NCBI GenBank assembly: GCA_021734065.1
Contig: JAIPJQ010000001.1
Span: 19,251 to 83,250 of the forward strand
From: Fidelibacterota bacterium
GTDB lineage: Bacteria; Fidelibacterota; UBA8477
DNA: 64,000 bases
Direction: 5' to 3'
Shown here: piece after piece, positions 1 through 64,000 of the stretch
Layout of the letters: the number at the start of each line of letters is the position of its first letter
How positions within the stretch are numbered: the stretch's first letter is position 1
The notes under the pieces: model-generated
Told to the model about the DNA's origin: nothing
Database searches by the model: none
Seen by the model: the letters and a program-made list of their open reading frames with translations, nothing else
Translations under genes and position numbers: made by a program

Positions 1-1223
1 TTGGTGATGATGGTCATAACTTGTGCGCCGTTTCTCACGAACTCCCGAAACAGAACCGGATCGCTGGACTCATAACAGATCATGGTTCCGAAACGAGCCT
101 TTGCATCGTCATTCCCCATCGTGTACACAGAAGACACTTTCCCTGCTTCAAAATTAGCCTGCCCAAAATTGAGTACCTTTAGTCCGGGAAAGAGATCCAC
201 CAGTGGCAAACGCTCTGCGAAGGGCACCAAATGCTGTTTATAATACAATTTTACCGTGGAATCAGGCACGAAGAAAAACGCCGCATTGTAGGTGCGGATT
301 TCATCGCCCTTTCGCTCATGATTGAGCGAGCCGGTGAGAATGGAGATATCCTGCCGATTCACATAGCTTTCGATCATATTAAAAAGCGAGGCATAGTACA
401 TCAAATATGCCGGAACTGCGGTCTCCGGCCAAATGACAACCTTCGCACCATCCACCCGCGCCAAGTCAGATTTCAGGATCAAATCCTCCACGTGCTGCTG
501 CTTTTTACTCCGCACCCATTTGTCATGGGGATCCACATTGGATTGGACCACACCTATCGGAATCGTGGGGCCTGACTGGTTTTGCACCATCCAGATCCTG
601 AGACCACCAGCTCCGAAACTCAACACAATAAATGCAGCCAGAATCGTCCAGGCACGCTGTTGCTGGCGGCTATCGAAATGCAGAAACTCAATGCCATAAA
701 TGGTTGCGTTGACCAACAGAACCCAAAAACTCACCATATAGATCCCGCCAAATTCAGCAAATTGCTGTAATGGCAGGAAAAGGTTTTGGGTCATTGCCAG
801 CGACAGCCACGGGAATCCCATAAATCCCCAACTGTACAAATACTCTACACCTGTCCAGACGAGTGGCGCGAAAAGAAAGGCTTTGCGTCCAAGCAGACGA
901 CCGCCCCTCATCATGAAAAAACCAAACAGGCCGTAATAGATGGACAAATAGAGGATGCTGCCCACCATGGATGCCGATGCGGTCCAAAACGTGGTGCCGC
1001 TGTTATTGGCGATCCAATTCAACGACACCAGCATAAATACCACACCAGTGATATAGCCCAATCGGAATCCGTTGCGCCAATTTGCCCGTTCAAGTCCCAG
1101 CCATAAAGGAATCCAGGCAAACCAGGCAAGAAAGGATAAATCGAAGGGCGGAAAACTAAACGCCAGCAACAATCCGGTGAGGATTGCCAGGAATTCAGGT
1201 GATAGGGATTTAAATTTTCTCAA
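1..1223 (-). CDS. lnt: apolipoprotein N-acyltransferase (3' end runs off the window)
   Basis: Absent from the ORF track because no stop lies in the window. The minus-strand frame is open from 1223 to 1. My translation gives a multi-TM N-half (PEFLAILTGLLLAFSFPPFDLSFLAWFAWIPLW...). It continues into a CN-hydrolase half (VVIWPETAVPAY, TYNAAFFF, YYKQHLVPFAERLP, ARFGTMICYESSDPVLFREF). There is no nearby in-frame ATG; the TTG at 1223-1221 overlaps the ruvX stop (TTGA). Confidence 0.8.
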   Translation of the reverse strand, partial: MRKFKSLSPEFLAILTGLLLAFSFPPFDLSFLAWFAWIPLWLGLERANWRNGFRLGYITGVVFMLVSLNWIANNSGTTFWTASASMVGSILYLSIYYGLFGFFMMRGGRLLGRKAFLFAPLVWTGVEYLYSWGFMGFPWLSLAMTQNLFLPLQQFAEFGGIYMVSFWVLLVNATIYGIEFLHFDSRQQQRAWTILAAFIVLSFGAGGLRIWMVQNQSGPTIPIGVVQSNVDPHDKWVRSKKQQHVEDLILKSDLARVDGAKVVIWPETAVPAYLMYYASLFNMIESYVNRQDISILTGSLNHERKGDEIRTYNAAFFFVPDSTVKLYYKQHLVPFAERLPLVDLFPGLKVLNFGQANFEAGKVSSVYTMGNDDAKARFGTMICYESSDPVLFREFVRNGAQVMTIIT

Positions 1224-1639
1224 TGCCGTATCTCAGCTAAATATTGTTCCAGAATCACAGTGGCAGCCAGGCGGTCTACCGCGCCTTTGTCATCACCGAC
1301 TTTTTTGCCCATGTTATGCAGCATTCGTTCCGCCTCCACTGATGAAAAGCTTTCATCGATCAACGCAATCGGTACATCCACCATGGATTGTAGCCTCTTA
1401 GTAAATGCGCGCACCCGTTTGGTCTGCGTGCTATCCTGGCGCTGCGTGTTAATGGGAAGGCCAATTACGATTTCCACAACCTCCTGATCCACAATAACTT
1501 CCAAGAGTTGCTTCAACGCATCTTCCTCATCACGGACCCAGAGGGTTTTATACGGGCTGGCGATGATCCGCAACGGATCCGTCAGGGCCAGCCCTATGCG
1601 CCTGCCCCCCGGATCAATCGCCAGTATTCGGCCTTCCAT
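1220..1639 (-). CDS. ruvX: YqgF/RuvX putative pre-16S rRNA nuclease (Holliday junction resolvase-like)
   Basis: 139 aa. N-terminus ILAIDPGGRRIGLALTD and overall length are typical of the YqgF family. Confidence 0.85.
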   Translation of the reverse strand: MEGRILAIDPGGRRIGLALTDPLRIIASPYKTLWVRDEEDALKQLLEVIVDQEVVEIVIGLPINTQRQDSTQTKRVRAFTKRLQSMVDVPIALIDESFSSVEAERMLHNMGKKVGDDKGAVDRLAATVILEQYLAEIRH

Positions 1640-1669
1640 GAGACGCGTACCACCTTTTGAAAACGAGAT

Positions 1670-1978
1670 TTAGTCGCGTGGCTGCTTCAGGACTTCTCGC
1701 AGCAATTTGCCCGGCTTGAAGTGCGTTTTTTTGCGCGGGGGTACATAAATCTCTTCATTGGTGCGGGGATTACGGGCACGGGGTTTGGCTTTGGTAGGTT
1801 TCACCTCAAAGACACCAAAATTCCGTATTTCGATGCGAATTTCTTCTTCATCACTGCTCATCAATTCCCGGAGAACATTAAAGACTTTGTCTACGACTTC
1901 TTCAACACCTGCCAGTTTCTGACCAACTTTGTCGGCAGTGAGCTTTGCTACATCCTTCTTCGTGTAGGTAATTGCCAT
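1670..1978 (-). CDS. HU/IHF-family DNA-binding protein
   Basis: 102 aa. The beta-arm region FGVFEVKPTKAKPRARNPRTNEEIYVPPRKKTHFKPGKLL matches the HU/IHF pattern (RNPxT...FKPGK). Confidence 0.8.
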   Translation of the reverse strand: MAITYTKKDVAKLTADKVGQKLAGVEEVVDKVFNVLRELMSSDEEEIRIEIRNFGVFEVKPTKAKPRARNPRTNEEIYVPPRKKTHFKPGKLLREVLKQPRD

Positions 1979-2017
1979 TTTGTCTTCATCCTTCCTTTTT
2001 TCTTCCGTGTACCAATG

Positions 2018-4222
2018 TCATTCTCGTTCCACACTGATTACACCATCTACCATTAATATTCGATTACGAATTTTATCCAATTGCCGGACACCATCCACTT
2101 CCAGAACGACCAATCCAACAACTAAATCCTCTTCTGCTTTCATGGTTAATGATTCGATATTCACATCAAACGATGAAATACGTTCCGTTAAATCCCTGAG
2201 AAAATGCTTCCGGTCCTGAGCCATTACTTTCAAGCGCACCAAAAAGCGTTGGTTCCTCTCACCGCCCCACTGCACCTCGATTAAGCGTTCTTTTTCAGTA
2301 AGATTTGGTCCCACTGTATCACAATCGGTGCGGTGGACCGTCACTCCTCGTCCCCGGGTGATGAATCCAATAATTGGATCACCGGGAATCGGATTACAGC
2401 ACTTCCCGAATGCGATCATCACATTATCAATTCCCGCAATGGTAACGCCTTTGGTATTACGGCGGGCGCGGCGGAAAAAAGATTCGTTCTGGTCTTTTTG
2501 AACCTTGGGAGGTGTAAAAGAGAGGTCCGGGTAAATCTTGGTCAGTAATGAGGTGATGGTTCGATGTCCGGAGCCGATCGCAGCCAGCATCTTCTCTTCA
2601 CTCTCATATCCGATCTCACTAAAACTATTTCTGATTTTCTTGGCTTCTTTGGACAAACGCAACCGACGCAGTTCCCGTTCCAAAATCTCCTGCCCAAGTT
2701 TTACGCTATGTTCGAACTCCTGCTTTTTCGCCCATTTCCGGATATTCGATTTGGCTTTGGATGTTTTGACGAACTTCAGCCAGGTAGCATTGGGTGTCTG
2801 GTGGTCGCTGGTGATAATTTCCAGACTGTCGCCACTCTTTATCTGAGTACTTAAGGGGACGATTTTCCCATTCACCTTGGCGCCAATACAATGCAAGCCC
2901 ACCTGGGTGTGAATGTCGAATGCAAAATCCAACGGTGTGGCTCCCACCGGCAGAATGCGAACATCCCCTTTGGGTGTGAACACAAATATTTCATTCTTGT
3001 ATAAATCAATTTTCAGCAGATCCATGAACTGGTGACTGGTGGTGCTGTCTTCATTTTGCAGAATTTCCACCAGATTCCGCAACCAGCTCACATGGGCATC
3101 CAGATCATCCCGATGACGCCGGGCGCCTTCGCCCTCATTCTCCTTGTAACGCCAATGAGCCGCCACCCCCTCTTCAGCCGTCTGATCCATCTCTTCCGTA
3201 CGAATCTGCACTTCCACCGGACGCCCGCCCGGACCGATCACCGTCGTGTGCAGACTCTGATAACCATTGGCTTTTGGTGTGGCAATAAAGTCTTTGAAGC
3301 GCGCCTGGATAGGCGGATAAAACGAATGGACAAATCCCAAAACCGAATAGCAGTCCTCCAGTTTATCCACGATAATGCGAATCGCGAAAATATCATAGAT
3401 GTCCAATAATGGCCGTTTTTGGGTCACCATTTTTCGGTGAATGGAGGAATAATTTTTGAATCGGCTACGATATTCTGTCTGAATACCGGCCGCTTCAATC
3501 CGCTCCCGCACCGGTACCAAAAATTTTTTAATGTAGGACTCAAACTCATTTTGGCGCTTGGGAATGGATTTGGATAATTCCTGATATCCCTTGGGCTCAA
3601 GGATTTTGAACACCAAATCGTCCATCTCTGAGCGAAGCCGATACATCCCCAGCCTATGAGCCAGCGGAACATAAACATCCCGCGTTTCCCTGGCAATCCG
3701 CCGCGTTTTCACATCCGGCAGATGATCAATCGTACGCATGTTGTGGAGTCTGTCAGCGAATTTGATGATGATGGTGCGGATATCTTCAGCAACCGAAAGC
3801 AGCATTTTCCGGAAATTCACCGCCTGCTTGTCTTCTTCGCTCCGAAATTTAATGTCGGACAGCTTGGTGACCCCATCCACCAATTGGGCTACTTCCTTAC
3901 CAAAATGGGTCTCTACATCGGCAAGTGTATAGCCCGTATCCTCCACCACATCGTGTAACAACGCCGCGGCCACAGTGATGCTGTCCAAACGCATTTCCGC
4001 CAAAATCGTAGCCACAGCCACACAATGGCTGAAGTAGGGCTCACCGGATTTCCGCATCTGATCTTTGTGGGCATGCTTCCCGAATTCGTAGGCACGCCAG
4101 AGCAAATCTTCATCCGGCTGATTGTGGATATTCCCACGCAACAATTCCAGAATGCGCTGAAAATCGTTGGGCATTTTATCCGACGATGAACGCCGAAACT
4201 TATCTAAGATGCCGGTTGCCAT
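2018..4222 (-). CDS. rel: bifunctional (p)ppGpp synthetase/hydrolase, RelA/SpoT family
   Basis: 734 aa. It has an HD hydrolase domain (HCVAVATIL...LLHDVVEDT) and a synthetase region (YQSLHTTVIGPGGRPVEVQIRT). TGS- and ACT-like C-terminal parts follow. Confidence 0.92.
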   Translation of the reverse strand: MATGILDKFRRSSSDKMPNDFQRILELLRGNIHNQPDEDLLWRAYEFGKHAHKDQMRKSGEPYFSHCVAVATILAEMRLDSITVAAALLHDVVEDTGYTLADVETHFGKEVAQLVDGVTKLSDIKFRSEEDKQAVNFRKMLLSVAEDIRTIIIKFADRLHNMRTIDHLPDVKTRRIARETRDVYVPLAHRLGMYRLRSEMDDLVFKILEPKGYQELSKSIPKRQNEFESYIKKFLVPVRERIEAAGIQTEYRSRFKNYSSIHRKMVTQKRPLLDIYDIFAIRIIVDKLEDCYSVLGFVHSFYPPIQARFKDFIATPKANGYQSLHTTVIGPGGRPVEVQIRTEEMDQTAEEGVAAHWRYKENEGEGARRHRDDLDAHVSWLRNLVEILQNEDSTTSHQFMDLLKIDLYKNEIFVFTPKGDVRILPVGATPLDFAFDIHTQVGLHCIGAKVNGKIVPLSTQIKSGDSLEIITSDHQTPNATWLKFVKTSKAKSNIRKWAKKQEFEHSVKLGQEILERELRRLRLSKEAKKIRNSFSEIGYESEEKMLAAIGSGHRTITSLLTKIYPDLSFTPPKVQKDQNESFFRRARRNTKGVTIAGIDNVMIAFGKCCNPIPGDPIIGFITRGRGVTVHRTDCDTVGPNLTEKERLIEVQWGGERNQRFLVRLKVMAQDRKHFLRDLTERISSFDVNIESLTMKAEEDLVVGLVVLEVDGVRQLDKIRNRILMVDGVISVERE

Positions 4223-5608
4223 TTAAATCGGTAAGGGTTTTCCTGTCGCCTCAGGCGGGATGTAACTGGGCATATCTTCAAATGCCGCGTATTTATCGAT
4301 AAAGGCCAGCTTCACCGAACCGGTGGGGCCGTTTCTTTGTTTGCCGATGATGATTTCCGCGATGCCTTCCTGCGAATTGCCATCATCATCCTGGAGTTTG
4401 TATTTCTCCGGACGGTAGATGAATGTCACCACATCGGCGTCCTGCTCCAGCGAACCGGACTCACGCAAATCGGAGAGCATGGGTCGCTTATCCGTGCGGC
4501 TTTCCACGGCACGACTCAACTGCGACAGCGCGACAATGGGAATATCCAGTTCCTTGGCCAGGGTTTTAAGTGAGCGGGAGATCATGGAAATTTCCTGCTG
4601 CCTGTTTTCAATGCCCCGGGGACCGGTGATCAATTGGAGATAATCCACAATGAGCAGTTTCACGTCCCGCTCCGCCTTCAGTCGTCGGGCTTTGGCGCGA
4701 ATTTCCAATACGGTCAGCGACGCAGTATCATCCAAAAATATTGGCGCGTTGGCCAGACGGCCGGCAGCTTTTGACAGCCGTCCCCAAAGATTGCTGGGGA
4801 GTTTGCCGGTACGCACCAAATGCGCGTCAACCCGCGCTTCACTGCACAGCAGACGCATGGCCAATTGGTAGGAAGCCATTTCCAGACTGAATATTCCCAC
4901 CGGAATATTGTGTTCAACAGCGGCATTCCGGGCAATCGTGAGGGCAAAGGCCGTTTTTCCCATGGATGGCCGAGCAGCCAGAATAATTAAATCAGAGGAT
5001 TGAAATCCCGACGTGAGCTCGTCGAGCCGGTCAAATCCAGAGGGCACTCCCCGCACAGCTCCCGGTGACTGGTGAGATTTTTCCACCATCTCAAATGCCG
5101 CTTCAAGGGCCGGCTTAATTGGCTCAAAGCCCTGTTTCTTGAACCGGCGCTTGGAAATATCAAAGATGCGTCGTTCAAAGTCATCCAACACATCATCCAC
5201 ATGATCCTTGGCTTCATACGCCTCGGTGGATACATCGCCTGCCAGGGTGATAATATCACGCAGCGTTGCCGCCTCCATCACCAATCGGGCGTAATACTCT
5301 ACATTCGCGGTACTGGGAATGGACTCCGCCAAACCGGTGATATAGTAAGCGCCACCAACCGCATCCAGTTCACCCATGCGTTTCAACACATCCACCACCG
5401 CCAACTGATCCACCGGCTCGCTCTCCGCTTCCAGCTTCATAATGGCTCTGAATATTTTCTGGTGGGCTGTTTTGTAATAGAATTCCGGCTCTAAAAATTG
5501 GAGTACGATAGACACGGCTTCTTTTGACAGCATCATACTGCCCAAAACAGCCTGTTCAGCTTCAATATTTTGTGGTGGTACGCGAAGATTTTCGCTGGAA
5601 TCAGCCAT
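4223..5608 (-). CDS. dnaB: replicative DNA helicase
   Basis: 461 aa. N-terminus PPQNIEAEQAVLGSMM, Walker A AARPSMGKTAF, and LIVDYLQL and GKQRNGPTG motifs. Confidence 0.95.
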   Translation of the reverse strand: MADSSENLRVPPQNIEAEQAVLGSMMLSKEAVSIVLQFLEPEFYYKTAHQKIFRAIMKLEAESEPVDQLAVVDVLKRMGELDAVGGAYYITGLAESIPSTANVEYYARLVMEAATLRDIITLAGDVSTEAYEAKDHVDDVLDDFERRIFDISKRRFKKQGFEPIKPALEAAFEMVEKSHQSPGAVRGVPSGFDRLDELTSGFQSSDLIILAARPSMGKTAFALTIARNAAVEHNIPVGIFSLEMASYQLAMRLLCSEARVDAHLVRTGKLPSNLWGRLSKAAGRLANAPIFLDDTASLTVLEIRAKARRLKAERDVKLLIVDYLQLITGPRGIENRQQEISMISRSLKTLAKELDIPIVALSQLSRAVESRTDKRPMLSDLRESGSLEQDADVVTFIYRPEKYKLQDDDGNSQEGIAEIIIGKQRNGPTGSVKLAFIDKYAAFEDMPSYIPPEATGKPLPI

Positions 5609-6314
5609 TTACCTCAGCATCCTTCCTTTTGGCTTGATACAAATCGCGGATTTGCTGAAAATCTTCCCAGGCCGCCGGTTTGAATCCGGAATTACGCAAG
5701 AGCGCAGCCGGGTGATAGGTCACCCGCAGATCAACGCCTTCATAGGTAAAGGCTTTTTGACGCATATTTTTTAATGTGTCTTCCATGCGCAAAAGCGTTT
5801 TCGCCGCTACCCGCCCCAATGCTACAATCAGTTTGGGTTTGATCAGGGCGATCTGATGGCGGAGATAGGGTTCGCATTGCTCAACTTCCTCCGGCAGCGG
5901 GTCTCGATTGTTCGGTGGCCGGCACTTTAGGACATTGGCAATGAATACTTCATCACGACTCAGATTGATGGCCACCAGAATTTTATCCAGCAATTGCCCG
6001 GCTCGTCCCACAAAAGGAATGCCCTGCAAATCCTCATCGCGTCCCGGCGCTTCACCGACCAGCATAAGATCCGCGTTGGGATTTCCTACGCCAAAAACAA
6101 AATGAGTGCGGGATTTCCCCAGTGGACATTTTTGGCAGTTCTCAATGTCGTGCTGAAATGTGGTGAAATCAGAAGCGAAGGCCATTTCTGCATGTTGCGA
6201 TTGGGAAGTTACGGATGCGCTGGAATCCTGGTTCGGATCCGGCCGGTAGAGGGGACTGCCAAAAAGCTCCATTTCTTGGGATAAAAATTGCTTTTTGGGA
6301 ACCTCCGCGCTCAC
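5601..6314 (-). CDS. uracil-DNA glycosylase, family 4
   Basis: 237 aa. Motifs CQKCPL...FGVGNPNADLMLVGEAPGRDED and FVGRAGQLLD are characteristic of Fe-S family-4 UDGs. It overlaps the dnaB start by 8 nt. Confidence 0.85.
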   Translation of the reverse strand: MSAEVPKKQFLSQEMELFGSPLYRPDPNQDSSASVTSQSQHAEMAFASDFTTFQHDIENCQKCPLGKSRTHFVFGVGNPNADLMLVGEAPGRDEDLQGIPFVGRAGQLLDKILVAINLSRDEVFIANVLKCRPPNNRDPLPEEVEQCEPYLRHQIALIKPKLIVALGRVAAKTLLRMEDTLKNMRQKAFTYEGVDLRVTYHPAALLRNSGFKPAAWEDFQQIRDLYQAKRKDAEVNG

Positions 6315-6317
6315 AGA

Positions 6318-6638
6318 CTACTCTTCTTCGGTTTCGGGTTCATCTTCCGCGCTTGACCACTCCAGGTTTTCTTCCAGCAGTTCTTTTAATGCCTGGGTAA
6401 CCGGTTTATCTACCTTATCAAATTCCAGCTTTTTCAATTCGAAATCCGGATCACGTTCTTCCAGTTCGTCCGTTCCGCTGATTTCTTCCATTGATTCCTC
6501 TTCCCGGCGCTTCTCCTCGCGAATAATGAACCGGTCGGCCCGAATCTGGCGAGCACGCTTGGCGACAACGGTAACCGCCTCAAACATATCCGGGGTGTGC
6601 TTTTCAAGCTCCCGGAATGGAATGGTTTTTAATGCCAT
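6318..6638 (-). CDS. rpoZ: DNA-directed RNA polymerase subunit omega with acidic C-terminal tail
   Basis: 106 aa. The core FEAVTVVAKRARQI matches the omega motif, and the gene lies directly downstream of gmk, the classic gmk-rpoZ pairing. Confidence 0.7.
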   Translation of the reverse strand: MALKTIPFRELEKHTPDMFEAVTVVAKRARQIRADRFIIREEKRREEESMEEISGTDELEERDPDFELKKLEFDKVDKPVTQALKELLEENLEWSSAEDEPETEEE

Positions 6639-6658
6639 GAATTGATCTCCTTATTTCC

Positions 6659-7264
6659 TTATGTATTTTCCATTTTTTTCGCTAACAGTTGTTGACACTT
6701 CTTTTCCACAATGGTGATCATCTGCCTGGTCGCCTCTTCCAGATCATCATTTATGATTTGCTCATCAAAATGTTCACCCAGCGCCACCTCTTCCGGCATG
6801 CGTTCCAGTCGAATCTGGATTTGCTCCGGAGAATCGGTTCCCCGCCGCTTCAGACGCTCCAATAACGCATCTTTTGACGGCGGCCGAATGAAAATAGAAA
6901 CCGTGTCTTCCGGGTACTGGGCTTTCACATTGAGCCCGCCCTTGATGTCAATATCAATGAGTAATATTTTTCCCGAACTGAGCGCGTCTTCCACAAAAGA
7001 ACGGAGCGTCCCGTAGAGATGTCCGTTCTTGTTGTAAACCTCCTGCCACTCCACCAGCTCATTTTTCTGGATTTTTTTAATGAAGGAAGGCTGATCAATG
7101 AAGAAGTAATGAATACCATCAACTTCATAATCTCGTGGAGGTCGCGTGGTTACGGAGACAGAGAATTGAATCTGTGGATATTTTTCCATCAGGCGGGCTT
7201 CCAGAGTCCCCTTCCCGGCGCCGGACGGTCCAGCTACGACAATTAATTTTCCGCGCTCATGCAT
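6659..7264 (-). CDS. gmk: guanylate kinase
   Basis: 201 aa. P-loop GPSGAGKGTL, TTRPPRDYEVDGIHYFF and EWQEVYNKNGHLYGT. Confidence 0.95.
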   Translation of the reverse strand: MHERGKLIVVAGPSGAGKGTLEARLMEKYPQIQFSVSVTTRPPRDYEVDGIHYFFIDQPSFIKKIQKNELVEWQEVYNKNGHLYGTLRSFVEDALSSGKILLIDIDIKGGLNVKAQYPEDTVSIFIRPPSKDALLERLKRRGTDSPEQIQIRLERMPEEVALGEHFDEQIINDDLEEATRQMITIVEKKCQQLLAKKMENT

Positions 7265-8142
7265 TACTGAATATTCTGGATTTGTTCACGAATTTTTTCG
7301 ACCTCACTTTTCAATTCCACCACCGCGTGAGCAATACCGGACGAATAGGATTTACTGCCGATGGTATTGGCCTCCCGATTCATCTCCTGCAACAAGAAAT
7401 TCAACCGCCGACCCGCGTTGGCATCACTCTGCATGATGTGCCGGAAATGCTGGAGATGTGTTGTGAACCGAACCAGCTCTTCGGAAATATCCAGCTTGTC
7501 CGACCAGATAACCAATTCCTGCTCCAGTCGCCGCTCGTCCGCATCAATGTCCCCCAGATTGGACTGGATTTTAGTGCGTAATTTTTCAATCGCTTCCGCC
7601 GCCCTGGATTCACATCCATTTTCAATCTCACCCAAAAGCTGCTCAAGGGTGTCCAACTGGCGGGACATGGCCTCCTCAAGATGCTGCCCTTCCACCGACC
7701 GCATTTGGTCTAAATTGTCCAGTGCACGCTGGAGTCCGTCAATGCAATCTTTGAAAAACGCATCCTTGTTGGAAATTTTGGGCTCAAATTGAATCACATC
7801 GGGTAGTTGGAGTAATTCGGCAATGTTTAACTCGGAACCGTTTCCCGTCAATTCCCGGGCAGCGTGACCAATTTCAACATAAGCCTGCGCCAAGTCTTTA
7901 TTAAGCACAGGAATCGCGTTGAGAGTGCCTTCATTGGGTAAGTTCATTGAAATCTGTAATTTGCCCCGGGGAATCCGGCTCTGAATAATGGGACGCGCCA
8001 GGTCTTCAAACTCAGCCAGCATGCGGGGCTGGCGGAAATTCATCTCCAAAAAGCGACTGTTTACCGAGCGAACTTCGATGGTCAAATCAATCCCCGCATG
8101 TTTCACCTCTGCCTTCCCAAACCCTGTCATACTCATCAGCAT
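7264..8142 (-). CDS. yicC: YicC-family protein (stress-induced, endoribonuclease-like)
   Basis: N-terminus MLMSMTGFGKAE..EVRSVNSRFLE and C-terminal NFLLQEMNREANTIGSKS. The track ORF starts at a TTG (8157). I prefer the ATG at 8142, which is preceded by GGGAGA and gives the family-typical N-terminus. Confidence 0.85.
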   Translation of the reverse strand: MLMSMTGFGKAEVKHAGIDLTIEVRSVNSRFLEMNFRQPRMLAEFEDLARPIIQSRIPRGKLQISMNLPNEGTLNAIPVLNKDLAQAYVEIGHAARELTGNGSELNIAELLQLPDVIQFEPKISNKDAFFKDCIDGLQRALDNLDQMRSVEGQHLEEAMSRQLDTLEQLLGEIENGCESRAAEAIEKLRTKIQSNLGDIDADERRLEQELVIWSDKLDISEELVRFTTHLQHFRHIMQSDANAGRRLNFLLQEMNREANTIGSKSYSSGIAHAVVELKSEVEKIREQIQNIQ

Positions 8143-8165
8143 CAACGCGTCTCCCAAAGTGGCTT

Positions 8166-8194
8166 ATTATAGTTTACCCTGTCTCCTATGTCAA
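8166..8194 (-). promoter_or_regulatory. consensus sigma-70-type promoter for yicC operon
   Basis: The minus strand reads TTGACA (8194-8189), a 17-nt spacer, then TATAAT (8171-8166). A GGGAGA Shine-Dalgarno and the ATG at 8142 follow about 20 nt downstream. Confidence 0.6.
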
Positions 8195-8309
8195 AATGTA
8201 TATTGGATTTATGAGGTTTTTTATGCCCCTCATTCCAGAAATTATTCAGCAGAAATCAAGGCTTTTTTTTCATCTATTTTAAATCGTTATTTATGCACCA
8301 GCGGGAGCG

Positions 8310-9770
8310 ATGCAAATGCTTGATTCTTGGATGACACTCTGGCACTGGACAGCCTGGTTGCAGAAGAACCTGCCCGGGTATGTGTTGACAGAGATATTTA
8401 CCTATCAGAAACAACGACTGGATTTGTGGTTTGAAAGGGGCGATTCGACGCGTCAATTGGCATGGCTGCCTTATAAAAATCAATTCACATTCTATGTTCC
8501 CCGCACGCCGTCACTCCCCAGGCGCCGGGTTGAGATTTTTAAAAGCGAGCTACCCGGAAATCTTGCGGTCCGGAAGGTCGCGCTACACACAGAGCTACCC
8601 ATCGTCCTTCTAAAGGTGGAGAATCAACAATCACTGGTATTCGACTTCCGTCACCCGAAAGGCAATGTGTACCTCCGCCAGAATGACACGATTCATGCTC
8701 AATTTTTAAAAGCTGTTCCCTGGCGCCAGGTGGAGGAGAAATGGCTGGATGTGGCTTCTCTGCGACATCAGGTATTGACGGGTAAACTCAATCCCATTCG
8801 GCACCAGAAGAGCGGGGAACCGATTGATTCCGCCACTTTCGATTCCCTGGACTGGCTGGCCGCACATTATCAGCTTGCCGGGGTGGATCGCTCAAAAAGC
8901 GATATTCCCGATGTGGTAAGTCAAATTCTCCACGAATCCCGCCAGTCTGCACCAGCCTCCGGGGCAGACACCATTCGGAAACGGGGCAAAACAGTGCTTA
9001 CACGCTGGAGGCGCAAACTGAAAAAACAGATGGCCGAAATGGAAGGCATTGATACGACACGTTTGCAAAATCAGGCAGACGGACTGGCCATAGCAATTGC
9101 GAGTGAGATTACATCTGACGATTCGGACCACATACGCCTCCCGGCTCACTTGTCACCCACCGGTGAAGAACTTGTCATTCCACTGAACCGGAAATTGAAA
9201 TTGCAGGAGAATCTCACGGCGCTTTATCAACAGGTACGGAAGCTTAAATCACGCATGGAAAATCATGAAAAGCGTGTTGAGAAAACGCGGTCTGAAATTG
9301 ATACCCTGGATACACTTCTGCAATCAGCGGACGAATCTGCTTTGAAACAATTATTAGAACAACACGGGGAACGGTTTTCGAAGGAGAGTTCTTCACAACC
9401 GGAACGCGTACCTTACCGAAAATTCACCTCTCCTTCCGGATTGCCCATTTTGGTGGGACGCGGCGCCAGAGATAATGATATCCTCACCTTTAAGCTGGCC
9501 AGCAAATTCGATTGGTGGTTTCATGCCCGAGGTGTTACCGGCAGCCATGTGATCCTCCAGACCGGGAAACAGACGCCCCAACACCGTGATCTGGTCATGG
9601 CGGCTCAACTGGCCGTGCGGTTCAGTGATGCAAAACATGCCGGTGTAGCGCCGGTGAGTTACTGTCAGCGGAAATATCTATCCAAACCGAAGGGTGGCGC
9701 GCCCGGTGCGGTCAAGTTTTTTCAGGAAGAGGTGTTGACGGTGGAGCCGTATGAGTTCAGCAAAGATTAA
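8310..9770 (+). CDS. NFACT-family protein (FbpA/RqcH-like) with C-terminal NFACT-R/DUF814 domain
   Basis: 486 aa. The C-terminus GLPILVGRGARDNDILTFKLASKFDWWFHARGVTGSHVILQ matches the DUF814/NFACT-R signature. The middle part is coiled-coil and the N-terminal part is only loosely NFACT-N-like. Confidence 0.7.
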   Translation: MQMLDSWMTLWHWTAWLQKNLPGYVLTEIFTYQKQRLDLWFERGDSTRQLAWLPYKNQFTFYVPRTPSLPRRRVEIFKSELPGNLAVRKVALHTELPIVLLKVENQQSLVFDFRHPKGNVYLRQNDTIHAQFLKAVPWRQVEEKWLDVASLRHQVLTGKLNPIRHQKSGEPIDSATFDSLDWLAAHYQLAGVDRSKSDIPDVVSQILHESRQSAPASGADTIRKRGKTVLTRWRRKLKKQMAEMEGIDTTRLQNQADGLAIAIASEITSDDSDHIRLPAHLSPTGEELVIPLNRKLKLQENLTALYQQVRKLKSRMENHEKRVEKTRSEIDTLDTLLQSADESALKQLLEQHGERFSKESSSQPERVPYRKFTSPSGLPILVGRGARDNDILTFKLASKFDWWFHARGVTGSHVILQTGKQTPQHRDLVMAAQLAVRFSDAKHAGVAPVSYCQRKYLSKPKGGAPGAVKFFQEEVLTVEPYEFSKD

Positions 9771-9777
9771 TCGCTTT

Positions 9778-10932
9778 TTAGACCATCAAATCTGCAGCGA
9801 TATCATCCGCCAACAAGAGTCCGGCGTCCGTCAGGCAATAATGCCCATCCTGAAAGTAGATATGCTTTTTCAACCACTTTTCCATGCGTTTTCCGTGACG
9901 TAATTCAAACGGCTCACCGAAACGCTGTTCATAATCACCGGGAGAAATCCCCTCGTTGAGTCGCAGCCGGGTGAAGATATATTCTGAAATAAGTTGATCC
10001 CCAGTCAGCGTTTCGTCCCCTTCCATGGCCGATAATCCTTTGGTTTGGCGCAGCAGATAACCATCCAGACTGCGCACATTCCACCAGCGCTGGTTTCCAA
10101 AGTAGGAATGGGCTGACGGACCAAAACTTAAGTATGCAATCTGCGTCCAGTAGTTCAGGTTGTGGCGGCATTCAAATCCGGACCTGCTGTAATTGGAGAT
10201 TTCGTAAGGAAGATAGCCATTAGCGGCAAGCATTTCGCGACCATCCAGGTACATTCCCACATCATCAATTTCCGGTAACATCTCAACCGTACGGTGTTTT
10301 ACCCAGCGATGCAGCGCCGTACCCTCTTCCACCGTAAGACTGTAGGCGGAAATGTGCTCCGGTCCCCATGCCATAACTGCTGATAAATCACTGAGCCACT
10401 GCGATTTTGACTGACCGGGGATGGCGAAAATCAGGTCTGTATTAATGTTTTCGAATCCCGCTTTCCGTGCAGCCATAAATGTCTCATGTGACTGCTCCGG
10501 AGAATGAATCCGGCTCATGAATTTCAACAACTCCGGCTGTAAACTTTGCACGCCCATACTTAAACGGTTCACCCCCAGATTCCGGAATGCCTTCAATTTC
10601 TCGAAGGGCGCTTCACCGGGATTCGCCTCCAATGTAATTTCCATACTGTCAGAAATGGCAAAACGCTTCTGAATCGCATTCAACAAAGTCTCCACCTGAT
10701 TTGGTGAGAGTAAACTCGGTGTACCGCCTCCGATGAAAATGGTGTCGAGAAAATAGTTCGATAGATCCAGCGATTCGCATTTTTGGTTGAATTCTGCTAG
10801 AATAGCCCCTACAAAAGCAGGAATAGTTTCCTCCCGCTTCGGGATAGAGTAAAAATCACAATAAACGCATTTCACCTTGCAGAAAGGAATGTGGAAGTAG
10901 AGGCTAAGCGGTGTTTTAATCTCATTGTTCAT
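9778..10932 (-). CDS. hemW: radical SAM heme chaperone HemW (HemN-like, oxygen-independent coproporphyrinogen oxidase family)
   Basis: 384 aa. Radical-SAM cluster motif PFCKVKCVYCDF, GGGTPS, and a HemN_C-like C-terminus. Confidence 0.85.
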   Translation of the reverse strand: MNNEIKTPLSLYFHIPFCKVKCVYCDFYSIPKREETIPAFVGAILAEFNQKCESLDLSNYFLDTIFIGGGTPSLLSPNQVETLLNAIQKRFAISDSMEITLEANPGEAPFEKLKAFRNLGVNRLSMGVQSLQPELLKFMSRIHSPEQSHETFMAARKAGFENINTDLIFAIPGQSKSQWLSDLSAVMAWGPEHISAYSLTVEEGTALHRWVKHRTVEMLPEIDDVGMYLDGREMLAANGYLPYEISNYSRSGFECRHNLNYWTQIAYLSFGPSAHSYFGNQRWWNVRSLDGYLLRQTKGLSAMEGDETLTGDQLISEYIFTRLRLNEGISPGDYEQRFGEPFELRHGKRMEKWLKKHIYFQDGHYCLTDAGLLLADDIAADLMV

Positions 10933-11334
10933 ATTCGGCTCAAATCATACCCGTGTAATGCAGATTCCCAAAGAAAACTTTCTTTGAAGGAAAAATCAGC
11001 AGGAAAGCGATTTTCGTTCCCGAATTTACATTTTGTACCATGCATATTTCTATTTACTAACAAATTTGTTTGATGTAAAATCAATTCATGCAACCAGAAT
11101 GGAGCCACACGGTAAGGATTCCATTTTACCAGCTTGAAAAGCCGGTCAGACGTCACTATTCCGCTACTTATATGGCTGCTTATCAGCGTGTTACAGCATT
11201 ATTCTCAAGTCTTATTTCTGCCAGGATAGTGGAAAGCAAGCCCGGCGTCGCTCCTTCAACAGGTCTGCAATAACAGCGTATATCTTAGCGGATAGAACTC
11301 CACCCAAAACAACACGGAAGATTAAGAGGATACC

Positions 11335-13281
11335 ATGAAGCCTAATGGTCGCCAGCCACAAGAGCCAGCCAATCCAACCACCAGAACAAAAGATCTGCGA
11401 GTTACGCGACGATTCCTGGGACCCGTTCAGGACCTGGAAGCACATGTTCGTCCCGATTGGTGGCGTACGATTTTTAATTCACTCTACCTGAAAACGGATG
11501 CTGATGTAGTAGAAGATCAGGCGATTACCTCCACGGAAATTGATCAGATCTTACAAATTCTACAACCCAACACAGATGCACGAATCCTTGATTTGGCTTG
11601 TGGTCAGGGGCGTCACGCGCTTGAGATGGCCAGGCGGGGATTTACAGGCATCGAGGGAATGGATCGCTCCCACTACCTTATCCAGCGGGCCAGGTCCATT
11701 GCGAAAAAAGAAAATCTTAGAATCAAATTTCGTGAAGGTGATGCCAGGAAAATTGTATGGCCGGCTGATACAATGGATTTGCTCCTCATTCTGGGAAACA
11801 GCTTTGGATATTTCGAAACAGCCCACGAGGATTTGAAGCTTTTGCAGGAAGTATTCCGGGTGCTAAAACCCTGGGGTAAAGTTTTGGTTGATGTGACCAA
11901 TGGACAATTTTTACGGGACAATTACCAACCCCGTTCCTGGGAATGGATTGACAAAAATTATTTTGTGTGTCGGGAGCGTTCGCTGTCGCGTGACAATGAT
12001 CGATTGATCTCACGAGAAGTAATCACGCATGTTGAACGCGGGGTCATTGAGGATCGTTTTTATGCCGAGCGCTTGTATACCGAGGAAAGTCTCACCGCGT
12101 TATTCAACGCTGCGGGATTCAGCGATATTGTTTTCCATGGCGAGATTATTCCAAATAGTCAACGAAATCAGGACCTTGGGATGATGGCATCACGCTACAT
12201 TGTGACGGCAGTCGTGCGGAAAGAATGGACGCCCATAAGCAAAAAGCCCCATCCCTCCACCCGCTCGATCATCACATTATTGGGCGATCCCCGTAAACCT
12301 GATATTATAAAACCGGAAGCCGTATTCGATGATGACGACATCTATACAGTGGATCAATTGAAAGCGGTGTTAAAACGTCTGCCGCAATATCATGTACAAT
12401 ACCTGCATAATCATGACGATCTGATTCAGGATCTATTACAGCGGAAAGGTAAAGTAGATCTGGTCTTCAATCTTTGCGACGAGGGCTTTGGAAATGATGC
12501 CCGGCATGAATTGCATATCCCGGCGTTGTTGGAAATGTTGAGTATCCCCTATTCCGGATCCGGTCCACAGTGTCTGGCCTATTGCTACGACAAATCATTG
12601 GTGCGAGGTATTGCACAAGAAATGGATATTGCGGTACCGGGCGCTTTCTTTATCAAACCGGAAGACACATCGTTTGAACTACCTTTTTCATTTCCGGTAT
12701 TGGTAAAACCCAATTTTGGTGATTCCAGTCTGGGTATTACGCAACACAGTTTTGCCAAAACACTTGAAGAATTGGTGAACGCAATTTCTACCATTCGAAA
12801 TCAAGTGGGTTATGACAAACCGGTTTTAGTTGAAAAATTCCTTCCGGGTAAAGATATCAGCCTGGGAATTATTGGCAATCCGCCCAATGCCTGCACGATT
12901 CTACCTATTATTGAAGAAGATTACAGTAAACTGCCAAAAGAGTTGCCCCGAATATGTGGATATGAGGCAAAATGGTTGCCGGAATCCCCCTACGGAAGCA
13001 TCACTTCAATTCCGGCTGAGATACCAGAATCAACCCGGAAACTTTTAGAGGAGAGTTCGCTGAAATTATTCGAACGCCTGGAGTGCCGCGATTATGCTCG
13101 TTTTGACTGGCGTTTGGATGAGCTGGGAGAGCCAAAATTACTGGAAGTTAATCCAAATCCGGGCTGGTGTTGGGATGGGCACCTGGCGAAGATGGCTGGT
13201 TTGGCGGGATTTACATACCAGGAGATGATTGCGTCGATTTTAGCGGCAGCGGAACAGCGATTGAATCTGAACCGAGGGTAG
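11335..13281 (+). CDS. fusion protein: class I SAM-dependent methyltransferase (N) + D-Ala-D-Ala-ligase-like ATP-grasp (C)
   Basis: Single 648-aa ORF. The N-half has SAM motif I (ILDLACGQGRHALEMARRG) and post-I/II motifs (EGDARKI, LLILGNSFGYF, VLKPWGKVLV). The C-half has DLVFNLCDEGFGNDARHELHIPALLEMLSIPYSGSG, CYDKSLVRGIA, VLVKPNFGDSSLGI, VLVEKFLPGKDISLG and LLEVNPNPGW, which fit a Ddl-type ATP-grasp layout. AAGAGGA lies 5 nt upstream of the ATG. Confidence 0.75.
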   Translation: MKPNGRQPQEPANPTTRTKDLRVTRRFLGPVQDLEAHVRPDWWRTIFNSLYLKTDADVVEDQAITSTEIDQILQILQPNTDARILDLACGQGRHALEMARRGFTGIEGMDRSHYLIQRARSIAKKENLRIKFREGDARKIVWPADTMDLLLILGNSFGYFETAHEDLKLLQEVFRVLKPWGKVLVDVTNGQFLRDNYQPRSWEWIDKNYFVCRERSLSRDNDRLISREVITHVERGVIEDRFYAERLYTEESLTALFNAAGFSDIVFHGEIIPNSQRNQDLGMMASRYIVTAVVRKEWTPISKKPHPSTRSIITLLGDPRKPDIIKPEAVFDDDDIYTVDQLKAVLKRLPQYHVQYLHNHDDLIQDLLQRKGKVDLVFNLCDEGFGNDARHELHIPALLEMLSIPYSGSGPQCLAYCYDKSLVRGIAQEMDIAVPGAFFIKPEDTSFELPFSFPVLVKPNFGDSSLGITQHSFAKTLEELVNAISTIRNQVGYDKPVLVEKFLPGKDISLGIIGNPPNACTILPIIEEDYSKLPKELPRICGYEAKWLPESPYGSITSIPAEIPESTRKLLEESSLKLFERLECRDYARFDWRLDELGEPKLLEVNPNPGWCWDGHLAKMAGLAGFTYQEMIASILAAAEQRLNLNRG

Positions 13282-13284
13282 TTC

Positions 13285-13884
13285 TCAGGAGGTTTCCAGT
13301 TTTTTCCGGATGGCGCGTAATTCCAACAGAATTTCCTGCATGATACCATCATTCTGTGGAGGTGCTGGTCCTTGATCGCCAGGTGCTTGTTTCGAACGAT
13401 GATACGCCTTTACACGGACGCGTAGATCATCCAGCAGATTCTGCCAGTCAGTGAGGCCACTTAATTTTCCTTCGTATCCGGTAGCAGCTTGCGATTGACC
13501 AGCGGTCTGAATCCGCAAAGCACCAATCCCCAATATCCGGTCGTACAATGTGCGCTGTAGCTGGAAATCGGTGATGGCGCGGTATGGAATATTCTGCTGA
13601 ATCTTGGTAATGATACCCTTGTGGATTGTTATGCGATCTTCTTCGATGAAATATCTGAGGTTACGAATCCATAGTAACATGATGGGCAGGCTCAGCAACC
13701 ACATCAGAACAATCGTAAAAGCCGACCAACCCCAGATGTAATTTCTGGCTAAATCCGATTTCACCTCCGGGATGAGTGGAACGGTGAAATGCAGAAAGAT
13801 TGCAATTAACAATAAAATCCCCGTGAGCGTCCATAAAATATAGTAACCCTTGGTTTTTAATCGTCTGTCGGGTTGAATTTCCAT
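13285..13884 (-). CDS. membrane protein with bacterial PH domain (bPH_2/YdbT-like)
   Basis: Two TM helices (YYILWTLTGILLLIAIFLHF, AFTIVLMWLLSLPIMLLWI) precede ITIHKGIITKIQQNIPYRAITDFQLQRTLYDRILGIGALRIQTAG, the bPH_2 pattern. The ATG at 13884 has an AAGGGGGA RBS. The 58 codons upstream in the track ORF look non-coding. Confidence 0.7.
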   Translation of the reverse strand: MEIQPDRRLKTKGYYILWTLTGILLLIAIFLHFTVPLIPEVKSDLARNYIWGWSAFTIVLMWLLSLPIMLLWIRNLRYFIEEDRITIHKGIITKIQQNIPYRAITDFQLQRTLYDRILGIGALRIQTAGQSQAATGYEGKLSGLTDWQNLLDDLRVRVKAYHRSKQAPGDQGPAPPQNDGIMQEILLELRAIRKKLETS

Positions 13885-14201
13885 CAGATTCCCCCTTTTT
13901 GTCTTCCGGTTGGATGAATTTAGGTCTTCGATTTCCAAACACAAACCTTTACAGCTGAATCCCCGGGTCTTTTGTTCACTTAATTGGTCACAAGCTGCGC
14001 TCGTGAACATACTTTTTTTGTTGCGTAAATGCAAATAAAACAACCTTGTTTTTACCACATTATTCTATTAGGTTGCTGCTCATCTTTTTATCACACAATT
14101 AGCGGGGGTAGTGATTCGAGCGCTGTATGGCGCCGATGACCATGGTTTCTTCGAATAATAAACCCTAGATACAATCGGGGTTTTAACGAGGGAGAAAACT
14201 T

Positions 14202-16769
14202 ATGAAACAGGTGCATCGAAGGCCGGGCATTCACATTGTCCTGCTGCTATCCGTGGGCGTCACGCTGCTCTGTGCTCAGGTAAACTGGGAATCCATCGGT
14301 CCTGGTGGTGGGAGTGACCTCCACTTTTTGGCTGTGGATCCAACCAATGCTGACATCATCTATACGGCTGGTGATATTGAGGGCATTTTTAAGTCAACCG
14401 ACGGTGGTGCGTCCTGGGTTAGTATTAATGACAATTTAGCCCAATCTCATTACGGTGCTGATGCCTATTGGGTAAATGATATCGTGATAAATCCTGTGAA
14501 CCATGAGTCCGTTTACATTGCAACTTCTGTTGGGTTATTCCAGAGTTTGACGGCTGGCGGAAACTGGGAATTGTTGTACCCCACGGTAATAGAAGATGAG
14601 GAGGACCCCAGAGTAGTGGGTACGGTGGCTATTGACCCGGCGGATGATCAGGTTATCTACACGGGTTTGGGGAATTCCGCCGTGGGCTCGTGGGCTGATT
14701 TTGAGCCATTTTCGAATGATCTGGACTTTTCAGGTGTGTTCAAAAGTACCAACGGCGGTGTTTCCTGGACAGAGTGCCCAGTTGGTTTTCCATCCGGAAC
14801 AGCTGTTCACAGCATCGTTATCCACCCTAATTCGCCAAGTTATGTGATATTGGCCAGCACGAACGGCATATTCCGCAGCACAAATGCTGGTGATACCTGG
14901 ATGGCTGCTAATACAGATCTGCCTCACACCAATGCCTATCAGATGATTGGGGTTTTAGATGGCAGCACTTTCCATTTATACCTTTCACTGAAAACACTGG
15001 GGACAATCGGTGATTCCACCAGCTTCTCAGGCGGATTGTACCACAGTACGGATTTTGGAGAAAACTGGACAGATATTACGGGAAATTTACCGACCTACGA
15101 TTCCTATGAAGGTATTTTCTATGATTACTGGAAATTTGATGTGAACCCATTGGATCCCGCCATCATTTTAACGGGCCCCACCCGGGGAAGTGGTTTCGAA
15201 GCGCCCGGGATTTACAAAACAACGAATGGTGGTTCAACCTGGACGATGGTGCACACGGCCTTTACATCTGGCTGGCTGGATCCGGATTGGTTCTGGGAAC
15301 GCTACATTTATGGAATCAAATTCGCCCCAACCGATACAAGCAGGATTACCACTTGCCTGGATCAGGTTGACCAGAGCAATGATGGTGGCATGACTTGGTC
15401 CCAAAAATACACCTATGCCCAAAATAGCGCCTGGCATGGCGAGGGGCTGGAACTGATGAATACAGAGGTTGTGGCTTTTGACCCGGATGATCCTGACATC
15501 ATGTATGTAGGTTATGACGATATGGGACTGTTCCGTTCTGACGACGGTGGCTACTCTTATTATCGATTGGATTCTCATCAGGATCCAACAATCGGCAATC
15601 TTACGGATATAGATGCAGTGAAGGACATCCAGATTGATCCGGTGAACGGTGAGGCGTATATCAGCCGTTATCAAGGCTCTCAGGGTGGTTTGAACCAGGA
15701 TTTCTCAAGCGGTGGAATCGTTTTCAGTAACGACCATGGCAACACTCAGACTGATATTACCGGGTCGCTGCCGCGCGGTCGTAGTGATTTGGTTTTAGAT
15801 GGTCAATCCGGATCACCGGGAAACCGAACACTTTATACAGCGATTTACCACCACGGTGTTTACAAATCCACCAATAGTGGTGGCAGCTGGGACCCAATTA
15901 ACACCGGGCTGGGGACAAACACCGCCTATGCGTGGGAAATTGCTATTGATCCCAATGACTCTCAGACGCTCTACCTGGGTCTTAACAGCATGGGTGCGGA
16001 AATTCCAGGGTTGTACAAATCCAGTGATGGTGGTGCTGGTTGGAATTTGCTGACAACCTTCCCGGCAGGTGATGTACTCACGGTTTACATTGATGGTAAT
16101 AGCACCGTCTATGCGGCAATCAGTGATAATTTTGATTGGAATTATACCGGTGGACTCTATCGCTCGAATGATGATGGCGCTTCCTGGGAACTGATCTTGC
16201 CGCATTCCCGGGTTATTGATGTGCAACGGCATCCAACTGACGAGGATATTCTGCTGGTGGCTGGCCAACCGTGGTACCGGGCTGGCGGTGATGGAGGACG
16301 ACTCTATCTCAGTACAGATAATGGAACGACTTGGGATATTATCTCAGCAGGGATGGGGCATACATTTTTTAATTTTGCCCGATTTAATTCCCACAATCCT
16401 GATCAGATCCTGGCAGGCACCGCCGGGGGAGGCTTGTGGCGAGGGAGCCTTTTACCCACCAATACTGTCCCTTCGGAAACCGCTGTCCCCGCATCGATAA
16501 TTCTGGAGCAGAATTACCCCAACCCGTTTAACCCCACCACCACGATTTCGTACCACCTACCGGAGCCTGGTTTTGTAACATTAGCAATCTATCGTTTGGA
16601 TGGAACGCTTGTAAAATCTCTGATCGCTGGCTGGCAGGATAAAGGAAGTTTTTCCGCACGATGGAATGGCACCGATAACGCGGGGAAAAAAGTGAGTAGC
16701 GCTGTGTACCTTTACCGTCTGGAAACGCCAAATCACCAACTGGTTCGAAAGCTTATTCTTCTGAAATAG
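14202..16769 (+). CDS. secreted BNR/Asp-box repeat double-propeller protein (sortilin/GH74-like) with T9SS C-terminal sorting domain
   Basis: 855 aa with a signal peptide (IVLLLSVGVTLLCAQ). I count 11 Asp-boxes: STDGGASW, STNGGVSW, STNAGDTW, STDFGENW, TTNGGSTW, SNDGGMTW, SDDGGYSY, STNSGGSW, SSDGGAGW, SNDDGASW and STDNGTTW. The C-terminus LEQNYPNPFNPTTTISY...SAVYLYRLE is a type-A T9SS CTD. Confidence 0.8.
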   Translation: MKQVHRRPGIHIVLLLSVGVTLLCAQVNWESIGPGGGSDLHFLAVDPTNADIIYTAGDIEGIFKSTDGGASWVSINDNLAQSHYGADAYWVNDIVINPVNHESVYIATSVGLFQSLTAGGNWELLYPTVIEDEEDPRVVGTVAIDPADDQVIYTGLGNSAVGSWADFEPFSNDLDFSGVFKSTNGGVSWTECPVGFPSGTAVHSIVIHPNSPSYVILASTNGIFRSTNAGDTWMAANTDLPHTNAYQMIGVLDGSTFHLYLSLKTLGTIGDSTSFSGGLYHSTDFGENWTDITGNLPTYDSYEGIFYDYWKFDVNPLDPAIILTGPTRGSGFEAPGIYKTTNGGSTWTMVHTAFTSGWLDPDWFWERYIYGIKFAPTDTSRITTCLDQVDQSNDGGMTWSQKYTYAQNSAWHGEGLELMNTEVVAFDPDDPDIMYVGYDDMGLFRSDDGGYSYYRLDSHQDPTIGNLTDIDAVKDIQIDPVNGEAYISRYQGSQGGLNQDFSSGGIVFSNDHGNTQTDITGSLPRGRSDLVLDGQSGSPGNRTLYTAIYHHGVYKSTNSGGSWDPINTGLGTNTAYAWEIAIDPNDSQTLYLGLNSMGAEIPGLYKSSDGGAGWNLLTTFPAGDVLTVYIDGNSTVYAAISDNFDWNYTGGLYRSNDDGASWELILPHSRVIDVQRHPTDEDILLVAGQPWYRAGGDGGRLYLSTDNGTTWDIISAGMGHTFFNFARFNSHNPDQILAGTAGGGLWRGSLLPTNTVPSETAVPASIILEQNYPNPFNPTTTISYHLPEPGFVTLAIYRLDGTLVKSLIAGWQDKGSFSARWNGTDNAGKKVSSAVYLYRLETPNHQLVRKLILLK
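16503..16766 (+). other. T9SS type-A C-terminal sorting domain (domain of 14202-16769)
   Basis: The last ~88 aa read ILEQNYPNPFNPTTTISYHLPEPGFVTLAIYRLDGTLVKSL...VSSAVYLYRLETPNHQLVRKLILLK. Confidence 0.75.
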
Positions 16770-16795
16770 ATTCCAAAATATTCCGCGTACACATC

Positions 16796-16827
16796 AAAAA
16801 AACCCCGGGCATTAAACCCGGGGTTTT
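16796..16827. terminator. bidirectional intrinsic terminator between the BNR gene and icd
   Basis: AAAAAAA-CCCCGGG-cattaaa-CCCGGGG-TTTT. It has a perfect 7-bp GC stem flanked by an A-run and a T-run, and sits between convergent stops at 16769 and 16854. Confidence 0.75.
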
Positions 16828-16853
16828 GTGAATCTGCGTTTTCGTGTTAGAAT

Positions 16854-18245
16854 TTACATGTTCTCAATCAGGGCAGTCCCAAATTCAGAACATTTAACTT
16901 CAGTCGCACCCTCCATTAAGCGGGCAAAGTCATAGGTAACGACTTTGCTGGCAATAGTCTTAGACATGGAGGCCAGGATCATATCTGCGGCTTCTGTCCA
17001 GCGCAGGTGCTGCAACATGAGCACACCGGAGAGTATTACCGACCCCGGATTGACTTTATCCAGATTGGCATATTTCGGTGCGGTGCCATGGGTTGCTTCG
17101 AAAATGGCGTGACCACTTATGTAGTTAATGTTGGCACCGGGTGCGATACCAATTCCACCAACCTGGGCCGCCAGTGCATCAGAGATATAATCACCGTTCA
17201 GATTCAATGTGGCAATCACCTCGAACTCACGGGCGCGAGTCAACACCTGCTGCAGCGTAATGTCCGCAATCGAGTCCTTGATCATGAGTTTGTTCTTCCA
17301 CTGACCATTGCCGTGTGTAGGCATTAAAGTCAATGTAGCCGCCACTTCATCGCGAATTTCAGCCTGTTTGTCGGGCGCCATCATGTCATAACCGGGATCA
17401 ATTTTACGGGCATTTTCTTCCACAGACAATTCGGAGTTACGGTCCTGATTATCAATAATCCATGATTCCCGCTGGGTGACGACCTGGTCACGATAATCAC
17501 GGACGGCCACATCATATCCCCAGCTCTTGAAGGCACCTTCAGTGAACTTCATGATGTTCCCTTTATGAACCAGATTAACCGATTCCCGCCCATTGAGCAG
17601 TGCATATTCAATGGCGGCTTTCACCAGGCGTTCCGTTCCCTCTTTGGAAACCGGTTTAATACCAATGCCGCTGGTTTTGGGGAAACGGATGTTTTTCACG
17701 CCCATTTCATTCTGAAGAAAATCGACAACTTTTTCTACTTCGGGACTGCCTTCAGCCCATTCGATACCGGCGTAAATATCTTCCGTGTTTTCCCGGAAAA
17801 TCACCATATCCACATCTTCAGGTTTGACTACGGGTGAAGGAACACCGTCAAAATAGCGTACAGGCCGTAGACAAACATATAAATCGAGAATTTGTCGCAA
17901 GGCTACATTCAGCGAGCGAATGCCGCCACCGATGGGCGTCGTCAGCGGCCCTTTGATTCCCACCAGATATTCCTTGAAGGCATTAACGGTATCATCCGGC
18001 AGCCATTCTCCGTATTTTTTGAATGCTTTTTCGCCGGCATATACTTCAAACCACTGGATTTTTCGCTCACCGCCGTAGGCTTTTTCTACCGCAGCATCCA
18101 AAACACGCTGGGCAGCGCGCCAAATATCCGGACCCGTGCCATCACCTTCGATGAACGGGAGTATCGGTTCATTGGGAACCGTAATTTCACCATCCTTGTA
18201 GGTGATTTTCTCGCCCGCTGTTGGTGTTTGTAAATGTTTAAACAT
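16854..18245 (-). CDS. icd: NADP-dependent isocitrate dehydrogenase (homodimeric type)
   Basis: 463 aa. Motifs [43 protein letters not shown], and a C-terminus [29 protein letters not shown] nearly collinear with enterobacterial Icd. Confidence 0.92.
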
Positions 18246-18281
18246 GAGACTTCCCCTTTTCCAATCGCTTCTGTTCTATGG

Positions 18282-18617
18282 TTATTTCTTTTTTTCTGAT
18301 GTTTTGCTGCTTCCGGAATCAATCTGGTTACTGCTTGATTTTTCGGCAGCAGGCTTGGATTCCTTTGCCGGTTTTTCTCCATTACTGTTACTCCCGGCAC
18401 CAGAGCTGCTCTTTTTCGAGTAATCGGTGATATAAAATCCGGAACCTTTAAATATTAATCCGGTACCGCCACTCAATAGTCGCCGGACTTCGCCCCGGCC
18501 CCACTCTTTCTCCTCACAAATCCCAGTCGGGCAGATGGTCAGCGGGTTATCAGTCATTCGCTGAAATACTTCAAATCGCCGACCACACTTTTTGCATTCA
18601 TAATCATACGTGGGCAT
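18282..18617 (-). CDS. FmdB-family zinc-ribbon protein with Ser/Lys-rich tail
   Basis: 111 aa. MPTYDYECKKCGRRFEVFQRMTD...LTICPTGIC is the FmdB/CxxC-CxxC pattern. Confidence 0.8.
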   Translation of the reverse strand: MPTYDYECKKCGRRFEVFQRMTDNPLTICPTGICEEKEWGRGEVRRLLSGGTGLIFKGSGFYITDYSKKSSSGAGSNSNGEKPAKESKPAAEKSSSNQIDSGSSKTSEKKK

Positions 18618-18663
18618 TTATTCAGTATCCTCCAACTGCTTTACAATCCATTTTAACAAATAC

Positions 18664-19647
18664 TCAGTCCGCTGCCTGAAGGCATGCCACGGCTGCCACG
18701 TTCACAATATCTGTATATTTACACCCCCGGGACAGGTCATGCATGGGCTTCGCCAATCCCTGTACAAAGGGACCTAATGCTTCAAAGCCACCGAGTCGTT
18801 CCGTGAGTTTATATCCAATATTCCCGGCATCCAGATCCGGGAATATAAGCACATTCGCGTTTCCAGCTATACCGCTATGGGGTGCTTTTTTCTTGCCCAC
18901 TGCCGGGACAATGGCGGCGTCTAATTGCAGTTCACCATCCACCGCCAAATCCGGTGCGTTCTCCCGCAGAATATCCAATGCTGCCAATACTTTGTCCACA
19001 TCAGGATGCCTGGCGCTGCCCATTGTGGAAAAGCTCAGCAGTGCGACCCTGGGTTCACTGGCGATCAATTTTCGGTACGTCTCCGCCGTGGACATGGCGA
19101 TATCAGCCAGTTGTTCAGCGGTTGGTTGTGGGATAATGGCGCAATCGCCAAAACCGAAAATATGTTCATTATCGGGGCTTACCATGATAAATGAGCTGGA
19201 GACCGTCTTGATGCCGGGCTGAATCCCAACATTTAAAATAGCAGCACGAATCACATGGGAGGTGGCATGTGCCGCACCCGCAACGCATCCATCCGCAACG
19301 CCATGACGCAGCATCATGGCACCAAAATAAACCGGATCGCTGGTGAGCTCCAGCGCCTGGGATTTTGAGACCCCCTTGTGCATCCGGCGCTGGTAAAAAT
19401 CTTCCGCCCAATTTTCATACTGCTCATGATCCGTGGGTGCAAAAACCGTTAGTCCGTCCAAACTGACACCGGCGTCGTTTGCGGCTTGACCCACTTCGTA
19501 TTTTTTCCCCAATACTGTGACAGCACAAATCCCCTTGTCCACCAACTCGCGTGCTGCTTTGAGTGTACGTGGATCAGCACCTTCCGGCAGCACAATATGC
19601 TTGCTCAGACTGGCCGCCCTGGCCTGAAAATCCTGTGTTAATGTCAT
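18664..19647 (-). CDS. pta: phosphate acetyltransferase
   Basis: 327 aa. PTA_PTB-type sequence: [38 protein letters not shown] and [16 protein letters not shown]. Confidence 0.9.
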
Positions 19648-20138
19648 GATCGCTGCTCTAATTTTTCTTTCAATTTTTTAACCACATAAGCGGACACAAA
19701 TGGTGAGACATCACCCTGGAAGGTGGCCACTTCCCGCACCACTGTGGAATTGAGGTGGGTGTAGGCTTCATGCGGCATTAAAAATACCTGTACCATGTCG
19801 GGATACAGGGTGCGGTTGACCAGTGCCATTTGAAATTCATACTCAAAATCGGACATGGCCCGCAATCCCCTGATCATGGCCTGCGCCCCGGTCTTTTTCG
19901 CGTAATCCACGATTAAGCCATCAAAATTATCCACCTGCACACCGGGTAAATGCCGCACCGACTCCCGGATCATATCCATCCGTTCCTCAACGCTGAATAA
20001 CGGCTGCTTCCCGATGTTCCTGGCAACAGTCACCACCACTTCATCGAACAGGAAAGCTGCCCGTTCAATGATATCAACATGTCCCAGCGTAATTGGGTCG
20101 AAGGTCCCCGGATAGATCGCCCGTTTCACATTATTCAT
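19644..20138 (-). CDS. coaD: pantetheine-phosphate adenylyltransferase
   Basis: 164 aa. [18 protein letters not shown] and [12 protein letters not shown]. Confidence 0.95.
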
Positions 20139-20680
20139 GCATTTCCTCGTGTGTAAAAATGTAGCATGCTATCCCCCATCTTTTTCGATTTATACAGCGT
20201 GATCCCCAAATCATCCTGCATTTCAAATTCCGCGCGCTGTCCACATTCGTATACCAGCCAGCTATTACTATTCAAATGCCGGACCAGTTGCGCCCAAAAG
20301 GAGCTGCCTAATTCCAAGTCATAGGGTGGATCCAGCAGAATCAGGTGAAATTCCTTTTCAAATTTGGTGAGAAATTTCCCAGCTTCCATGGCGAAGGAAT
20401 CAAATTGATTCTGAGCATCGTGAGTCATGATCCATTCCCTTTGCTGACGGAGATAGCCAGCCCGCTTATCCACTGATGTGAGGTGACGGGCACCACGCGA
20501 CAATGCTTCGAATCCCAGACTTCCGGTACCGCTGAAAAGGTCCAACACATGAAATTGGGACAAGGGAGGCAATGTATCAAATAAAACAGTACGGGTACGA
20601 CTGCTGGTGGGGCGCACCGGGCCACGATGTAATACGGGTAACGGATGTCCTTTCCAATGACCGGCGATAATCCTGCTCAT
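20135..20680 (-). CDS. rsmD: 16S rRNA (guanine966-N2)-methyltransferase
   Basis: 181 aa. RPTSSRTRTVLFD, DLFSGTGSLGFEALSRGA and ILLDPPY. Confidence 0.85.
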   Translation of the reverse strand: MSRIIAGHWKGHPLPVLHRGPVRPTSSRTRTVLFDTLPPLSQFHVLDLFSGTGSLGFEALSRGARHLTSVDKRAGYLRQQREWIMTHDAQNQFDSFAMEAGKFLTKFEKEFHLILLDPPYDLELGSSFWAQLVRHLNSNSWLVYECGQRAEFEMQDDLGITLYKSKKMGDSMLHFYTRGNA

Positions 20681-21898
20681 TTAGTCGTATCGAATAAGCG
20701 TGAGATTGACAACGGATTCAAAACCGTTCGCACCCTGTTGAATGGTCAGGTCATTTAAAATGAAATTTATGGGCAATTGACTCCAATGCTCCAAAATCGC
20801 ACGCATGACCCAGTGATTACCCGTAACCATAATTTGCACCGGGTTTGCATCTATTCCCCCATCGAGTTCGGTGATGATGTGGCTGATGTAATGATGGAAC
20901 GGGCCAACCAGTTTTTCCAGGATGAAATGGATATCACCGGTTTCGGGTTCATAGGCACGCGGCACCTCAATAATATATTGAAACCTACCACTGATCGTGA
21001 ATCGGTCGGGTTGATCGGATTCGTGCAAAGGTCCATCTGTAACCGGACGAATGGTTGAGAGAACCGATTCGCGCACGCCCTGTTTACCATTGTCAGTTTC
21101 CAACTCGAGACGATTACGGTCAAGATAAAGATGCGAGCGGCCACCGGATTGATTCAAAATGCCCACCAGATTGGCAGCCAGCTGAAACATGGTCTGGTTC
21201 GTGACGACCAGGGAATCCAGATTTGTGTAATGTCTCATGGGCGGTGTTGAATCAATTTCTGCCGTTACGGTGTCCGTGTCATTCAATATTGTTGTTACCG
21301 TATCCTCCTGGGATTCAATTTTTTCTTCCACTATGTCCTGATCTTCCGGATCGCTTACCCCGGGGCGGGTCTCTCCGCTGTCCGGTACTGCCGCTGCCTG
21401 TGATGATGTAAGGGTATCTTCATCGGTGGTGCTGATGTAGGAAGGCGCTGGTAAAAATTGTTCAAAAATATCCTGCGGAAGAACCGAATCCGCTAAGACA
21501 GTATAAAGGCTGTCCTCTATGCGCAGGATTTCCAGTGAATCCAACAGGAAGGGGAAATCAGTTCGCTCACCCGTAGTATCGGCAGTGTCTGCCACCGCTG
21601 GGACGGGCTTGAATTCAGCAATTATTGGATCCAGCGTGCCCTGTTTATACAAAAACCCCAGCACAATGATAATCGCCAGAGCACCCAGAACCACAAAAAG
21701 TCCTTTTACGGATTCTTTGGGTTGATCAACAACCGGTGGGATTGGTGGAGGTTCTGGTTTTCTGGTATTGGACTTTGCTGCTTTAGAATCGTGATCGGCG
21801 CGTTCAATCTGCGTATCGGTCCGGAGATTGGGAGCCACGCGCTCCTGGAATTCCTGTGGATCCAGTAATCCCTTATCCTTAAGAAGATCAATCTTCAC
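20681..21898 (-). CDS. hypothetical bitopic membrane protein, PilN-like N-terminus (function uncertain)
   Basis: 405 aa. The GTG start overlaps the upstream stop by 11 nt. The extreme N-terminus KIDLLKDK resembles the PilN INLLP peptide. A Pro-rich stretch (KPEPPPIPPVVDQP), one TM helix (LFVVLGALAIIIVLGFLY), an acidic low-complexity linker and a ~190-aa C-terminal domain follow. Confidence 0.55.
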   Translation of the reverse strand: MKIDLLKDKGLLDPQEFQERVAPNLRTDTQIERADHDSKAAKSNTRKPEPPPIPPVVDQPKESVKGLFVVLGALAIIIVLGFLYKQGTLDPIIAEFKPVPAVADTADTTGERTDFPFLLDSLEILRIEDSLYTVLADSVLPQDIFEQFLPAPSYISTTDEDTLTSSQAAAVPDSGETRPGVSDPEDQDIVEEKIESQEDTVTTILNDTDTVTAEIDSTPPMRHYTNLDSLVVTNQTMFQLAANLVGILNQSGGRSHLYLDRNRLELETDNGKQGVRESVLSTIRPVTDGPLHESDQPDRFTISGRFQYIIEVPRAYEPETGDIHFILEKLVGPFHHYISHIITELDGGIDANPVQIMVTGNHWVMRAILEHWSQLPINFILNDLTIQQGANGFESVVNLTLIRYD

Positions 21899-22826
21899 GA
21901 AAGCGCTCCCGGATCACGCTGCTGATACTTCCCAGTAGCTCGGTGTACTGGCTTCCATTCCGGATTTTGCTTTCTCGCAGATGAAATACCTGTGTGGGAT
22001 TGAAGAGCGAAACTTCCGGTCCCCTGAGCAGCCGCTCCCACCGATCCAATTCTAACGGACGTCCATATAGATAGGTATGATCCACCGGACTGGTACGACG
22101 CGGGTTCCCTTTCAACAGCGTATGCAGAAAAATGATGATACGATCAATATCCGCCCAGTCGCCCCGGAGCACGTCAAATCCAATCCCACTGTTTTTCCCG
22201 ATGGAAAAATCCGCTGTCCCGGTTACTTCACCCCGATCAATCTGAATCATGTGGTACTGTACGCCTTCACAGCCGATTAAAAGCGTACGCTCCAAATGGC
22301 GGATATGACCGGCGTAGGATAACATATCCACTGCAGAGAGACTATCCAGTTCCACCCGGCTGAGGGTTAGTCCGGCTTTATCAAATCCAATATGAAATGT
22401 CTGACGAAATTCTTCCGGGATGGCTACGGTGAAATAGTGTAAGTAATGCGTATCATTCCGTCCATACAGACGCTGATGGACCATCTGAAAATCACGATGA
22501 TCCAGGTCGTATGCTTCATGAAATTGCCAGTTCAGGAATTTTTCCCGATCAGCGCCGGGAAGCTCTGTATCCACCTTTTGAAACATATGGGGAAACCAGC
22601 GGCTCTCCACCACAGCCATTGCCTGGCGATCGGGGAAATCCACCTTCGATTTGATTTTCTCAACGATCTCAGTTATTTCATACCGAATATTGGTGCGCGA
22701 CCAGCGACTGGGATTCATATCCACCTGGGTAGAAAAGTTACCCAGCGCTTCAATATATGGTAAACCCTGATAGTCTACCAGTTGTGCGTAACGCACCAGG
22801 CCATCTGTAAATTGTGTACCGATCAT
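21888..22826 (-). CDS. PilM-like (actin/FtsA-fold) protein, probably nucleotide-binding-deficient
   Basis: 312 aa. By-eye collinearity with type IV pilus PilM covers four segments. These are IGTQFTDGLVRYAQL (N-terminal strand), REKFLNWQFHEAYDLDHRDF (the WEAExYIP region), FTVAIPEEFRQTFHIGFDKAGLTLSRVELDSLSA, and C-terminal YTELLGSISSVIRE. Confidence 0.55.
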   Translation of the reverse strand: MIGTQFTDGLVRYAQLVDYQGLPYIEALGNFSTQVDMNPSRWSRTNIRYEITEIVEKIKSKVDFPDRQAMAVVESRWFPHMFQKVDTELPGADREKFLNWQFHEAYDLDHRDFQMVHQRLYGRNDTHYLHYFTVAIPEEFRQTFHIGFDKAGLTLSRVELDSLSAVDMLSYAGHIRHLERTLLIGCEGVQYHMIQIDRGEVTGTADFSIGKNSGIGFDVLRGDWADIDRIIIFLHTLLKGNPRRTSPVDHTYLYGRPLELDRWERLLRGPEVSLFNPTQVFHLRESKIRNGSQYTELLGSISSVIRERFRED

Positions 22827-22858
22827 GGGGAGCGGTTACCCCACTCGTTTTAGGTTAA

Positions 22859-25066
22859 TTAGTCGTTTGACCAGCTTAATTCGCCATCAATGATGCGCCC
22901 GGCCGTGGTATCAACCTGTGTGAAAAAGAGGTTCCGTCTGGTTTCCACCGATTGACCTTCCAGGGGCGATTCAATTCTCAAGTTCACCTGATTGCGAATA
23001 GTTACGCGAAATGGAAGCCCGGTTACCGGACAGTGTTTCATATCCGCGACCAGTCTATACGGGTATTTCTTTTCAATTTTTGTGAATTTCTTTGCCACCA
23101 TAGTATCCAGCCAGGTGGCGAATGAATCTTTCGCCATAATGATGGATTTTTCCTGAATGCCTACAATAAATCGTGGTGACACAGACGTATACAGTGATGC
23201 TGTGGTATCTTCAAGAGCTGTAAACTGGTAAAGCCCCATGAGCACACTGTCCACCGTGAAGTGCACCACATAGGAATTCTCTCCCAGGTGCGCACGCTCG
23301 GTGCGGGTCGCTTCACCGATTTCCGCCACAAAATACTCCCGGACAGAATCAGCCATGCCAGCCTGGTAACGCAGTTCTCCCGTCGGACCAGAAGCGATAA
23401 AGGGAATCTCGACCGGGTCAGTAACCTCTGCCAAAGGCATTGTACCACGAGAATAAATACCGATGAATGAACTATCGGAAAATTCGATGACAGTATCCTT
23501 TGTGTTAACAAAAATTGAGTCATATAAGGTCGTATAATCGGGTTTTACTGATACATCCACGGTGACGGTATCGGGATAAATCACATGTTCTCCCATAAAG
23601 TCTGTAGTATCACTGGCGGCCATCTGTGTCGTAGTTTGCACAATATAATTCGTATGGGTATTTACATTGCTGAATTTACCGGTCAGCGCTTCGTACAATT
23701 CCATATTCATGTCATCATACATCCGTAAGACCCGACGAGGGACATTCACATTATACTGATCCTGTGGTATGGCGTAGACCTGCCAATCTACCTGATCATT
23801 ACGTTTCCGCACCGTATCAGCCACGAGTTCCACCAAATGAATTGAAGCTTCGTCTTCATCCACCCCAATAAGCCGCGGGGCTAACTGGACATAAATATCC
23901 TTGTTGATCTTGATCTGGTTCAGCGCGATACTGGGACCAATATTTACCGTGAAAACAATGTCACTCAAATCCAGCGTGACCTTCTTGCTTCCCATGAATA
24001 TCGGGTTACTGTTGAGCGAATCGGAAACAATGCTCAGCAACCTCCGGGCAATTTCTTTATGCGGTTCTTTATACCCACCAGAAATGTCTTTATAGAGCGT
24101 GTTTAGTCGCTCATCCAGCCCTTTTTGCATGTTTTCAATGTCAACGGTTGCTGAAAGCGTTATCTCCTGCCCGGTCGAATCCGTTACCGGAATATCCAAC
24201 CCGACGGGAATTTCACTTAAAGCGAGTACGCGTTCCACAGCCTCATCATAGATTGATTCACCATAGGTCAGCGAGTCTTCAGAATCGAATTTCACATGCT
24301 TGCGTAATTTGATTTTGGTTTTTTCCAGCAAATCCGGGAGGGTCGGTGCAACCGTGTACTCGAAGGTGATGGCCTCATAGAGATTTGGGAAACTTACCTC
24401 TCCCCGCAAACCCTCATTAGCCAGGACCGTATCCATGACCGCCTCCACCAACGGATTCGCGAAGGATTTGTCCTTGGTGGCAGATCCGGTTAACACATTG
24501 AACATACGGAACTTACCATTTTGATACAGGATATCGAACCGTTCAGGAACATGGAATCGCAAACTGTCTTCGCCGATCTGCATGGTTTGTTCACCCACGA
24601 AGTTGCCCTCTTCAAATCGTGCCCGGACAAGTTCAATAAATTCGGCAACACGCTCCGCCGGTAGATAATGGCTGGGATTCAGCGCTTCATACAATTCACG
24701 ATGCAATTCGGTATAGCGTCCTTCATACTCAGGTGTGTAATGGATTACTACCGAATCCTGGGGAAAGACAAACCGCTTTTCTCCGACAAAACTTTGACCA
24801 GAATCAGCTTGCGCGCTTCGAACGCTGTCATAGACGCCATTCACGACGTTGAAAAGGACATCCAGATCGGGTGTGTATGATTCGGATAAAACATAAAAAG
24901 CCTTTTCAGCCGTGTTTATCGCAACCATGCGTTCTCGCGCAATATCCCGCAAATCGGCTTCTTCATTCCAGATTTTTGTGGGTAACCAAATCACTGCGAT
25001 GAGCATGAGAACCAGCAGAACGATAACAATCGTGTTAATCGTATGGACGGTATTCTTGTCAGCCAC
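22859..25066 (-). CDS. hypothetical signal-anchored 735-aa envelope protein
   Basis: GTG start preceded by GGGAGG. There is a single N-terminal hydrophobic helix (TINTIVIVLLVLMLIAVIWL) and then a long soluble region with no motif I recognise. Confidence 0.65.
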   Translation of the reverse strand: MADKNTVHTINTIVIVLLVLMLIAVIWLPTKIWNEEADLRDIARERMVAINTAEKAFYVLSESYTPDLDVLFNVVNGVYDSVRSAQADSGQSFVGEKRFVFPQDSVVIHYTPEYEGRYTELHRELYEALNPSHYLPAERVAEFIELVRARFEEGNFVGEQTMQIGEDSLRFHVPERFDILYQNGKFRMFNVLTGSATKDKSFANPLVEAVMDTVLANEGLRGEVSFPNLYEAITFEYTVAPTLPDLLEKTKIKLRKHVKFDSEDSLTYGESIYDEAVERVLALSEIPVGLDIPVTDSTGQEITLSATVDIENMQKGLDERLNTLYKDISGGYKEPHKEIARRLLSIVSDSLNSNPIFMGSKKVTLDLSDIVFTVNIGPSIALNQIKINKDIYVQLAPRLIGVDEDEASIHLVELVADTVRKRNDQVDWQVYAIPQDQYNVNVPRRVLRMYDDMNMELYEALTGKFSNVNTHTNYIVQTTTQMAASDTTDFMGEHVIYPDTVTVDVSVKPDYTTLYDSIFVNTKDTVIEFSDSSFIGIYSRGTMPLAEVTDPVEIPFIASGPTGELRYQAGMADSVREYFVAEIGEATRTERAHLGENSYVVHFTVDSVLMGLYQFTALEDTTASLYTSVSPRFIVGIQEKSIIMAKDSFATWLDTMVAKKFTKIEKKYPYRLVADMKHCPVTGLPFRVTIRNQVNLRIESPLEGQSVETRRNLFFTQVDTTAGRIIDGELSWSND

Positions 25067-25079
25067 GGAGCCTCCCTAC

Positions 25080-25505
25080 CTATTCGGCGCTGATAATCTG
25101 TGAATTTTTCTCGAACATCTTTGTCCCGATCCCCTTCACCTTCATCAAATCCTCGATTTGAGTGAATGGTCCATGCTCAGAACGAAAGTCTACAATGCGG
25201 CTTGCAAGGGTCGGACCAATTCCCGATAACTGCTGCAGAGTGGCAGCATCAGCCTGATTGATATTAATGTTACCATCGGTTGCCAGTTTTTCGCCTGACG
25301 TCGGTTCGGTACTCGCAGCATTTGAATTCAATTCATGGCTGACTGCCTGAAATGTCGACATTTCCTCGTAAACACTGGCCGTTTGAATCTGAAGGACAGG
25401 AGATTGTTGAATCTTCGTCCATCGCACCACCCCACCTGCCAGAAGCGTGACACCAAGGAAAAGTAAGACCATCCGTTCCTGGGAGGTAAAGTTTGTAAAA
25501 ACCAT
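25080..25505 (-). CDS. comEA: ComEA-family DNA-binding protein (helix-hairpin-helix)
   Basis: 141 aa with an N-terminal TM helix. The C-terminus ININQADAATLQQLSGIGPTLASRIVDFRSEHGPFTQIEDLMKVKGIGTKMFEKN is a tandem HhH domain. Confidence 0.85.
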   Translation of the reverse strand: MVFTNFTSQERMVLLFLGVTLLAGGVVRWTKIQQSPVLQIQTASVYEEMSTFQAVSHELNSNAASTEPTSGEKLATDGNININQADAATLQQLSGIGPTLASRIVDFRSEHGPFTQIEDLMKVKGIGTKMFEKNSQIISAE

Positions 25506-26656
25506 TACAGTACCGATTTAATCTTTCTGAAAAGTCCGGAGCCTTTTTGGGGTTGGCCGTCAAGTTTGGCCAGCGTTTCATAAAGCTCTTTTTCCTCGCG
25601 GCTGAGTTTTTCAGGTGTTTTTACCTGCACTTTTACTAATTGGTCACCAACATAATGACTGTTTAGACGCGGTATGCCTTTATTTCTCAGTCGTAACATC
25701 TTTCCCGATTGAATCCCGGCTGGTATTTTCATATTCACTTTGCCGCCCAGTGTGGGGATTTCGATTTGATCACCCATCACTGCCTGGGGTATGCTGATTT
25801 CTACTTCCAGGAGAATGTCATCACCATCCCGGATAAAAATATCGTGTTCAGCCTCTTCGATAAGAACAATGAGGTCGCCTCGTGCGCCTCCCTGTTGCGG
25901 AGCATTACCCTCTCCACGCATGGTAATATAGTTACCGCTCGTCACACCGGGGGGAATATTTACACTTATTGCAGTCGTGCCTTTAACGCGCCCCTCGCCT
26001 TCGCAAGCCCGACAGCGGGTGCTCGGGATTCTGCCTTTCCCACCACAACTGGTACAGGGACGAACATTCACGAATTGCCCCAGAATAGAGCGCTGAACCT
26101 GACGAATTTCGCCCATACCCTGACAGGTGGGGCAAGTCCGTAATTCGCTTCCGGGTTCGGCTCCGTCGCCACCACACTTCTCACAGGTTTCCCAGCGGCG
26201 TACTTTCAGCTTTTTACTCGCTCCGGTGGCAATCTCTTCCAGCGTAAGTTTCAACTGGATTTTCAGATCACTCCCGCGATGTTGCCGTGCACCGTGCCGC
26301 TCACCACCACCAAAGAAGTCTCCGAATCCGCCGAAATGACCACCAAAAATATCTCCGAATTGCTCGAAAATATCATCCATGGTCATCCCACCGCTGAATC
26401 CACCTCCAAATCCACCTCCGGTGCCACCGCCCTGCATACCCGCATGCCCAAATTGGTCATATTGGGCGCGCTTGTTCTCGTCATTCAGAACGGCATACGC
26501 TTCAGCCGCCTCTTTGAACTTCGTTTCCGCGGTTTTATCACCAGCGTTTTTATCGGGATGATATTTAATGGCTAATTTGCGATAGGCCTTCTTGATCTCA
26601 TCTTTGCTGGCATCGCGGGACACACCCAATACTTCATAATAATCTCGTTTTGACAT
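25505..26656 (-). CDS. dnaJ: molecular chaperone DnaJ
   Basis: 383 aa. It has a J-domain with KYHPDKN, a G/F-rich region and four CxxCxGxG repeats ([32 protein letters not shown]). Confidence 0.95.
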
Positions 26657-26670
26657 ACTACCTAACTCTG

Positions 26671-27315
26671 TTACTCACTGACAATGACTTTTGCGTGCCG
26701 CAAGATGCGATCGCCCATTTTATACCCGGGCTGAAAACTTTCCACAACAATACCCGAATCACCATTTTCTGCCGGACGGGTCATCATGGCATCATGAATA
26801 TCCGGATTAAATGGCTCGCCGGTAGGATCAAAACGTTCCACGCCCACATCCTGCAAATACTTCAGGAATCGTTCATAAATCATACGAATGCCAGTTTTAT
26901 GTGAATCTTTTGTATCGTCCTCAGCCTCCTGTTGCTGAGTTCCGTCGCTATCAAATTGGGCTGAACGCTCCAAATCATCCAACAATGGCAGGAGCTCACG
27001 GATCAGATTTTCCCGGGCAAATTTGAGTGCCCGGTCAAACTCACGCTCCTGACGCTTCTTCATGTTTTCAAACTCAGCCACAACTCTTTTCATTCTGTCT
27101 TCCGCCAGAATTTTCGCTTCCAGCGCTACCGTCAGTTCTGTTTCAAGCGTGGTAATTTTACCTTTCAGCTTTTCGATTTCCTGCTCAGCGGCTGATTGTT
27201 TTTTCTTTTTATCTTTGGTTGACTTGGCTTTTTTACTTTTACGGGTGGATGCACGATCCTGCTCCACCTGTTCACCATTTGTTTCTTTGATCTGCTGCTC
27301 TTTTTCAGAGGTCAT
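26671..27315 (-). CDS. grpE: nucleotide exchange factor GrpE
   Basis: 214 aa. Coiled-coil N-half, then [12 protein letters not shown] and FNPDIHDAM...[14 protein letters not shown]. Confidence 0.93.
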
Positions 27316-28367
27316 TCGAGTATTTCCACTCCTATGTTTTTTCCTACTTCATCGGCTGTATACTCAACCAGACCACAAATTTTATCATACGCCATTCGTG
27401 TCGGTCCCAGGATATGGATACTGCCTTCCATAAATGGGTTACGATATTTTCTGGATACCAGGGAAAATTGTTTTAACGCAGAGAGGCCGATTTCACCACC
27501 GATCATAATGCGTGGATTACCGCTGATGTGCGTGGTGGGAAGTAATTGGTAAACACGCCCCTCCTCAACCGCTTCCAAAACCGGCTCAATTTCACGCGAA
27601 TCTGCGAATTCAGGATATTGAATAAGCTGGTGCGTACCGTAATACTTGTATTCCGTATTGGTGAGGCTGCGAAATATTTGAAAGGCATTATCCAGGATCT
27701 GACGAACAAAATGGTATTCAGAACTGAGCTGAGGTAGATTTTCGCTCTGGGTATCGTCAATTTCAGATAACATACGCCCCACGAACAGATCCCGCAGGAT
27801 GGTTTCCGCCTCCTTAAGCAGTCTCGGTGACAGCCGGCTATCCACCTGCAACGCGGCGGTTTTCAGCGGACCGGAAGTCATTTGTACCACGATTAGCACG
27901 CGTTGACTACTCAGTTCTACCAGATTGATATCCCTGACCCGGGCACCGAGATAGCTTGGCAAACTGATGAGCACCAGCGCCGTTGACATTTCCCCTAAAA
28001 AATGACTCGTCCTATCAATGAGCATCTCCAGGTCACGGGCGAACTGATGCACTAAAGCTTCCAGCTCGATCTGTACATCCCGGCCTGGCGTCTGCATCAT
28101 CATTAAATGGTCCACATAAAATCGGTAGCCTTCCTCCGTGGGAATTCGACCGGCAGAAGTGTGGGGATGCGTTAAGAGACCCTGGGATTCCAGACGAGAT
28201 AAAATGTTGCGAACGGTTGCGCTGCTGACTTTCAAATCGGGTAATTCGGACAAACTGCGCGAGGAAACCGGTTGTCCGTCCTGAATGTAGTTTTGAATCA
28301 CGTAATACAGGATCAGACGTTCCCGTTCTGACAGTGTTTCAAGCCTATTCATTACCCGTTCCGTCAT
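27312..28367 (-). CDS. hrcA: heat-inducible transcription repressor HrcA
   Basis: 351 aa. N-terminal winged helix ERERLILYYVIQNYIQDGQPVSSRSL..VSSATVRNILSRLESQGLLTHPHTSAGRIPT, and HrcA-length C-terminal domains. Confidence 0.9.
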   Translation of the reverse strand: MTERVMNRLETLSERERLILYYVIQNYIQDGQPVSSRSLSELPDLKVSSATVRNILSRLESQGLLTHPHTSAGRIPTEEGYRFYVDHLMMMQTPGRDVQIELEALVHQFARDLEMLIDRTSHFLGEMSTALVLISLPSYLGARVRDINLVELSSQRVLIVVQMTSGPLKTAALQVDSRLSPRLLKEAETILRDLFVGRMLSEIDDTQSENLPQLSSEYHFVRQILDNAFQIFRSLTNTEYKYYGTHQLIQYPEFADSREIEPVLEAVEEGRVYQLLPTTHISGNPRIMIGGEIGLSALKQFSLVSRKYRNPFMEGSIHILGPTRMAYDKICGLVEYTADEVGKNIGVEILE

Positions 28368-28375
28368 GGCTCGGG

Positions 28376-28404
28376 AAAATAATTTTGACCCTCTCGGAGG
28401 TCAA
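28376..28404 (-). promoter_or_regulatory. candidate hrcA promoter overlapping a 20-nt inverted repeat
   Basis: The minus strand reads TTGACC (28404-28399), a 17-nt spacer, TATTTT (28381-28376), 8 nt, then the ATG at 28367. The -35 box is one arm of the inverted repeat TTGACC-N8-GGTCAA (28385-28404). The same hairpin could instead terminate ftsX. Confidence 0.35.
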
Positions 28405-28448
28405 GGTATAAATCGGTAAATGACTGATAGTTGGGCGTTTATTCGGGT

Positions 28449-29321
28449 TTATACAACCAGGTAGATAAAGCGGCGTACCGCCCGGTAACTTCCCAGAATT
28501 CCCAGGATAATTCCGGTACCCAGAAGTATTAAAATGACCTCGGGAAACTGAATGAGTCGTGAGGCAAGATTCAGGCTGGTAAGCTTGATGACGCTCTCCT
28601 CAATCCCATGGATTGCCCCCATGGCCAGAACAGCGCCTAAAAATCCCTGAAAAGCGCCCTCCACCAAAAAAGGTGCACGAATGGTAAAATCAGACGCGCC
28701 AATCAAACGCATGGTCTCAATCCAGTCAAACCTGGCCAGAATAATCAATTTGATGGTATTGGAGGAAAGTAGAACAGCGGCTATAAACAAAACCAGCAGA
28801 AAAATTCCACCCACCATAGTCAGAATGCGCAGAATGGAGGTAAGTTTTAAAAACAGGGCTTTGTGAAAGGTGACGGTTTCCACGCCGGGCAATTGCTCCA
28901 AGCTGGCGGTAAACCCCGAAATATAGCCGGTATTCTGATGGTAGCGGTCAAACCCAATGCGCACAGATGGCGGGAATGGATTGTCCTGCAGAATCTCGAA
29001 GATATTTTCGCCAAACTCTTCCTGGAAAACAGCGATGGCTTCGTGTTTTGAAATGTATCGTGTGTAGACAACGCCGGGATAGGTATTACAGAATTCCAGA
29101 GCTGCCGCCTGCTGGTCACGGGTAGCATTGGGATTGTAAAATAGCTGAACATCGAAATCAGCCTGCAGATTCCGAAAATAGCTGAAGACATTATCTCCCA
29201 TCACAATGCTCACACCGATGAGGGTGAGGCTGATGGCGATGGTGACCACCGATACCACGAAAGGATATTTGGCGCGGGAAAATCCACTGAATCCTTCCCG
29301 AAAAATGAATCCCAGGTTCAC
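28449..29321 (-). CDS. ftsX: cell division ABC transporter permease-like protein FtsX
   Basis: 290 aa. One N-terminal TM helix, a periplasmic domain and three C-terminal TM helices. It lies directly downstream of ftsE with a 4-nt overlap. Confidence 0.85.
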   Translation of the reverse strand: MNLGFIFREGFSGFSRAKYPFVVSVVTIAISLTLIGVSIVMGDNVFSYFRNLQADFDVQLFYNPNATRDQQAAALEFCNTYPGVVYTRYISKHEAIAVFQEEFGENIFEILQDNPFPPSVRIGFDRYHQNTGYISGFTASLEQLPGVETVTFHKALFLKLTSILRILTMVGGIFLLVLFIAAVLLSSNTIKLIILARFDWIETMRLIGASDFTIRAPFLVEGAFQGFLGAVLAMGAIHGIEESVIKLTSLNLASRLIQFPEVILILLGTGIILGILGSYRAVRRFIYLVV

Positions 29322-29980
29322 GGTAACAATTCCCCTTTGAATTCACCATGACTTAATCGAAAGGTCCGTGCTGGTCGGTTCTTGATTAGCTCAATATTGT
29401 GGGTCGCCATAAAAACCGCGGTTCCCTTGGCATTCACCCGCCAGAGGAGATTTAAAATTTCCTGCGCCACCCCATAATCCAGATTTCCGGTGGGTTCATC
29501 CGCTAACAATACCAGTGGATCCTTGGCAATAGCCCGGGCGATGGAAACCCGCTGCTGTTCACCACCGGATAGTTCCCCGGGGAAATAGTGCTTACGATGT
29601 GTGAGTCCCACCTCCTCCAGCGTTTTTGTTACTCGCCGATCAATGTCCCGACGAGATGCACCCATGACCACCAACGGCAGTGCCACATTCTGAAAGACAT
29701 CCCGATCATTCAGGAGTTTATAGTCCTGAAAAATCATCCCCACTTTTTGGCGCAGTTTGGGGATCTGGCGTCGCTTGATGGTATTGGAATTGAACTGATC
29801 AACTTCCACATAGCCGGTGTTGGGGAAAATGTCCATATACAACATGCGCAGCAGTGTGGACTTCCCGGCGCCTGACGGACCGATGAGGTACACGAATTCA
29901 CCCCGCTGTACCTGGAAATTTATATTTTTTACACCGGCGCCACGATCATAGCGCAAACTCACATCTTTAAAGGATATCAT
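29318..29980 (-). CDS. ftsE: cell division ATP-binding protein FtsE
   Basis: 220 aa. Walker [10 protein letters not shown], signature [14 protein letters not shown] and Walker [12 protein letters not shown]. Confidence 0.9.
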
Positions 29981-30750
29981 GCTTTGCGTAAGATAACATA
30001 AAATCGTTCTGATGAACCATCTGCCGGGCGAAAATCTTCGTCATCTAAAATTTGATATTTCTTAAACGGACTTGCCTTGCACATGGCTTTCACTTCCTCC
30101 AAATCATAGGCGCGCTGGAGGTGTTCCTCTACCTGGATCTCTGTGGGAGAGATCTCAAATGTGAAAATCGTCGAAGCGATTCTGGTACCACTGTCATAAT
30201 CGGTTACCCGCTCATAACCACCCGATTCGTCTGAGAAAATTTCCCTGTACCCTTTGAAATGATTCTCGCATAACAACGGTGTCACCACATCAGCGATCAA
30301 CCAACCCTCCGGACGGAGCAGATCGTGGGCATGTTGAAAAAAGGTATTCACTACGCCAGCATCAGGTAAATAATTCAAACCGTCATGGAGATTGATCATG
30401 AGATCGAATGGCTTGGAATATTGAATGTCCCGCATATCCCCCACTGTCAATTCAATTCCATCCGCCAGTCCTGCCTGGTGAACCTTCTTCCGCGCTTCCC
30501 CTATCATTTCTGGACTAATATCCACTCCCGACACCTGCATTCCGGCACGCGCAAACCGGATGGCCATGGAACCCGTTCCGCAAGATACATCTAAAAGTGT
30601 TTTCACCGAACCATCTTCCCGGATGAAATTTAAAATGTCTTCCACCCAGATATCGTAATCGATATAATCCATTAGCTGATCGTAATAAGGAGCCAGCCGT
30701 TTATAGGGTGGAATGATGGTCCGGATGATTTCAGGTTCTTTGGCACGCAT
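29977..30750 (-). CDS. class I SAM-dependent methyltransferase
   Basis: 257 aa. Motif I LLDVSCGTGSMAIRFARAG, plus VGDMRDI and DLMINLHDGLNY. Confidence 0.8.
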   Translation of the reverse strand: MRAKEPEIIRTIIPPYKRLAPYYDQLMDYIDYDIWVEDILNFIREDGSVKTLLDVSCGTGSMAIRFARAGMQVSGVDISPEMIGEARKKVHQAGLADGIELTVGDMRDIQYSKPFDLMINLHDGLNYLPDAGVVNTFFQHAHDLLRPEGWLIADVVTPLLCENHFKGYREIFSDESGGYERVTDYDSGTRIASTIFTFEISPTEIQVEEHLQRAYDLEEVKAMCKASPFKKYQILDDEDFRPADGSSERFYVILRKA

Positions 30751-30776
30751 GGGTTTAAAAGTGATTCTACATGGTT

Positions 30777-31763
30777 TTAAAGGTTTTGATACAAATAGAA
30801 ATAAAAGAATACATAGCTTCCCAGGAAAATGACACCGGCCAATCGACCAATACGGTTTCGTAGCAATAACACCATCAATACGATGGATAATCCCAGCATG
30901 AACAGGTATTCAAAGTGGGGAAAATATTCGGTCAGGATTCCATTCGGATTCACGCGGGTTTCGTTCACCTTCAGGGGCTTGAAAACACTGACACCACCCA
31001 TGATGAACAGGACATTGAAAATATTGCTCCCCACAATATTCCCCAGAGAGATATCACTGTGCTTACGGAAAGCGGCTACCATGGAGGTCGCTAATTCGGG
31101 TAACGAGGTCCCTAACGCCACGATTGTGAGACCGATAATAACTTCCGGAATGTAGTAAAATTCGGCCAGCCAAATGGCGCTGTCCACAAAGAGCCGGGAA
31201 CCGAGCATTAAACCAAAGATCCCAAAGATGACCAGCGCGATGCTTTTTAGCAGGTTATCCGAAACCTCATCCACCGGTTCAACGACAGCTTCATCCGGAT
31301 GATTATACAGGTAGTAGATATATCCCAGCAGGATCATCACCATGAAAATTCCCTGCCAGCGACTGACGATACCATCCAACGCGAACAGATAGAGCAAAAT
31401 GACCACAGCGATCATCACCGCCAACTGGCGATACATGGTTCGAAACGAGACTACGATTGGAAATACTAAAGCGCTAAGCCCCAGAATCAGGCCGATATTG
31501 GTGATATTGCTGCCAATGATATTCCCGATGGCAATGGTTGATGAACCCTGCATGGCAGCAAAAAAGCTCACCACAAATTCCGGCAGGCTGGTTCCAAACG
31601 CCACAATCGTAAGTCCTACCACCAACGGCCGGACGCCAAACCGGCGAGCGATCTGCGCGCCGCCCCGGACCAGCCAGTCAGCCCCGTAAAACAATAACCC
31701 TACACTAATCAGAATGAATATATAGCTACTTACCGGTCCATAGCTGTTTAATAAGGAGGTCAT
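30777..31763 (-). CDS. calcium/sodium antiporter (CaCA family, YrbG-like)
   Basis: 328 aa and polytopic. It carries duplicated alpha-repeats GTSLPEFVVS and GTSLPELATS, with GNIIGSNITN and GNIVGSNIFN. Confidence 0.85.
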   Translation of the reverse strand: MTSLLNSYGPVSSYIFILISVGLLFYGADWLVRGGAQIARRFGVRPLVVGLTIVAFGTSLPEFVVSFFAAMQGSSTIAIGNIIGSNITNIGLILGLSALVFPIVVSFRTMYRQLAVMIAVVILLYLFALDGIVSRWQGIFMVMILLGYIYYLYNHPDEAVVEPVDEVSDNLLKSIALVIFGIFGLMLGSRLFVDSAIWLAEFYYIPEVIIGLTIVALGTSLPELATSMVAAFRKHSDISLGNIVGSNIFNVLFIMGGVSVFKPLKVNETRVNPNGILTEYFPHFEYLFMLGLSIVLMVLLLRNRIGRLAGVIFLGSYVFFYFYLYQNL

Positions 31764-32353
31764 GGAATGCGATATAATCCATTGGCTTCAATGTAATCAT
31801 AAACCGCATCGTTGATGTAAAATCGCGTCATTTGCCCTTTCAGAAATCGTTCCCGCACTTCCGTGCTGGAGATTTCAATTCTGGGTAGGTTGAGGAACAA
31901 AACCTGTTCCAGAATTTCAGGATCAATAGCCTCTTTTTCAAAACGTGGACGCCGGGCGACCACCACTTTGCATTCCTGCAAAATGTCCCGCCAGTGGTAC
32001 CAGGATTTAAACTCAGCCAGGGAATCGGACCCGATAAGAAAATAGATTTCCTCAGCGTTCAATTGATTGTCCGCTTTGATTTGTCGGATGGTTTCAATCG
32101 TGTAGGAAATGCCACCACGCTGGATTTCAATGTCACTAATTTCAAAATGCTCATCGGAACGCGTGCATAATTCAAGCATGGCCAGGCGATGTTCAACGGG
32201 TGTAATCGGAAATTGGGTATATTTGTGAGGTGGATTATAGGCGGGCACAAAGATTATTTTATTCAAATCCAGCGTCTGACGAATTGCGTCTGCAATGATA
32301 AAGTGACCATTATGAGGCGGATCAAATGTCCCGCCGAAAAGGCACATCTTCAA
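31760..32353 (-). CDS. nadD: nicotinate-nucleotide adenylyltransferase
   Basis: 197 aa. FGGTFDPPHNGH, then ISSTEVRE near the C-terminus. Confidence 0.9.
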   Translation of the reverse strand: MKMCLFGGTFDPPHNGHFIIADAIRQTLDLNKIIFVPAYNPPHKYTQFPITPVEHRLAMLELCTRSDEHFEISDIEIQRGGISYTIETIRQIKADNQLNAEEIYFLIGSDSLAEFKSWYHWRDILQECKVVVARRPRFEKEAIDPEILEQVLFLNLPRIEISSTEVRERFLKGQMTRFYINDAVYDYIEANGLYRIP

Positions 32354-32365
32354 GCACCGTACTCC

Positions 32366-33142
32366 TTAATCGGACGCCTCTGCCCGTCTCTCCTGCAGCT
32401 CTTCGTAGGCGCGGGTGAGTTGTTTTCGACTGGACTTTTCCAAGTCCTCCGGATTCACCTGGCGCATGATCTGCTCAGCCTCATCCAGCTCGTTTTTACC
32501 AACCAGGGCTTCCGCTTTTGCCACCAGCGCTGCTTCGCGGTAGGTTGTGTCATAATACAAATCTAAAATTTCATTGAAATAGAGTAACGCTGAATCCCAC
32601 TCCCGCAGCTTCAGGTAAAGTATCCCGGATCCATACAGCTTATGCGCCAGTTTCTCCCGAATCTCCACAATATGTTCAGTCGCCCGGGGCACATGTTCAC
32701 TTTGCGGGAACAGGTCAATGAAGTTTTGCATCTCTTTCAGCGCTCGTTTTGTAAGGGTCTGATCTAACCGGTAGTCGGGTGATAACAGGTAGTAACTTTC
32801 CGCCTTTCGCCAACTGGCTTGTTCAACGAAGGGCGAGTTAGGCATACGGTTGATCAATCGATTGTATTCATCGATGGCAATAAGGTACTCTTCCCGGAAA
32901 TAATGAGTTTCTGCAAGCTGGAACTGAGCATCATCAGCGTACACACCCACCGGATCGTTGTACACGATGAAGGTGAAGGTCTCCTCCGCTCTCAGCCAGT
33001 TTTTCTTCTCCATGAGTTCCAGACCTTTTTCGTATTCCTGCTCAATGTTATTCACATCAAACTGGGGCTTGGATCCTGCGCAACCCTGGAAAATCCACAG
33101 GGTAAGCAGGCTCAGAACAGTCAGCTTTATCCATTTTACCAT
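32366..33142 (-). CDS. bamD: outer membrane protein assembly factor BamD (TPR lipoprotein)
   Basis: Lipobox LWIFQGC followed by YfiO/BamD-type TPR helices (YEKGLELMEKKNWLRAEETF, AQFQLAETHYFREEYLIAIDEY). The ATG at 33142 is preceded by AGAGAGGGA. The track ORF starts 7 codons earlier. Confidence 0.8.
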   Translation of the reverse strand: MVKWIKLTVLSLLTLWIFQGCAGSKPQFDVNNIEQEYEKGLELMEKKNWLRAEETFTFIVYNDPVGVYADDAQFQLAETHYFREEYLIAIDEYNRLINRMPNSPFVEQASWRKAESYYLLSPDYRLDQTLTKRALKEMQNFIDLFPQSEHVPRATEHIVEIREKLAHKLYGSGILYLKLREWDSALLYFNEILDLYYDTTYREAALVAKAEALVGKNELDEAEQIMRQVNPEDLEKSSRKQLTRAYEELQERRAEASD

Positions 33143-33173
33143 AAAGTTTAATCCCTCTCTCATCGCGTCTGGT

Positions 33174-33920
33174 TCAGAATGTCACCACAACCTGGAGACC
33201 GCGTCGGTTAATGTGGGTATCGGGTAGAAGTGTGGCTTGCCAATTTTTACTTGCATAGGTGGTAATATCGGTACCGATAGCCGCTTCGAAAGCGCTAATC
33301 AGATGGTTGAACATGAGTATCGTCACGGTATGCTTGGCTTTTTTACCATAATCATTGGCGGCTCGGCGCATGAGCGAATACTCGTATTTATGAGGTGTTA
33401 ATAATTCACCATGGGCGGTAGAATCAATGTTGTCTTTGTCGTAATCATCCCAGCCGCAGATGAATTCGTTGTACTTCCCGACGTTCTCGTAATAATGCCT
33501 GTCCTTTACCGGATATTTAATGCCGTCGATGGTCTCATAATCCATGGCGTGCGTCTGGATAAATCCACAGTGATGCACCTGCCCGTTAATAATCGTTTCC
33601 TCTGAAAGCCACAGGTCAAAATCCCAGTATATATCCACAAAATTCTGATAGTCGGTAATCGCCTGTCGCTCCTGTTTTAGATAGAAATAATGCCCCGAAA
33701 TCATACCGGCTTCTACCAGCGCGAAGGCCGCGGCGCGTTTATAATGCCCTTCACTCAACTGTCCCCAGCCCGGAAGAACGAGAGATTTAACAAAATTCGC
33801 CTGCATCTCACGCGGTAGCGGCTGGGGCTCACCATCCAGGCTTCCGACAAACTGAGCCATACCCAGAGAAACGCTTGTCAATAGCACCAAAATTCTTGCA
33901 ATCAGTGAATGTCGTATCAT
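33174..33920 (-). CDS. hypothetical secreted/outer-membrane protein with DUF5683-like N-terminal motif
   Basis: 248 aa with a signal peptide. The motif SLVLPGWGQLSEGHYKRAAAFALVEAG resembles the PG(L/W)GQ motif of DUF5683. The C-terminus ends ...LQVVVTF (aromatic terminal residue). Its start overlaps the upstream stop (TAATG). Confidence 0.5.
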   Translation of the reverse strand: MIRHSLIARILVLLTSVSLGMAQFVGSLDGEPQPLPREMQANFVKSLVLPGWGQLSEGHYKRAAAFALVEAGMISGHYFYLKQERQAITDYQNFVDIYWDFDLWLSEETIINGQVHHCGFIQTHAMDYETIDGIKYPVKDRHYYENVGKYNEFICGWDDYDKDNIDSTAHGELLTPHKYEYSLMRRAANDYGKKAKHTVTILMFNHLISAFEAAIGTDITTYASKNWQATLLPDTHINRRGLQVVVTF

Positions 33921-36900
33921 TACTCAAACCCAAACAAAATTCGCCAGTAATAGCGCATTTCCCGGCCATACTGGTAGGTCGTTTCTGTCGTTTGTACCGA
34001 GAGTGGATCCAGCCCATAGTAACCGGAAAATTCGATTGCAGTGGGATACCCATAGAAGGAGAATCCACTCAATCGTAATTCCAGTCCCACATCCTTACGC
34101 CAGCGCGAATTGCCCAGGTCATTCTGGATCAGGCTGGAAATTTCTCGCGGTGAATCCAATCTGGCGCCAGCGTCGCCTGTCCAGGCGCTGCCAATCTGTC
34201 CCACAATACCCAGATAAATATCCTGTAGCGCAAATTGTGCCACAGGCAGGTACAGATCTCGCATCAGGGGGAATCTCAGCGTTCCGGTAAACACCGCTTT
34301 CCGGGTTCCGCTCAATCCATAGAACGGATATCCCCGTAAACCCGGCAGACCGCCCCCGAAGTCATAGAAAAAATCATCCAAATGATTATGCGGGATAATT
34401 GTCATGTCGGTATTTAATGACAAAACGGTTTTTGAATTCTGCCCCAGACGCTTGCCGTAAAAATACTTCATATCCAGCCGCTGGTAGTGGTAGAGATTAT
34501 AGATTTCACCCCAACTGCCCGTGTCCTCATTGTACCCGAACTGGTCCATGAAATTATGGTAATTGTCACGCAACGAAATATCAAATTGAACACCGGAAGG
34601 ATTAATGCTGCTTTCCTGCCGTACGGCTAACCCGGCGAACCGATAGTGCAATCCCCAATCAACCCCCTTAAAATAGTCATAGGATAAGCCGCCTACAGCG
34701 AGATTCCCATCATCACCAGGCAAAGGAATCAAATGGTCATCAATGTAAGTATTGTAAGTCCCCGCAGTGATATCTGCGTCCAAATAATGGGTATCCGGTA
34801 ATCGTACCGCGGCTTTCAGCGTCGCCGCTGTCAGTCTAAATTTGATATCAGACTCTGCAGTATACACGTTGTTGTAGTAAATTAATTCTTCCCGCGTATT
34901 GCGGGTCATGTGATAGACTTCCAGCGACAGTGTTGGTAAAAAACCATGGTATTCCGCCAACAAAAACAGATCTGAATCGCCATTCAGACCAATGTCACCA
35001 CCGCCCATTAGAAGATAGTTATCCAAAATTTCATTGGAAAAGAAATAGAGTCCGGGTTTTACAACCGTCTTGTTTTTAGACTTGTCAATGTCCACCTGGA
35101 CCCGCGGCAAAATGAACATGGGACCATACCGCAATTCATACGGGACATGGGATAATGGTTTTTCATGCCGAGTCCAATCCTTCGCAGGCAGATCACGCCG
35201 GAAAAAAACCGGCATGGAAGGTGCGCCGTAACCAGTCCGGGCAATGGATTCGTCGTAAAAATCGCTTTGGTCTAATTTTGCGATATTAAAACCCAGACTG
35301 TCGTACAATGAATAAACCAGCTTTTCACCGTGTAATTCCGGCTGAAAAGCCCCGCCCACCACATGGGTCAGTGCTGCTTCCCTGCCCGTCTTCAGGTCAC
35401 GCTCATAAATATTAAACACACCTGAACGGTCATGAGCATAGATCAGTGTCGTTTCATTTAATGGATAGGGGTCTCTCTCATCCCATTCGTTCTCCAGCAG
35501 CGGTTCCCAGGAATTCGCATCCAGATCAAAAATACCAATGTCCCGATTATACGTGGTCACATAGTCGAACACGATGCGCGTATTGTCCACCCATCGGGGG
35601 GTAAAAACCTGTGTTCCCGGCAGCATGCGGGTGAGTGTAATAGATGAATCCGGGTGGTCAGGAAACGTCATTTTCAGATTATTGGTACCATCATGCAATC
35701 CGACATAAACAATTTTGCTGCCATCCGGTGACCAGGCCGGATTCTTGGCACGCTCGCCAAAGGTGAGTTGCTTCTCGCTGCTATCCGGATGGATGGAACG
35801 AACGAATAGATCATTGAAGCGTGACCCTGTCAAGGCAAAGCTGCACCGGTCACAATTCTGCTGATGCTTCAGACTTGCCGGGTGCTGATGTGCGGGGAAT
35901 CCGGGTGATGATGAGTTGCGCATGGCCGGCGGAACCACCAGTCCTCCGTCCCAGAAATTTTTTCGGCTGATTACCACGCGCTCACCATCCGGGGCCCAGT
36001 CAAATCCTTCCGCTCCCGGCACCAGCAACAGCGGCTCATCACCATCCCGCTTCAGGTAGAATCCCGTAAGCGACATGTAACTCTGACCGGCATTACTGAT
36101 AAAACCCAGAATGCTATCACCTGGTGCCAAACGGGGATGACTATTGGTGGCGCCGTCACGCTGAATAATATGCACCGGTGTGCGCTGTGGATCGGTGATG
36201 AGCGCTGCATAGGTCTTCTGTAACGAATCTTGCCAGGTAGTATGAAGTTGACGCTTAGATAAGCCGGTTTCGGCAGCAACCGCCTGGTAAAAGGAATAAT
36301 TCACCGGGGAACTCAGTCTCCGGGTAATCCGGTCCAGGATATCTTCACCCCAGTGTTTCGATAAAAAGTGAACCAGATTGAAGCCCTGATTATACACCGC
36401 CTCATTTTTCACACCCTCCTTGCCAAAGCTGTTGATTTCCGTGAAGGAGGGGATTTCATCATGGTAAATCCGGTCCCGGATTATCATATCGCGAATACTA
36501 TCCCACCAATCGTAGCGTGTGGCATTGGATTGGTACTGGGCGACGCCTTCTGCCCACCACATGGGGACCACCACGCCCGGCAACGGATAGGACATGATTC
36601 CATTGGGGTAACCATAGAGAACATCATCGCGGCGTTCCGGCTCGTATTGGATGACCTGGAAATAAGCCGCCGGGACATTCCGGCCAAACTTGCGGGCAGC
36701 CCGCAGGGAGATGATGTGCGTAAATTCGTGGGTCAGGACATCCCGGAGCCAGTAATGCGAACCGCGCAGGGAATAATCCAGCGGCATTGCCCAAATCTCA
36801 ATCTTGTTGTCATAGTAATAAGCGCCGCCATTGGCGTAATCATCCGTATCGCGAATGATGAGCTGGGTTTTTTCAGAAGGCTCGTAGTTATAGACCGCGG

Positions 36901-37123
36901 TAATGGCCGGATAAATATCTTCAGCAATAAGGAGTGCTTCATTCGCCGTCCATTCCGTCCCGTCATGATAGTGAAGGATAAAATGTTCGCTTTCAATGGT
37001 GTGCCAATTCAATTCGGGGTGGTTATAGCCAAACTGTCCCAGAATCATGATCGGTGTTAGAATGACCAGCAGCAGGACTTGAAACAGGTGCAGATGGGGA
37101 AATGGGTGGAATCGGGAATTCAT
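33920..37123 (-). CDS. chimeric outer-membrane protein: MA-clan metallopeptidase-like domain + TolB-like (PD40) propeller + Omp85-family beta-barrel
   Basis: 1067 aa. HEFTH lies at aa 132-136 (nt 36716-36730), with a downstream WWAEGVAQY gluzincin-type Glu. PD40-like repeats include NPAWSPDGSKIVYV and FDWAPDGERVVIS. The C-terminal ~390 aa has alternating beta-strand character. It carries the Omp85 loop-6-like motif FGGGLPGLRGYPFYGLSGTRKAVFTGTLRFPL (LRGY at nt 34328-34339). Confidence 0.7.
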   Translation of the reverse strand: MNSRFHPFPHLHLFQVLLLVILTPIMILGQFGYNHPELNWHTIESEHFILHYHDGTEWTANEALLIAEDIYPAITAVYNYEPSEKTQLIIRDTDDYANGGAYYYDNKIEIWAMPLDYSLRGSHYWLRDVLTHEFTHIISLRAARKFGRNVPAAYFQVIQYEPERRDDVLYGYPNGIMSYPLPGVVVPMWWAEGVAQYQSNATRYDWWDSIRDMIIRDRIYHDEIPSFTEINSFGKEGVKNEAVYNQGFNLVHFLSKHWGEDILDRITRRLSSPVNYSFYQAVAAETGLSKRQLHTTWQDSLQKTYAALITDPQRTPVHIIQRDGATNSHPRLAPGDSILGFISNAGQSYMSLTGFYLKRDGDEPLLLVPGAEGFDWAPDGERVVISRKNFWDGGLVVPPAMRNSSSPGFPAHQHPASLKHQQNCDRCSFALTGSRFNDLFVRSIHPDSSEKQLTFGERAKNPAWSPDGSKIVYVGLHDGTNNLKMTFPDHPDSSITLTRMLPGTQVFTPRWVDNTRIVFDYVTTYNRDIGIFDLDANSWEPLLENEWDERDPYPLNETTLIYAHDRSGVFNIYERDLKTGREAALTHVVGGAFQPELHGEKLVYSLYDSLGFNIAKLDQSDFYDESIARTGYGAPSMPVFFRRDLPAKDWTRHEKPLSHVPYELRYGPMFILPRVQVDIDKSKNKTVVKPGLYFFSNEILDNYLLMGGGDIGLNGDSDLFLLAEYHGFLPTLSLEVYHMTRNTREELIYYNNVYTAESDIKFRLTAATLKAAVRLPDTHYLDADITAGTYNTYIDDHLIPLPGDDGNLAVGGLSYDYFKGVDWGLHYRFAGLAVRQESSINPSGVQFDISLRDNYHNFMDQFGYNEDTGSWGEIYNLYHYQRLDMKYFYGKRLGQNSKTVLSLNTDMTIIPHNHLDDFFYDFGGGLPGLRGYPFYGLSGTRKAVFTGTLRFPLMRDLYLPVAQFALQDIYLGIVGQIGSAWTGDAGARLDSPREISSLIQNDLGNSRWRKDVGLELRLSGFSFYGYPTAIEFSGYYGLDPLSVQTTETTYQYGREMRYYWRILFGFE

Positions 37124-37139
37124 TGGTGAAGAAATCGTA

Positions 37140-46175: not shown

Positions 46176-47420
46176 TCATCTGCGCTTAGCATTTGTAAAC
46201 CAGAGTTCACTGGTTTGAATACTAATTTTAAAATTCACTAAATTTTCTTCCGGATACCCGGATAATCCCCCGCGCTTACCCACGCCAAGCGAAAAGTCAA
46301 GGCGTGACCGATTCTGCGGTAATGGGACCCCCAATCCCCCTGTCAAATATGTTTCGCGAATATACGTGTTCGGGGAAGGTGAGGCGTAGAATATTTTGTG
46401 ATAAAACCCCATGCGCCAATCGGTCCGTTCAAAAAATGTACCTACGAGATCGCTATGCCTGATCAACAGACCTGAATTAAATGACGAAGAGGAGTTCACA
46501 TTATCGTCCCAGGATTCGGGGATCTTGAATAGATGACTATTTTGAAACGCCTCTTCACTGAAAAAACGCTGGCTTAAATCAATCAAAAAGTACACACGCT
46601 CTGAGTATTTGTATTCCACGCCCATGGCCAGTCGTGCCGGCCAATCCGGCATTGATTCAGAATAGGACACTGTATTGGGTGAACCGGTCAGCGTTACCTC
46701 ACCCTTAAAAGAGGGTTCTATTACCGGAAGGTTAACGGTGACGCCATAAAGCATGTTGGAGAACAGGTGGGCTTGCACGCCAAGCTCCAGCAAGTTCCCC
46801 CGGATATTACCGGAGAGTTTAGAACTGCTGTTAGTGGAAAGGTCCGGATAATACTGAACCGCTTCCTCTGCATAATAGCCTGTGAGACGGTGCCATTTCA
46901 GGCCCAAACTAATCTTTTCGTTAATTTTAACGCCGGCACCCACAAACATACTCCATACACCACCGGAATTTGTTACGGTCAAAACCGGTGCAGTGAAACT
47001 GGTATCCGTGACATCTTTAAACTGCCCGGCCATATCTGTAACGGGTTCCGTCCCCACTGACGCGTAAATTCGCTGACCGATGGGAAAACCCAACTGTAAG
47101 CGTGTCATGCGTTGATATTGAGAGGCAATTGAGGAACCGGTAGGTTGATACAGGGCATCACCAGATAACAGGTGCAGCCCCACTGTACCACCGGTCAGAA
47201 TTTTAACCGTTCTCAGATCATGCCAACTGGCCGGATTATTAGGGAGGAAATTAACGGAATCATAGTGTGCCGTGGTAGCGTACCCGAGTCCGGCTTCTAT
47301 GGCGGATCCGTTTTCCCGAAAATTTCCATATCCAATGGCCTGCAAAAGCGGTTGCGCAGTGAGTGCGCCCTGCAAAACAAGTAGAGCTGCCAGGTTCAGA
47401 ATGAATTTCGAAATACTCAT
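46176..47420 (-). CDS. FadL/PorV/PorQ-superfamily outer-membrane beta-barrel, hypothetical
   Basis: 414 aa with signal peptide LNLAALLVLQGALTAQ. The N-terminal motif SAIEAGLGYATTAHYDSVNFLPNNPASW parallels the hatch motif of the 40042-41415 protein and of FadL. Alternating beta-strand pattern throughout. Confidence 0.55.
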   Translation of the reverse strand: MSISKFILNLAALLVLQGALTAQPLLQAIGYGNFRENGSAIEAGLGYATTAHYDSVNFLPNNPASWHDLRTVKILTGGTVGLHLLSGDALYQPTGSSIASQYQRMTRLQLGFPIGQRIYASVGTEPVTDMAGQFKDVTDTSFTAPVLTVTNSGGVWSMFVGAGVKINEKISLGLKWHRLTGYYAEEAVQYYPDLSTNSSSKLSGNIRGNLLELGVQAHLFSNMLYGVTVNLPVIEPSFKGEVTLTGSPNTVSYSESMPDWPARLAMGVEYKYSERVYFLIDLSQRFFSEEAFQNSHLFKIPESWDDNVNSSSSFNSGLLIRHSDLVGTFFERTDWRMGFYHKIFYASPSPNTYIRETYLTGGLGVPLPQNRSRLDFSLGVGKRGGLSGYPEENLVNFKISIQTSELWFTNAKRR

Positions 47421-48592
47421 GGTTTACCCACCCGCGCTGAGGTCACGACGACGTTCAAGACAGATTGTCCGGCCGGATTTTTGGGGAACGCCAATAGTCC
47501 CGGATCCAACCCTGCATTAAGGGGTCGAATGAAGAAGCTGGTAGTGCTGTCGGGCTCTGCCACCGCTTCCTGCATGATACTGGTTACTGTATAGTTGGTT
47601 TGGCCACTATCCACAGATTTGAAATTGAAACTTACGGCATTGCAATTACAGGTATCTGCATCCAACTGCCGCAGTGTAAGCGCAACGGCCGGGATGGAAT
47701 CAACTTTGGACTGCAAGTATACCTTCGATGCGGTTGAATCCACAGTGAGCGTTGCCAAGGCACGGATGACATGTTGAAGTTGTTCTCCTGCAGGAAACGT
47801 GAGGCTGTCCGAATTCAAGCGGACTTGAAGTTTTTGAGCGCCCAACACCGACACATATTCAAATTGGGTGGTATCCAGTCCCGGATCGGCAGGATTCCAG
47901 GAAACCACCGACGCATCGTAGAGAATATTCCGTGAAATGACGGTGTCCAGGGTTGGATATTTGAAATAGACTTTAGGTGGGAAGGCGGTTTCCGCAGAAT
48001 AAAAGCGCTGAATAATATCGGTAACAGTCGGCAGATTCATGGCAAACTCCATGGTTTTCAAAGTGTCATACTGGAGAGTGCTCAACACAGAATCCCGATC
48101 CAGATCGATCTGGAGGGTGGTATCATTGCCACCAAAACTCATCTGTATTGTCCTGATAGGAGAACCCCAAGCACCTGATTCTGCGTCTGGTGTCATACCC
48201 GAAGCGTCGTACAGATTCACATCTACCGGACCAGGCACGGTCTGATCATCGGGATCGGCGCGATATAGCAGGTCTCGCTCAAACCGGACATACACGGAAT
48301 CAAAGGTGACGCTGTCCACCAGAGCGCTGTCTAAAAGTATTTTAAAATGAATGCCGGTGTTATACCCGGGAAGTTTGCCCATTACAAGCCGGCTCACGTT
48401 TGACCAATTCACTGAATCCTGAAAGGCACTGATACTTACTACCTGCGAGAGCGTGTCCGTCCGCTGTACAAATGGGTTATCCACCACCGAAATGTTATTC
48501 AGCGACTGCGGATCTTCGCAACCCATGAACGCAACGATTGCCAATCCAATGATACTCAATTCCATTTTTCGCCTAAATCGCATGCACGTCAT
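47417..48592 (-). CDS. hypothetical lipoprotein (DUF4270-like by context)
   Basis: 391 aa with lipobox AFMGC. It is Ser/Thr/Asp-rich with beta-rich predicted character. It lies downstream of a truncated glycogen-synthase-like gene, as DUF4270 does in Bacteroidetes (from memory). Confidence 0.45.
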   Translation of the reverse strand: MTCMRFRRKMELSIIGLAIVAFMGCEDPQSLNNISVVDNPFVQRTDTLSQVVSISAFQDSVNWSNVSRLVMGKLPGYNTGIHFKILLDSALVDSVTFDSVYVRFERDLLYRADPDDQTVPGPVDVNLYDASGMTPDAESGAWGSPIRTIQMSFGGNDTTLQIDLDRDSVLSTLQYDTLKTMEFAMNLPTVTDIIQRFYSAETAFPPKVYFKYPTLDTVISRNILYDASVVSWNPADPGLDTTQFEYVSVLGAQKLQVRLNSDSLTFPAGEQLQHVIRALATLTVDSTASKVYLQSKVDSIPAVALTLRQLDADTCNCNAVSFNFKSVDSGQTNYTVTSIMQEAVAEPDSTTSFFIRPLNAGLDPGLLAFPKNPAGQSVLNVVVTSARVGKP

Positions 48593-48661
48593 CCTACTCT
48601 TCTCTCAAGCGTGGGACACTTGAAAATGTTCATACCCATCATGTTTTCGTGGGAGACTCGA

Positions 48662-49495
48662 TCAAACTTCGATATTGAAATATTCTTCAAACTGGGCACT
48701 GAGAGCTCGCCATCCTTCTTCTGAGTCATCGGACAATGAAAAGTACTTCACTGTTTTTTGTTCCTGCTCTAATGCCATGCTCAGCTGTTGGTTCTGATTA
48801 ATTTTTTCTTTCACATCTGAATCGGGAAACGAAATGGCCGTAATCTCATCGGCATACTTGACCGCCAGAGCCAGCAGATTATTCTCATAGCCTTCCGTGA
48901 TCTCAGGATCAATTCCAGCCATACGGTAATGTTTTTCTTCAACGGTCCCCATTTCTACCGGATTAATGAGATTCAGCACGGTCTTCATTCCCGCAAAAAA
49001 CTCTTCATCTTTATACACGGTTTTCATCAATATCGTCACAATCGCCGAGGTCCAGTCATTCAAAAACAGATATTCCGGTTGCCAATAGAGATAGGTCAGG
49101 TTCTCAATAGCGCTTTTTCCGAAATAGAAAAACTTCTCCGCGTTGCGTTGATTGAATCGTCCCCCGCGAACTGTATACAAAGACTTGGTTGTGCTGCCAA
49201 AGTAGGGCAGGTAATCCAGAAAATAGACCTGCACTTTTGTATTGGGAACGAATGCTGACTTGGCGGCACCAATCAACATCTCATCTTTATACTCAACCTC
49301 AATTTCGCGCAGACGAATGACCTCCCGGATGATATACCGGCGCTCACTGATAAACCCGTAGCGCGGTGAAATGATGCGAATGTCTTGTTTCTTTTCGTTG
49401 AAGACCGCTGGTATGTGATTGGAGAATGGTGCCAACTGGTAGGTCTGGGCAAACGGGTCGATCTCAGTCGTCAGGAAGTAGATTCGTCGGGGCAT
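48662..49495 (-). CDS. glycogen/starch synthase N-terminal-domain-only protein
   Basis: 277 aa. RIYFLTTEIDPFAQTYQLAPFSNHIPAVF...IRIISPRYG resembles the start of GT5 glycogen synthases (which begin ...E..P..KTGGLaDV). The C-terminal GT-B half is absent. Confidence 0.65.
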   Translation of the reverse strand: MPRRIYFLTTEIDPFAQTYQLAPFSNHIPAVFNEKKQDIRIISPRYGFISERRYIIREVIRLREIEVEYKDEMLIGAAKSAFVPNTKVQVYFLDYLPYFGSTTKSLYTVRGGRFNQRNAEKFFYFGKSAIENLTYLYWQPEYLFLNDWTSAIVTILMKTVYKDEEFFAGMKTVLNLINPVEMGTVEEKHYRMAGIDPEITEGYENNLLALAVKYADEITAISFPDSDVKEKINQNQQLSMALEQEQKTVKYFSLSDDSEEGWRALSAQFEEYFNIEV

Positions 49496-49543
49496 ATGTT
49501 TAGCAATCTATTCAAGAGGTTATGGTTAAGTACGAGCGGTCTA

Positions 49544-50740
49544 TTATAATTTAGACAACATTTCCCGTGCTTTTTGGGTGTAATCACTATTGGGGAAAAG
49601 ATTCAGGAATTTCTGAAATTCAGCCCGGGCTTGTGAAACATTGCCCATATTGAGATAGCACAATCCAATCTTGAATTGAGCGGCATCGGCTTTGTTGGAA
49701 TTGGGGAAATCGAACACTTTCTGGAATTCTACCAGTGATCGCTGATAATTGTCCTCACCATAATAACACTCCCCGATCCAGTACTGGGCATTATCGGCCA
49801 AATCGTGATTACGATTGGTGTTGATGAGCGAATTGAACATGCGAATAGCGTCATTATAATTACCATTTTGGTAATTACTCAGCGCATCAATGTACTGTTT
49901 TTTATACTCTTCCTCGCTCATTCGGGGGCGTTGATGGGAACTCTGCGTGTAATCAGACTGGTAATCAGAGGAGGGCATGGAAGTCTGAGGAGTTGCCTGC
50001 ACCTGCTGCGCCGGCGTCATATTCATGATTTCGTTAAAGGAGTTTGTCAGAGAGAGAATTTTGTTCTCCAGAAGAACCAACTGGCTCAGAATATCGTATG
50101 TAGAACTATCCTGGGCCCGAACATGCTGCTGGATGGTTTTCATGTCCTTTTCAAAAGCCATGAGTTCGTCATACACCTGAACCTGAAATTCAGCAAAACC
50201 GTCCATCAGACTATCCACAGGTGAATCTGTATCAACGATCTGAGATTCCAGACTGTCAAGGCGGTTCGTCAGAGCATGGATCGACTCTCCCTGCGCAGTC
50301 AGTTCACTATCCAAAGCTGCAAATTCTTCGGCGATGGAATCATCCATCAATTGCGCCAGGCTGTCCAGTTGCGCTTTTAACCGTTCTGTATCCGCACCTT
50401 CTCCCAATTCGGCTTTCAGCGATTCCACTTTGGTATTCAGGTCATCTTTCAGAGAGAGCAGGGTCGCCTTGGTCTCAGCCTGCAGCTTGTACAGATCCTC
50501 CATGGTCTTATGGTCTTCATCATAAGTTTCGCGTAATGCTTTCATCTCTTTTTCATATTCAACCATATTGGCCTGCAAATCGGCAGCCTGTTTGTTAGCA
50601 GTGGCTGCGGCTTCCCTGGCACGGATTAAATCCGCTTTTATTTTGACCAATTCTTCACTTGTATCGGGAGCACTGCTACCACACCCATATAAGCCGAAGA
50701 ACAGTGCCATTAATCCAATGAGTAACAGGTTGCGATTCAT
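49544..50740 (-). CDS. CpoB/YbgF-like lipoprotein with extended coiled coil and C-terminal TPR domain
   Basis: The ATG at 50740 has a GGAGGA RBS. Lipobox FGLYGC, ~250 aa of heptad-rich sequence, then the YbgF-type TPR end YIDALSNYQNGNYNDAIRMF...AQYWIGECYY...AQFKIGLCYLNMGN...FPNSDY. Confidence 0.7.
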   Translation of the reverse strand: MNRNLLLIGLMALFFGLYGCGSSAPDTSEELVKIKADLIRAREAAATANKQAADLQANMVEYEKEMKALRETYDEDHKTMEDLYKLQAETKATLLSLKDDLNTKVESLKAELGEGADTERLKAQLDSLAQLMDDSIAEEFAALDSELTAQGESIHALTNRLDSLESQIVDTDSPVDSLMDGFAEFQVQVYDELMAFEKDMKTIQQHVRAQDSSTYDILSQLVLLENKILSLTNSFNEIMNMTPAQQVQATPQTSMPSSDYQSDYTQSSHQRPRMSEEEYKKQYIDALSNYQNGNYNDAIRMFNSLINTNRNHDLADNAQYWIGECYYGEDNYQRSLVEFQKVFDFPNSNKADAAQFKIGLCYLNMGNVSQARAEFQKFLNLFPNSDYTQKAREMLSKL

Positions 50741-50901
50741 GAAAATCTTCCTCCAGAGAAACGGATTAGGCGGGCCATACACATTCGACGCAAAATTTAA
50801 CGGGTTAAGCGGGGTATCCAAAAACATTTTCCTTTAGTTGATATTTTAAAATTAACAATTTAGACTGCCCCAATACTATAAATTCATGCCACTATCGATC
50901 A

Positions 50902-52128
50902 TCACACACGATTCCCGGAAAGCGAGTTCTGAGAAATTCCCAGCAGCAGAAAACAGGTGGACATGAACGAACCACCATAACTCATGAATGGCAAGGGAAT
51001 ACCGGTTACCGGCATTAACCCTACAATCATGGCCAGATTGACAAAGATGTGAAACAGAAAAACCGACGCGGTCCCAAATAATATCAACGATGTGTACCGT
51101 GTGCGGGCTGAATAAGCAATAGAGATCAAGCGTAAGGTGAAAAACAGGAATAGCGCCAGCACCAGAATAACGGCTACAAAACCCAGTTCCTCTCCTAAAA
51201 CGGTCATAATAAAATCGGTGTGCTGTTCCGGTAGAAATTTCAAGTGGGTCTGCGTCCCCTGCCCTAATCCCTTGCCAAACATCCCACCCGATCCGAAAGC
51301 GGTCATGGACTGGATGAGCTGATAACCGGCTCCCAATGGATCGGCATCGAGATTAAACAGGGATGAGATGCGCTGCTGCTGATACGGTTTGAGCATTCCC
51401 CACAAGAAGTTGGTCAAACCACCTAAAAAGACATTCAGGAAAAAATTTATACCCGCAAACCATAGTTTTGACTGACCGATGTAGAGCACCAGCACCAGGA
51501 TCGCCATCCACACGAAGAATGTGAATATATTGAATGCGGCCAGCATGGAGATGACCGGAGCTAAGAGTAAAAAGAAATAAAGGGGGCGAATACCGGACCA
51601 GAAAAGTACCAGAATCAGTGTGGCTATATATACCAAAGCGGTGCCAAGGTCCGGCTGTAGAATCACGATAGCTGTGGGGAGCAAAACCATGAGGAGCGGC
51701 GGAATGAGCTGTTTGAACTGCTGAATCTGGCGGTGGTGATCCGAGAAATATTTGGCTAAGGTAATCACCACCACAATCTTCATGTATTCGGAAGGCTGGA
51801 AATTGAACCCGCCAATTCTGAACCAGCGGTAGGTACCGTTGGTGTCCTCCACCAGAAATGTGCCCAAAAGTGCCAGAATCCCAAAGCCATACATGATATA
51901 AGCCAGATTGAAGACCAGCTTTTTCGGAATAAATGCCATTCCGAAGATGAGGACTATTCCAATGAGGAACCAGGCAATCTGCCGCACAAAATAATTGCGC
52001 TCCAGCAACCCTTCCTGCTGCAGGGTGGTGCTATAGATGGAAATCAAACCGGCCATGGCAATTAGCACAGCCAATAAAAACAACACCCAGTCAAAATCTC
52101 TTAATTGTCGCTGAAATATATTGGGCAT
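50902..52128 (-). CDS. rodA: rod shape-determining SEDS protein RodA
   Basis: 408 aa, polytopic and FtsW/RodA/SpoVE-like (LPEQHTDFIM, PVTGIPLPFMSYGGS). It lies directly downstream of PBP2. Confidence 0.9.
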   Translation of the reverse strand: MPNIFQRQLRDFDWVLFLLAVLIAMAGLISIYSTTLQQEGLLERNYFVRQIAWFLIGIVLIFGMAFIPKKLVFNLAYIMYGFGILALLGTFLVEDTNGTYRWFRIGGFNFQPSEYMKIVVVITLAKYFSDHHRQIQQFKQLIPPLLMVLLPTAIVILQPDLGTALVYIATLILVLFWSGIRPLYFFLLLAPVISMLAAFNIFTFFVWMAILVLVLYIGQSKLWFAGINFFLNVFLGGLTNFLWGMLKPYQQQRISSLFNLDADPLGAGYQLIQSMTAFGSGGMFGKGLGQGTQTHLKFLPEQHTDFIMTVLGEELGFVAVILVLALFLFFTLRLISIAYSARTRYTSLILFGTASVFLFHIFVNLAMIVGLMPVTGIPLPFMSYGGSFMSTCFLLLGISQNSLSGNRV

Positions 52129-52147
52129 TTAATTCATCAACTCCGGG

Positions 52148-53932
52148 TTATCCCTTTGGTCTCTTTAGTTTTGCGATTTCCCTCAACATTTTTCCCATGA
52201 GGGGAGCCGCTTTGCCACCCCCGGACCCGCCATTTTCCAGTAAAATCGCCCAGGAATACGGCAATTTTGGATCCAACGAAAACCCAATAAACCAGGCATG
52301 ATCCTCACCGTGGGGATTCTGGGAAGTGCCCGTTTTTCCATATAAAGACCAATTTTTCTGGCGCGCCGCACGGCCAGTTCCTTTCTGACTCTGCACCACC
52401 AGGTTCATTCCCCGGTGCAACTGTTTCCAGGTGGTATCGGCCAGTTGTAAAATCGTATGGGCTGTGTTCGAATAGGTGTGAACCATCCGGCCTTCACCAT
52501 CAGTGACATACTTCAGCAAATGGGGTTTATAGAGTGTCCCTTTTTGAGCAATGATAGCCGCGTACTGGGCCATTTGAATCGGGGTGGCTAAAACTTCTCC
52601 CTGTCCCACAACAAAATTGAGCAGATTCCCGATAGTCCACCCTCGGACGCCAAACTCGCGATCCATGTAGCGGGTGTCAGGAACAATCCCCGCTTTTTCA
52701 TCCGGTAAATCAATCCCTGTAATACGACCAAACCCAAATTGCCCAGCCAGACCAGCCCACGGATCCAATCCAATATCCTGAATCAGATGATAAAAATAGA
52801 TATTGCAGGACTGCTCGATAGCTGTTTCCAAATCTACCCGGCCATGACCCGCCGGATTCCAGCAACCGAAAGAACGTGTTCCCAATCGATACGATCCGCG
52901 ACAAAGGACGGTCTTTTCAGGGTCCACAGTGTTATGCTCCAGGGCATAAGCCGCCGCTACGATTTTAAATGTAGAACCCGGCGGATACAACCCCTGCAGA
53001 GCCCGATCATACAATGGCTTGCGCCGGTCAGTGAGTAACTTCCGCCAGACCTCCGGCTCCAGACGACTGGACATCACATCCAAATCATACCCGGGAACAC
53101 TGGCCATGGCTACCACATCACCATTGGCATGATTCAAAATCACCACCACACCGGATGAGTCGCCCATGCCCTGTTCCACAATCCGCTGGATATCCGCATC
53201 AATGGACAGGTGGAGATTATTCCCCGCTACCGGTCGTATGGGTTTTCGCCAGTCTGACTCGCCGATCTCCTGACCAAAAGCATTCACCACATTGTAACGA
53301 TATCCCCGTTCGCCACGCAGGTGGGATTCATAGTACTTTTCTACACCTTTCCATCCCACCACATCTCCGGGCGCATAGGTTTCCCGATCCAGTCGTTTCA
53401 AATCTTCGGCGTCAATTTCCCGCACATACCCCAACACATGCGTTAACTGAACATCTGTGGGATAAAACCGCGTGGGTTCAATGGCGTAGGTCACGCCAAT
53501 CAATTCCAGATTGTGTTCCTGGAGAACGGAGATAATATCAATGGAAACCTTGCTGCGGATCTTCACCGCTGTAAACATGCCACGCTGGTAACGCTTCACC
53601 GTTTTGCTCAGCTCTTCTTCTGTTGTGTTTAATACATCCGCCAGAAGGGTCAATGTCTCCGGATGCCGCCGAATCTCAATGGGAATGACATTCACCGAAT
53701 AGGAAGGTCGATTATCCGCCAGAATACGCCCGGTGCGGTCATAGATAATACCCCGGGGCGCTTCGATTGGGACTTCACGAATATGATTGCTGGTGGCTTT
53801 CTCAGCGTATTTCTGATGGCTTGCAATCATGAGCCAGTAATAGCGTCCGCCCAAAATCGCGAATAAAATAAGGGTAATGAGGTAGGCTGTCAGCTTGCGC
53901 CAGTATTCTAAGACATTACGATCCTGGAGCAT
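52148..53932 (-). CDS. mrdA: penicillin-binding protein 2 (elongasome transpeptidase)
   Basis: 594 aa. N-terminal anchor, SxxK (PPGSTFKIV), SxN (EQSCNIYF) and KTG (YGKTGTSQ). Confidence 0.92.
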   Translation of the reverse strand: MLQDRNVLEYWRKLTAYLITLILFAILGGRYYWLMIASHQKYAEKATSNHIREVPIEAPRGIIYDRTGRILADNRPSYSVNVIPIEIRRHPETLTLLADVLNTTEEELSKTVKRYQRGMFTAVKIRSKVSIDIISVLQEHNLELIGVTYAIEPTRFYPTDVQLTHVLGYVREIDAEDLKRLDRETYAPGDVVGWKGVEKYYESHLRGERGYRYNVVNAFGQEIGESDWRKPIRPVAGNNLHLSIDADIQRIVEQGMGDSSGVVVILNHANGDVVAMASVPGYDLDVMSSRLEPEVWRKLLTDRRKPLYDRALQGLYPPGSTFKIVAAAYALEHNTVDPEKTVLCRGSYRLGTRSFGCWNPAGHGRVDLETAIEQSCNIYFYHLIQDIGLDPWAGLAGQFGFGRITGIDLPDEKAGIVPDTRYMDREFGVRGWTIGNLLNFVVGQGEVLATPIQMAQYAAIIAQKGTLYKPHLLKYVTDGEGRMVHTYSNTAHTILQLADTTWKQLHRGMNLVVQSQKGTGRAARQKNWSLYGKTGTSQNPHGEDHAWFIGFSLDPKLPYSWAILLENGGSGGGKAAPLMGKMLREIAKLKRPKG

Positions 53933-54411
53933 TATTCTTCACCGAACTGTGTCACGGAGGAGACAAAGAACAGCATGATAAATGTATAAACAGATGCCGG
54001 TAGAATGTGACCCAGTAAAATCGTGGTGAATCGCCAATCCAGTGACTGATAAGCGATAAAGTCATTGACCAGGTAATAAATACAAACGATAAGGAAAAGA
54101 ATCACATACTGTAGAATGGGCGTTATTTTATTCAAATGCCCTTTGAATTGTGCGGCAATGTAGCCAACCACTGCCAGACCGAATGCGGTGAGCCCCATGA
54201 GATCCGTGGCTGTAAGGGCATCATTCACCAGTCCTAAAACAAACGCGGTCCACACAGACGGAATGGGCCCGAACCTCAACGCCATGGCAATAATGAAAAT
54301 CACCAAAAAATTGGGTCCGATACCACCGATGGCAATAATGGGTTGCAGCATCCACTGCACCAGCATGGCGACAATCGCTGCGATGATATAGTTGAAGTGT
54401 TTAGCTTTCAT
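53932..54411 (-). CDS. mreD: rod shape-determining protein MreD
   Basis: 159 aa with 4-5 TM helices, positioned between mreC and mrdA. Confidence 0.8.
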   Translation of the reverse strand: MKAKHFNYIIAAIVAMLVQWMLQPIIAIGGIGPNFLVIFIIAMALRFGPIPSVWTAFVLGLVNDALTATDLMGLTAFGLAVVGYIAAQFKGHLNKITPILQYVILFLIVCIYYLVNDFIAYQSLDWRFTTILLGHILPASVYTFIMLFFVSSVTQFGEE

Positions 54412-55195
54412 TTTTCTTCAGAATAAAAACCTCTTCCAGCCGATGGTAATCGGTAGCCACTTCCACCTGCACGGATTTCACATAACCTTCCACCCCGGGA
54501 TCAACTTGTTGAACCACACCAACGAAAATATTGGGTGGAAAAATGTCACTAAATCCGGAAGTCACAACCGAATCACCAATCGCTACATTGGTATTCAGAG
54601 GAATATTTTCAATGCGAAAGACGCCCGGATCGTAATATCCCAAAATCCCGATAGTCCGCGTTCGCATTTCCCGTACCGAGACCCGAAAATTCCGGTCGTG
54701 AATCAGTTGAACCAAACTGGACGCATCTCCCAGGGCAACAACTTTCCCTACCAGGTTGGCATTGGCATCCACCACCGGTGCCAGCAATTCCACGCCGTCT
54801 TCGGCACCCTGGTCAACCGAAATACTGGTGAGCAGGCTGGTGCCTGATTTCGAGAGGACATTGGCCGGGATCACCTCAAAAAGGCTGGTCTGCTTGAAGC
54901 CCAATGCCTGCCGGAGTCTTTCGTTCTCAGCAGCAAGCGCCTGTAGACGATTTAACTCTATTTGGGAGGTGATGTATTTTTTTTCTAATTCTTCATAGGC
55001 ATACTGGAGCGTGAATACGGTGTCCAACCATTCAATGGGAGTATACAAAACCGCGGCAGAGTCCATGACTTTACCGCGCATAAACCGCACCTGGGGCGTG
55101 TCCTGATAAAAAATAAGCAACAAGGAAAAAGAGAGCACCAATAGCAGGTTAGCTATCGCACGGAAACGATAGAAAAAATCATAAATACGCTGCAT
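54401..55195 (-). CDS. mreC: rod shape-determining protein MreC
   Basis: 264 aa. N-terminal TM helix, coiled coil (LQALAAENERLRQAL), then GDSVVTSGFSDIFPPNIFVG. Confidence 0.9.
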   Translation of the reverse strand: MQRIYDFFYRFRAIANLLLVLSFSLLLIFYQDTPQVRFMRGKVMDSAAVLYTPIEWLDTVFTLQYAYEELEKKYITSQIELNRLQALAAENERLRQALGFKQTSLFEVIPANVLSKSGTSLLTSISVDQGAEDGVELLAPVVDANANLVGKVVALGDASSLVQLIHDRNFRVSVREMRTRTIGILGYYDPGVFRIENIPLNTNVAIGDSVVTSGFSDIFPPNIFVGVVQQVDPGVEGYVKSVQVEVATDYHRLEEVFILKKNES

Positions 55196-55222
55196 TGGAA
55201 TGTCTTTTAGATTGGGGCGGGA

Positions 55223-56233
55223 TTAATAGAGTACATCTTTGAAGCGTTCCAAATCATCCAGAACAAGACCTGTTCCCCGCACGATTGCCAACAACGGTTC
55301 CTCGGCAACATTCACCGGTAAATCAGTCTCCAGCCGCATTCTCTGATCCAACCCTTTCAGCGAAGCGCCCCCACCGGCCAAAATGATTCCCCTGTCCAGC
55401 AGATCAGAACTCAGTTCCGGTGGCGTCCGCTCCAGTGATTGCTTCACGGCATCCACGATCAAATCAACCGTGTCCTTGAGTGCTTCCCGAATTTCCGAAG
55501 ACGAAATTTCAATGGTTTTTGGGATACCGGCCACCATGTTGCGGCCTTTAACACTGATCATCACATCTTCAGCCGGCATGGCGGAACCCACGGTACATTT
55601 AATCTGCTCGGCCGTTCGCTCACCAATGAGCAAATTATGTTCGCGCTTAAAATATTGGATAATCGCTTCGTCCATCTCATCGCCGGCAATACGGATGGAT
55701 TCCTTAGTCACAATGCCGTTCAGCGCGATCACGGCGATTTCAGTGGTGCCGCCACCAATATCCACGATCATGCTGCCCACGGGCTGGCTGATGTCAATAC
55801 CAATTCCGATAGCCGCAGCGATGGGTTCCTCGATGAGATAAACTTCCCGGGCATTGCGTCGCTCAGCCGAATCCTTCACCGCCCGTTTTTCTACTTCGGT
55901 GATTCCGGTGGGAATGCAAATGACCATTTTTGGCCGGGATAGCTTACTCATTTTAAGCTTATTCAAAAAGCCGTTCAGCATGCCGTCGGCCATTTCAAAA
56001 TCAGCAATCACGCCATCCCGCAGCGGCCGGATTGTCTCAATATCATGGTGGGTTTTGCCCAGCATGTCCTTGGCCTCATTCCCCACCGCGATCACCTTAC
56101 CGGTGGTTAGCGAACGGGCCACAATACTGGGTTCATTGATGACAATTCCCTGGCCTTTCACATAAATCAGCGTGTTGGCGGTACCCAAATCTATGGCCAG
56201 GTCACCACCCATAAAGCTTACCAAGCCTGCCAA
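55223..56233 (-). CDS. mreB: rod shape-determining protein MreB
   Basis: DLAIDLGTANTLIYVKGQGIVINEPSIVA and DIGGGTTEIAVI. The start is uncertain: GTG 56272 (track), TTG 56233 (giving MAGLVSFMGGDLAIDLG, closest to the usual N-terminal length) or ATG 56212. Confidence 0.93.
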   Translation of the reverse strand: MAGLVSFMGGDLAIDLGTANTLIYVKGQGIVINEPSIVARSLTTGKVIAVGNEAKDMLGKTHHDIETIRPLRDGVIADFEMADGMLNGFLNKLKMSKLSRPKMVICIPTGITEVEKRAVKDSAERRNAREVYLIEEPIAAAIGIGIDISQPVGSMIVDIGGGTTEIAVIALNGIVTKESIRIAGDEMDEAIIQYFKREHNLLIGERTAEQIKCTVGSAMPAEDVMISVKGRNMVAGIPKTIEISSSEIREALKDTVDLIVDAVKQSLERTPPELSSDLLDRGIILAGGGASLKGLDQRMRLETDLPVNVAEEPLLAIVRGTGLVLDDLERFKDVLY

Positions 56234-56460
56234 TGCACTAACCCCACTTCCTTCGCTTTCACAGCATTCCACTCCAGGAGCAGATTAATATAACCTGCTA
56301 ATTTTCTTATATCTACAACCACAGCCGGGAGATCACGGAGGCTCGATCCGGATTGGTTGGTGTCCGTAGTCCGATCACGCCCAAATTTAAATTCCATTTG
56401 ACTCGAATGAAAGTCCCAGAAATCACTATTTTCCAGATTATTATAGTGATAGTTCGGCAT
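56218..56460 (-). CDS. possible small protein (80 aa) filling the dNK-mreB gap
   Basis: Its ATG overlaps the deoxynucleoside kinase stop (TAATG). The ORF spans almost the whole 190-250 nt gap. I see no recognisable motif and coding status is unproven. Confidence 0.25.
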   Translation of the reverse strand: MPNYHYNNLENSDFWDFHSSQMEFKFGRDRTTDTNQSGSSLRDLPAVVVDIRKLAGYINLLLEWNAVKAKEVGLVHWQAW

Positions 56461-57164
56461 TAATTATTTCCATGAGCAGCCCGTGCTTTTGTCCTGATTG
56501 TCTCATCAAATGGCACATGCTGAAAATGCGCATTATGGATCGGCACTTCAGGTCTCTTCAGGGTACTCTCAATTTCTCGAAAGATTGTTTCACGATCTTT
56601 TACGTGGGTCAATTCAAACGAGTCGGTTTGAATGCGTAGAACAGGAATTCGGTGTGAAATTTTTCCCATCCAGTCTTCATACAGTTGATTTAACTGTTCC
56701 ATGTACTCCGGACTGATCTGCTTTTCACTTTCCCGCCCCCTGATCTGAATTCGTCGTAACAAGGTGGGAACTTCTGCAGCAAGATATACCAGCAAATCCG
56801 GAGCAGGCAGAAGATGATTCACCGTTTCATAAAGGCCGTAATAGGTCTTGAAATCCCGTTCCGCCATTTTGCCCTGCTGATAAAGATTACGCGCGAAAAT
56901 CTCCGCATCCTCGTAAATCGTCCGATCCAAAACCAAATCCGAAGTCTCTCCGGCGAGCGCCTGAATTTCCTTCACCCGCTGGATAAGAAAGTAGATCTGG
57001 CTATGAAAAGCCCAGCTCTCCATATCGCGGTAAAAATCCTGCAGATACGGATTTCCCTGGAATTGTTCGTAATGTGGTTTGGCTTTAAGGTGACGCGCTA
57101 AGTGTTCCGTAAGTGTGGATTTCCCTACACCGATATTTCCCGCAATGCCAATTCGCAAACCCAC
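56460..57164 (-). CDS. deoxynucleoside kinase
   Basis: 234 aa. P-loop IAGNIGVGKSTL, then VLDRTIYEDAEIFARN and LLRRIQIRGRESE (dNK-family lid). Confidence 0.85.
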   Translation of the reverse strand: MGLRIGIAGNIGVGKSTLTEHLARHLKAKPHYEQFQGNPYLQDFYRDMESWAFHSQIYFLIQRVKEIQALAGETSDLVLDRTIYEDAEIFARNLYQQGKMAERDFKTYYGLYETVNHLLPAPDLLVYLAAEVPTLLRRIQIRGRESEKQISPEYMEQLNQLYEDWMGKISHRIPVLRIQTDSFELTHVKDRETIFREIESTLKRPEVPIHNAHFQHVPFDETIRTKARAAHGNN

Positions 57165-58184
57165 TCAGGCGACCTGAGCTTCTCTTTTACGAATGTCGGG
57201 GCCATTCCCCTCGTCATCGACAAGCAGACAGGAAACCTGGTGATCACCGGGAATGGCTTTGAGTTGGGGAACTGTAATTTTGCATTGCGCTTCAGCCACG
57301 GGACACCGGGGATGGAAGGTGCATCCCGGTGGTGGATTGGAAGGCGACGGGACATCACCCTCCAGTAAAATGCGATCAGGCTCATGGTCCGGGTCCGGTA
57401 CCGGCACTGCTGATAAGAGCGCCTGGGTGTAAGGATGCTTGGGTGCTTCGTAAAGTTCGGATGATTTGGAAATTTCCGCAATATGCCCCAAATACATGAC
57501 CGCCACGCGGTTGGAGATATGCTCCACCACACTCAAATCGTGGGCGATGAACAGGTAGGTCAGATTGAACTCTTCCTGCAAATCCTGCAGGAGGTTAATA
57601 ATTTGAGCCTGAATCGATACATCTAAGGCAGACACGGGTTCGTCGCAGACGATAAATTTTGGTTCAACCGATAGCGCCCGGGCGATTCCGATACGCTGGC
57701 GCTGGCCACCTGAAAATTCGTGGGGATACCGCGTTGCATGCTTGGGCGACATTCCCACCCGATCCAATAAATAACCCACACGAGCCTGAATTTCCTTCTT
57801 TGGAGCGATCTTGTGCTGGAACATGGCCTCCGACAACATACTGCCCACGGTAATTCTGGGATTCAACGAGGAATAGGGGTCCTGAAAAATAATCTGGATA
57901 TCTTTCCGGATCTTTCGCATGCCCTCTTTTTCCAAGTTGGTGATATCCCGCCCTTCAAAAAATATCTGACCTTCAGTGGGCTCGATCAATCGCAGGAGTG
58001 AGCGACCCGTGGTGGTTTTTCCGCAACCCGACTCCCCCACCAAGCCCAGTGTTTCACCGCGACGAATGGAAAATGAAACCCCATCCACCGCTTTCACATA
58101 CCCGATTGTTTTGGAAAACAATCCCTTTTTAATGGGGAAATATTTCTTCAGGTTTTTTACTTCAAGGAGCGCGTCATGTGTCAT
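57165..58184 (-). CDS. oligopeptide/dipeptide-type ABC transporter ATP-binding protein (OppF/DppF-like)
   Basis: 339 aa. [36 protein letters not shown] and the C-terminal Opp/Dpp extension [17 protein letters not shown]. Confidence 0.85.
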
Positions 58185-58226
58185 TATTCATTCCGTAGGT
58201 TGGGTTCAATCATGATTTCAATTCGG

Positions 58227-58829
58227 TTACTGGCTTGCCCTGGTTTGGGACCCTTTTGTCTGACTCATACCGATTTTGGAGAGTTTGTCTGCCAGCTTGT
58301 TGAGATTACGCGAAATATGAACGAATTCAATTTTTTCAAAATTTCCCGCCAGTTGTTTCGCCCGTTCATACAACGGCTTCATATTGGCATGTTTCACACG
58401 GTATTCGCCATTCAACTGGCGGACCATGAGTTGACTATCGGATGCCACGCGTACGGATTTCACATCAAACTGGGCTGCAATCTCCAAAGCTTTACAAAGC
58501 GCCGTATACTCAGCCTGGTTGTTGGTGGCATCCGGTAAATATTCAGCAAAGCTGTAAAGTTCCATGCCCTTTCGGAAAAACGCACCGCCGATTCCGGCTG
58601 ATTTTTTATGCAAGTCGGCTGCACCGTCCACGAAAATTTCCAAATCCACATCGCCCTGCAAAGGTGGCTGGTCGGAGGCTTTCCGTTCAAAATCAGCAGA
58701 TTCTGGCAGTTTTTGGCGCTGGCGTTCGTTCAATCCCAGCAGGATTTTTACCGCATATTCCTGGTTGGGATTTTCATCGAAAAACCCCTTCTCAACCAGA
58801 AATTGATACATAGTTAGGGCGATGGACAT
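58227..58829 (-). CDS. ribonuclease HI-family protein with ~65-aa N-terminal extension
   Basis: IFVDGAA...NNQAEYTALCKALEIA...VRVASDSQLMVRQLNGEY...FVHISRNLNKLADKL carries the DEDD-type RNase H residues. The ATG at 58829 is preceded by GAGAGG and avoids overlap with the upstream gene. Confidence 0.8.
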   Translation of the reverse strand: MSIALTMYQFLVEKGFFDENPNQEYAVKILLGLNERQRQKLPESADFERKASDQPPLQGDVDLEIFVDGAADLHKKSAGIGGAFFRKGMELYSFAEYLPDATNNQAEYTALCKALEIAAQFDVKSVRVASDSQLMVRQLNGEYRVKHANMKPLYERAKQLAGNFEKIEFVHISRNLNKLADKLSKIGMSQTKGSQTRASQ

Positions 58830-58848
58830 GGGACCTCTCGATTGATGA

Positions 58849-60120
58849 TTAGGGATGATATTCCCAGTCGCGTAAAAAGCGGTAAGGTTGGGATAAGCGA
58901 TATTCACCGAACCCGGTCATATCAACAAAAATGAATTGCTGGTCAATGTCGAAATAGTACCAGATTTCATAGGGCTTCATATCCATTTCAAAGGGGCGGC
59001 GCTCAATTTCATTGGGGGGACCGAACAGGATATAAATCGCTCCCATATCGGTAAGCCAGCCCTCCCGAATGCTGGAAAAATGCTCATTTGCGTAGTTCAC
59101 CCGGCGATAATACTCATCCATCAATTCATTTTCCACCGTATTGGGCGTGGGATCTTTTTCGTGCCAGAACTGGAGGAAAAGTTGGCGTTTTTCCTCGTCA
59201 TCGGCTTTCAGCATTTTTTTTACCTGTTTTTCAGATGCGATATATCGCAATTGCTGGATAGCCAGCGGTAAATTCTGGATACTGCCACTGACACCTCGCC
59301 AGTGTACCCGGAATTGAGCGCGGGACGCTACCGTGGTTCCCTCCCCTTTCCGCACACTCAGCTCAAGCGAGTACTGCCCAAAGCTCATTTTTTTTGTGGG
59401 CATGGTTAAATTCAACAGCGTATCAACGGCTGTTAGCGTGTTGATTTTGCTGCTGAGATAATAGACGGGTGTTTCCTCTTTCAACAGTCTGTATTGAATG
59501 TCATAGGGACCGCTATCACCGATGAGACGGGCTTGAAAATTGATTGTGTCCAATGGTTCCGGAAGCTGATGACCCCAGAAGACCGTATGCCGCGTACCCT
59601 TCTCCTCGTAATGGGACCGGATGATACCCACATCGCCCAGCACCAGTGCGGATTGATAAAAGTCGGAATAATCGCGGGAATCATCCAGAAATCTGGTCTT
59701 CCGTGTATCCAGATCGGTAACACGAATCGTGACTTTCACATCTTTAGCGGGCAGAATGAATGGCTCGGTGATGATATCCAGACGATGCTCATCCCGGGTG
59801 TCATCATACGTATCGCTGTATAAATTCCGTTTGACGATGCGTCCGGCAATTTTGATTTCATCTGCTGTGGTAAATGTGATACCGACTTCATATTTCCCGT
59901 GATACTGACCCTCGTGACGGATAAACTGAATCTGGTTGTATGGTACGGAGACCTGGATATCCAATTGGATTTTCACTCGGTCGGCCATTGGCGAAGCAAT
60001 TCCGATAAAAGAAAATTCCGGCAGGCCGATCAACTCCTCTTCCTGCCTGGTCTGAGAATACAGCGTCAATGTGGCACTAAAGAGCAGCAGATATAGAAAG
60101 AAAAGCCTTTTGAAGGACAT
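58849..60120 (-). CDS. GWxTD domain-containing secreted protein
   Basis: The signal peptide MSFKRLFFLYLLLFSATLTLYSQ starts at the ATG at 60120, which overlaps the upstream stop (TGATG). The C-terminal FWHEKDPTPNT..NELMDEYYRRVNYANEHF...EGWLTDMGAIYILFGPPNEIER is the GWxTD pattern. Confidence 0.75.
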   Translation of the reverse strand: MSFKRLFFLYLLLFSATLTLYSQTRQEEELIGLPEFSFIGIASPMADRVKIQLDIQVSVPYNQIQFIRHEGQYHGKYEVGITFTTADEIKIAGRIVKRNLYSDTYDDTRDEHRLDIITEPFILPAKDVKVTIRVTDLDTRKTRFLDDSRDYSDFYQSALVLGDVGIIRSHYEEKGTRHTVFWGHQLPEPLDTINFQARLIGDSGPYDIQYRLLKEETPVYYLSSKINTLTAVDTLLNLTMPTKKMSFGQYSLELSVRKGEGTTVASRAQFRVHWRGVSGSIQNLPLAIQQLRYIASEKQVKKMLKADDEEKRQLFLQFWHEKDPTPNTVENELMDEYYRRVNYANEHFSSIREGWLTDMGAIYILFGPPNEIERRPFEMDMKPYEIWYYFDIDQQFIFVDMTGFGEYRLSQPYRFLRDWEYHP

Positions 60121-61829
60121 CACGGTAATCTCAAACCTTTCCGGTAAATGCGTGTCAGGCCCCGATCGGTACCTGCCCAAATATAGTTGTCAGTGGTTGC
60201 TAGGTCAGTGATAAAGTTGGAAGCCAGTCCGTCGGAAACCGTGAATACAGCCCACAACCCCGATTCCGGATTGAGGAATCGAAGCCCCTGCTCTGTCCCT
60301 ACCCAGACACCTGATGAGTCCACCACAAGTCCCCGGGGCGTCAAATATTCAACCGGAGAGGGAAACACAGCCCATGTTGCTGCTTTGGTGTTATAGCTCG
60401 CCATACCGCGATTGGTGGCCATCCAGATTTCATCACCGTAAGTGCACAATTCATACACAGGCGTAGAGGCGCCGGGTGCGGGGCCATTTAGTAAAATGTC
60501 GGACTCTGCTGTTAACAAAGTTTCCGAATTTACATCGTACAGGTATAAGCCATACAGTGTGCCCATCCAGAGCGTGTCATTGTGAAATAGTAAAGAGTAG
60601 ATGGGAATTCCATCGGGCTCCTGAAACAACGTGGTAAGCGGCGCTGTGCCCCATTTCAAATACAAATTCTGGCCGGTAGCTACTGCCATGAGGCGCTGAT
60701 GCACTGCAATATCATAGATGCGGCGACCTTCCAGATTGGTGGAACTAATGACCTGTGTCCAGTTTTTCTTTGCTGGGTTAAGCTTTAATACACCGCCCCG
60801 GGCGCCGATAACGAGATCCTTCCCCTGATTTTTAATACTGGAAATGAAGGTAGGACCGGGTGCCAATCCCGGTTGTGTGCTGGCGCGAAAATACTCGAAT
60901 TTATCCAGATCAGATATGGTGGTTAACCCCAACATTCCGCCCACAGTTATAATGGCATCGGGGGTAGCATTCAGACTCATCACGCCCGGCTCCAATAATC
61001 CTGTGTAGAGTGGTTCTAAGTACTGTGTTCGCAAATTACCCTGGTAAATGCCACCGCCATTGGTCCCTACAAAGACCTGGCTGGCCGGTCCCTCTCCCAC
61101 CGTAGTGACCCGGAAATTACGAAAGTAGTCCGTTTCGATTTCACCGCTGGCCGTGAATTGAGATTGACCCGGCATACTGAAAAGTGGTAGTTGGTGAATA
61201 CTCTGAATTCCCGCCGGCATTTTTGAAGCGTAGCGGATGCTTCGCACTTCAGCTGTATCGGTCATCCAATAACTAAAATCACCGGTCGTACCGTCAAACA
61301 ACGCGATCTGCCCCTGCTGATTTCCAACTGCAAAACCTTTGGGCGTGATACCAACCTGCAATTCTTTGCCTATCAACTGCGGTGGTAAGCGGCTGCTATT
61401 TGCCCATTCGCTGTAGAGACGATAACGGGTCACAAAATTAGGTGTCACCACCCAAACCAGTTGCTGTTCGTCATCTCCATAAACATACATGGCCGGGATT
61501 TGCGGCAGGCCATTGCTCAGCGAAATCGGATCTTCCCACTCATCCTGGGTGAAATTGTAAATCAGGACACCATCATTTGTGGCAAAATAGGTGTGCCAGG
61601 TGGACACATGAATGTGATAGACATATTTTCCGGATGGATAAGTGTAAAAGATTCCCGGTGCGTAACGGTTTTGCCCGGTCATCATGGCCGGAGCGAATAA
61701 GAACAACATGCATGCGAGTAAAAGGGCGATTCGCAAAAACCCAAGTTTCTTAGACCACTTTACCGGGTATTCCGGTTCAGTTCTTTTTACGCGTCGTTTC
61801 CCAGCCGTGACCAGGCTCTGAAAATGCAC
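60120..61829 (-). CDS. secreted beta-propeller protein with two-component-regulator-propeller (Reg_prop)-like repeats
   Basis: Repeats include DGLASNFITDLATTDNYIWAGTDRGLTRI, IWMATNRGMASY, LWMGTLYGLYLYD and VWVGTEQGLRFLN. There is a hydrophobic signal (LRIALLLACMLFLFAPAMM). The start is uncertain: the track ORF overlaps the PspC gene, and candidates are GTG 61841, GTG 61829 and ATG 61709. Confidence 0.6.
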   Translation of the reverse strand: MHFQSLVTAGKRRVKRTEPEYPVKWSKKLGFLRIALLLACMLFLFAPAMMTGQNRYAPGIFYTYPSGKYVYHIHVSTWHTYFATNDGVLIYNFTQDEWEDPISLSNGLPQIPAMYVYGDDEQQLVWVVTPNFVTRYRLYSEWANSSRLPPQLIGKELQVGITPKGFAVGNQQGQIALFDGTTGDFSYWMTDTAEVRSIRYASKMPAGIQSIHQLPLFSMPGQSQFTASGEIETDYFRNFRVTTVGEGPASQVFVGTNGGGIYQGNLRTQYLEPLYTGLLEPGVMSLNATPDAIITVGGMLGLTTISDLDKFEYFRASTQPGLAPGPTFISSIKNQGKDLVIGARGGVLKLNPAKKNWTQVISSTNLEGRRIYDIAVHQRLMAVATGQNLYLKWGTAPLTTLFQEPDGIPIYSLLFHNDTLWMGTLYGLYLYDVNSETLLTAESDILLNGPAPGASTPVYELCTYGDEIWMATNRGMASYNTKAATWAVFPSPVEYLTPRGLVVDSSGVWVGTEQGLRFLNPESGLWAVFTVSDGLASNFITDLATTDNYIWAGTDRGLTRIYRKGLRLP

Positions 61830-61864
61830 GCCCCGTTTGTACACTGATTTAACAGACAATGATT

Positions 61865-62545
61865 TTACGTTTCCTCGGGTACAAAAATCGCCATGATGAT
61901 GTAAGCCAATATTCCAAATCCCATGGAAGTTAGTGAGCCCATAACCCACAGGATACGGACAATATTACCATCAATACCCAGGTAGGTTCCCAGACCACCA
62001 CAAACACCGGCGATACGACGATCCGTTTTGCTTCGGATCAATTTCCCTTCGGGTTTGAACCAGCCGGTAATGAAATGACCTTCGCCACGATGATGCATCA
62101 CCAAATAAATCCCCAAAAGGATTAAGGCCACCGGCCAAATGATGCTCACCATGAATCTGCCCATCACGCTGAAAATGGACCATACCGGATCAATATAGCG
62201 CAGCAGCATCAAGCCACCGATTACGATGAGCAGAACGCCCCAAAAGCGAGAACCGAACAGGCGACTAGTATGGTGCATGGTGTCAGGCTCTGATTCTGGT
62301 TCCACCACCTCCTCAGCAGCTTCTTCCGTTGCATCCACCTCACTCTCCCGTGGAATAATGAACATGGCGATGATGTAGGCGATAAATCCCGTCCCGCCAA
62401 AAACGACCAGCAACATCCAGAGTATGCGAATGATCACCGGGTCAATGGTGAAGTATTCACCGATACCTCCACAGACACCATCAAAAACTTTATTGGTGGA
62501 CGACTTATACAGCTTTTTCATTTCCGGCTCCTTATAGTGGCTCAA
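61865..62545 (-). CDS. membrane protein with two PspC domains
   Basis: 226 aa with two copies of the PspC pattern. They are KVFDGVCGGIGEYFTIDPVIIRILWMLLVVFGGTGFIAYIIAMFIIP and RRIAGVCGGLGTYLGIDGNIVRILWVMGSLTSMGFGILAYIIMAIFVP. Confidence 0.8.
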   Translation of the reverse strand: MSHYKEPEMKKLYKSSTNKVFDGVCGGIGEYFTIDPVIIRILWMLLVVFGGTGFIAYIIAMFIIPRESEVDATEEAAEEVVEPESEPDTMHHTSRLFGSRFWGVLLIVIGGLMLLRYIDPVWSIFSVMGRFMVSIIWPVALILLGIYLVMHHRGEGHFITGWFKPEGKLIRSKTDRRIAGVCGGLGTYLGIDGNIVRILWVMGSLTSMGFGILAYIIMAIFVPEET

Positions 62546-62577
62546 TGAACCTTTAATCTAAACGGTATGATAAAAAA

Positions 62578-63300
62578 TTACAAAGGGTCTCCATTAATTA
62601 AGGGAACAAATCGTACCCAATCCACAAAATCTTTCTGTACTTTGCCTTTTGATTGCGTGACGATATATAACCGCTGGTCATGCTTTCCAACCGGCACAAC
62701 CATTCTGCCCCCGGGTTTCAATGCCTTTACCAGATTTTCAGGAACCTGATTCGGACTGGCCCACACAACGATGCGATCGTACATTTTTTTCACCGGTGGT
62801 CCTTGCCAGGCATTTCCATGCCACAACTGAACATTTTCTATATTCATCCGATTCAATCGCTCCCGGACACCATCCAACAGAGACTGGTAAAACTCGATGC
62901 TGTCAACCCACTTCACCAGTGTGGATAAGAGCGCAGTGGAATACCCGCTTCCGGTCCCCACTTCCAACACCTCATGTTCGGACGTCAGATTTAAATAATC
63001 CAGCATTAAAGCAATGACAAATGGCTGTGAAATGGTCTGACCCGACCCGATGGGTAACGGAAAATCGCCATACGCCTCAGGCTGGTGTGGCCGGGGAACA
63101 AAAAGATGTCGGGGGACCCTTTGAAAGGCTTCCAGAATGGCAGAATTCTGAATCCCACGCCGTTTTAGCTGGGTCTCAATCATCCGCGATATTTCGTCGC
63201 TGCGGTCGGTCATCTCACTTCTGGTTTTATTACCCATAACTGAATCCATCTCAACCCAAATCACTCGTTTTTTTAAGGCCTGTGGCCCCTGCCTTTGCAT
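62578..63300 (-). CDS. pcm: protein-L-isoaspartate O-methyltransferase
   Basis: VPRHLFVP, GQTISQPFVIALML, VLEVGTGSGYSTALL. The start is uncertain; in-frame ATGs lie at 63300, 63249, 63237 and 63213. Confidence 0.85.
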   Translation of the reverse strand: MQRQGPQALKKRVIWVEMDSVMGNKTRSEMTDRSDEISRMIETQLKRRGIQNSAILEAFQRVPRHLFVPRPHQPEAYGDFPLPIGSGQTISQPFVIALMLDYLNLTSEHEVLEVGTGSGYSTALLSTLVKWVDSIEFYQSLLDGVRERLNRMNIENVQLWHGNAWQGPPVKKMYDRIVVWASPNQVPENLVKALKPGGRMVVPVGKHDQRLYIVTQSKGKVQKDFVDWVRFVPLINGDPL

Positions 63301-63309
63301 TCCATAAGA

Positions 63310-64000
63310 CTAAGCCATTTTGGGATCCACCAGAATCACCATTTTCTGTCCAGGAACCGGATTTCTCACTTTGTCCGGTGTCAATGCCAGCAATTCATTG
63401 GTCTCGGTAATAATAAAGAGCGGCAATGCCAGATCGCCGTAATGGGCACTAAATTTCTTATAATCAAACGCTTCCGTTAACTTGGTTATTTTCACCACTG
63501 AACCGGCCAGATGGCGTGTATTGATATATTTATAATCAATACCATCATCAAACAGGTAGCGCCCACGCAGATGTTGGGGAATCATGAGCTGTCCCTGTCC
63601 TGTAAGATTTCGATTGGGATTCAGTTGGTAAAGTTCTTCCCGCTCGAAAATCTCATTAAACATCAGTACAGCCAGCGCATTCGCCTCATCGCTGGAGGTG
63701 AGCGCCAGCAGTTTCCCGATGCCATCCAGGTTAATTTCGTTGAGAATATTTTCCGAAATGACATTGCAGTGATAGGCGGCGACTCCGGCCATTTTCGCTG
63801 TGTAAATGTTGGTTCGGTTGGTGTCAACCAGCGCCACCTTAAAGCCATTGGCTTTCAGTACATTGGCGATTTCCAATGCCCAGGGATGGGCTCCCACCAT
63901 GACGATACCCTGGGGATCCGACTGGGCAACCTTCAGCCACCGGGCCAAAAGCGGTGCTGTGAGACCGTAAATTGCCACCGTTCCCACAATCACCGAAAAT
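63310..64000 (-). CDS. cation:proton antiporter, C-terminal part with RCK/TrkA-N-like domain (5' end beyond window)
   Basis: The frame is open to the window edge. A last TM helix (FSVIVGTVAIYGLTAPLLARWL) precedes the Rossmann-like GIVMVGAHPWALEIANVLKANGFKVALVDTN. Confidence 0.65.
   Translation of the reverse strand, partial: FSVIVGTVAIYGLTAPLLARWLKVAQSDPQGIVMVGAHPWALEIANVLKANGFKVALVDTNRTNIYTAKMAGVAAYHCNVISENILNEINLDGIGKLLALTSSDEANALAVLMFNEIFEREELYQLNPNRNLTGQGQLMIPQHLRGRYLFDDGIDYKYINTRHLAGSVVKITKLTEAFDYKKFSAHYGDLALPLFIITETNELLALTPDKVRNPVPGQKMVILVDPKMA

Follow-up and report, generated by a model that had tools for sequence, protein, structure and literature searches.

A comEA-linked trio of pilin-, PilM- and PilN-like genes in Fidelibacterota: type IV filament parts in a possible motor-independent envelope complex

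Type IV filament machines are defined by a motor ATPase, a platform protein and processed pilins. The described systems closest to the locus considered here are the PilM-PilN-PilO(-PilP-PilQ) assemblies of type IVa pili, as in Thermus thermophilus, Myxococcus xanthus (PDB 3jc8) and Pseudomonas aeruginosa; the type IV pilins and pseudopilins (PilA, GspG, ComGC); ComEA of Bacillus subtilis, Vibrio cholerae and Thermus; and GspL (EpsL, XpsL) of type II secretion, together with MshI of the MSHA pilus. [quoted passage not shown] A search of the literature for PilM in Marinimicrobia, or for an orphan combination of ComEA, PilM and PilN, found no description of the cassette reported below.

The host is an uncultured lake bacterium of the phylum Marinimicrobia/Fidelibacterota, whose only known cultured member is Fidelibacter multiformis, and the window is the whole 64,000-nt stretch of its DNA that was analysed. 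In the ORF list, four genes run in the same direction on the minus strand between dnaJ (25505-26656, minus) and rsmD (20135-20680, minus): comEA (25080..25505), a gene for a 735-aa protein designated X (22859..25066), a PilM-like gene designated M′ (21888..22826) and a PilN-like gene designated N′ (20681..21898). The comEA start shares 1 nt with the dnaJ stop, and the two genes are translationally coupled. X follows comEA after 13 nt and M′ follows X after 32 nt; the reading frames of M′ and N′ share 11 nt, and rsmD begins directly after N′. The first-pass annotation had described four consecutive minus-strand genes spaced by 13, 32 and -11 nt, in exact agreement with the ORF list. Judged by conservation, the four are genuine genes rather than chance ORFs, because their order is the same in some 20 families across the phylum and is also found outside it, in at least one further candidate phylum. 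The latter is KSB1, a label taken from the source names of close X homologues.

The cassette has a single copy and keeps to a housekeeping operon. Over 60 loci were inspected, and in none of them does an ATPase, platform or secretin gene lie beside it; PilO, PilP and PilQ are absent from it in all of them, the PilN-like gene standing alone after M′. Within the genome's own ORFs, phmmer detected no paralogues of the four proteins, and neither PilB, PilC, PilQ or PilT nor a prepilin is among the ORFs listed for positions 17000-29000. A promoter and terminator scan gave site counts no higher than in shuffled sequences, and found no terminator-like site clearly bounding the operon between hrcA and the strongest hairpin, at 16799-16827 (12 bp, 7 G-C). 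When RNA-seq runs were looked for, four lake-water DNA metagenomes were found and nothing else.

The first protein, of 141 aa, has a signal-anchor helix at its N-terminus and, after it, a tandem helix-hairpin-helix (HhH) DNA-binding domain, and its naming as ComEA is borne out by matches to Pfam HHH_3 (E 1.6e-22) and to TIGR00426, the ComEA HhH region (68.7 bits, above the cut-off of 53.1). The full-length model TIGR01259 scores 69 bits, under its cut-off of 152. The gene occupies the same position in most families, directly upstream of X, as it does in KSB1; it is missing in family f11 and shortened in one further genome (G055). The window's X, M′ and N′ have no Pfam or NCBIfam match of their own, as expected from their having been called too divergent for routine annotation. 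Members of the X family in Marinimicrobia, Fidelibacterota and KSB1 are annotated as ‘hypothetical’ and nothing else.

On profile evidence, M′ (312 aa) is to be regarded as a remote but genuine PilM homologue, predicted to be cytoplasmic and of actin fold, with degenerate nucleotide-binding motifs. Its family profile matches M. xanthus PilM in the PDB (3jc8, E 9e-10), and hhalign pairs it with the phylum's canonical PilM at 98.2% probability (E 4e-14, 299 columns), or at 97.1% after removal of the lineages that score positive for PilM_2. The hhalign comparison is weak when subsets of close homologues are set against a single PilM, and needs diverse orthologues and an alignment of the PilM family to be convincing. 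Syntenic orthologues pass the cut-off of Pfam PilM_2 (PF11104), and the earlier description of the 312-aa protein as PilM-like is thereby upheld. M′ has no similarity to the genome's own MreB and FtsA (probability below 0.3%). The model of Bacteroidota DUF3822 (PF12864) matched no M′ gene in 61 genomes of the phylum, its one match being unrelated (E 4.5e-4). An AlphaFold2 (AF2) model of the window protein from a six-sequence alignment reached a pLDDT of 48 and was unusable for Foldseek; it is confident at residues ~170-275 alone, where it forms a beta-beta-beta-alpha-beta-alpha-beta arrangement. The column of the PilM phosphate-1 Asp holds Ser, His, Ala or Gln across the family (Q5 in the window), and in the adenosine motif GG has given way to Ser or Gly and then His, Ser or Arg (G255-R256 in the window). 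Judged by these columns, the ATP-binding motifs are lost throughout the M′ family.

N′ (405 aa) was defined as an ORF and by its positional orthologues. It begins MKIDLLKDKG, and by sequence its first residues, MKIDLLKD (21875..21898, minus), are a PilN-type PilM-binding motif. About 40 orthologues carry such a motif, most as M(I/V)(R/K)(I/L/V)NL(L/A), with openings such as MIRINLL, MIRLNLA, MVKVNLL, MISVNLL, MKINLL or MPEINIM; the canonical PilN of the phylum begins ...IKINLN or IRINLLG. A Pro-rich, charged cytoplasmic linker precedes a single transmembrane (TM) helix (aa ~66-84, 21647..21703, minus; hydropathy maximum 2.7 at residue 66), which is also seen in the alignment. The periplasmic C-terminal domain (aa ~230-405, 20681..21211, minus) appears PilN/PilO-like by a profile match: in the PDB, the N′ profile scores best against M. 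xanthus PilO (3jc8), at a marginal E of 7.3e-4 over the last ~90 profile positions, and one family member matches Pfam PilO at E 0.013. Pfam PilN (PF05137) was not matched, and members of the M′ and N′ families match no GspL model in Pfam even at an E threshold of 1. The C-terminal domain is missing in those families whose N′ has 104-130 aa. Taken together, the PilM-binding-type N-terminal motif, the one TM helix and the PilN/O-like C-terminal domain support the assignment of N′ as PilN-like, which the first-pass annotation had also made. Functional coupling of M′ and N′ is likewise supported, in that families f19, f15 and f11, and probably f4, encode the two as a single ORF; the PilN-type motif is kept after the M′ domain in these fusions.

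The 735-aa protein X is predicted to be bitopic, with its N-terminus inside and its bulk periplasmic, and the single N-terminal helix noted for it earlier stands; its apparent derivation from a pilin had been missed. The family is about 250 aa long in most of the phylum, and jackhmmer domain mapping identifies the window copy as a repeat-expanded form. Residues 1-130 (24677..25066, minus), a TM helix that runs on into a long helix in the alignments, and residues ~605-735 (22859..23254, minus), ending ...CPVTGLPF...ESP...GELSW, each correspond to one half of the 250-aa orthologues. The intervening lineage-specific insert (aa ~131-604, 23255..24676, minus) is missing from these orthologues. A self profile-profile alignment gives offsets of ~130 aa at probabilities of 89, 82 and 73%, and the insert apparently comprises about three additional copies of a ~130-aa unit derived from the core. 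It is because of these internal repeats that the window protein reaches 735 aa.

The sequence of X suggests descent from a pilin. Pro29 aligns in register with Pro22 of pilins, and if it is taken as position 22, the window protein has V7 at G-1 and T12 at E5, and so is without the prepilin signal residues. Across the phylum G-1 is lost, and E5 usually is too, so that cleavage of X by prepilin peptidase is not expected. Relatives of the KSB1 type start KGS(I/L)(I/L)(Y/L)(E/K)LLIV...YP, with prepilin-like G-1, E5 and P22, and relatives of X have a Cys...Cys pair in the C-terminal core that resembles the pilin D-region. Searches of the PDB and Pfam with the X profile gave nothing beyond sub-threshold matches to pilin alpha-1 (PilA 8tj2, E 0.43; geopilin, 0.81; GspG, 2.1), with no Pfam N_methyl match, and a match of one family member to Pfam GspL_C (E 0.14) is noise. 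Modelled with AF2 (pLDDT 87), a 263-aa orthologue forms a helix of 57 residues (22-78) and then a beta domain, the region of the C-terminal core being beta-rich; Foldseek found no pilin or other PDB match to this model better than E 0.5. Because the fold and profile matches are not significant, the argument for pilin descent is built on the N- and C-terminal motifs of distant relatives. The core is 33-40% identical across families, and its slow evolution is comparable to that of GrpE or RsmD.

A weak profile detected M′ in 167 of 301 genomes. In the phylum sample, X is present in 61 of 61 genomes, since it occurs in all 11 that the M′ search had missed; M′ itself was recovered on re-examination in the four checked misses outside f11 and f4 (G006, G017, G030 and G051). 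Three f11 genomes of 0.9-1.1 Mb, 97-99% complete, encode X and a fused M′N′ between dnaJ and rsmD, and have no match to the Pfam models for HHH_3/ComEA, ComEC, PilM_2, T2SSE, T2SSF or secretin. Retention of the trio despite loss of ComEA and ComEC is clear in this one clade; G055 is a weaker second case, in which ComEC is absent, comEA is shortened, and X, M′ and N′ are all kept. In a third situation, that of the single-contig genome G017, the cassette and ComEC are present and T2SSE, T2SSF and secretin are absent. Because the trio is kept in 1-Mb genomes that have neither a pilus motor nor a DNA-uptake channel, it probably no longer builds a pilus.

We suggest, at about even chances, that the trio behind comEA forms a motor-independent inner-membrane complex, derived from type IV filament parts, with a constitutive role in the envelope. 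M′ would be the cytoplasmic PilM-type actin-fold component, with nucleotide binding lost, and would attach to the membrane by gripping the (I/L/V)(N/D)L(L/A) peptide at the N-terminus of bitopic N′. The TM helix and periplasmic PilN/O-like domain of N′ would pair with X, which would be pilin-derived and, because its prepilin cleavage site is lost in the phylum, would stay membrane-anchored and unpolymerised. Beyond the observed homologies, N-terminal motif, fusions and distribution of the trio, we infer the contacts among M′, N′ and X. By default, we read what is conserved as a constitutive function in the envelope or as a scaffold, not as filament assembly. In genomes that bear ComEA and ComEC, such as that of the window, the complex may in addition hold ComEA in place at the inner membrane, although this cannot be its essential role.

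An alternative that we consider unlikely is that ComEA and the trio together receive incoming DNA at the inner membrane during natural transformation, with PilB, PilT, PilC and secretin supplied from elsewhere and the DNA passed on to ComEC. The coupling of comEA to dnaJ, with X close behind, is in keeping with this, as are the retention of the comEA-X-M′-N′ order in most families and in KSB1-type genomes, and the Thermus precedent of PilMNO in a DNA translocator (PMC6325625). ComEC is found in 53 of the 61 genomes of the phylum sample. A search of the rest of the window's genome located comEC on contig C166 (E 5e-67) and, on other contigs, six T2SSE matches, three PilC genes and two secretins. 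With the gene order conserved and comEC and pilus genes present, neither an unstable order nor a genome devoid of such genes, both among the findings that the first-pass annotation had named as speaking against its reading, was thus encountered. That reading, a minimal ComEA-linked platform serving DNA uptake or the alignment of pili, is nevertheless not supported. The trio is kept without ComEA, ComEC, PilB/T, PilC or secretin in f11, and survives the loss of ComEC in G055; G017 has the cassette without any pilus motor or secretin; the conventional pilus clusters of the window's genome bring a PilM and a PilN of their own; and cleavage and polymerisation of X are not expected in the phylum. 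The constant presence of comEA upstream could reflect a real functional link to the trio, but dnaJ, rsmD and coaD adjoin the cassette just as constantly, so synteny does not single out comEA and its adjacency carries little functional weight.

It is improbable that M′ and N′ are instead a spare alignment subcomplex, serving a PilB/PilC pair that is without its own PilM and PilN in a conventional type IV pilus or type II secretion system. The window's genome has complete conventional pilus clusters elsewhere, with their own PilM and PilN, and canonical PilMNO(P) genes lie on contigs C25 and C76. There are more ATPase/platform sets (on C157, C72 and C123, plus PilT on C25) than these PilM/PilN-bearing clusters, and GspL-like M′-N′ fusions do exist; however, the contigs are fragmented, and the ‘extra’ ATPase sets may therefore belong to the C25 or C76 clusters. 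Contig C123 also encodes a 917-aa PilM_2-like fusion protein. Against a spare subcomplex, the presence of M′ across genomes is independent of that of T2SSE, T2SSF and PilM_2, and the single-copy cassette is never beside an ATPase, platform or secretin gene. That the cassette is a functionless relic, decaying pilus genes trapped in an operon, would fit the loss of the M′ ATP site and the X cleavage site and the extreme divergence and shortening of N′, but is scarcely credible given that the genes are intact, single-copy and free of internal stops in the sampled genomes, the streamlined 1-Mb ones included, that the X core is conserved at a housekeeping level, and that the fusions keep both reading frame and motif.

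If the motor-independent envelope complex is the correct reading, a phylum-universal pilin/PilM/PilN trio that outlives the other pilus and competence genes would be a clear exaptation of pilus parts, and a function would be given to three ‘hypothetical’ proteins of the abundant, mostly uncultured aquatic SAR406/Marinimicrobia, with relatives in KSB1. It would also mean that PilM-PilN coupling through the N-terminal peptide can outlast nucleotide binding by hundreds of millions of years. More tentatively, the whole of Marinimicrobia/Fidelibacterota, together with KSB1, may share an exapted complex of uncleaved pilin, nucleotide-free PilM and PilN that operates without ATPase, PilC, peptidase or secretin and matters enough to outlast genome reduction to 1 Mb; this would be an envelope machine of constitutive function that has so far gone undescribed, perhaps an organiser or a strut spanning the periplasm. 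When genomes of these phyla are surveyed, a comEA gene next to pilM-like genes is no ground for inferring natural competence.

Finally, we return to the described systems. The window's ComEA shares with those of B. subtilis, V. cholerae and Thermus a membrane-anchored or periplasmic tandem HhH DNA-binding domain, but it is short, and its gene lies in the hrcA-grpE-dnaJ operon, away from comEC. With type IV pilins and pseudopilins, X shares the long hydrophobic N-terminal helix, the Pro in the position-22 register and the predicted secondary-structure order of alpha-1, short helix, beta sheet and C-terminal loop, to which the KSB1-type relatives add Gly-1, Glu/Lys5 and the C-terminal Cys pair. 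It differs in that G-1 is gone throughout the phylum, the globular domain matches no PDB structure, and the window copy is enlarged by its internal repeats.

The cassette resembles the type IVa assembly in its cytoplasmic PilM homologue of predicted actin fold, in the PilM-binding (I/L)NLL-type motif within the first ~8 residues of N′, in the putative PilN/O-type periplasmic domain, and in the adjacent, overlapping genes for the two proteins. Unlike that assembly, it includes no PilO, PilP, PilQ, ATPase or PilC, it persists in genomes without any pilus gene, and in the window's genome it exists separately from the canonical PilMNO(P) clusters on C25 and C76. M′ has lost the ATP-binding motifs of PilM and is ~40 aa shorter, and N′, which has a long linker that is acidic or rich in Pro, is twice as long as PilN.

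The cytoplasmic domain of GspL does not bind nucleotide, as is seen in EpsL structures. The cassette lacks the GspE, GspF, GspM, GspC and GspD partners of type II secretion and has no Pfam GspL or GspL_C match, and its likeness to GspL lies in the architecture of the fusions alone. In f19, f15 and f11, as in GspL and MshI, a PilM-like domain, a TM helix and a PilN-like domain follow one another in a single chain; in contrast to GspL, the M′-N′ fusions keep the PilN peptide between the two domains.

Four minus-strand genes lie between dnaJ and rsmD, and the ORF listing agrees with the first-pass annotation on their positions and spacing: a ComEA-like ORF (25080-25505, 141 aa), X (22859-25066, 735 aa), M' (21888-22826, 312 aa) and N' (20681-21898, 405 aa, N-terminus MKIDLLKDKG), set 13, 32 and -11 nt apart. 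dnaJ and comEA overlap by 1 nt, N' abuts rsmD at the other flank, and base composition is even throughout the region. The window belongs to contig C12, in an assembly of 2.5 Mb with 82% completeness, and its sequence is contained in lake-water metagenomes; the source names of close homologues place the organism in Marinimicrobia (= Fidelibacterota, SAR406). The ComEA call also holds (Pfam HHH_3, E 1.6e-22; TIGR00426 score above its cut-off); searches with X, M' and N' as single proteins gave no Pfam or NCBIfam match. At 26671-28367, hrcA, grpE and dnaJ are contiguous, with no dnaK between grpE and dnaJ, and in related loci ftsE-ftsX lies immediately upstream of these genes.

To judge from profile comparisons, M' is a PilM homologue, as had been proposed. 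Its close relatives are few, being only six among 5.8 billion clustered proteins and 16 clusters at 50% identity among 1.8 billion proteins, and all of them, from either search, are 276-322 aa long. Against the PDB, a 21-sequence family profile has one significant family, Myxococcus xanthus PilM (3jc8, E 9e-10). Three members of that profile reach Pfam PilM_2, and these are positional orthologues, in arrays of the form ftsE-ftsX-hrcA-grpE-dnaJ-HHH_3-X-PilM_2-N'-rsmD-coaD. Within the phylum, the syntenic gene scores 42.1 bits summed against PilM_2 in G001, which exceeds the curated cut-off, and 24.9 bits in G020, which does not. An hhalign comparison of 51 M' orthologues with the phylum's canonical PilM (24 proteins) runs end to end over 299 columns (98.2%, E 4e-14), and exclusion of the PilM_2-positive lineages leaves 97.1% and E 7e-11. 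The M' profile resembles neither MreB nor FtsA of the window's genome, whereas canonical PilM matches at 94%. This fits the loss of the nucleotide-binding motifs that those proteins share: S/H/A/Q occupy the column of the phosphate-1 Asp (Q5 in the window protein), and the adenosine GG has become S/G followed by H/S/R (G255-R256). The fold is inferred from homology because the sole structure prediction, made from six sequences, was poor (pLDDT 48). A DUF3822 HMM, applied directly, did not match M'. On one JGI contig (P0019), only a 303-aa PilM_2-positive gene lies between the HHH_3 gene and rsmD, X and N' not being called, and M' can thus occur alone in that lineage.

N' is likewise PilN-like by its sequence features. 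Some 40 non-identical positional orthologues begin M(I/V/K)(R/K)(I/L/V)(N/D)L(L/A)..(P)G, which is the motif of the phylum's canonical PilN (..IKINLN.., IRINLLG); beyond the motif, a variable linker, acidic or rich in Pro, leads to a single TM helix and a periplasmic domain. The top PDB match of the N' profile, M. xanthus PilO (E 7.3e-4), is marginal but specific. In some families N' is just 104-130 aa, comprising motif, linker and TM helix. In two families (f19 and f15), M' and N' are fused in one ORF of 573-606 aa, in which an INLF-type motif is kept directly C-terminal of the M' domain and is followed by the TM helix. The f11 ORF (463-474 aa) has a single TM helix and no recognisable motif, and it matches M' less well (E 3e-7 in one of two copies); in f4, a 375-aa ORF has the motif and a marginal M' match (E 0.01). 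As read from their sequences, the fusions serve as a natural 'Rosetta stone' that links M' to N'.

The large size of X is due to an insert of ~470 residues (aa ~131-604). Orthologues of X are 250-265 aa long in most of the phylum, and residues 1-130 and ~605-735 of the window protein align to them; the insert, which gives hhalign self-matches of 89, 82 and 73%, appears to consist of some three additional copies, in tandem, of a ~130-aa core unit. X has expanded independently to 709 aa in an f4 genome (G002), and family f8 has an intermediate of 331 aa. AF2 modelled a 263-aa orthologue from 36 sequences with confidence (pLDDT 87): an N-terminal helix of 57 residues and another helix precede a domain rich in beta structure, whose hairpins are very long. 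Foldseek found no match for this model in the PDB (best E 0.5). In sequence-profile searches the only matches, all below threshold, were to alpha-1 helices (PilA, geopilin, GspG). Distant homologues whose source names read 'candidate division KSB1', and others from related 'bacterium' MAGs, begin ..KGS(I/L)(I/L)(Y/L)(E/K)LLIV......YP, placing Gly-1, Glu/Lys+5 and Pro+22 in exact register, and carry a C-terminal CP...(~22)...CP pair like that of the pilin D-region. In Marinimicrobia the Pro is invariant, G-1 is lost and E5 is kept in some families (LLEL...); the window protein has V and T in place of G-1 and E5. Because of the prepilin-like start and Cys pair of these relatives, we propose with moderate confidence that X derives from a pilin, is not cleaved any longer and hence stays in the membrane as a bitopic protein.

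All families inspected keep the order hrcA-grpE-dnaJ-comEA-X-M'-N'-rsmD-coaD(-pta), a check on which the original proposal depended. The entire ftsEX...pta array is syntenic phylum-wide and in KSB1-type genomes. An early M' profile gave a single-copy match in 167 of 301 genomes (69 of 104 genera). All 11 genomes that it missed in a 61-genome sample carry X (E down to 1e-82), so that X is present in 61/61, and the six of them inspected outside G002 all have M' or a fused M'N'. Between families, the X core is 33-40% identical, like GrpE or RsmD, and M' 19-27%; N' is barely alignable.

The window's genome also has conventional systems, both ComEC and pilus genes being present, as the first-pass annotation required. 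A canonical T4aP cluster (C25:8895-16216, outside the window) encodes a GFTLIE pilin, PilT, two minor pilins and a protein of 585 aa, PilY1/PilC-like or unknown, followed by PilM (E 2e-47), PilN (MINVIKINL), PilO and a PilP-like protein; at the expected pilQ position the contig ends. A second cluster (C76) has pseudopilins, PilM-like and PilN/O-like genes and a secretin, and a third lies on C123. Genome totals are six T2SSE matches, three PilC genes, two secretins and ComEC. Since these clusters have their own PilM/N, the cassette is not needed to supply them. An ORF of 917 aa (C123:20959-23712, outside the window), next to T2SSE, T2SSF and secretin genes, matches PilM_2 in its middle part (E 1.7e-12), and related genomes have similar PilM-fusion ORFs of 570-1000 aa. 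The genome's only other strong HHH_3 carrier, a 615-aa protein (C43:96-1940, outside the window), has an S1 domain-like C-terminus and looks like a Tex/YqgF-type transcription accessory protein rather than a second ComEA.

The part of the first-pass annotation that concerned homology is right, and can be extended with moderate confidence on sequence grounds since X too appears pilus-derived. Its functional part, DNA uptake or pilus alignment, is weakened because X-M'-N' persists where filament assembly and ComEC-dependent uptake are both impossible. Whole-genome searches of three f11 genomes (0.9-1.1 Mb, 97-99% complete) found no HHH_3, ComEC, PilM_2, T2SSE, T2SSF or secretin; the two loci inspected (G024, G043) read dnaJ-X-(fused M'N')-rsmD, with comEA absent. 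A single-contig genome (G017) has the cassette and ComEC, and no ATPase, PilC or secretin was found in it. In G055 (97% complete), X and M' are kept with a 126-aa N', ComEC is not detectable, and comEA (L110, C16 6156-6509), which has two in-frame stops when compared with its family, breaks off within its second HhH hairpin; competence may have decayed independently here. The cassette is also present in several almost complete genomes (G004, G010, G022) in which canonical PilM was not found. The conserved unit is X-M'-N', without ComEA, and the fact that reduced genomes universally keep it suggests a function not yet described.

Most economically, X, M' and N' would form a static complex in the inner membrane with a constitutive envelope role. 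Nucleotide-free M' would be clamped onto the N-terminal peptide of N', as the motif and the fusions suggest, and N' and X would associate through their TM helices and periplasmic domains, by analogy with the PilN-PilO and PilMNO-pilin contacts reported in Thermus (PMC6325625). An additional role in positioning ComEA is possible in genomes such as that of the window. Literature searches found no description of the comEA-X-M'-N' cassette, which derives from the type IV filament platform as an orphan without a motor, and whose fused M'-N' forms resemble GspL in architecture.

Follow-up and report, generated by a model that had tools for sequence, protein, structure and literature searches.

What does a single polypeptide that joins a metallopeptidase-like domain, a β-propeller and an outer-membrane barrel do in the cell, and what does its place beside porV say about its function? 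We addressed this question in the window, that is, the whole 64,000-nucleotide stretch of Fidelibacterota DNA that was analysed.

Domain architecture of the 1067-residue protein

The target gene was present exactly where a preliminary description, made from the letters alone, had placed it. We confirmed that its product consists of a signal peptide, a gluzincin-type domain, a six-bladed TolB-like propeller and a C-terminal 16-strand barrel, and the AlphaFold (AF2) models gave the domain order and barrel expected from that description. The features of the gene are as follows.

33920..37123, − strand: target gene, single ORF with ATG start, WD40-like Omp85 protein of 1067 aa (peptidase, propeller and barrel)
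37034..37123, − strand: signal peptide region, aa 1-30, hydrophobic core LFQVLLLVILTPIMILG, read from the sequence, with a putative cleavage site
36194..37021, − strand: gluzincin-like metallopeptidase domain, aa 35-310 (Peptidase_MA_2, weaker profile matches, AF2)
36716..36730, − strand: HEFTH zinc-binding/catalytic motif, aa 132-136 (conservation)
36533..36559, − strand: WWAEGVAQY, aa 189-197, with E192 as putative third zinc ligand (conserved; in AF2 helix 188-196)
35270..36172, − strand: six-bladed TolB-like β-propeller, aa 318-618 (PD40 and TolB profiles, Foldseek, AF2)
35825..35950, − strand: disordered clade-specific insertion in propeller blade 2, aa 392-433, with C-x-R-C (pLDDT <50)
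35117..35269, − strand: linker, aa 619-669, mainly coil, without POTRA (DSSP; pLDDT 57-63)
33923..35116, − strand: Omp85-type 16-strand outer-membrane β-barrel, aa 670-1067 (AF2 and Foldseek)
34328..34342, − strand: GLRGY, loop-6-type (V/I/L)RG(F/Y) motif, aa 928-932 (model position and conservation)

Full-length homologues, 980-1185 aa long, numbered over 1000. The AF2 model of the full-length protein had a pLDDT of 84 and a pTM of 0.82, which suggests that the inter-domain arrangement is fixed, as far as the model can tell. The signal peptide region appeared as a low-confidence helix at residues 9-27, and alignments of homologues to the target began only from residue ~11-30.

HEFTH and WWAEGVAQY, which the preliminary description had read as a gluzincin-type arrangement, were placed correctly, with E192 falling 56 residues past H136. 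H132, E133, H136 and E192 were invariant in 45/45 homologues with identities down to 34%, and the first three were conserved at 90% or more across 57 more diverse homologues. W189, A191, G193 and Q196 were likewise unchanged in all 45. From composition, ~0.06 HExxH motifs would be expected in the target by chance; the motif is judged real because of its conservation in homologues. The Peptidase_MA_2 profile matched the window protein at aa 182-302 with 26.4 bits, under the 32.4-bit Pfam cutoff, and matched 39/45 homologues (best E 6.8e-11). Peptidase_M9 was matched weakly by 6/45 homologues, and the flagellinolysin HExxH profile gave a weak match (E 0.0012 for the window protein; 7e-8 for the L086 homologue). 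In the AF2 model, the domain comprises a β-sheet subdomain and helices, including the active-site helix 125-142 and the Glu helix 188-196. These results place the N-terminal domain among the HExxH...E peptidases of clan MA, with a predicted catalytic activity.

The proposed propeller in the middle of the protein was borne out by both profile and fold. PD40 matched aa 452-474 over the Pfam cutoff (E 1.4e-6) and was found in 43/45 homologues, and the TolB propeller profile spanned residues 461-621. TolB was retrieved at 1.3e-16 in the PDB profile search and gave the top Foldseek matches of the full model (2.6e-10), in which ~24 propeller strands form six groups. The blade-2 insertion is limited to the 15 closest of the 45 homologues. 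The linker that follows differs among homologues in length and sequence, and DSSP assigned it a single short helix (625-628). As had been noted by eye, POTRA was lacking: no Pfam match to it was obtained in the window protein.

The Omp85 Pfam family also gave no match in the window protein, and Omp85 PF01103 was matched by one homologue (6.9e-10); a phmmer search of 1.84 billion representatives recovered the target's own family alone. The structural search identified the fold. A barrel-only AF2 model (pLDDT 90.8) had 16 strands, and all of its top 50 PDB matches in Foldseek belonged to the Omp85 superfamily (BamA, Sam50, CdiB and TamA; best E 5.6e-8, TM 0.45-0.58). GLRGY lies within loop 910-940, which connects strand 11 of the barrel to strand 12 and matches loop 6 of BamA in position, with G928, G931 and Y932 invariant in homologues, L/I/M at 929 and R/K/Q at 930. 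The strand-13 motif position is Gln/Glu/Asp in the target family; in BamA we take it to be Asp. The barrel ends in ...LFGF(E), a terminal aromatic β-signal. LRGY is also found in L6 of F. johnsoniae BamA (PMC12611786). We found neither a non-Omp85 barrel nor a POTRA domain nor a non-peptidase fold around HExxH.

By its three-part composition, the target belongs to the 'WD40-like Omp85' subfamily defined by Heinz & Lithgow 2014 (Front Microbiol 5:370; PMC4104836), whose members combine a barrel of the BamA type with a TolB-like propeller and an N-terminal region resembling aminopeptidases, and lack POTRA. Table S3 of that paper gives Phyre matches to the BamA barrel, TolB and 'aminopeptidase' for members from Caldithrix, Rhodothermus, Cloacimonas and others. 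The architecture does depart from canonical Omp85, as the preliminary description held, but it had been catalogued in 2014 and hence is not new.

The porV cassette and its conservation

The target gene stands in the order PorV, M6-like protein, target and DUF5683-like protein. The neighbouring genes are as follows.

40042..41415, − strand: porV, 457 aa, first gene of the cassette (Pfam PorV E 8.2e-21)
37140..40016, − strand: T9SS-secreted M6-like inactivated metalloprotease homologue, 958 aa, with a type A C-terminal sorting domain (NF052323 and Por_Secre_tail)
33174..33920, − strand: DUF5683-like protein, 248 aa (weak DUF5683 match)
32366..33163, − strand: bamD, 265 aa, downstream neighbour in Marinimicrobia-type loci only (TIGR03302 BamD 135 bits, cutoff 81.4)

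The M6-like, target and DUF5683-like genes overlap at their stop and start codons or lie a few bases apart, which suggests co-translation; the ATG of the DUF5683-like gene shares bases with the TAA stop of the target (TAATG). The M6-like protein matched NCBIfam NF052323 at 356 bits, under the cutoff of 600, and its orthologues at loci L086 and L004 scored over it (1272 and 837 bits). NCBI curation describes this family as dependent on type IX secretion (T9SS). Por_Secre_tail covered aa 873-953, and HExxH was absent from all 5 members of the family checked. The DUF5683-like protein carries the conserved motifs PGxGQ, FADxHW, YENIGKY..GW.D and MFNHxISA and an aromatic terminal residue.

Across lineages, an M6-like gene with a C-terminal sorting domain lay immediately upstream of the target homologue in 76/78 loci, and a DUF5683-like gene lay downstream in all 80. 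PorV was upstream in 59/59 loci informative for it (those with enough flank), a count that does not represent 59 independent events because the sample is mostly Marinimicrobia. Marinimicrobia, KSB1, Calditrichota, Ignavibacteriales and Balneolaceae all keep this order. Identity falls to 24-36% in three of the sources that retain it, a Balneolaceae-type contig, Calditrichota and a Bacteroidetes MAG, and two of these three, Balneolaceae among them, have porU ahead of porV. On one contig with a rearranged order, PorV was still ~2.3 kb from the target homologue. In C. hutchinsonii, a model T9SS organism, the cassette is not beside porV. We found no paper on this conserved context. The PorV cassette, which the preliminary description had overlooked, is the most informative fact on the target and a testable clue to its function.

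Candidate roles of the protein

We consider it somewhat better than even (a probability of roughly 0.55) that the target is a zinc peptidase anchored in the outer membrane, facing the periplasm and gated by its propeller, and that it acts as a T9SS accessory; its exact role is the part that we infer. After Sec export, the BamA-type 16-strand barrel would insert into the outer membrane, and a rigid periplasmic module, in which the gluzincin-type zinc peptidase (HEFTH...E192) packs on the six-bladed propeller, would replace POTRA. The barrel would hold the enzyme beneath the outer membrane, beside PorV and the surface-exposed M6-like partner, and the propeller, like those of tricorn and prolyl-oligopeptidase-type enzymes, would restrict entry to substrates that are peptides or unfolded. 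The peptidase may then trim or degrade T9SS-related polypeptides; candidate substrates include cargo that has stalled and pieces of sorting domains. This scheme assumes that the propeller gates the active site, and it also assumes the membrane side of the module; a periplasmic N-terminal module is suggested by analogy, and the target presumably associates with the PorV, M6-like and DUF5683-like proteins. The idea that a periplasmic peptidase acts on sorting domains does not sit easily with PorU, which cuts these domains at the cell surface rather than in the periplasm.

A less probable reading, though the best of the alternatives, is that the target is a BamA paralogue that works as an insertase dedicated to T9SS outer-membrane components such as PorV or the DUF5683-like protein. 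Its propeller would then stand in for BamB as an integral scaffold, and the peptidase would clear substrates that fail insertion. This comes close to the conjectural quality-control insertase of the preliminary description. The Omp85 fold, the conserved loop-6 motif and, as in BamA, short first and last strands would suit such an activity, and Heinz & Lithgow put forward a BamA-BamB-fusion analogy and cite Sam50 as functional without its POTRA domain (PMC4104836). The bamD gene, which follows the cassette in 67/77 loci, also points this way; however, this adjacency is of the Marinimicrobia type only and is absent from the Bacteroidetes-MAG, Calditrichota, KSB1, Ignavibacteriales and Balneolaceae-type loci. 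Moreover, the target has no POTRA for receiving substrates or binding BamD, its barrel is so diverged that phmmer recovered no other family, and insertion does not require an invariant active peptidase site.

Slightly more doubtful still is a general housekeeping role in the envelope, for instance as a peptide scavenger of the periplasm or a Tol-Pal-like factor, the enzyme being adjacent to porV through inherited gene order with no functional link. Heinz & Lithgow's tables of WD40-like Omp85 include non-FCB bacteria, with proteobacteria and myxobacteria among the sources (PMC4104836). TolB is the best match of the propeller, homologues are annotated 'Tol biopolymer transport system component' or 'TolB-like', and the Marinimicrobia cassette sits among the housekeeping genes for SHMT, NrdR, BamD and NadD. 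To our knowledge, the proteobacteria and myxobacteria concerned lack T9SS, so the subfamily as a whole cannot be T9SS-specific, which weighs against the accessory reading. However, the flanking housekeeping genes vary by phylum and the four-gene core stays intact, its genes overlap or almost abut, the immediate upstream partner bears a T9SS sorting domain, and the TolB equivalog score is 33.5 bits against a cutoff of 343, with the TolA-binding N-domain absent.

We regard as very improbable, and know of no precedent for, a type-V-like route in which the peptidase-propeller module is a passenger, reaches the surface via or around the barrel of the same protein and works there, together with PorV and the M6-like protein, on cargo that has been secreted, such as cleaved sorting domains. 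The variable, poorly ordered 50-residue linker, the genetic linkage to PorV (extracellular face) and the M6-like protein, which act at the surface, and the extracellular cleavage of sorting domains described in T9SS papers would agree with it, but a folded module of ~590 residues exceeds a 16-strand lumen, the pTM of 0.82 would favour a fixed assembly over a tethered passenger, and PlpD, the sole Omp85 once thought to export its N-terminal enzyme domain, retains that domain in the periplasm (PMC11116518).

Comparison with known systems

The WD40-like Omp85 subfamily was still termed uncharacterised in 2024 (PMC11116518, PMC11358297), and its founding description (PMC4104836) gives no function, HExxH conservation or T9SS link. 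The target shares with BamA, TamA and Sam50 the 16 strands, the loop-6 motif at strands 11/12 and the C-terminal aromatic signal; unlike them, it lacks POTRA and a PF01103 match, and its periplasmic part would be an enzyme with a propeller. Its middle domain is a six-bladed PD40 propeller as in TolB of Tol-Pal, whereas TolB is soluble and the target membrane-anchored. Tricorn protease and prolyl oligopeptidase/DPP-IV also join a peptidase to a β-propeller; target homologues come with precomputed annotations for Tricorn_N/Tricorn_2nd and DPPIV_N, and the Foldseek matches included structures of S9 and tricorn enzymes. Those enzymes are soluble serine peptidases, whereas the target is an HExxH metallopeptidase in which propeller gating is conjectural. 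With the T9SS attachment complex (PorU-PorV-PorZ-PorQ), the common ground is clustering with porV (and porU) and a propeller-containing protein with a C-terminal sorting domain. The cassette recalls PorQ-PorZ in pairing an outer-membrane barrel with such a surface protein, although the target has no sequence relationship to either and no sorting domain. PlpD, a patatin-like Omp85 (type Vd), has POTRA and a lipase in place of the metallopeptidase and propeller, but likewise carries an N-terminal hydrolase on an Omp85 barrel, and this domain was placed in the periplasm by experiment (PMC11116518). As a periplasmic enzyme anchored by a barrel, PlpD is the best functional analogy for the target.

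Domain architecture of the 1067-aa protein

A single ORF with an ATG start at positions 33920-37123 of the window (− strand) encodes a protein of 1067 aa, with HEFTH at aa 132-136, WWAEGVAQY at aa 189-197, and FGGGLPGLRGYPFY at approximately aa 922-935, all as placed in the preliminary description. The full-length protein was modeled with AlphaFold2 on a 45-sequence alignment (mean pLDDT 84, pTM 0.82). The model starts with a signal-peptide helix and shows a putative metallopeptidase domain, a propeller, and a barrel in the order proposed from the sequence, with a coil of ~50 residues separating the propeller from the barrel. The high pTM suggests that the three domains would be held in a fixed arrangement. 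Profile searches with the protein itself bore out only part of what had been expected: PD40 passed its Pfam threshold and POTRA was absent, but Omp85 (PF01103) gave no match at E ≤ 1, and Peptidase_MA_2 scored 26.4 bits vs the Pfam cutoff of 32.4. NCBIfam matches to TolB propellers and to the HExxH protein flagellinolysin were weak. Among the 45 full-length homologues, PD40 matched 43, Peptidase_MA_2 matched 39 at E ≤ 0.1 (best E, 6.8e-11), Peptidase_M9 (collagenase) weakly matched 6, and PF01103 matched 1 (E 6.9e-10).

In the model, the putative peptidase is an alpha/beta domain (aa 35-310), with HEFTH in the helix at aa 125-142 and E192 in the helix at aa 188-196. The spacing between HEFTH and E192 is about 55-56 residues (E192 lies 56 past H136), which is longer than in M1 peptidases or thermolysin because a beta-hairpin at aa 152-182 intervenes. 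Since ~0.06 HExxH motifs are expected by chance from the composition of the protein, the motif alone would be weak evidence, and it is the conservation that makes it strong. H132, E133, F134, H136, W189, A191, E192, G193, and Q196 were invariant in all 45 homologues (identity down to 34%), and these residues were still at least 90% conserved once more distant relatives were added. Judging from this alignment, the protein has an intact, invariant zinc-peptidase motif, in agreement with the gluzincin-type HExxH...E arrangement first suggested for it.

The propeller was modeled as ~24 strands forming six blades (aa 318-618). When the full-length model was submitted to Foldseek, only TolB and S9-type propellers were found among the 50 matches listed, with TolB the best (E 2.6e-10). 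A whole-protein search of PDB chains and a search with the profile of the 45 homologues gave only TolB and other propellers, and no peptidase or BamA match. The protein was rejected as TolB proper: its TIGR02800 score was 33.5 bits vs a cutoff of 343, the match was limited to propeller positions 195-356, and no TolB (Tol-Pal) equivalog match including the N-terminal TolA-binding domain was obtained. Blade 2 contains a disordered insertion of ~40 residues (aa 392-433; window 35825-35950) whose end is marked by a conserved pair of cysteines, C-x-(R/K)-C. The insertion is limited to the 15 homologues closest to the protein (46-90% identity) and is missing from the rest of the family.

Because the matches listed for the full-length model were propellers only, aa 619-1067 were modeled separately (pLDDT 90.8), which settled the question of the barrel. 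The best 50 PDB matches were all members of the Omp85 superfamily, namely BamA, Sam50, CdiB, or TamA (best E, 5.6e-8; probability 1.00; TM 0.45-0.58), and included BamA structures of E. coli, Salmonella, Deinococcus, and F. johnsoniae. Sixteen long strands span aa 670-1063 in the full-length model. GLRGY (aa 928-932) lies within the loop at aa 910-940, between strands 11 and 12 (aa 900-909 and 941-954), and BamA carries the VRGF/Y motif of loop 6 at the equivalent position; the F. johnsoniae BamA has LRGY in this loop (PMC12611786). G928, G931, and Y932 were invariant in the 45 homologues, and positions 929 and 930 were occupied by L/I/M and R/K/Q, respectively.

No Pfam match to POTRA, a feature of Omp85 proteins, was obtained for the protein or any homologue. 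The sole segment able to hold such a domain, aa 619-669, was modeled as coil and varied in sequence and length among the homologues. BamA proper has five POTRA domains and a TIGR03303-type equivalog, and the protein was rejected as BamA by the lack of any NCBIfam or Pfam match to BamA or POTRA. It was also rejected as a subunit of the Bacteroidota BAM complex (BamF/G/H/M/P), for which the describing paper names no propeller or peptidase subunit. Three Omp85 subfamilies, noNterm, Metallo, and WD40-like, are recognized despite having no POTRA (PMC4104836). On the basis of these models, the protein has an Omp85 barrel with the loop-6 motif, and the models show the predicted folds of its domains and their order. 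Neither a barrel of non-Omp85 type, nor a POTRA domain, nor alignment of the HExxH region to a non-peptidase fold was found. The observation in the preliminary description is correct, far beyond chance, and its structural interpretation is right.

Membership in the WD40-like Omp85 subfamily

Omp85 proteins are universal builders of the outer membrane, and to our knowledge almost all that is known of them comes from POTRA-bearing members. The architecture had been called unusual, which holds in comparison with POTRA-bearing Omp85 proteins, but the class had already been catalogued in 2014. Heinz and Lithgow divided the Omp85/TpsB superfamily into subfamilies, in one of which, termed WD40-like, a TolB-like propeller replaces POTRA; in their Table S3, members, among them those of Caldithrix, Rhodothermus, Cloacimonas, and Sorangium, have matches to a BamA barrel and to TolB as well as a 'best aminopeptidase hit' (PMC4104836). 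In the 1067-aa protein, an aminopeptidase-like region and a TolB-like PD40 propeller come ahead of a BamA-type barrel, and we assigned it to this subfamily by composition as described. Its architecture is therefore a rediscovery of a catalogued yet unstudied class, of which it is a further member.

The WD40-like subfamily was still uncharacterized in 2024 (PMC11116518; PMC11358297, where 'divergent WD40 and peptidase domains' are mentioned), yet it is large. More than 1000 homologue matches were obtained with the 1067-aa protein as query and more than 3000 protein clusters matched a distant member, and relatives are encoded in no fewer than 593 GTDB species genomes. Family members range from 980 to 1185 aa in length. 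The nearest relatives are from Marinimicrobia-type MAGs, with 46-53% identity in GTDB species and 90% to one assembly, and a homologue from a Calditrichaeota MAG (34% identity over its full length) falls within the family. Abundant ocean bacteria (Marinimicrobia) are among the carriers. Public annotation mislabels these proteins: the source names were 'hypothetical', 'PD40 domain-containing', 'TolB-like translocation protein', and 'Tol biopolymer transport system component', and none was Omp85. In a phmmer search of 1.84 billion representatives with the barrel alone, 193 proteins were retrieved, and in every full-length one the match was a C-terminal barrel in a protein of ~1000 aa; no bridge to canonical Omp85 proteins and no other domain combination was present among them. 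Within this search, barrels of this type appear only in the peptidase-propeller architecture.

Genomic linkage to porV and a T9SS-secreted pseudo-protease

The WD40-like gene lies in a cassette with genes related to T9SS (type IX secretion system).

Neighbors of the WD40-like gene in the window (positions, strand, and identity)
40042-41415, − (same strand as the WD40-like gene): porV, upstream
37140-40016, −: protein of 958 aa that bears a T9SS type A sorting domain and is related to the NCBIfam 'T9SS-dependent M6-like inactivated metalloprotease'
33174-33920, −: DUF5683-like gene, directly 3' of the WD40-like gene
32366-33163, −: bamD, 3' of the DUF5683-like gene

The WD40-like gene ends in a TAA stop codon that overlaps the start codon (ATG) of the DUF5683-like gene by a single base (TAATG, window 33918-33922). 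Comparable overlaps or 3-nt gaps link the M6-like, WD40-like, and DUF5683-like genes elsewhere (loci L001 and L086), which suggests translational coupling of the cassette genes. We surveyed 85 distinct loci, locating the neighbors by tblastn. In this phylogenetically lopsided sample, PorV was encoded upstream in all 59 informative loci (at least 4.6 kb of upstream DNA), the M6-like gene was adjacent in 76 of 78, the DUF5683-like gene was downstream in 80 of 80, and bamD was downstream in 67 of 77, the last being confined to Marinimicrobia-type loci. The core gene order was also found in MAGs of Calditrichaeota, KSB1, and Ignavibacteriales. It was kept as well in a Bacteroidetes MAG (L004) and a Balneolaceae-type contig (L086; 24% barrel identity), both with porU (a C25 peptidase in the former) and then porV in front. 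On one contig with a rearranged order, porV was still ~2.3 kb away. The M6-like partners exceeded the NCBIfam cutoff of 600 in the Bacteroidetes MAG (837 bits) and the Balneolaceae-type contig (1272 bits), and HExxH was absent from all five M6-like partners checked, in agreement with the term 'inactivated'.

Linkage to core T9SS genes, namely those for PorV and, in L004 and L086, PorU-PorV, and to the gene for the M6-like protein with its sorting domain, is thus conserved across phyla. These results indicate that the genomic association of the WD40-like gene with porV and a T9SS-secreted pseudo-protease is deep and tight. The 1067-aa protein itself was rejected as T9SS cargo: it has no Por_Secre_tail or TIGR04183 sorting domain, and its C-terminus is the barrel. 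No NCBIfam model was found for it or for the DUF5683-like protein, and our literature searches returned nothing relevant on DUF5683 and no published link between the WD40-like subfamily and T9SS. The DUF5683-like proteins (250-355 aa; window and L001-L087) constitute a separate, well-conserved family, with a signal peptide, a terminal aromatic residue, and the blocks S-x-x-x-PG-x-GQ, FAD-x-HW, YENIGKY-x-F-x-x-GW-x-D, and MFNH-x-ISA. In C. hutchinsonii, there was no cassette beside porV, and the genes downstream of porV were small.

The 477-nt gap upstream of porV contains a near-consensus sigma-70-like site (TTGACA-17-TATATT, 11/12; 41572-41600, −) and a hairpin of 12 bp followed by a run of T (41433-41460, −). 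Promoter and terminator counts in the scan were equal to the shuffled expectation, and no operon boundary was therefore drawn. Related loci have a 54-aa Trm112p-like gene at this position. Five MAGs labeled Lentisphaeria, Winogradskyella, or Deferribacteres (L015, L016, L018, L042, and L070) had a cassette of the Marinimicrobia type, which, on contigs that are long enough, is likewise followed by BamD-NadD; their taxon labels or binning are probably wrong. Further genes were seen in the window.

Other genes in the window (positions, strand, and identity)
60120-61949, −: 609-aa ORF with marginal matches to Reg_prop and to the N-terminal beta-propeller of PorZ (PF21544, 28.2 bits vs cutoff 27) and an NCBIfam PorZ match (E 4.5e-4); it may be another T9SS-related gene
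58849-60180, −: GWxTD-domain protein, adjoining the 609-aa ORF
14202-16769, +: 855-aa protein with a T9SS type A sorting domain (aa 772-852) in addition to Sortilin-Vps10/F510_1955 glycosylhydrolase-like repeats; likely T9SS cargo
49544-50827, −: second YfiO/BamD-like TPR protein, 427 aa (aa 308-426 match YfiO), in addition to the bona fide bamD
11335-13281, +: 648-aa ORF with an N-terminal SAM-methyltransferase domain and a C-terminal D-Ala-D-Ala-ligase-type ATP-grasp domain
22859-25066, 20681-21898, 46176-47420, and 47417-48592, −: four sizeable ORFs (735, 405, 414, and 391 aa, respectively) with no Pfam match at E ≤ 1e-5

A putative role in T9SS and its alternatives

Because the chain of an Omp85 protein enters strand 1 from the periplasmic side, the N-terminal peptidase-propeller module should be periplasmic. 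The barrel would then anchor a propeller-gated metallopeptidase beneath the outer membrane, next to PorV and the surface-exposed M6-like protein, where it may trim or degrade T9SS-related polypeptides. That the propeller would gate the active site is proposed here by analogy to tricorn and prolyl-oligopeptidase-type enzymes. Taken further, an ancestral insertase barrel of the Omp85 type may have become the core, within the membrane, of a proteolytic device acting across the outer membrane that processes or disposes of T9SS cargo or sorting domains and recycles PorV, being present in many FCB phyla and lost from model Bacteroidia. We put the probability of this reading at roughly one in four. 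The protein is a candidate T9SS accessory in Marinimicrobia and other FCB phyla.

As for the idea of an insertase in the preliminary description, one dedicated to T9SS barrels would draw on the Omp85 fold and the lineage-restricted adjacency of bamD, and on nothing further. Alternatively, the protein might be a housekeeping enzyme whose position beside porV is historical. A surface-exposed passenger module would run counter to the expected periplasmic location, and PlpD, the one Omp85 protein once credited with exporting its N-terminal enzyme, retains that enzyme in the periplasm (PMC11116518).

Compared with these alternatives, the proteolytic accessory is the reading that we put forward. The architecture itself has been known since 2014; what is added here is the T9SS cassette, through which a so far orphan subfamily of Omp85 becomes a candidate that can be tested. 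Its fixed genomic association with PorV and a pseudo-protease secreted by T9SS provides the first concrete, testable functional context for the WD40-like subfamily, and it points to accessory parts of T9SS that could not have been recognized from the model organisms P. gingivalis, F. johnsoniae, and C. hutchinsonii.
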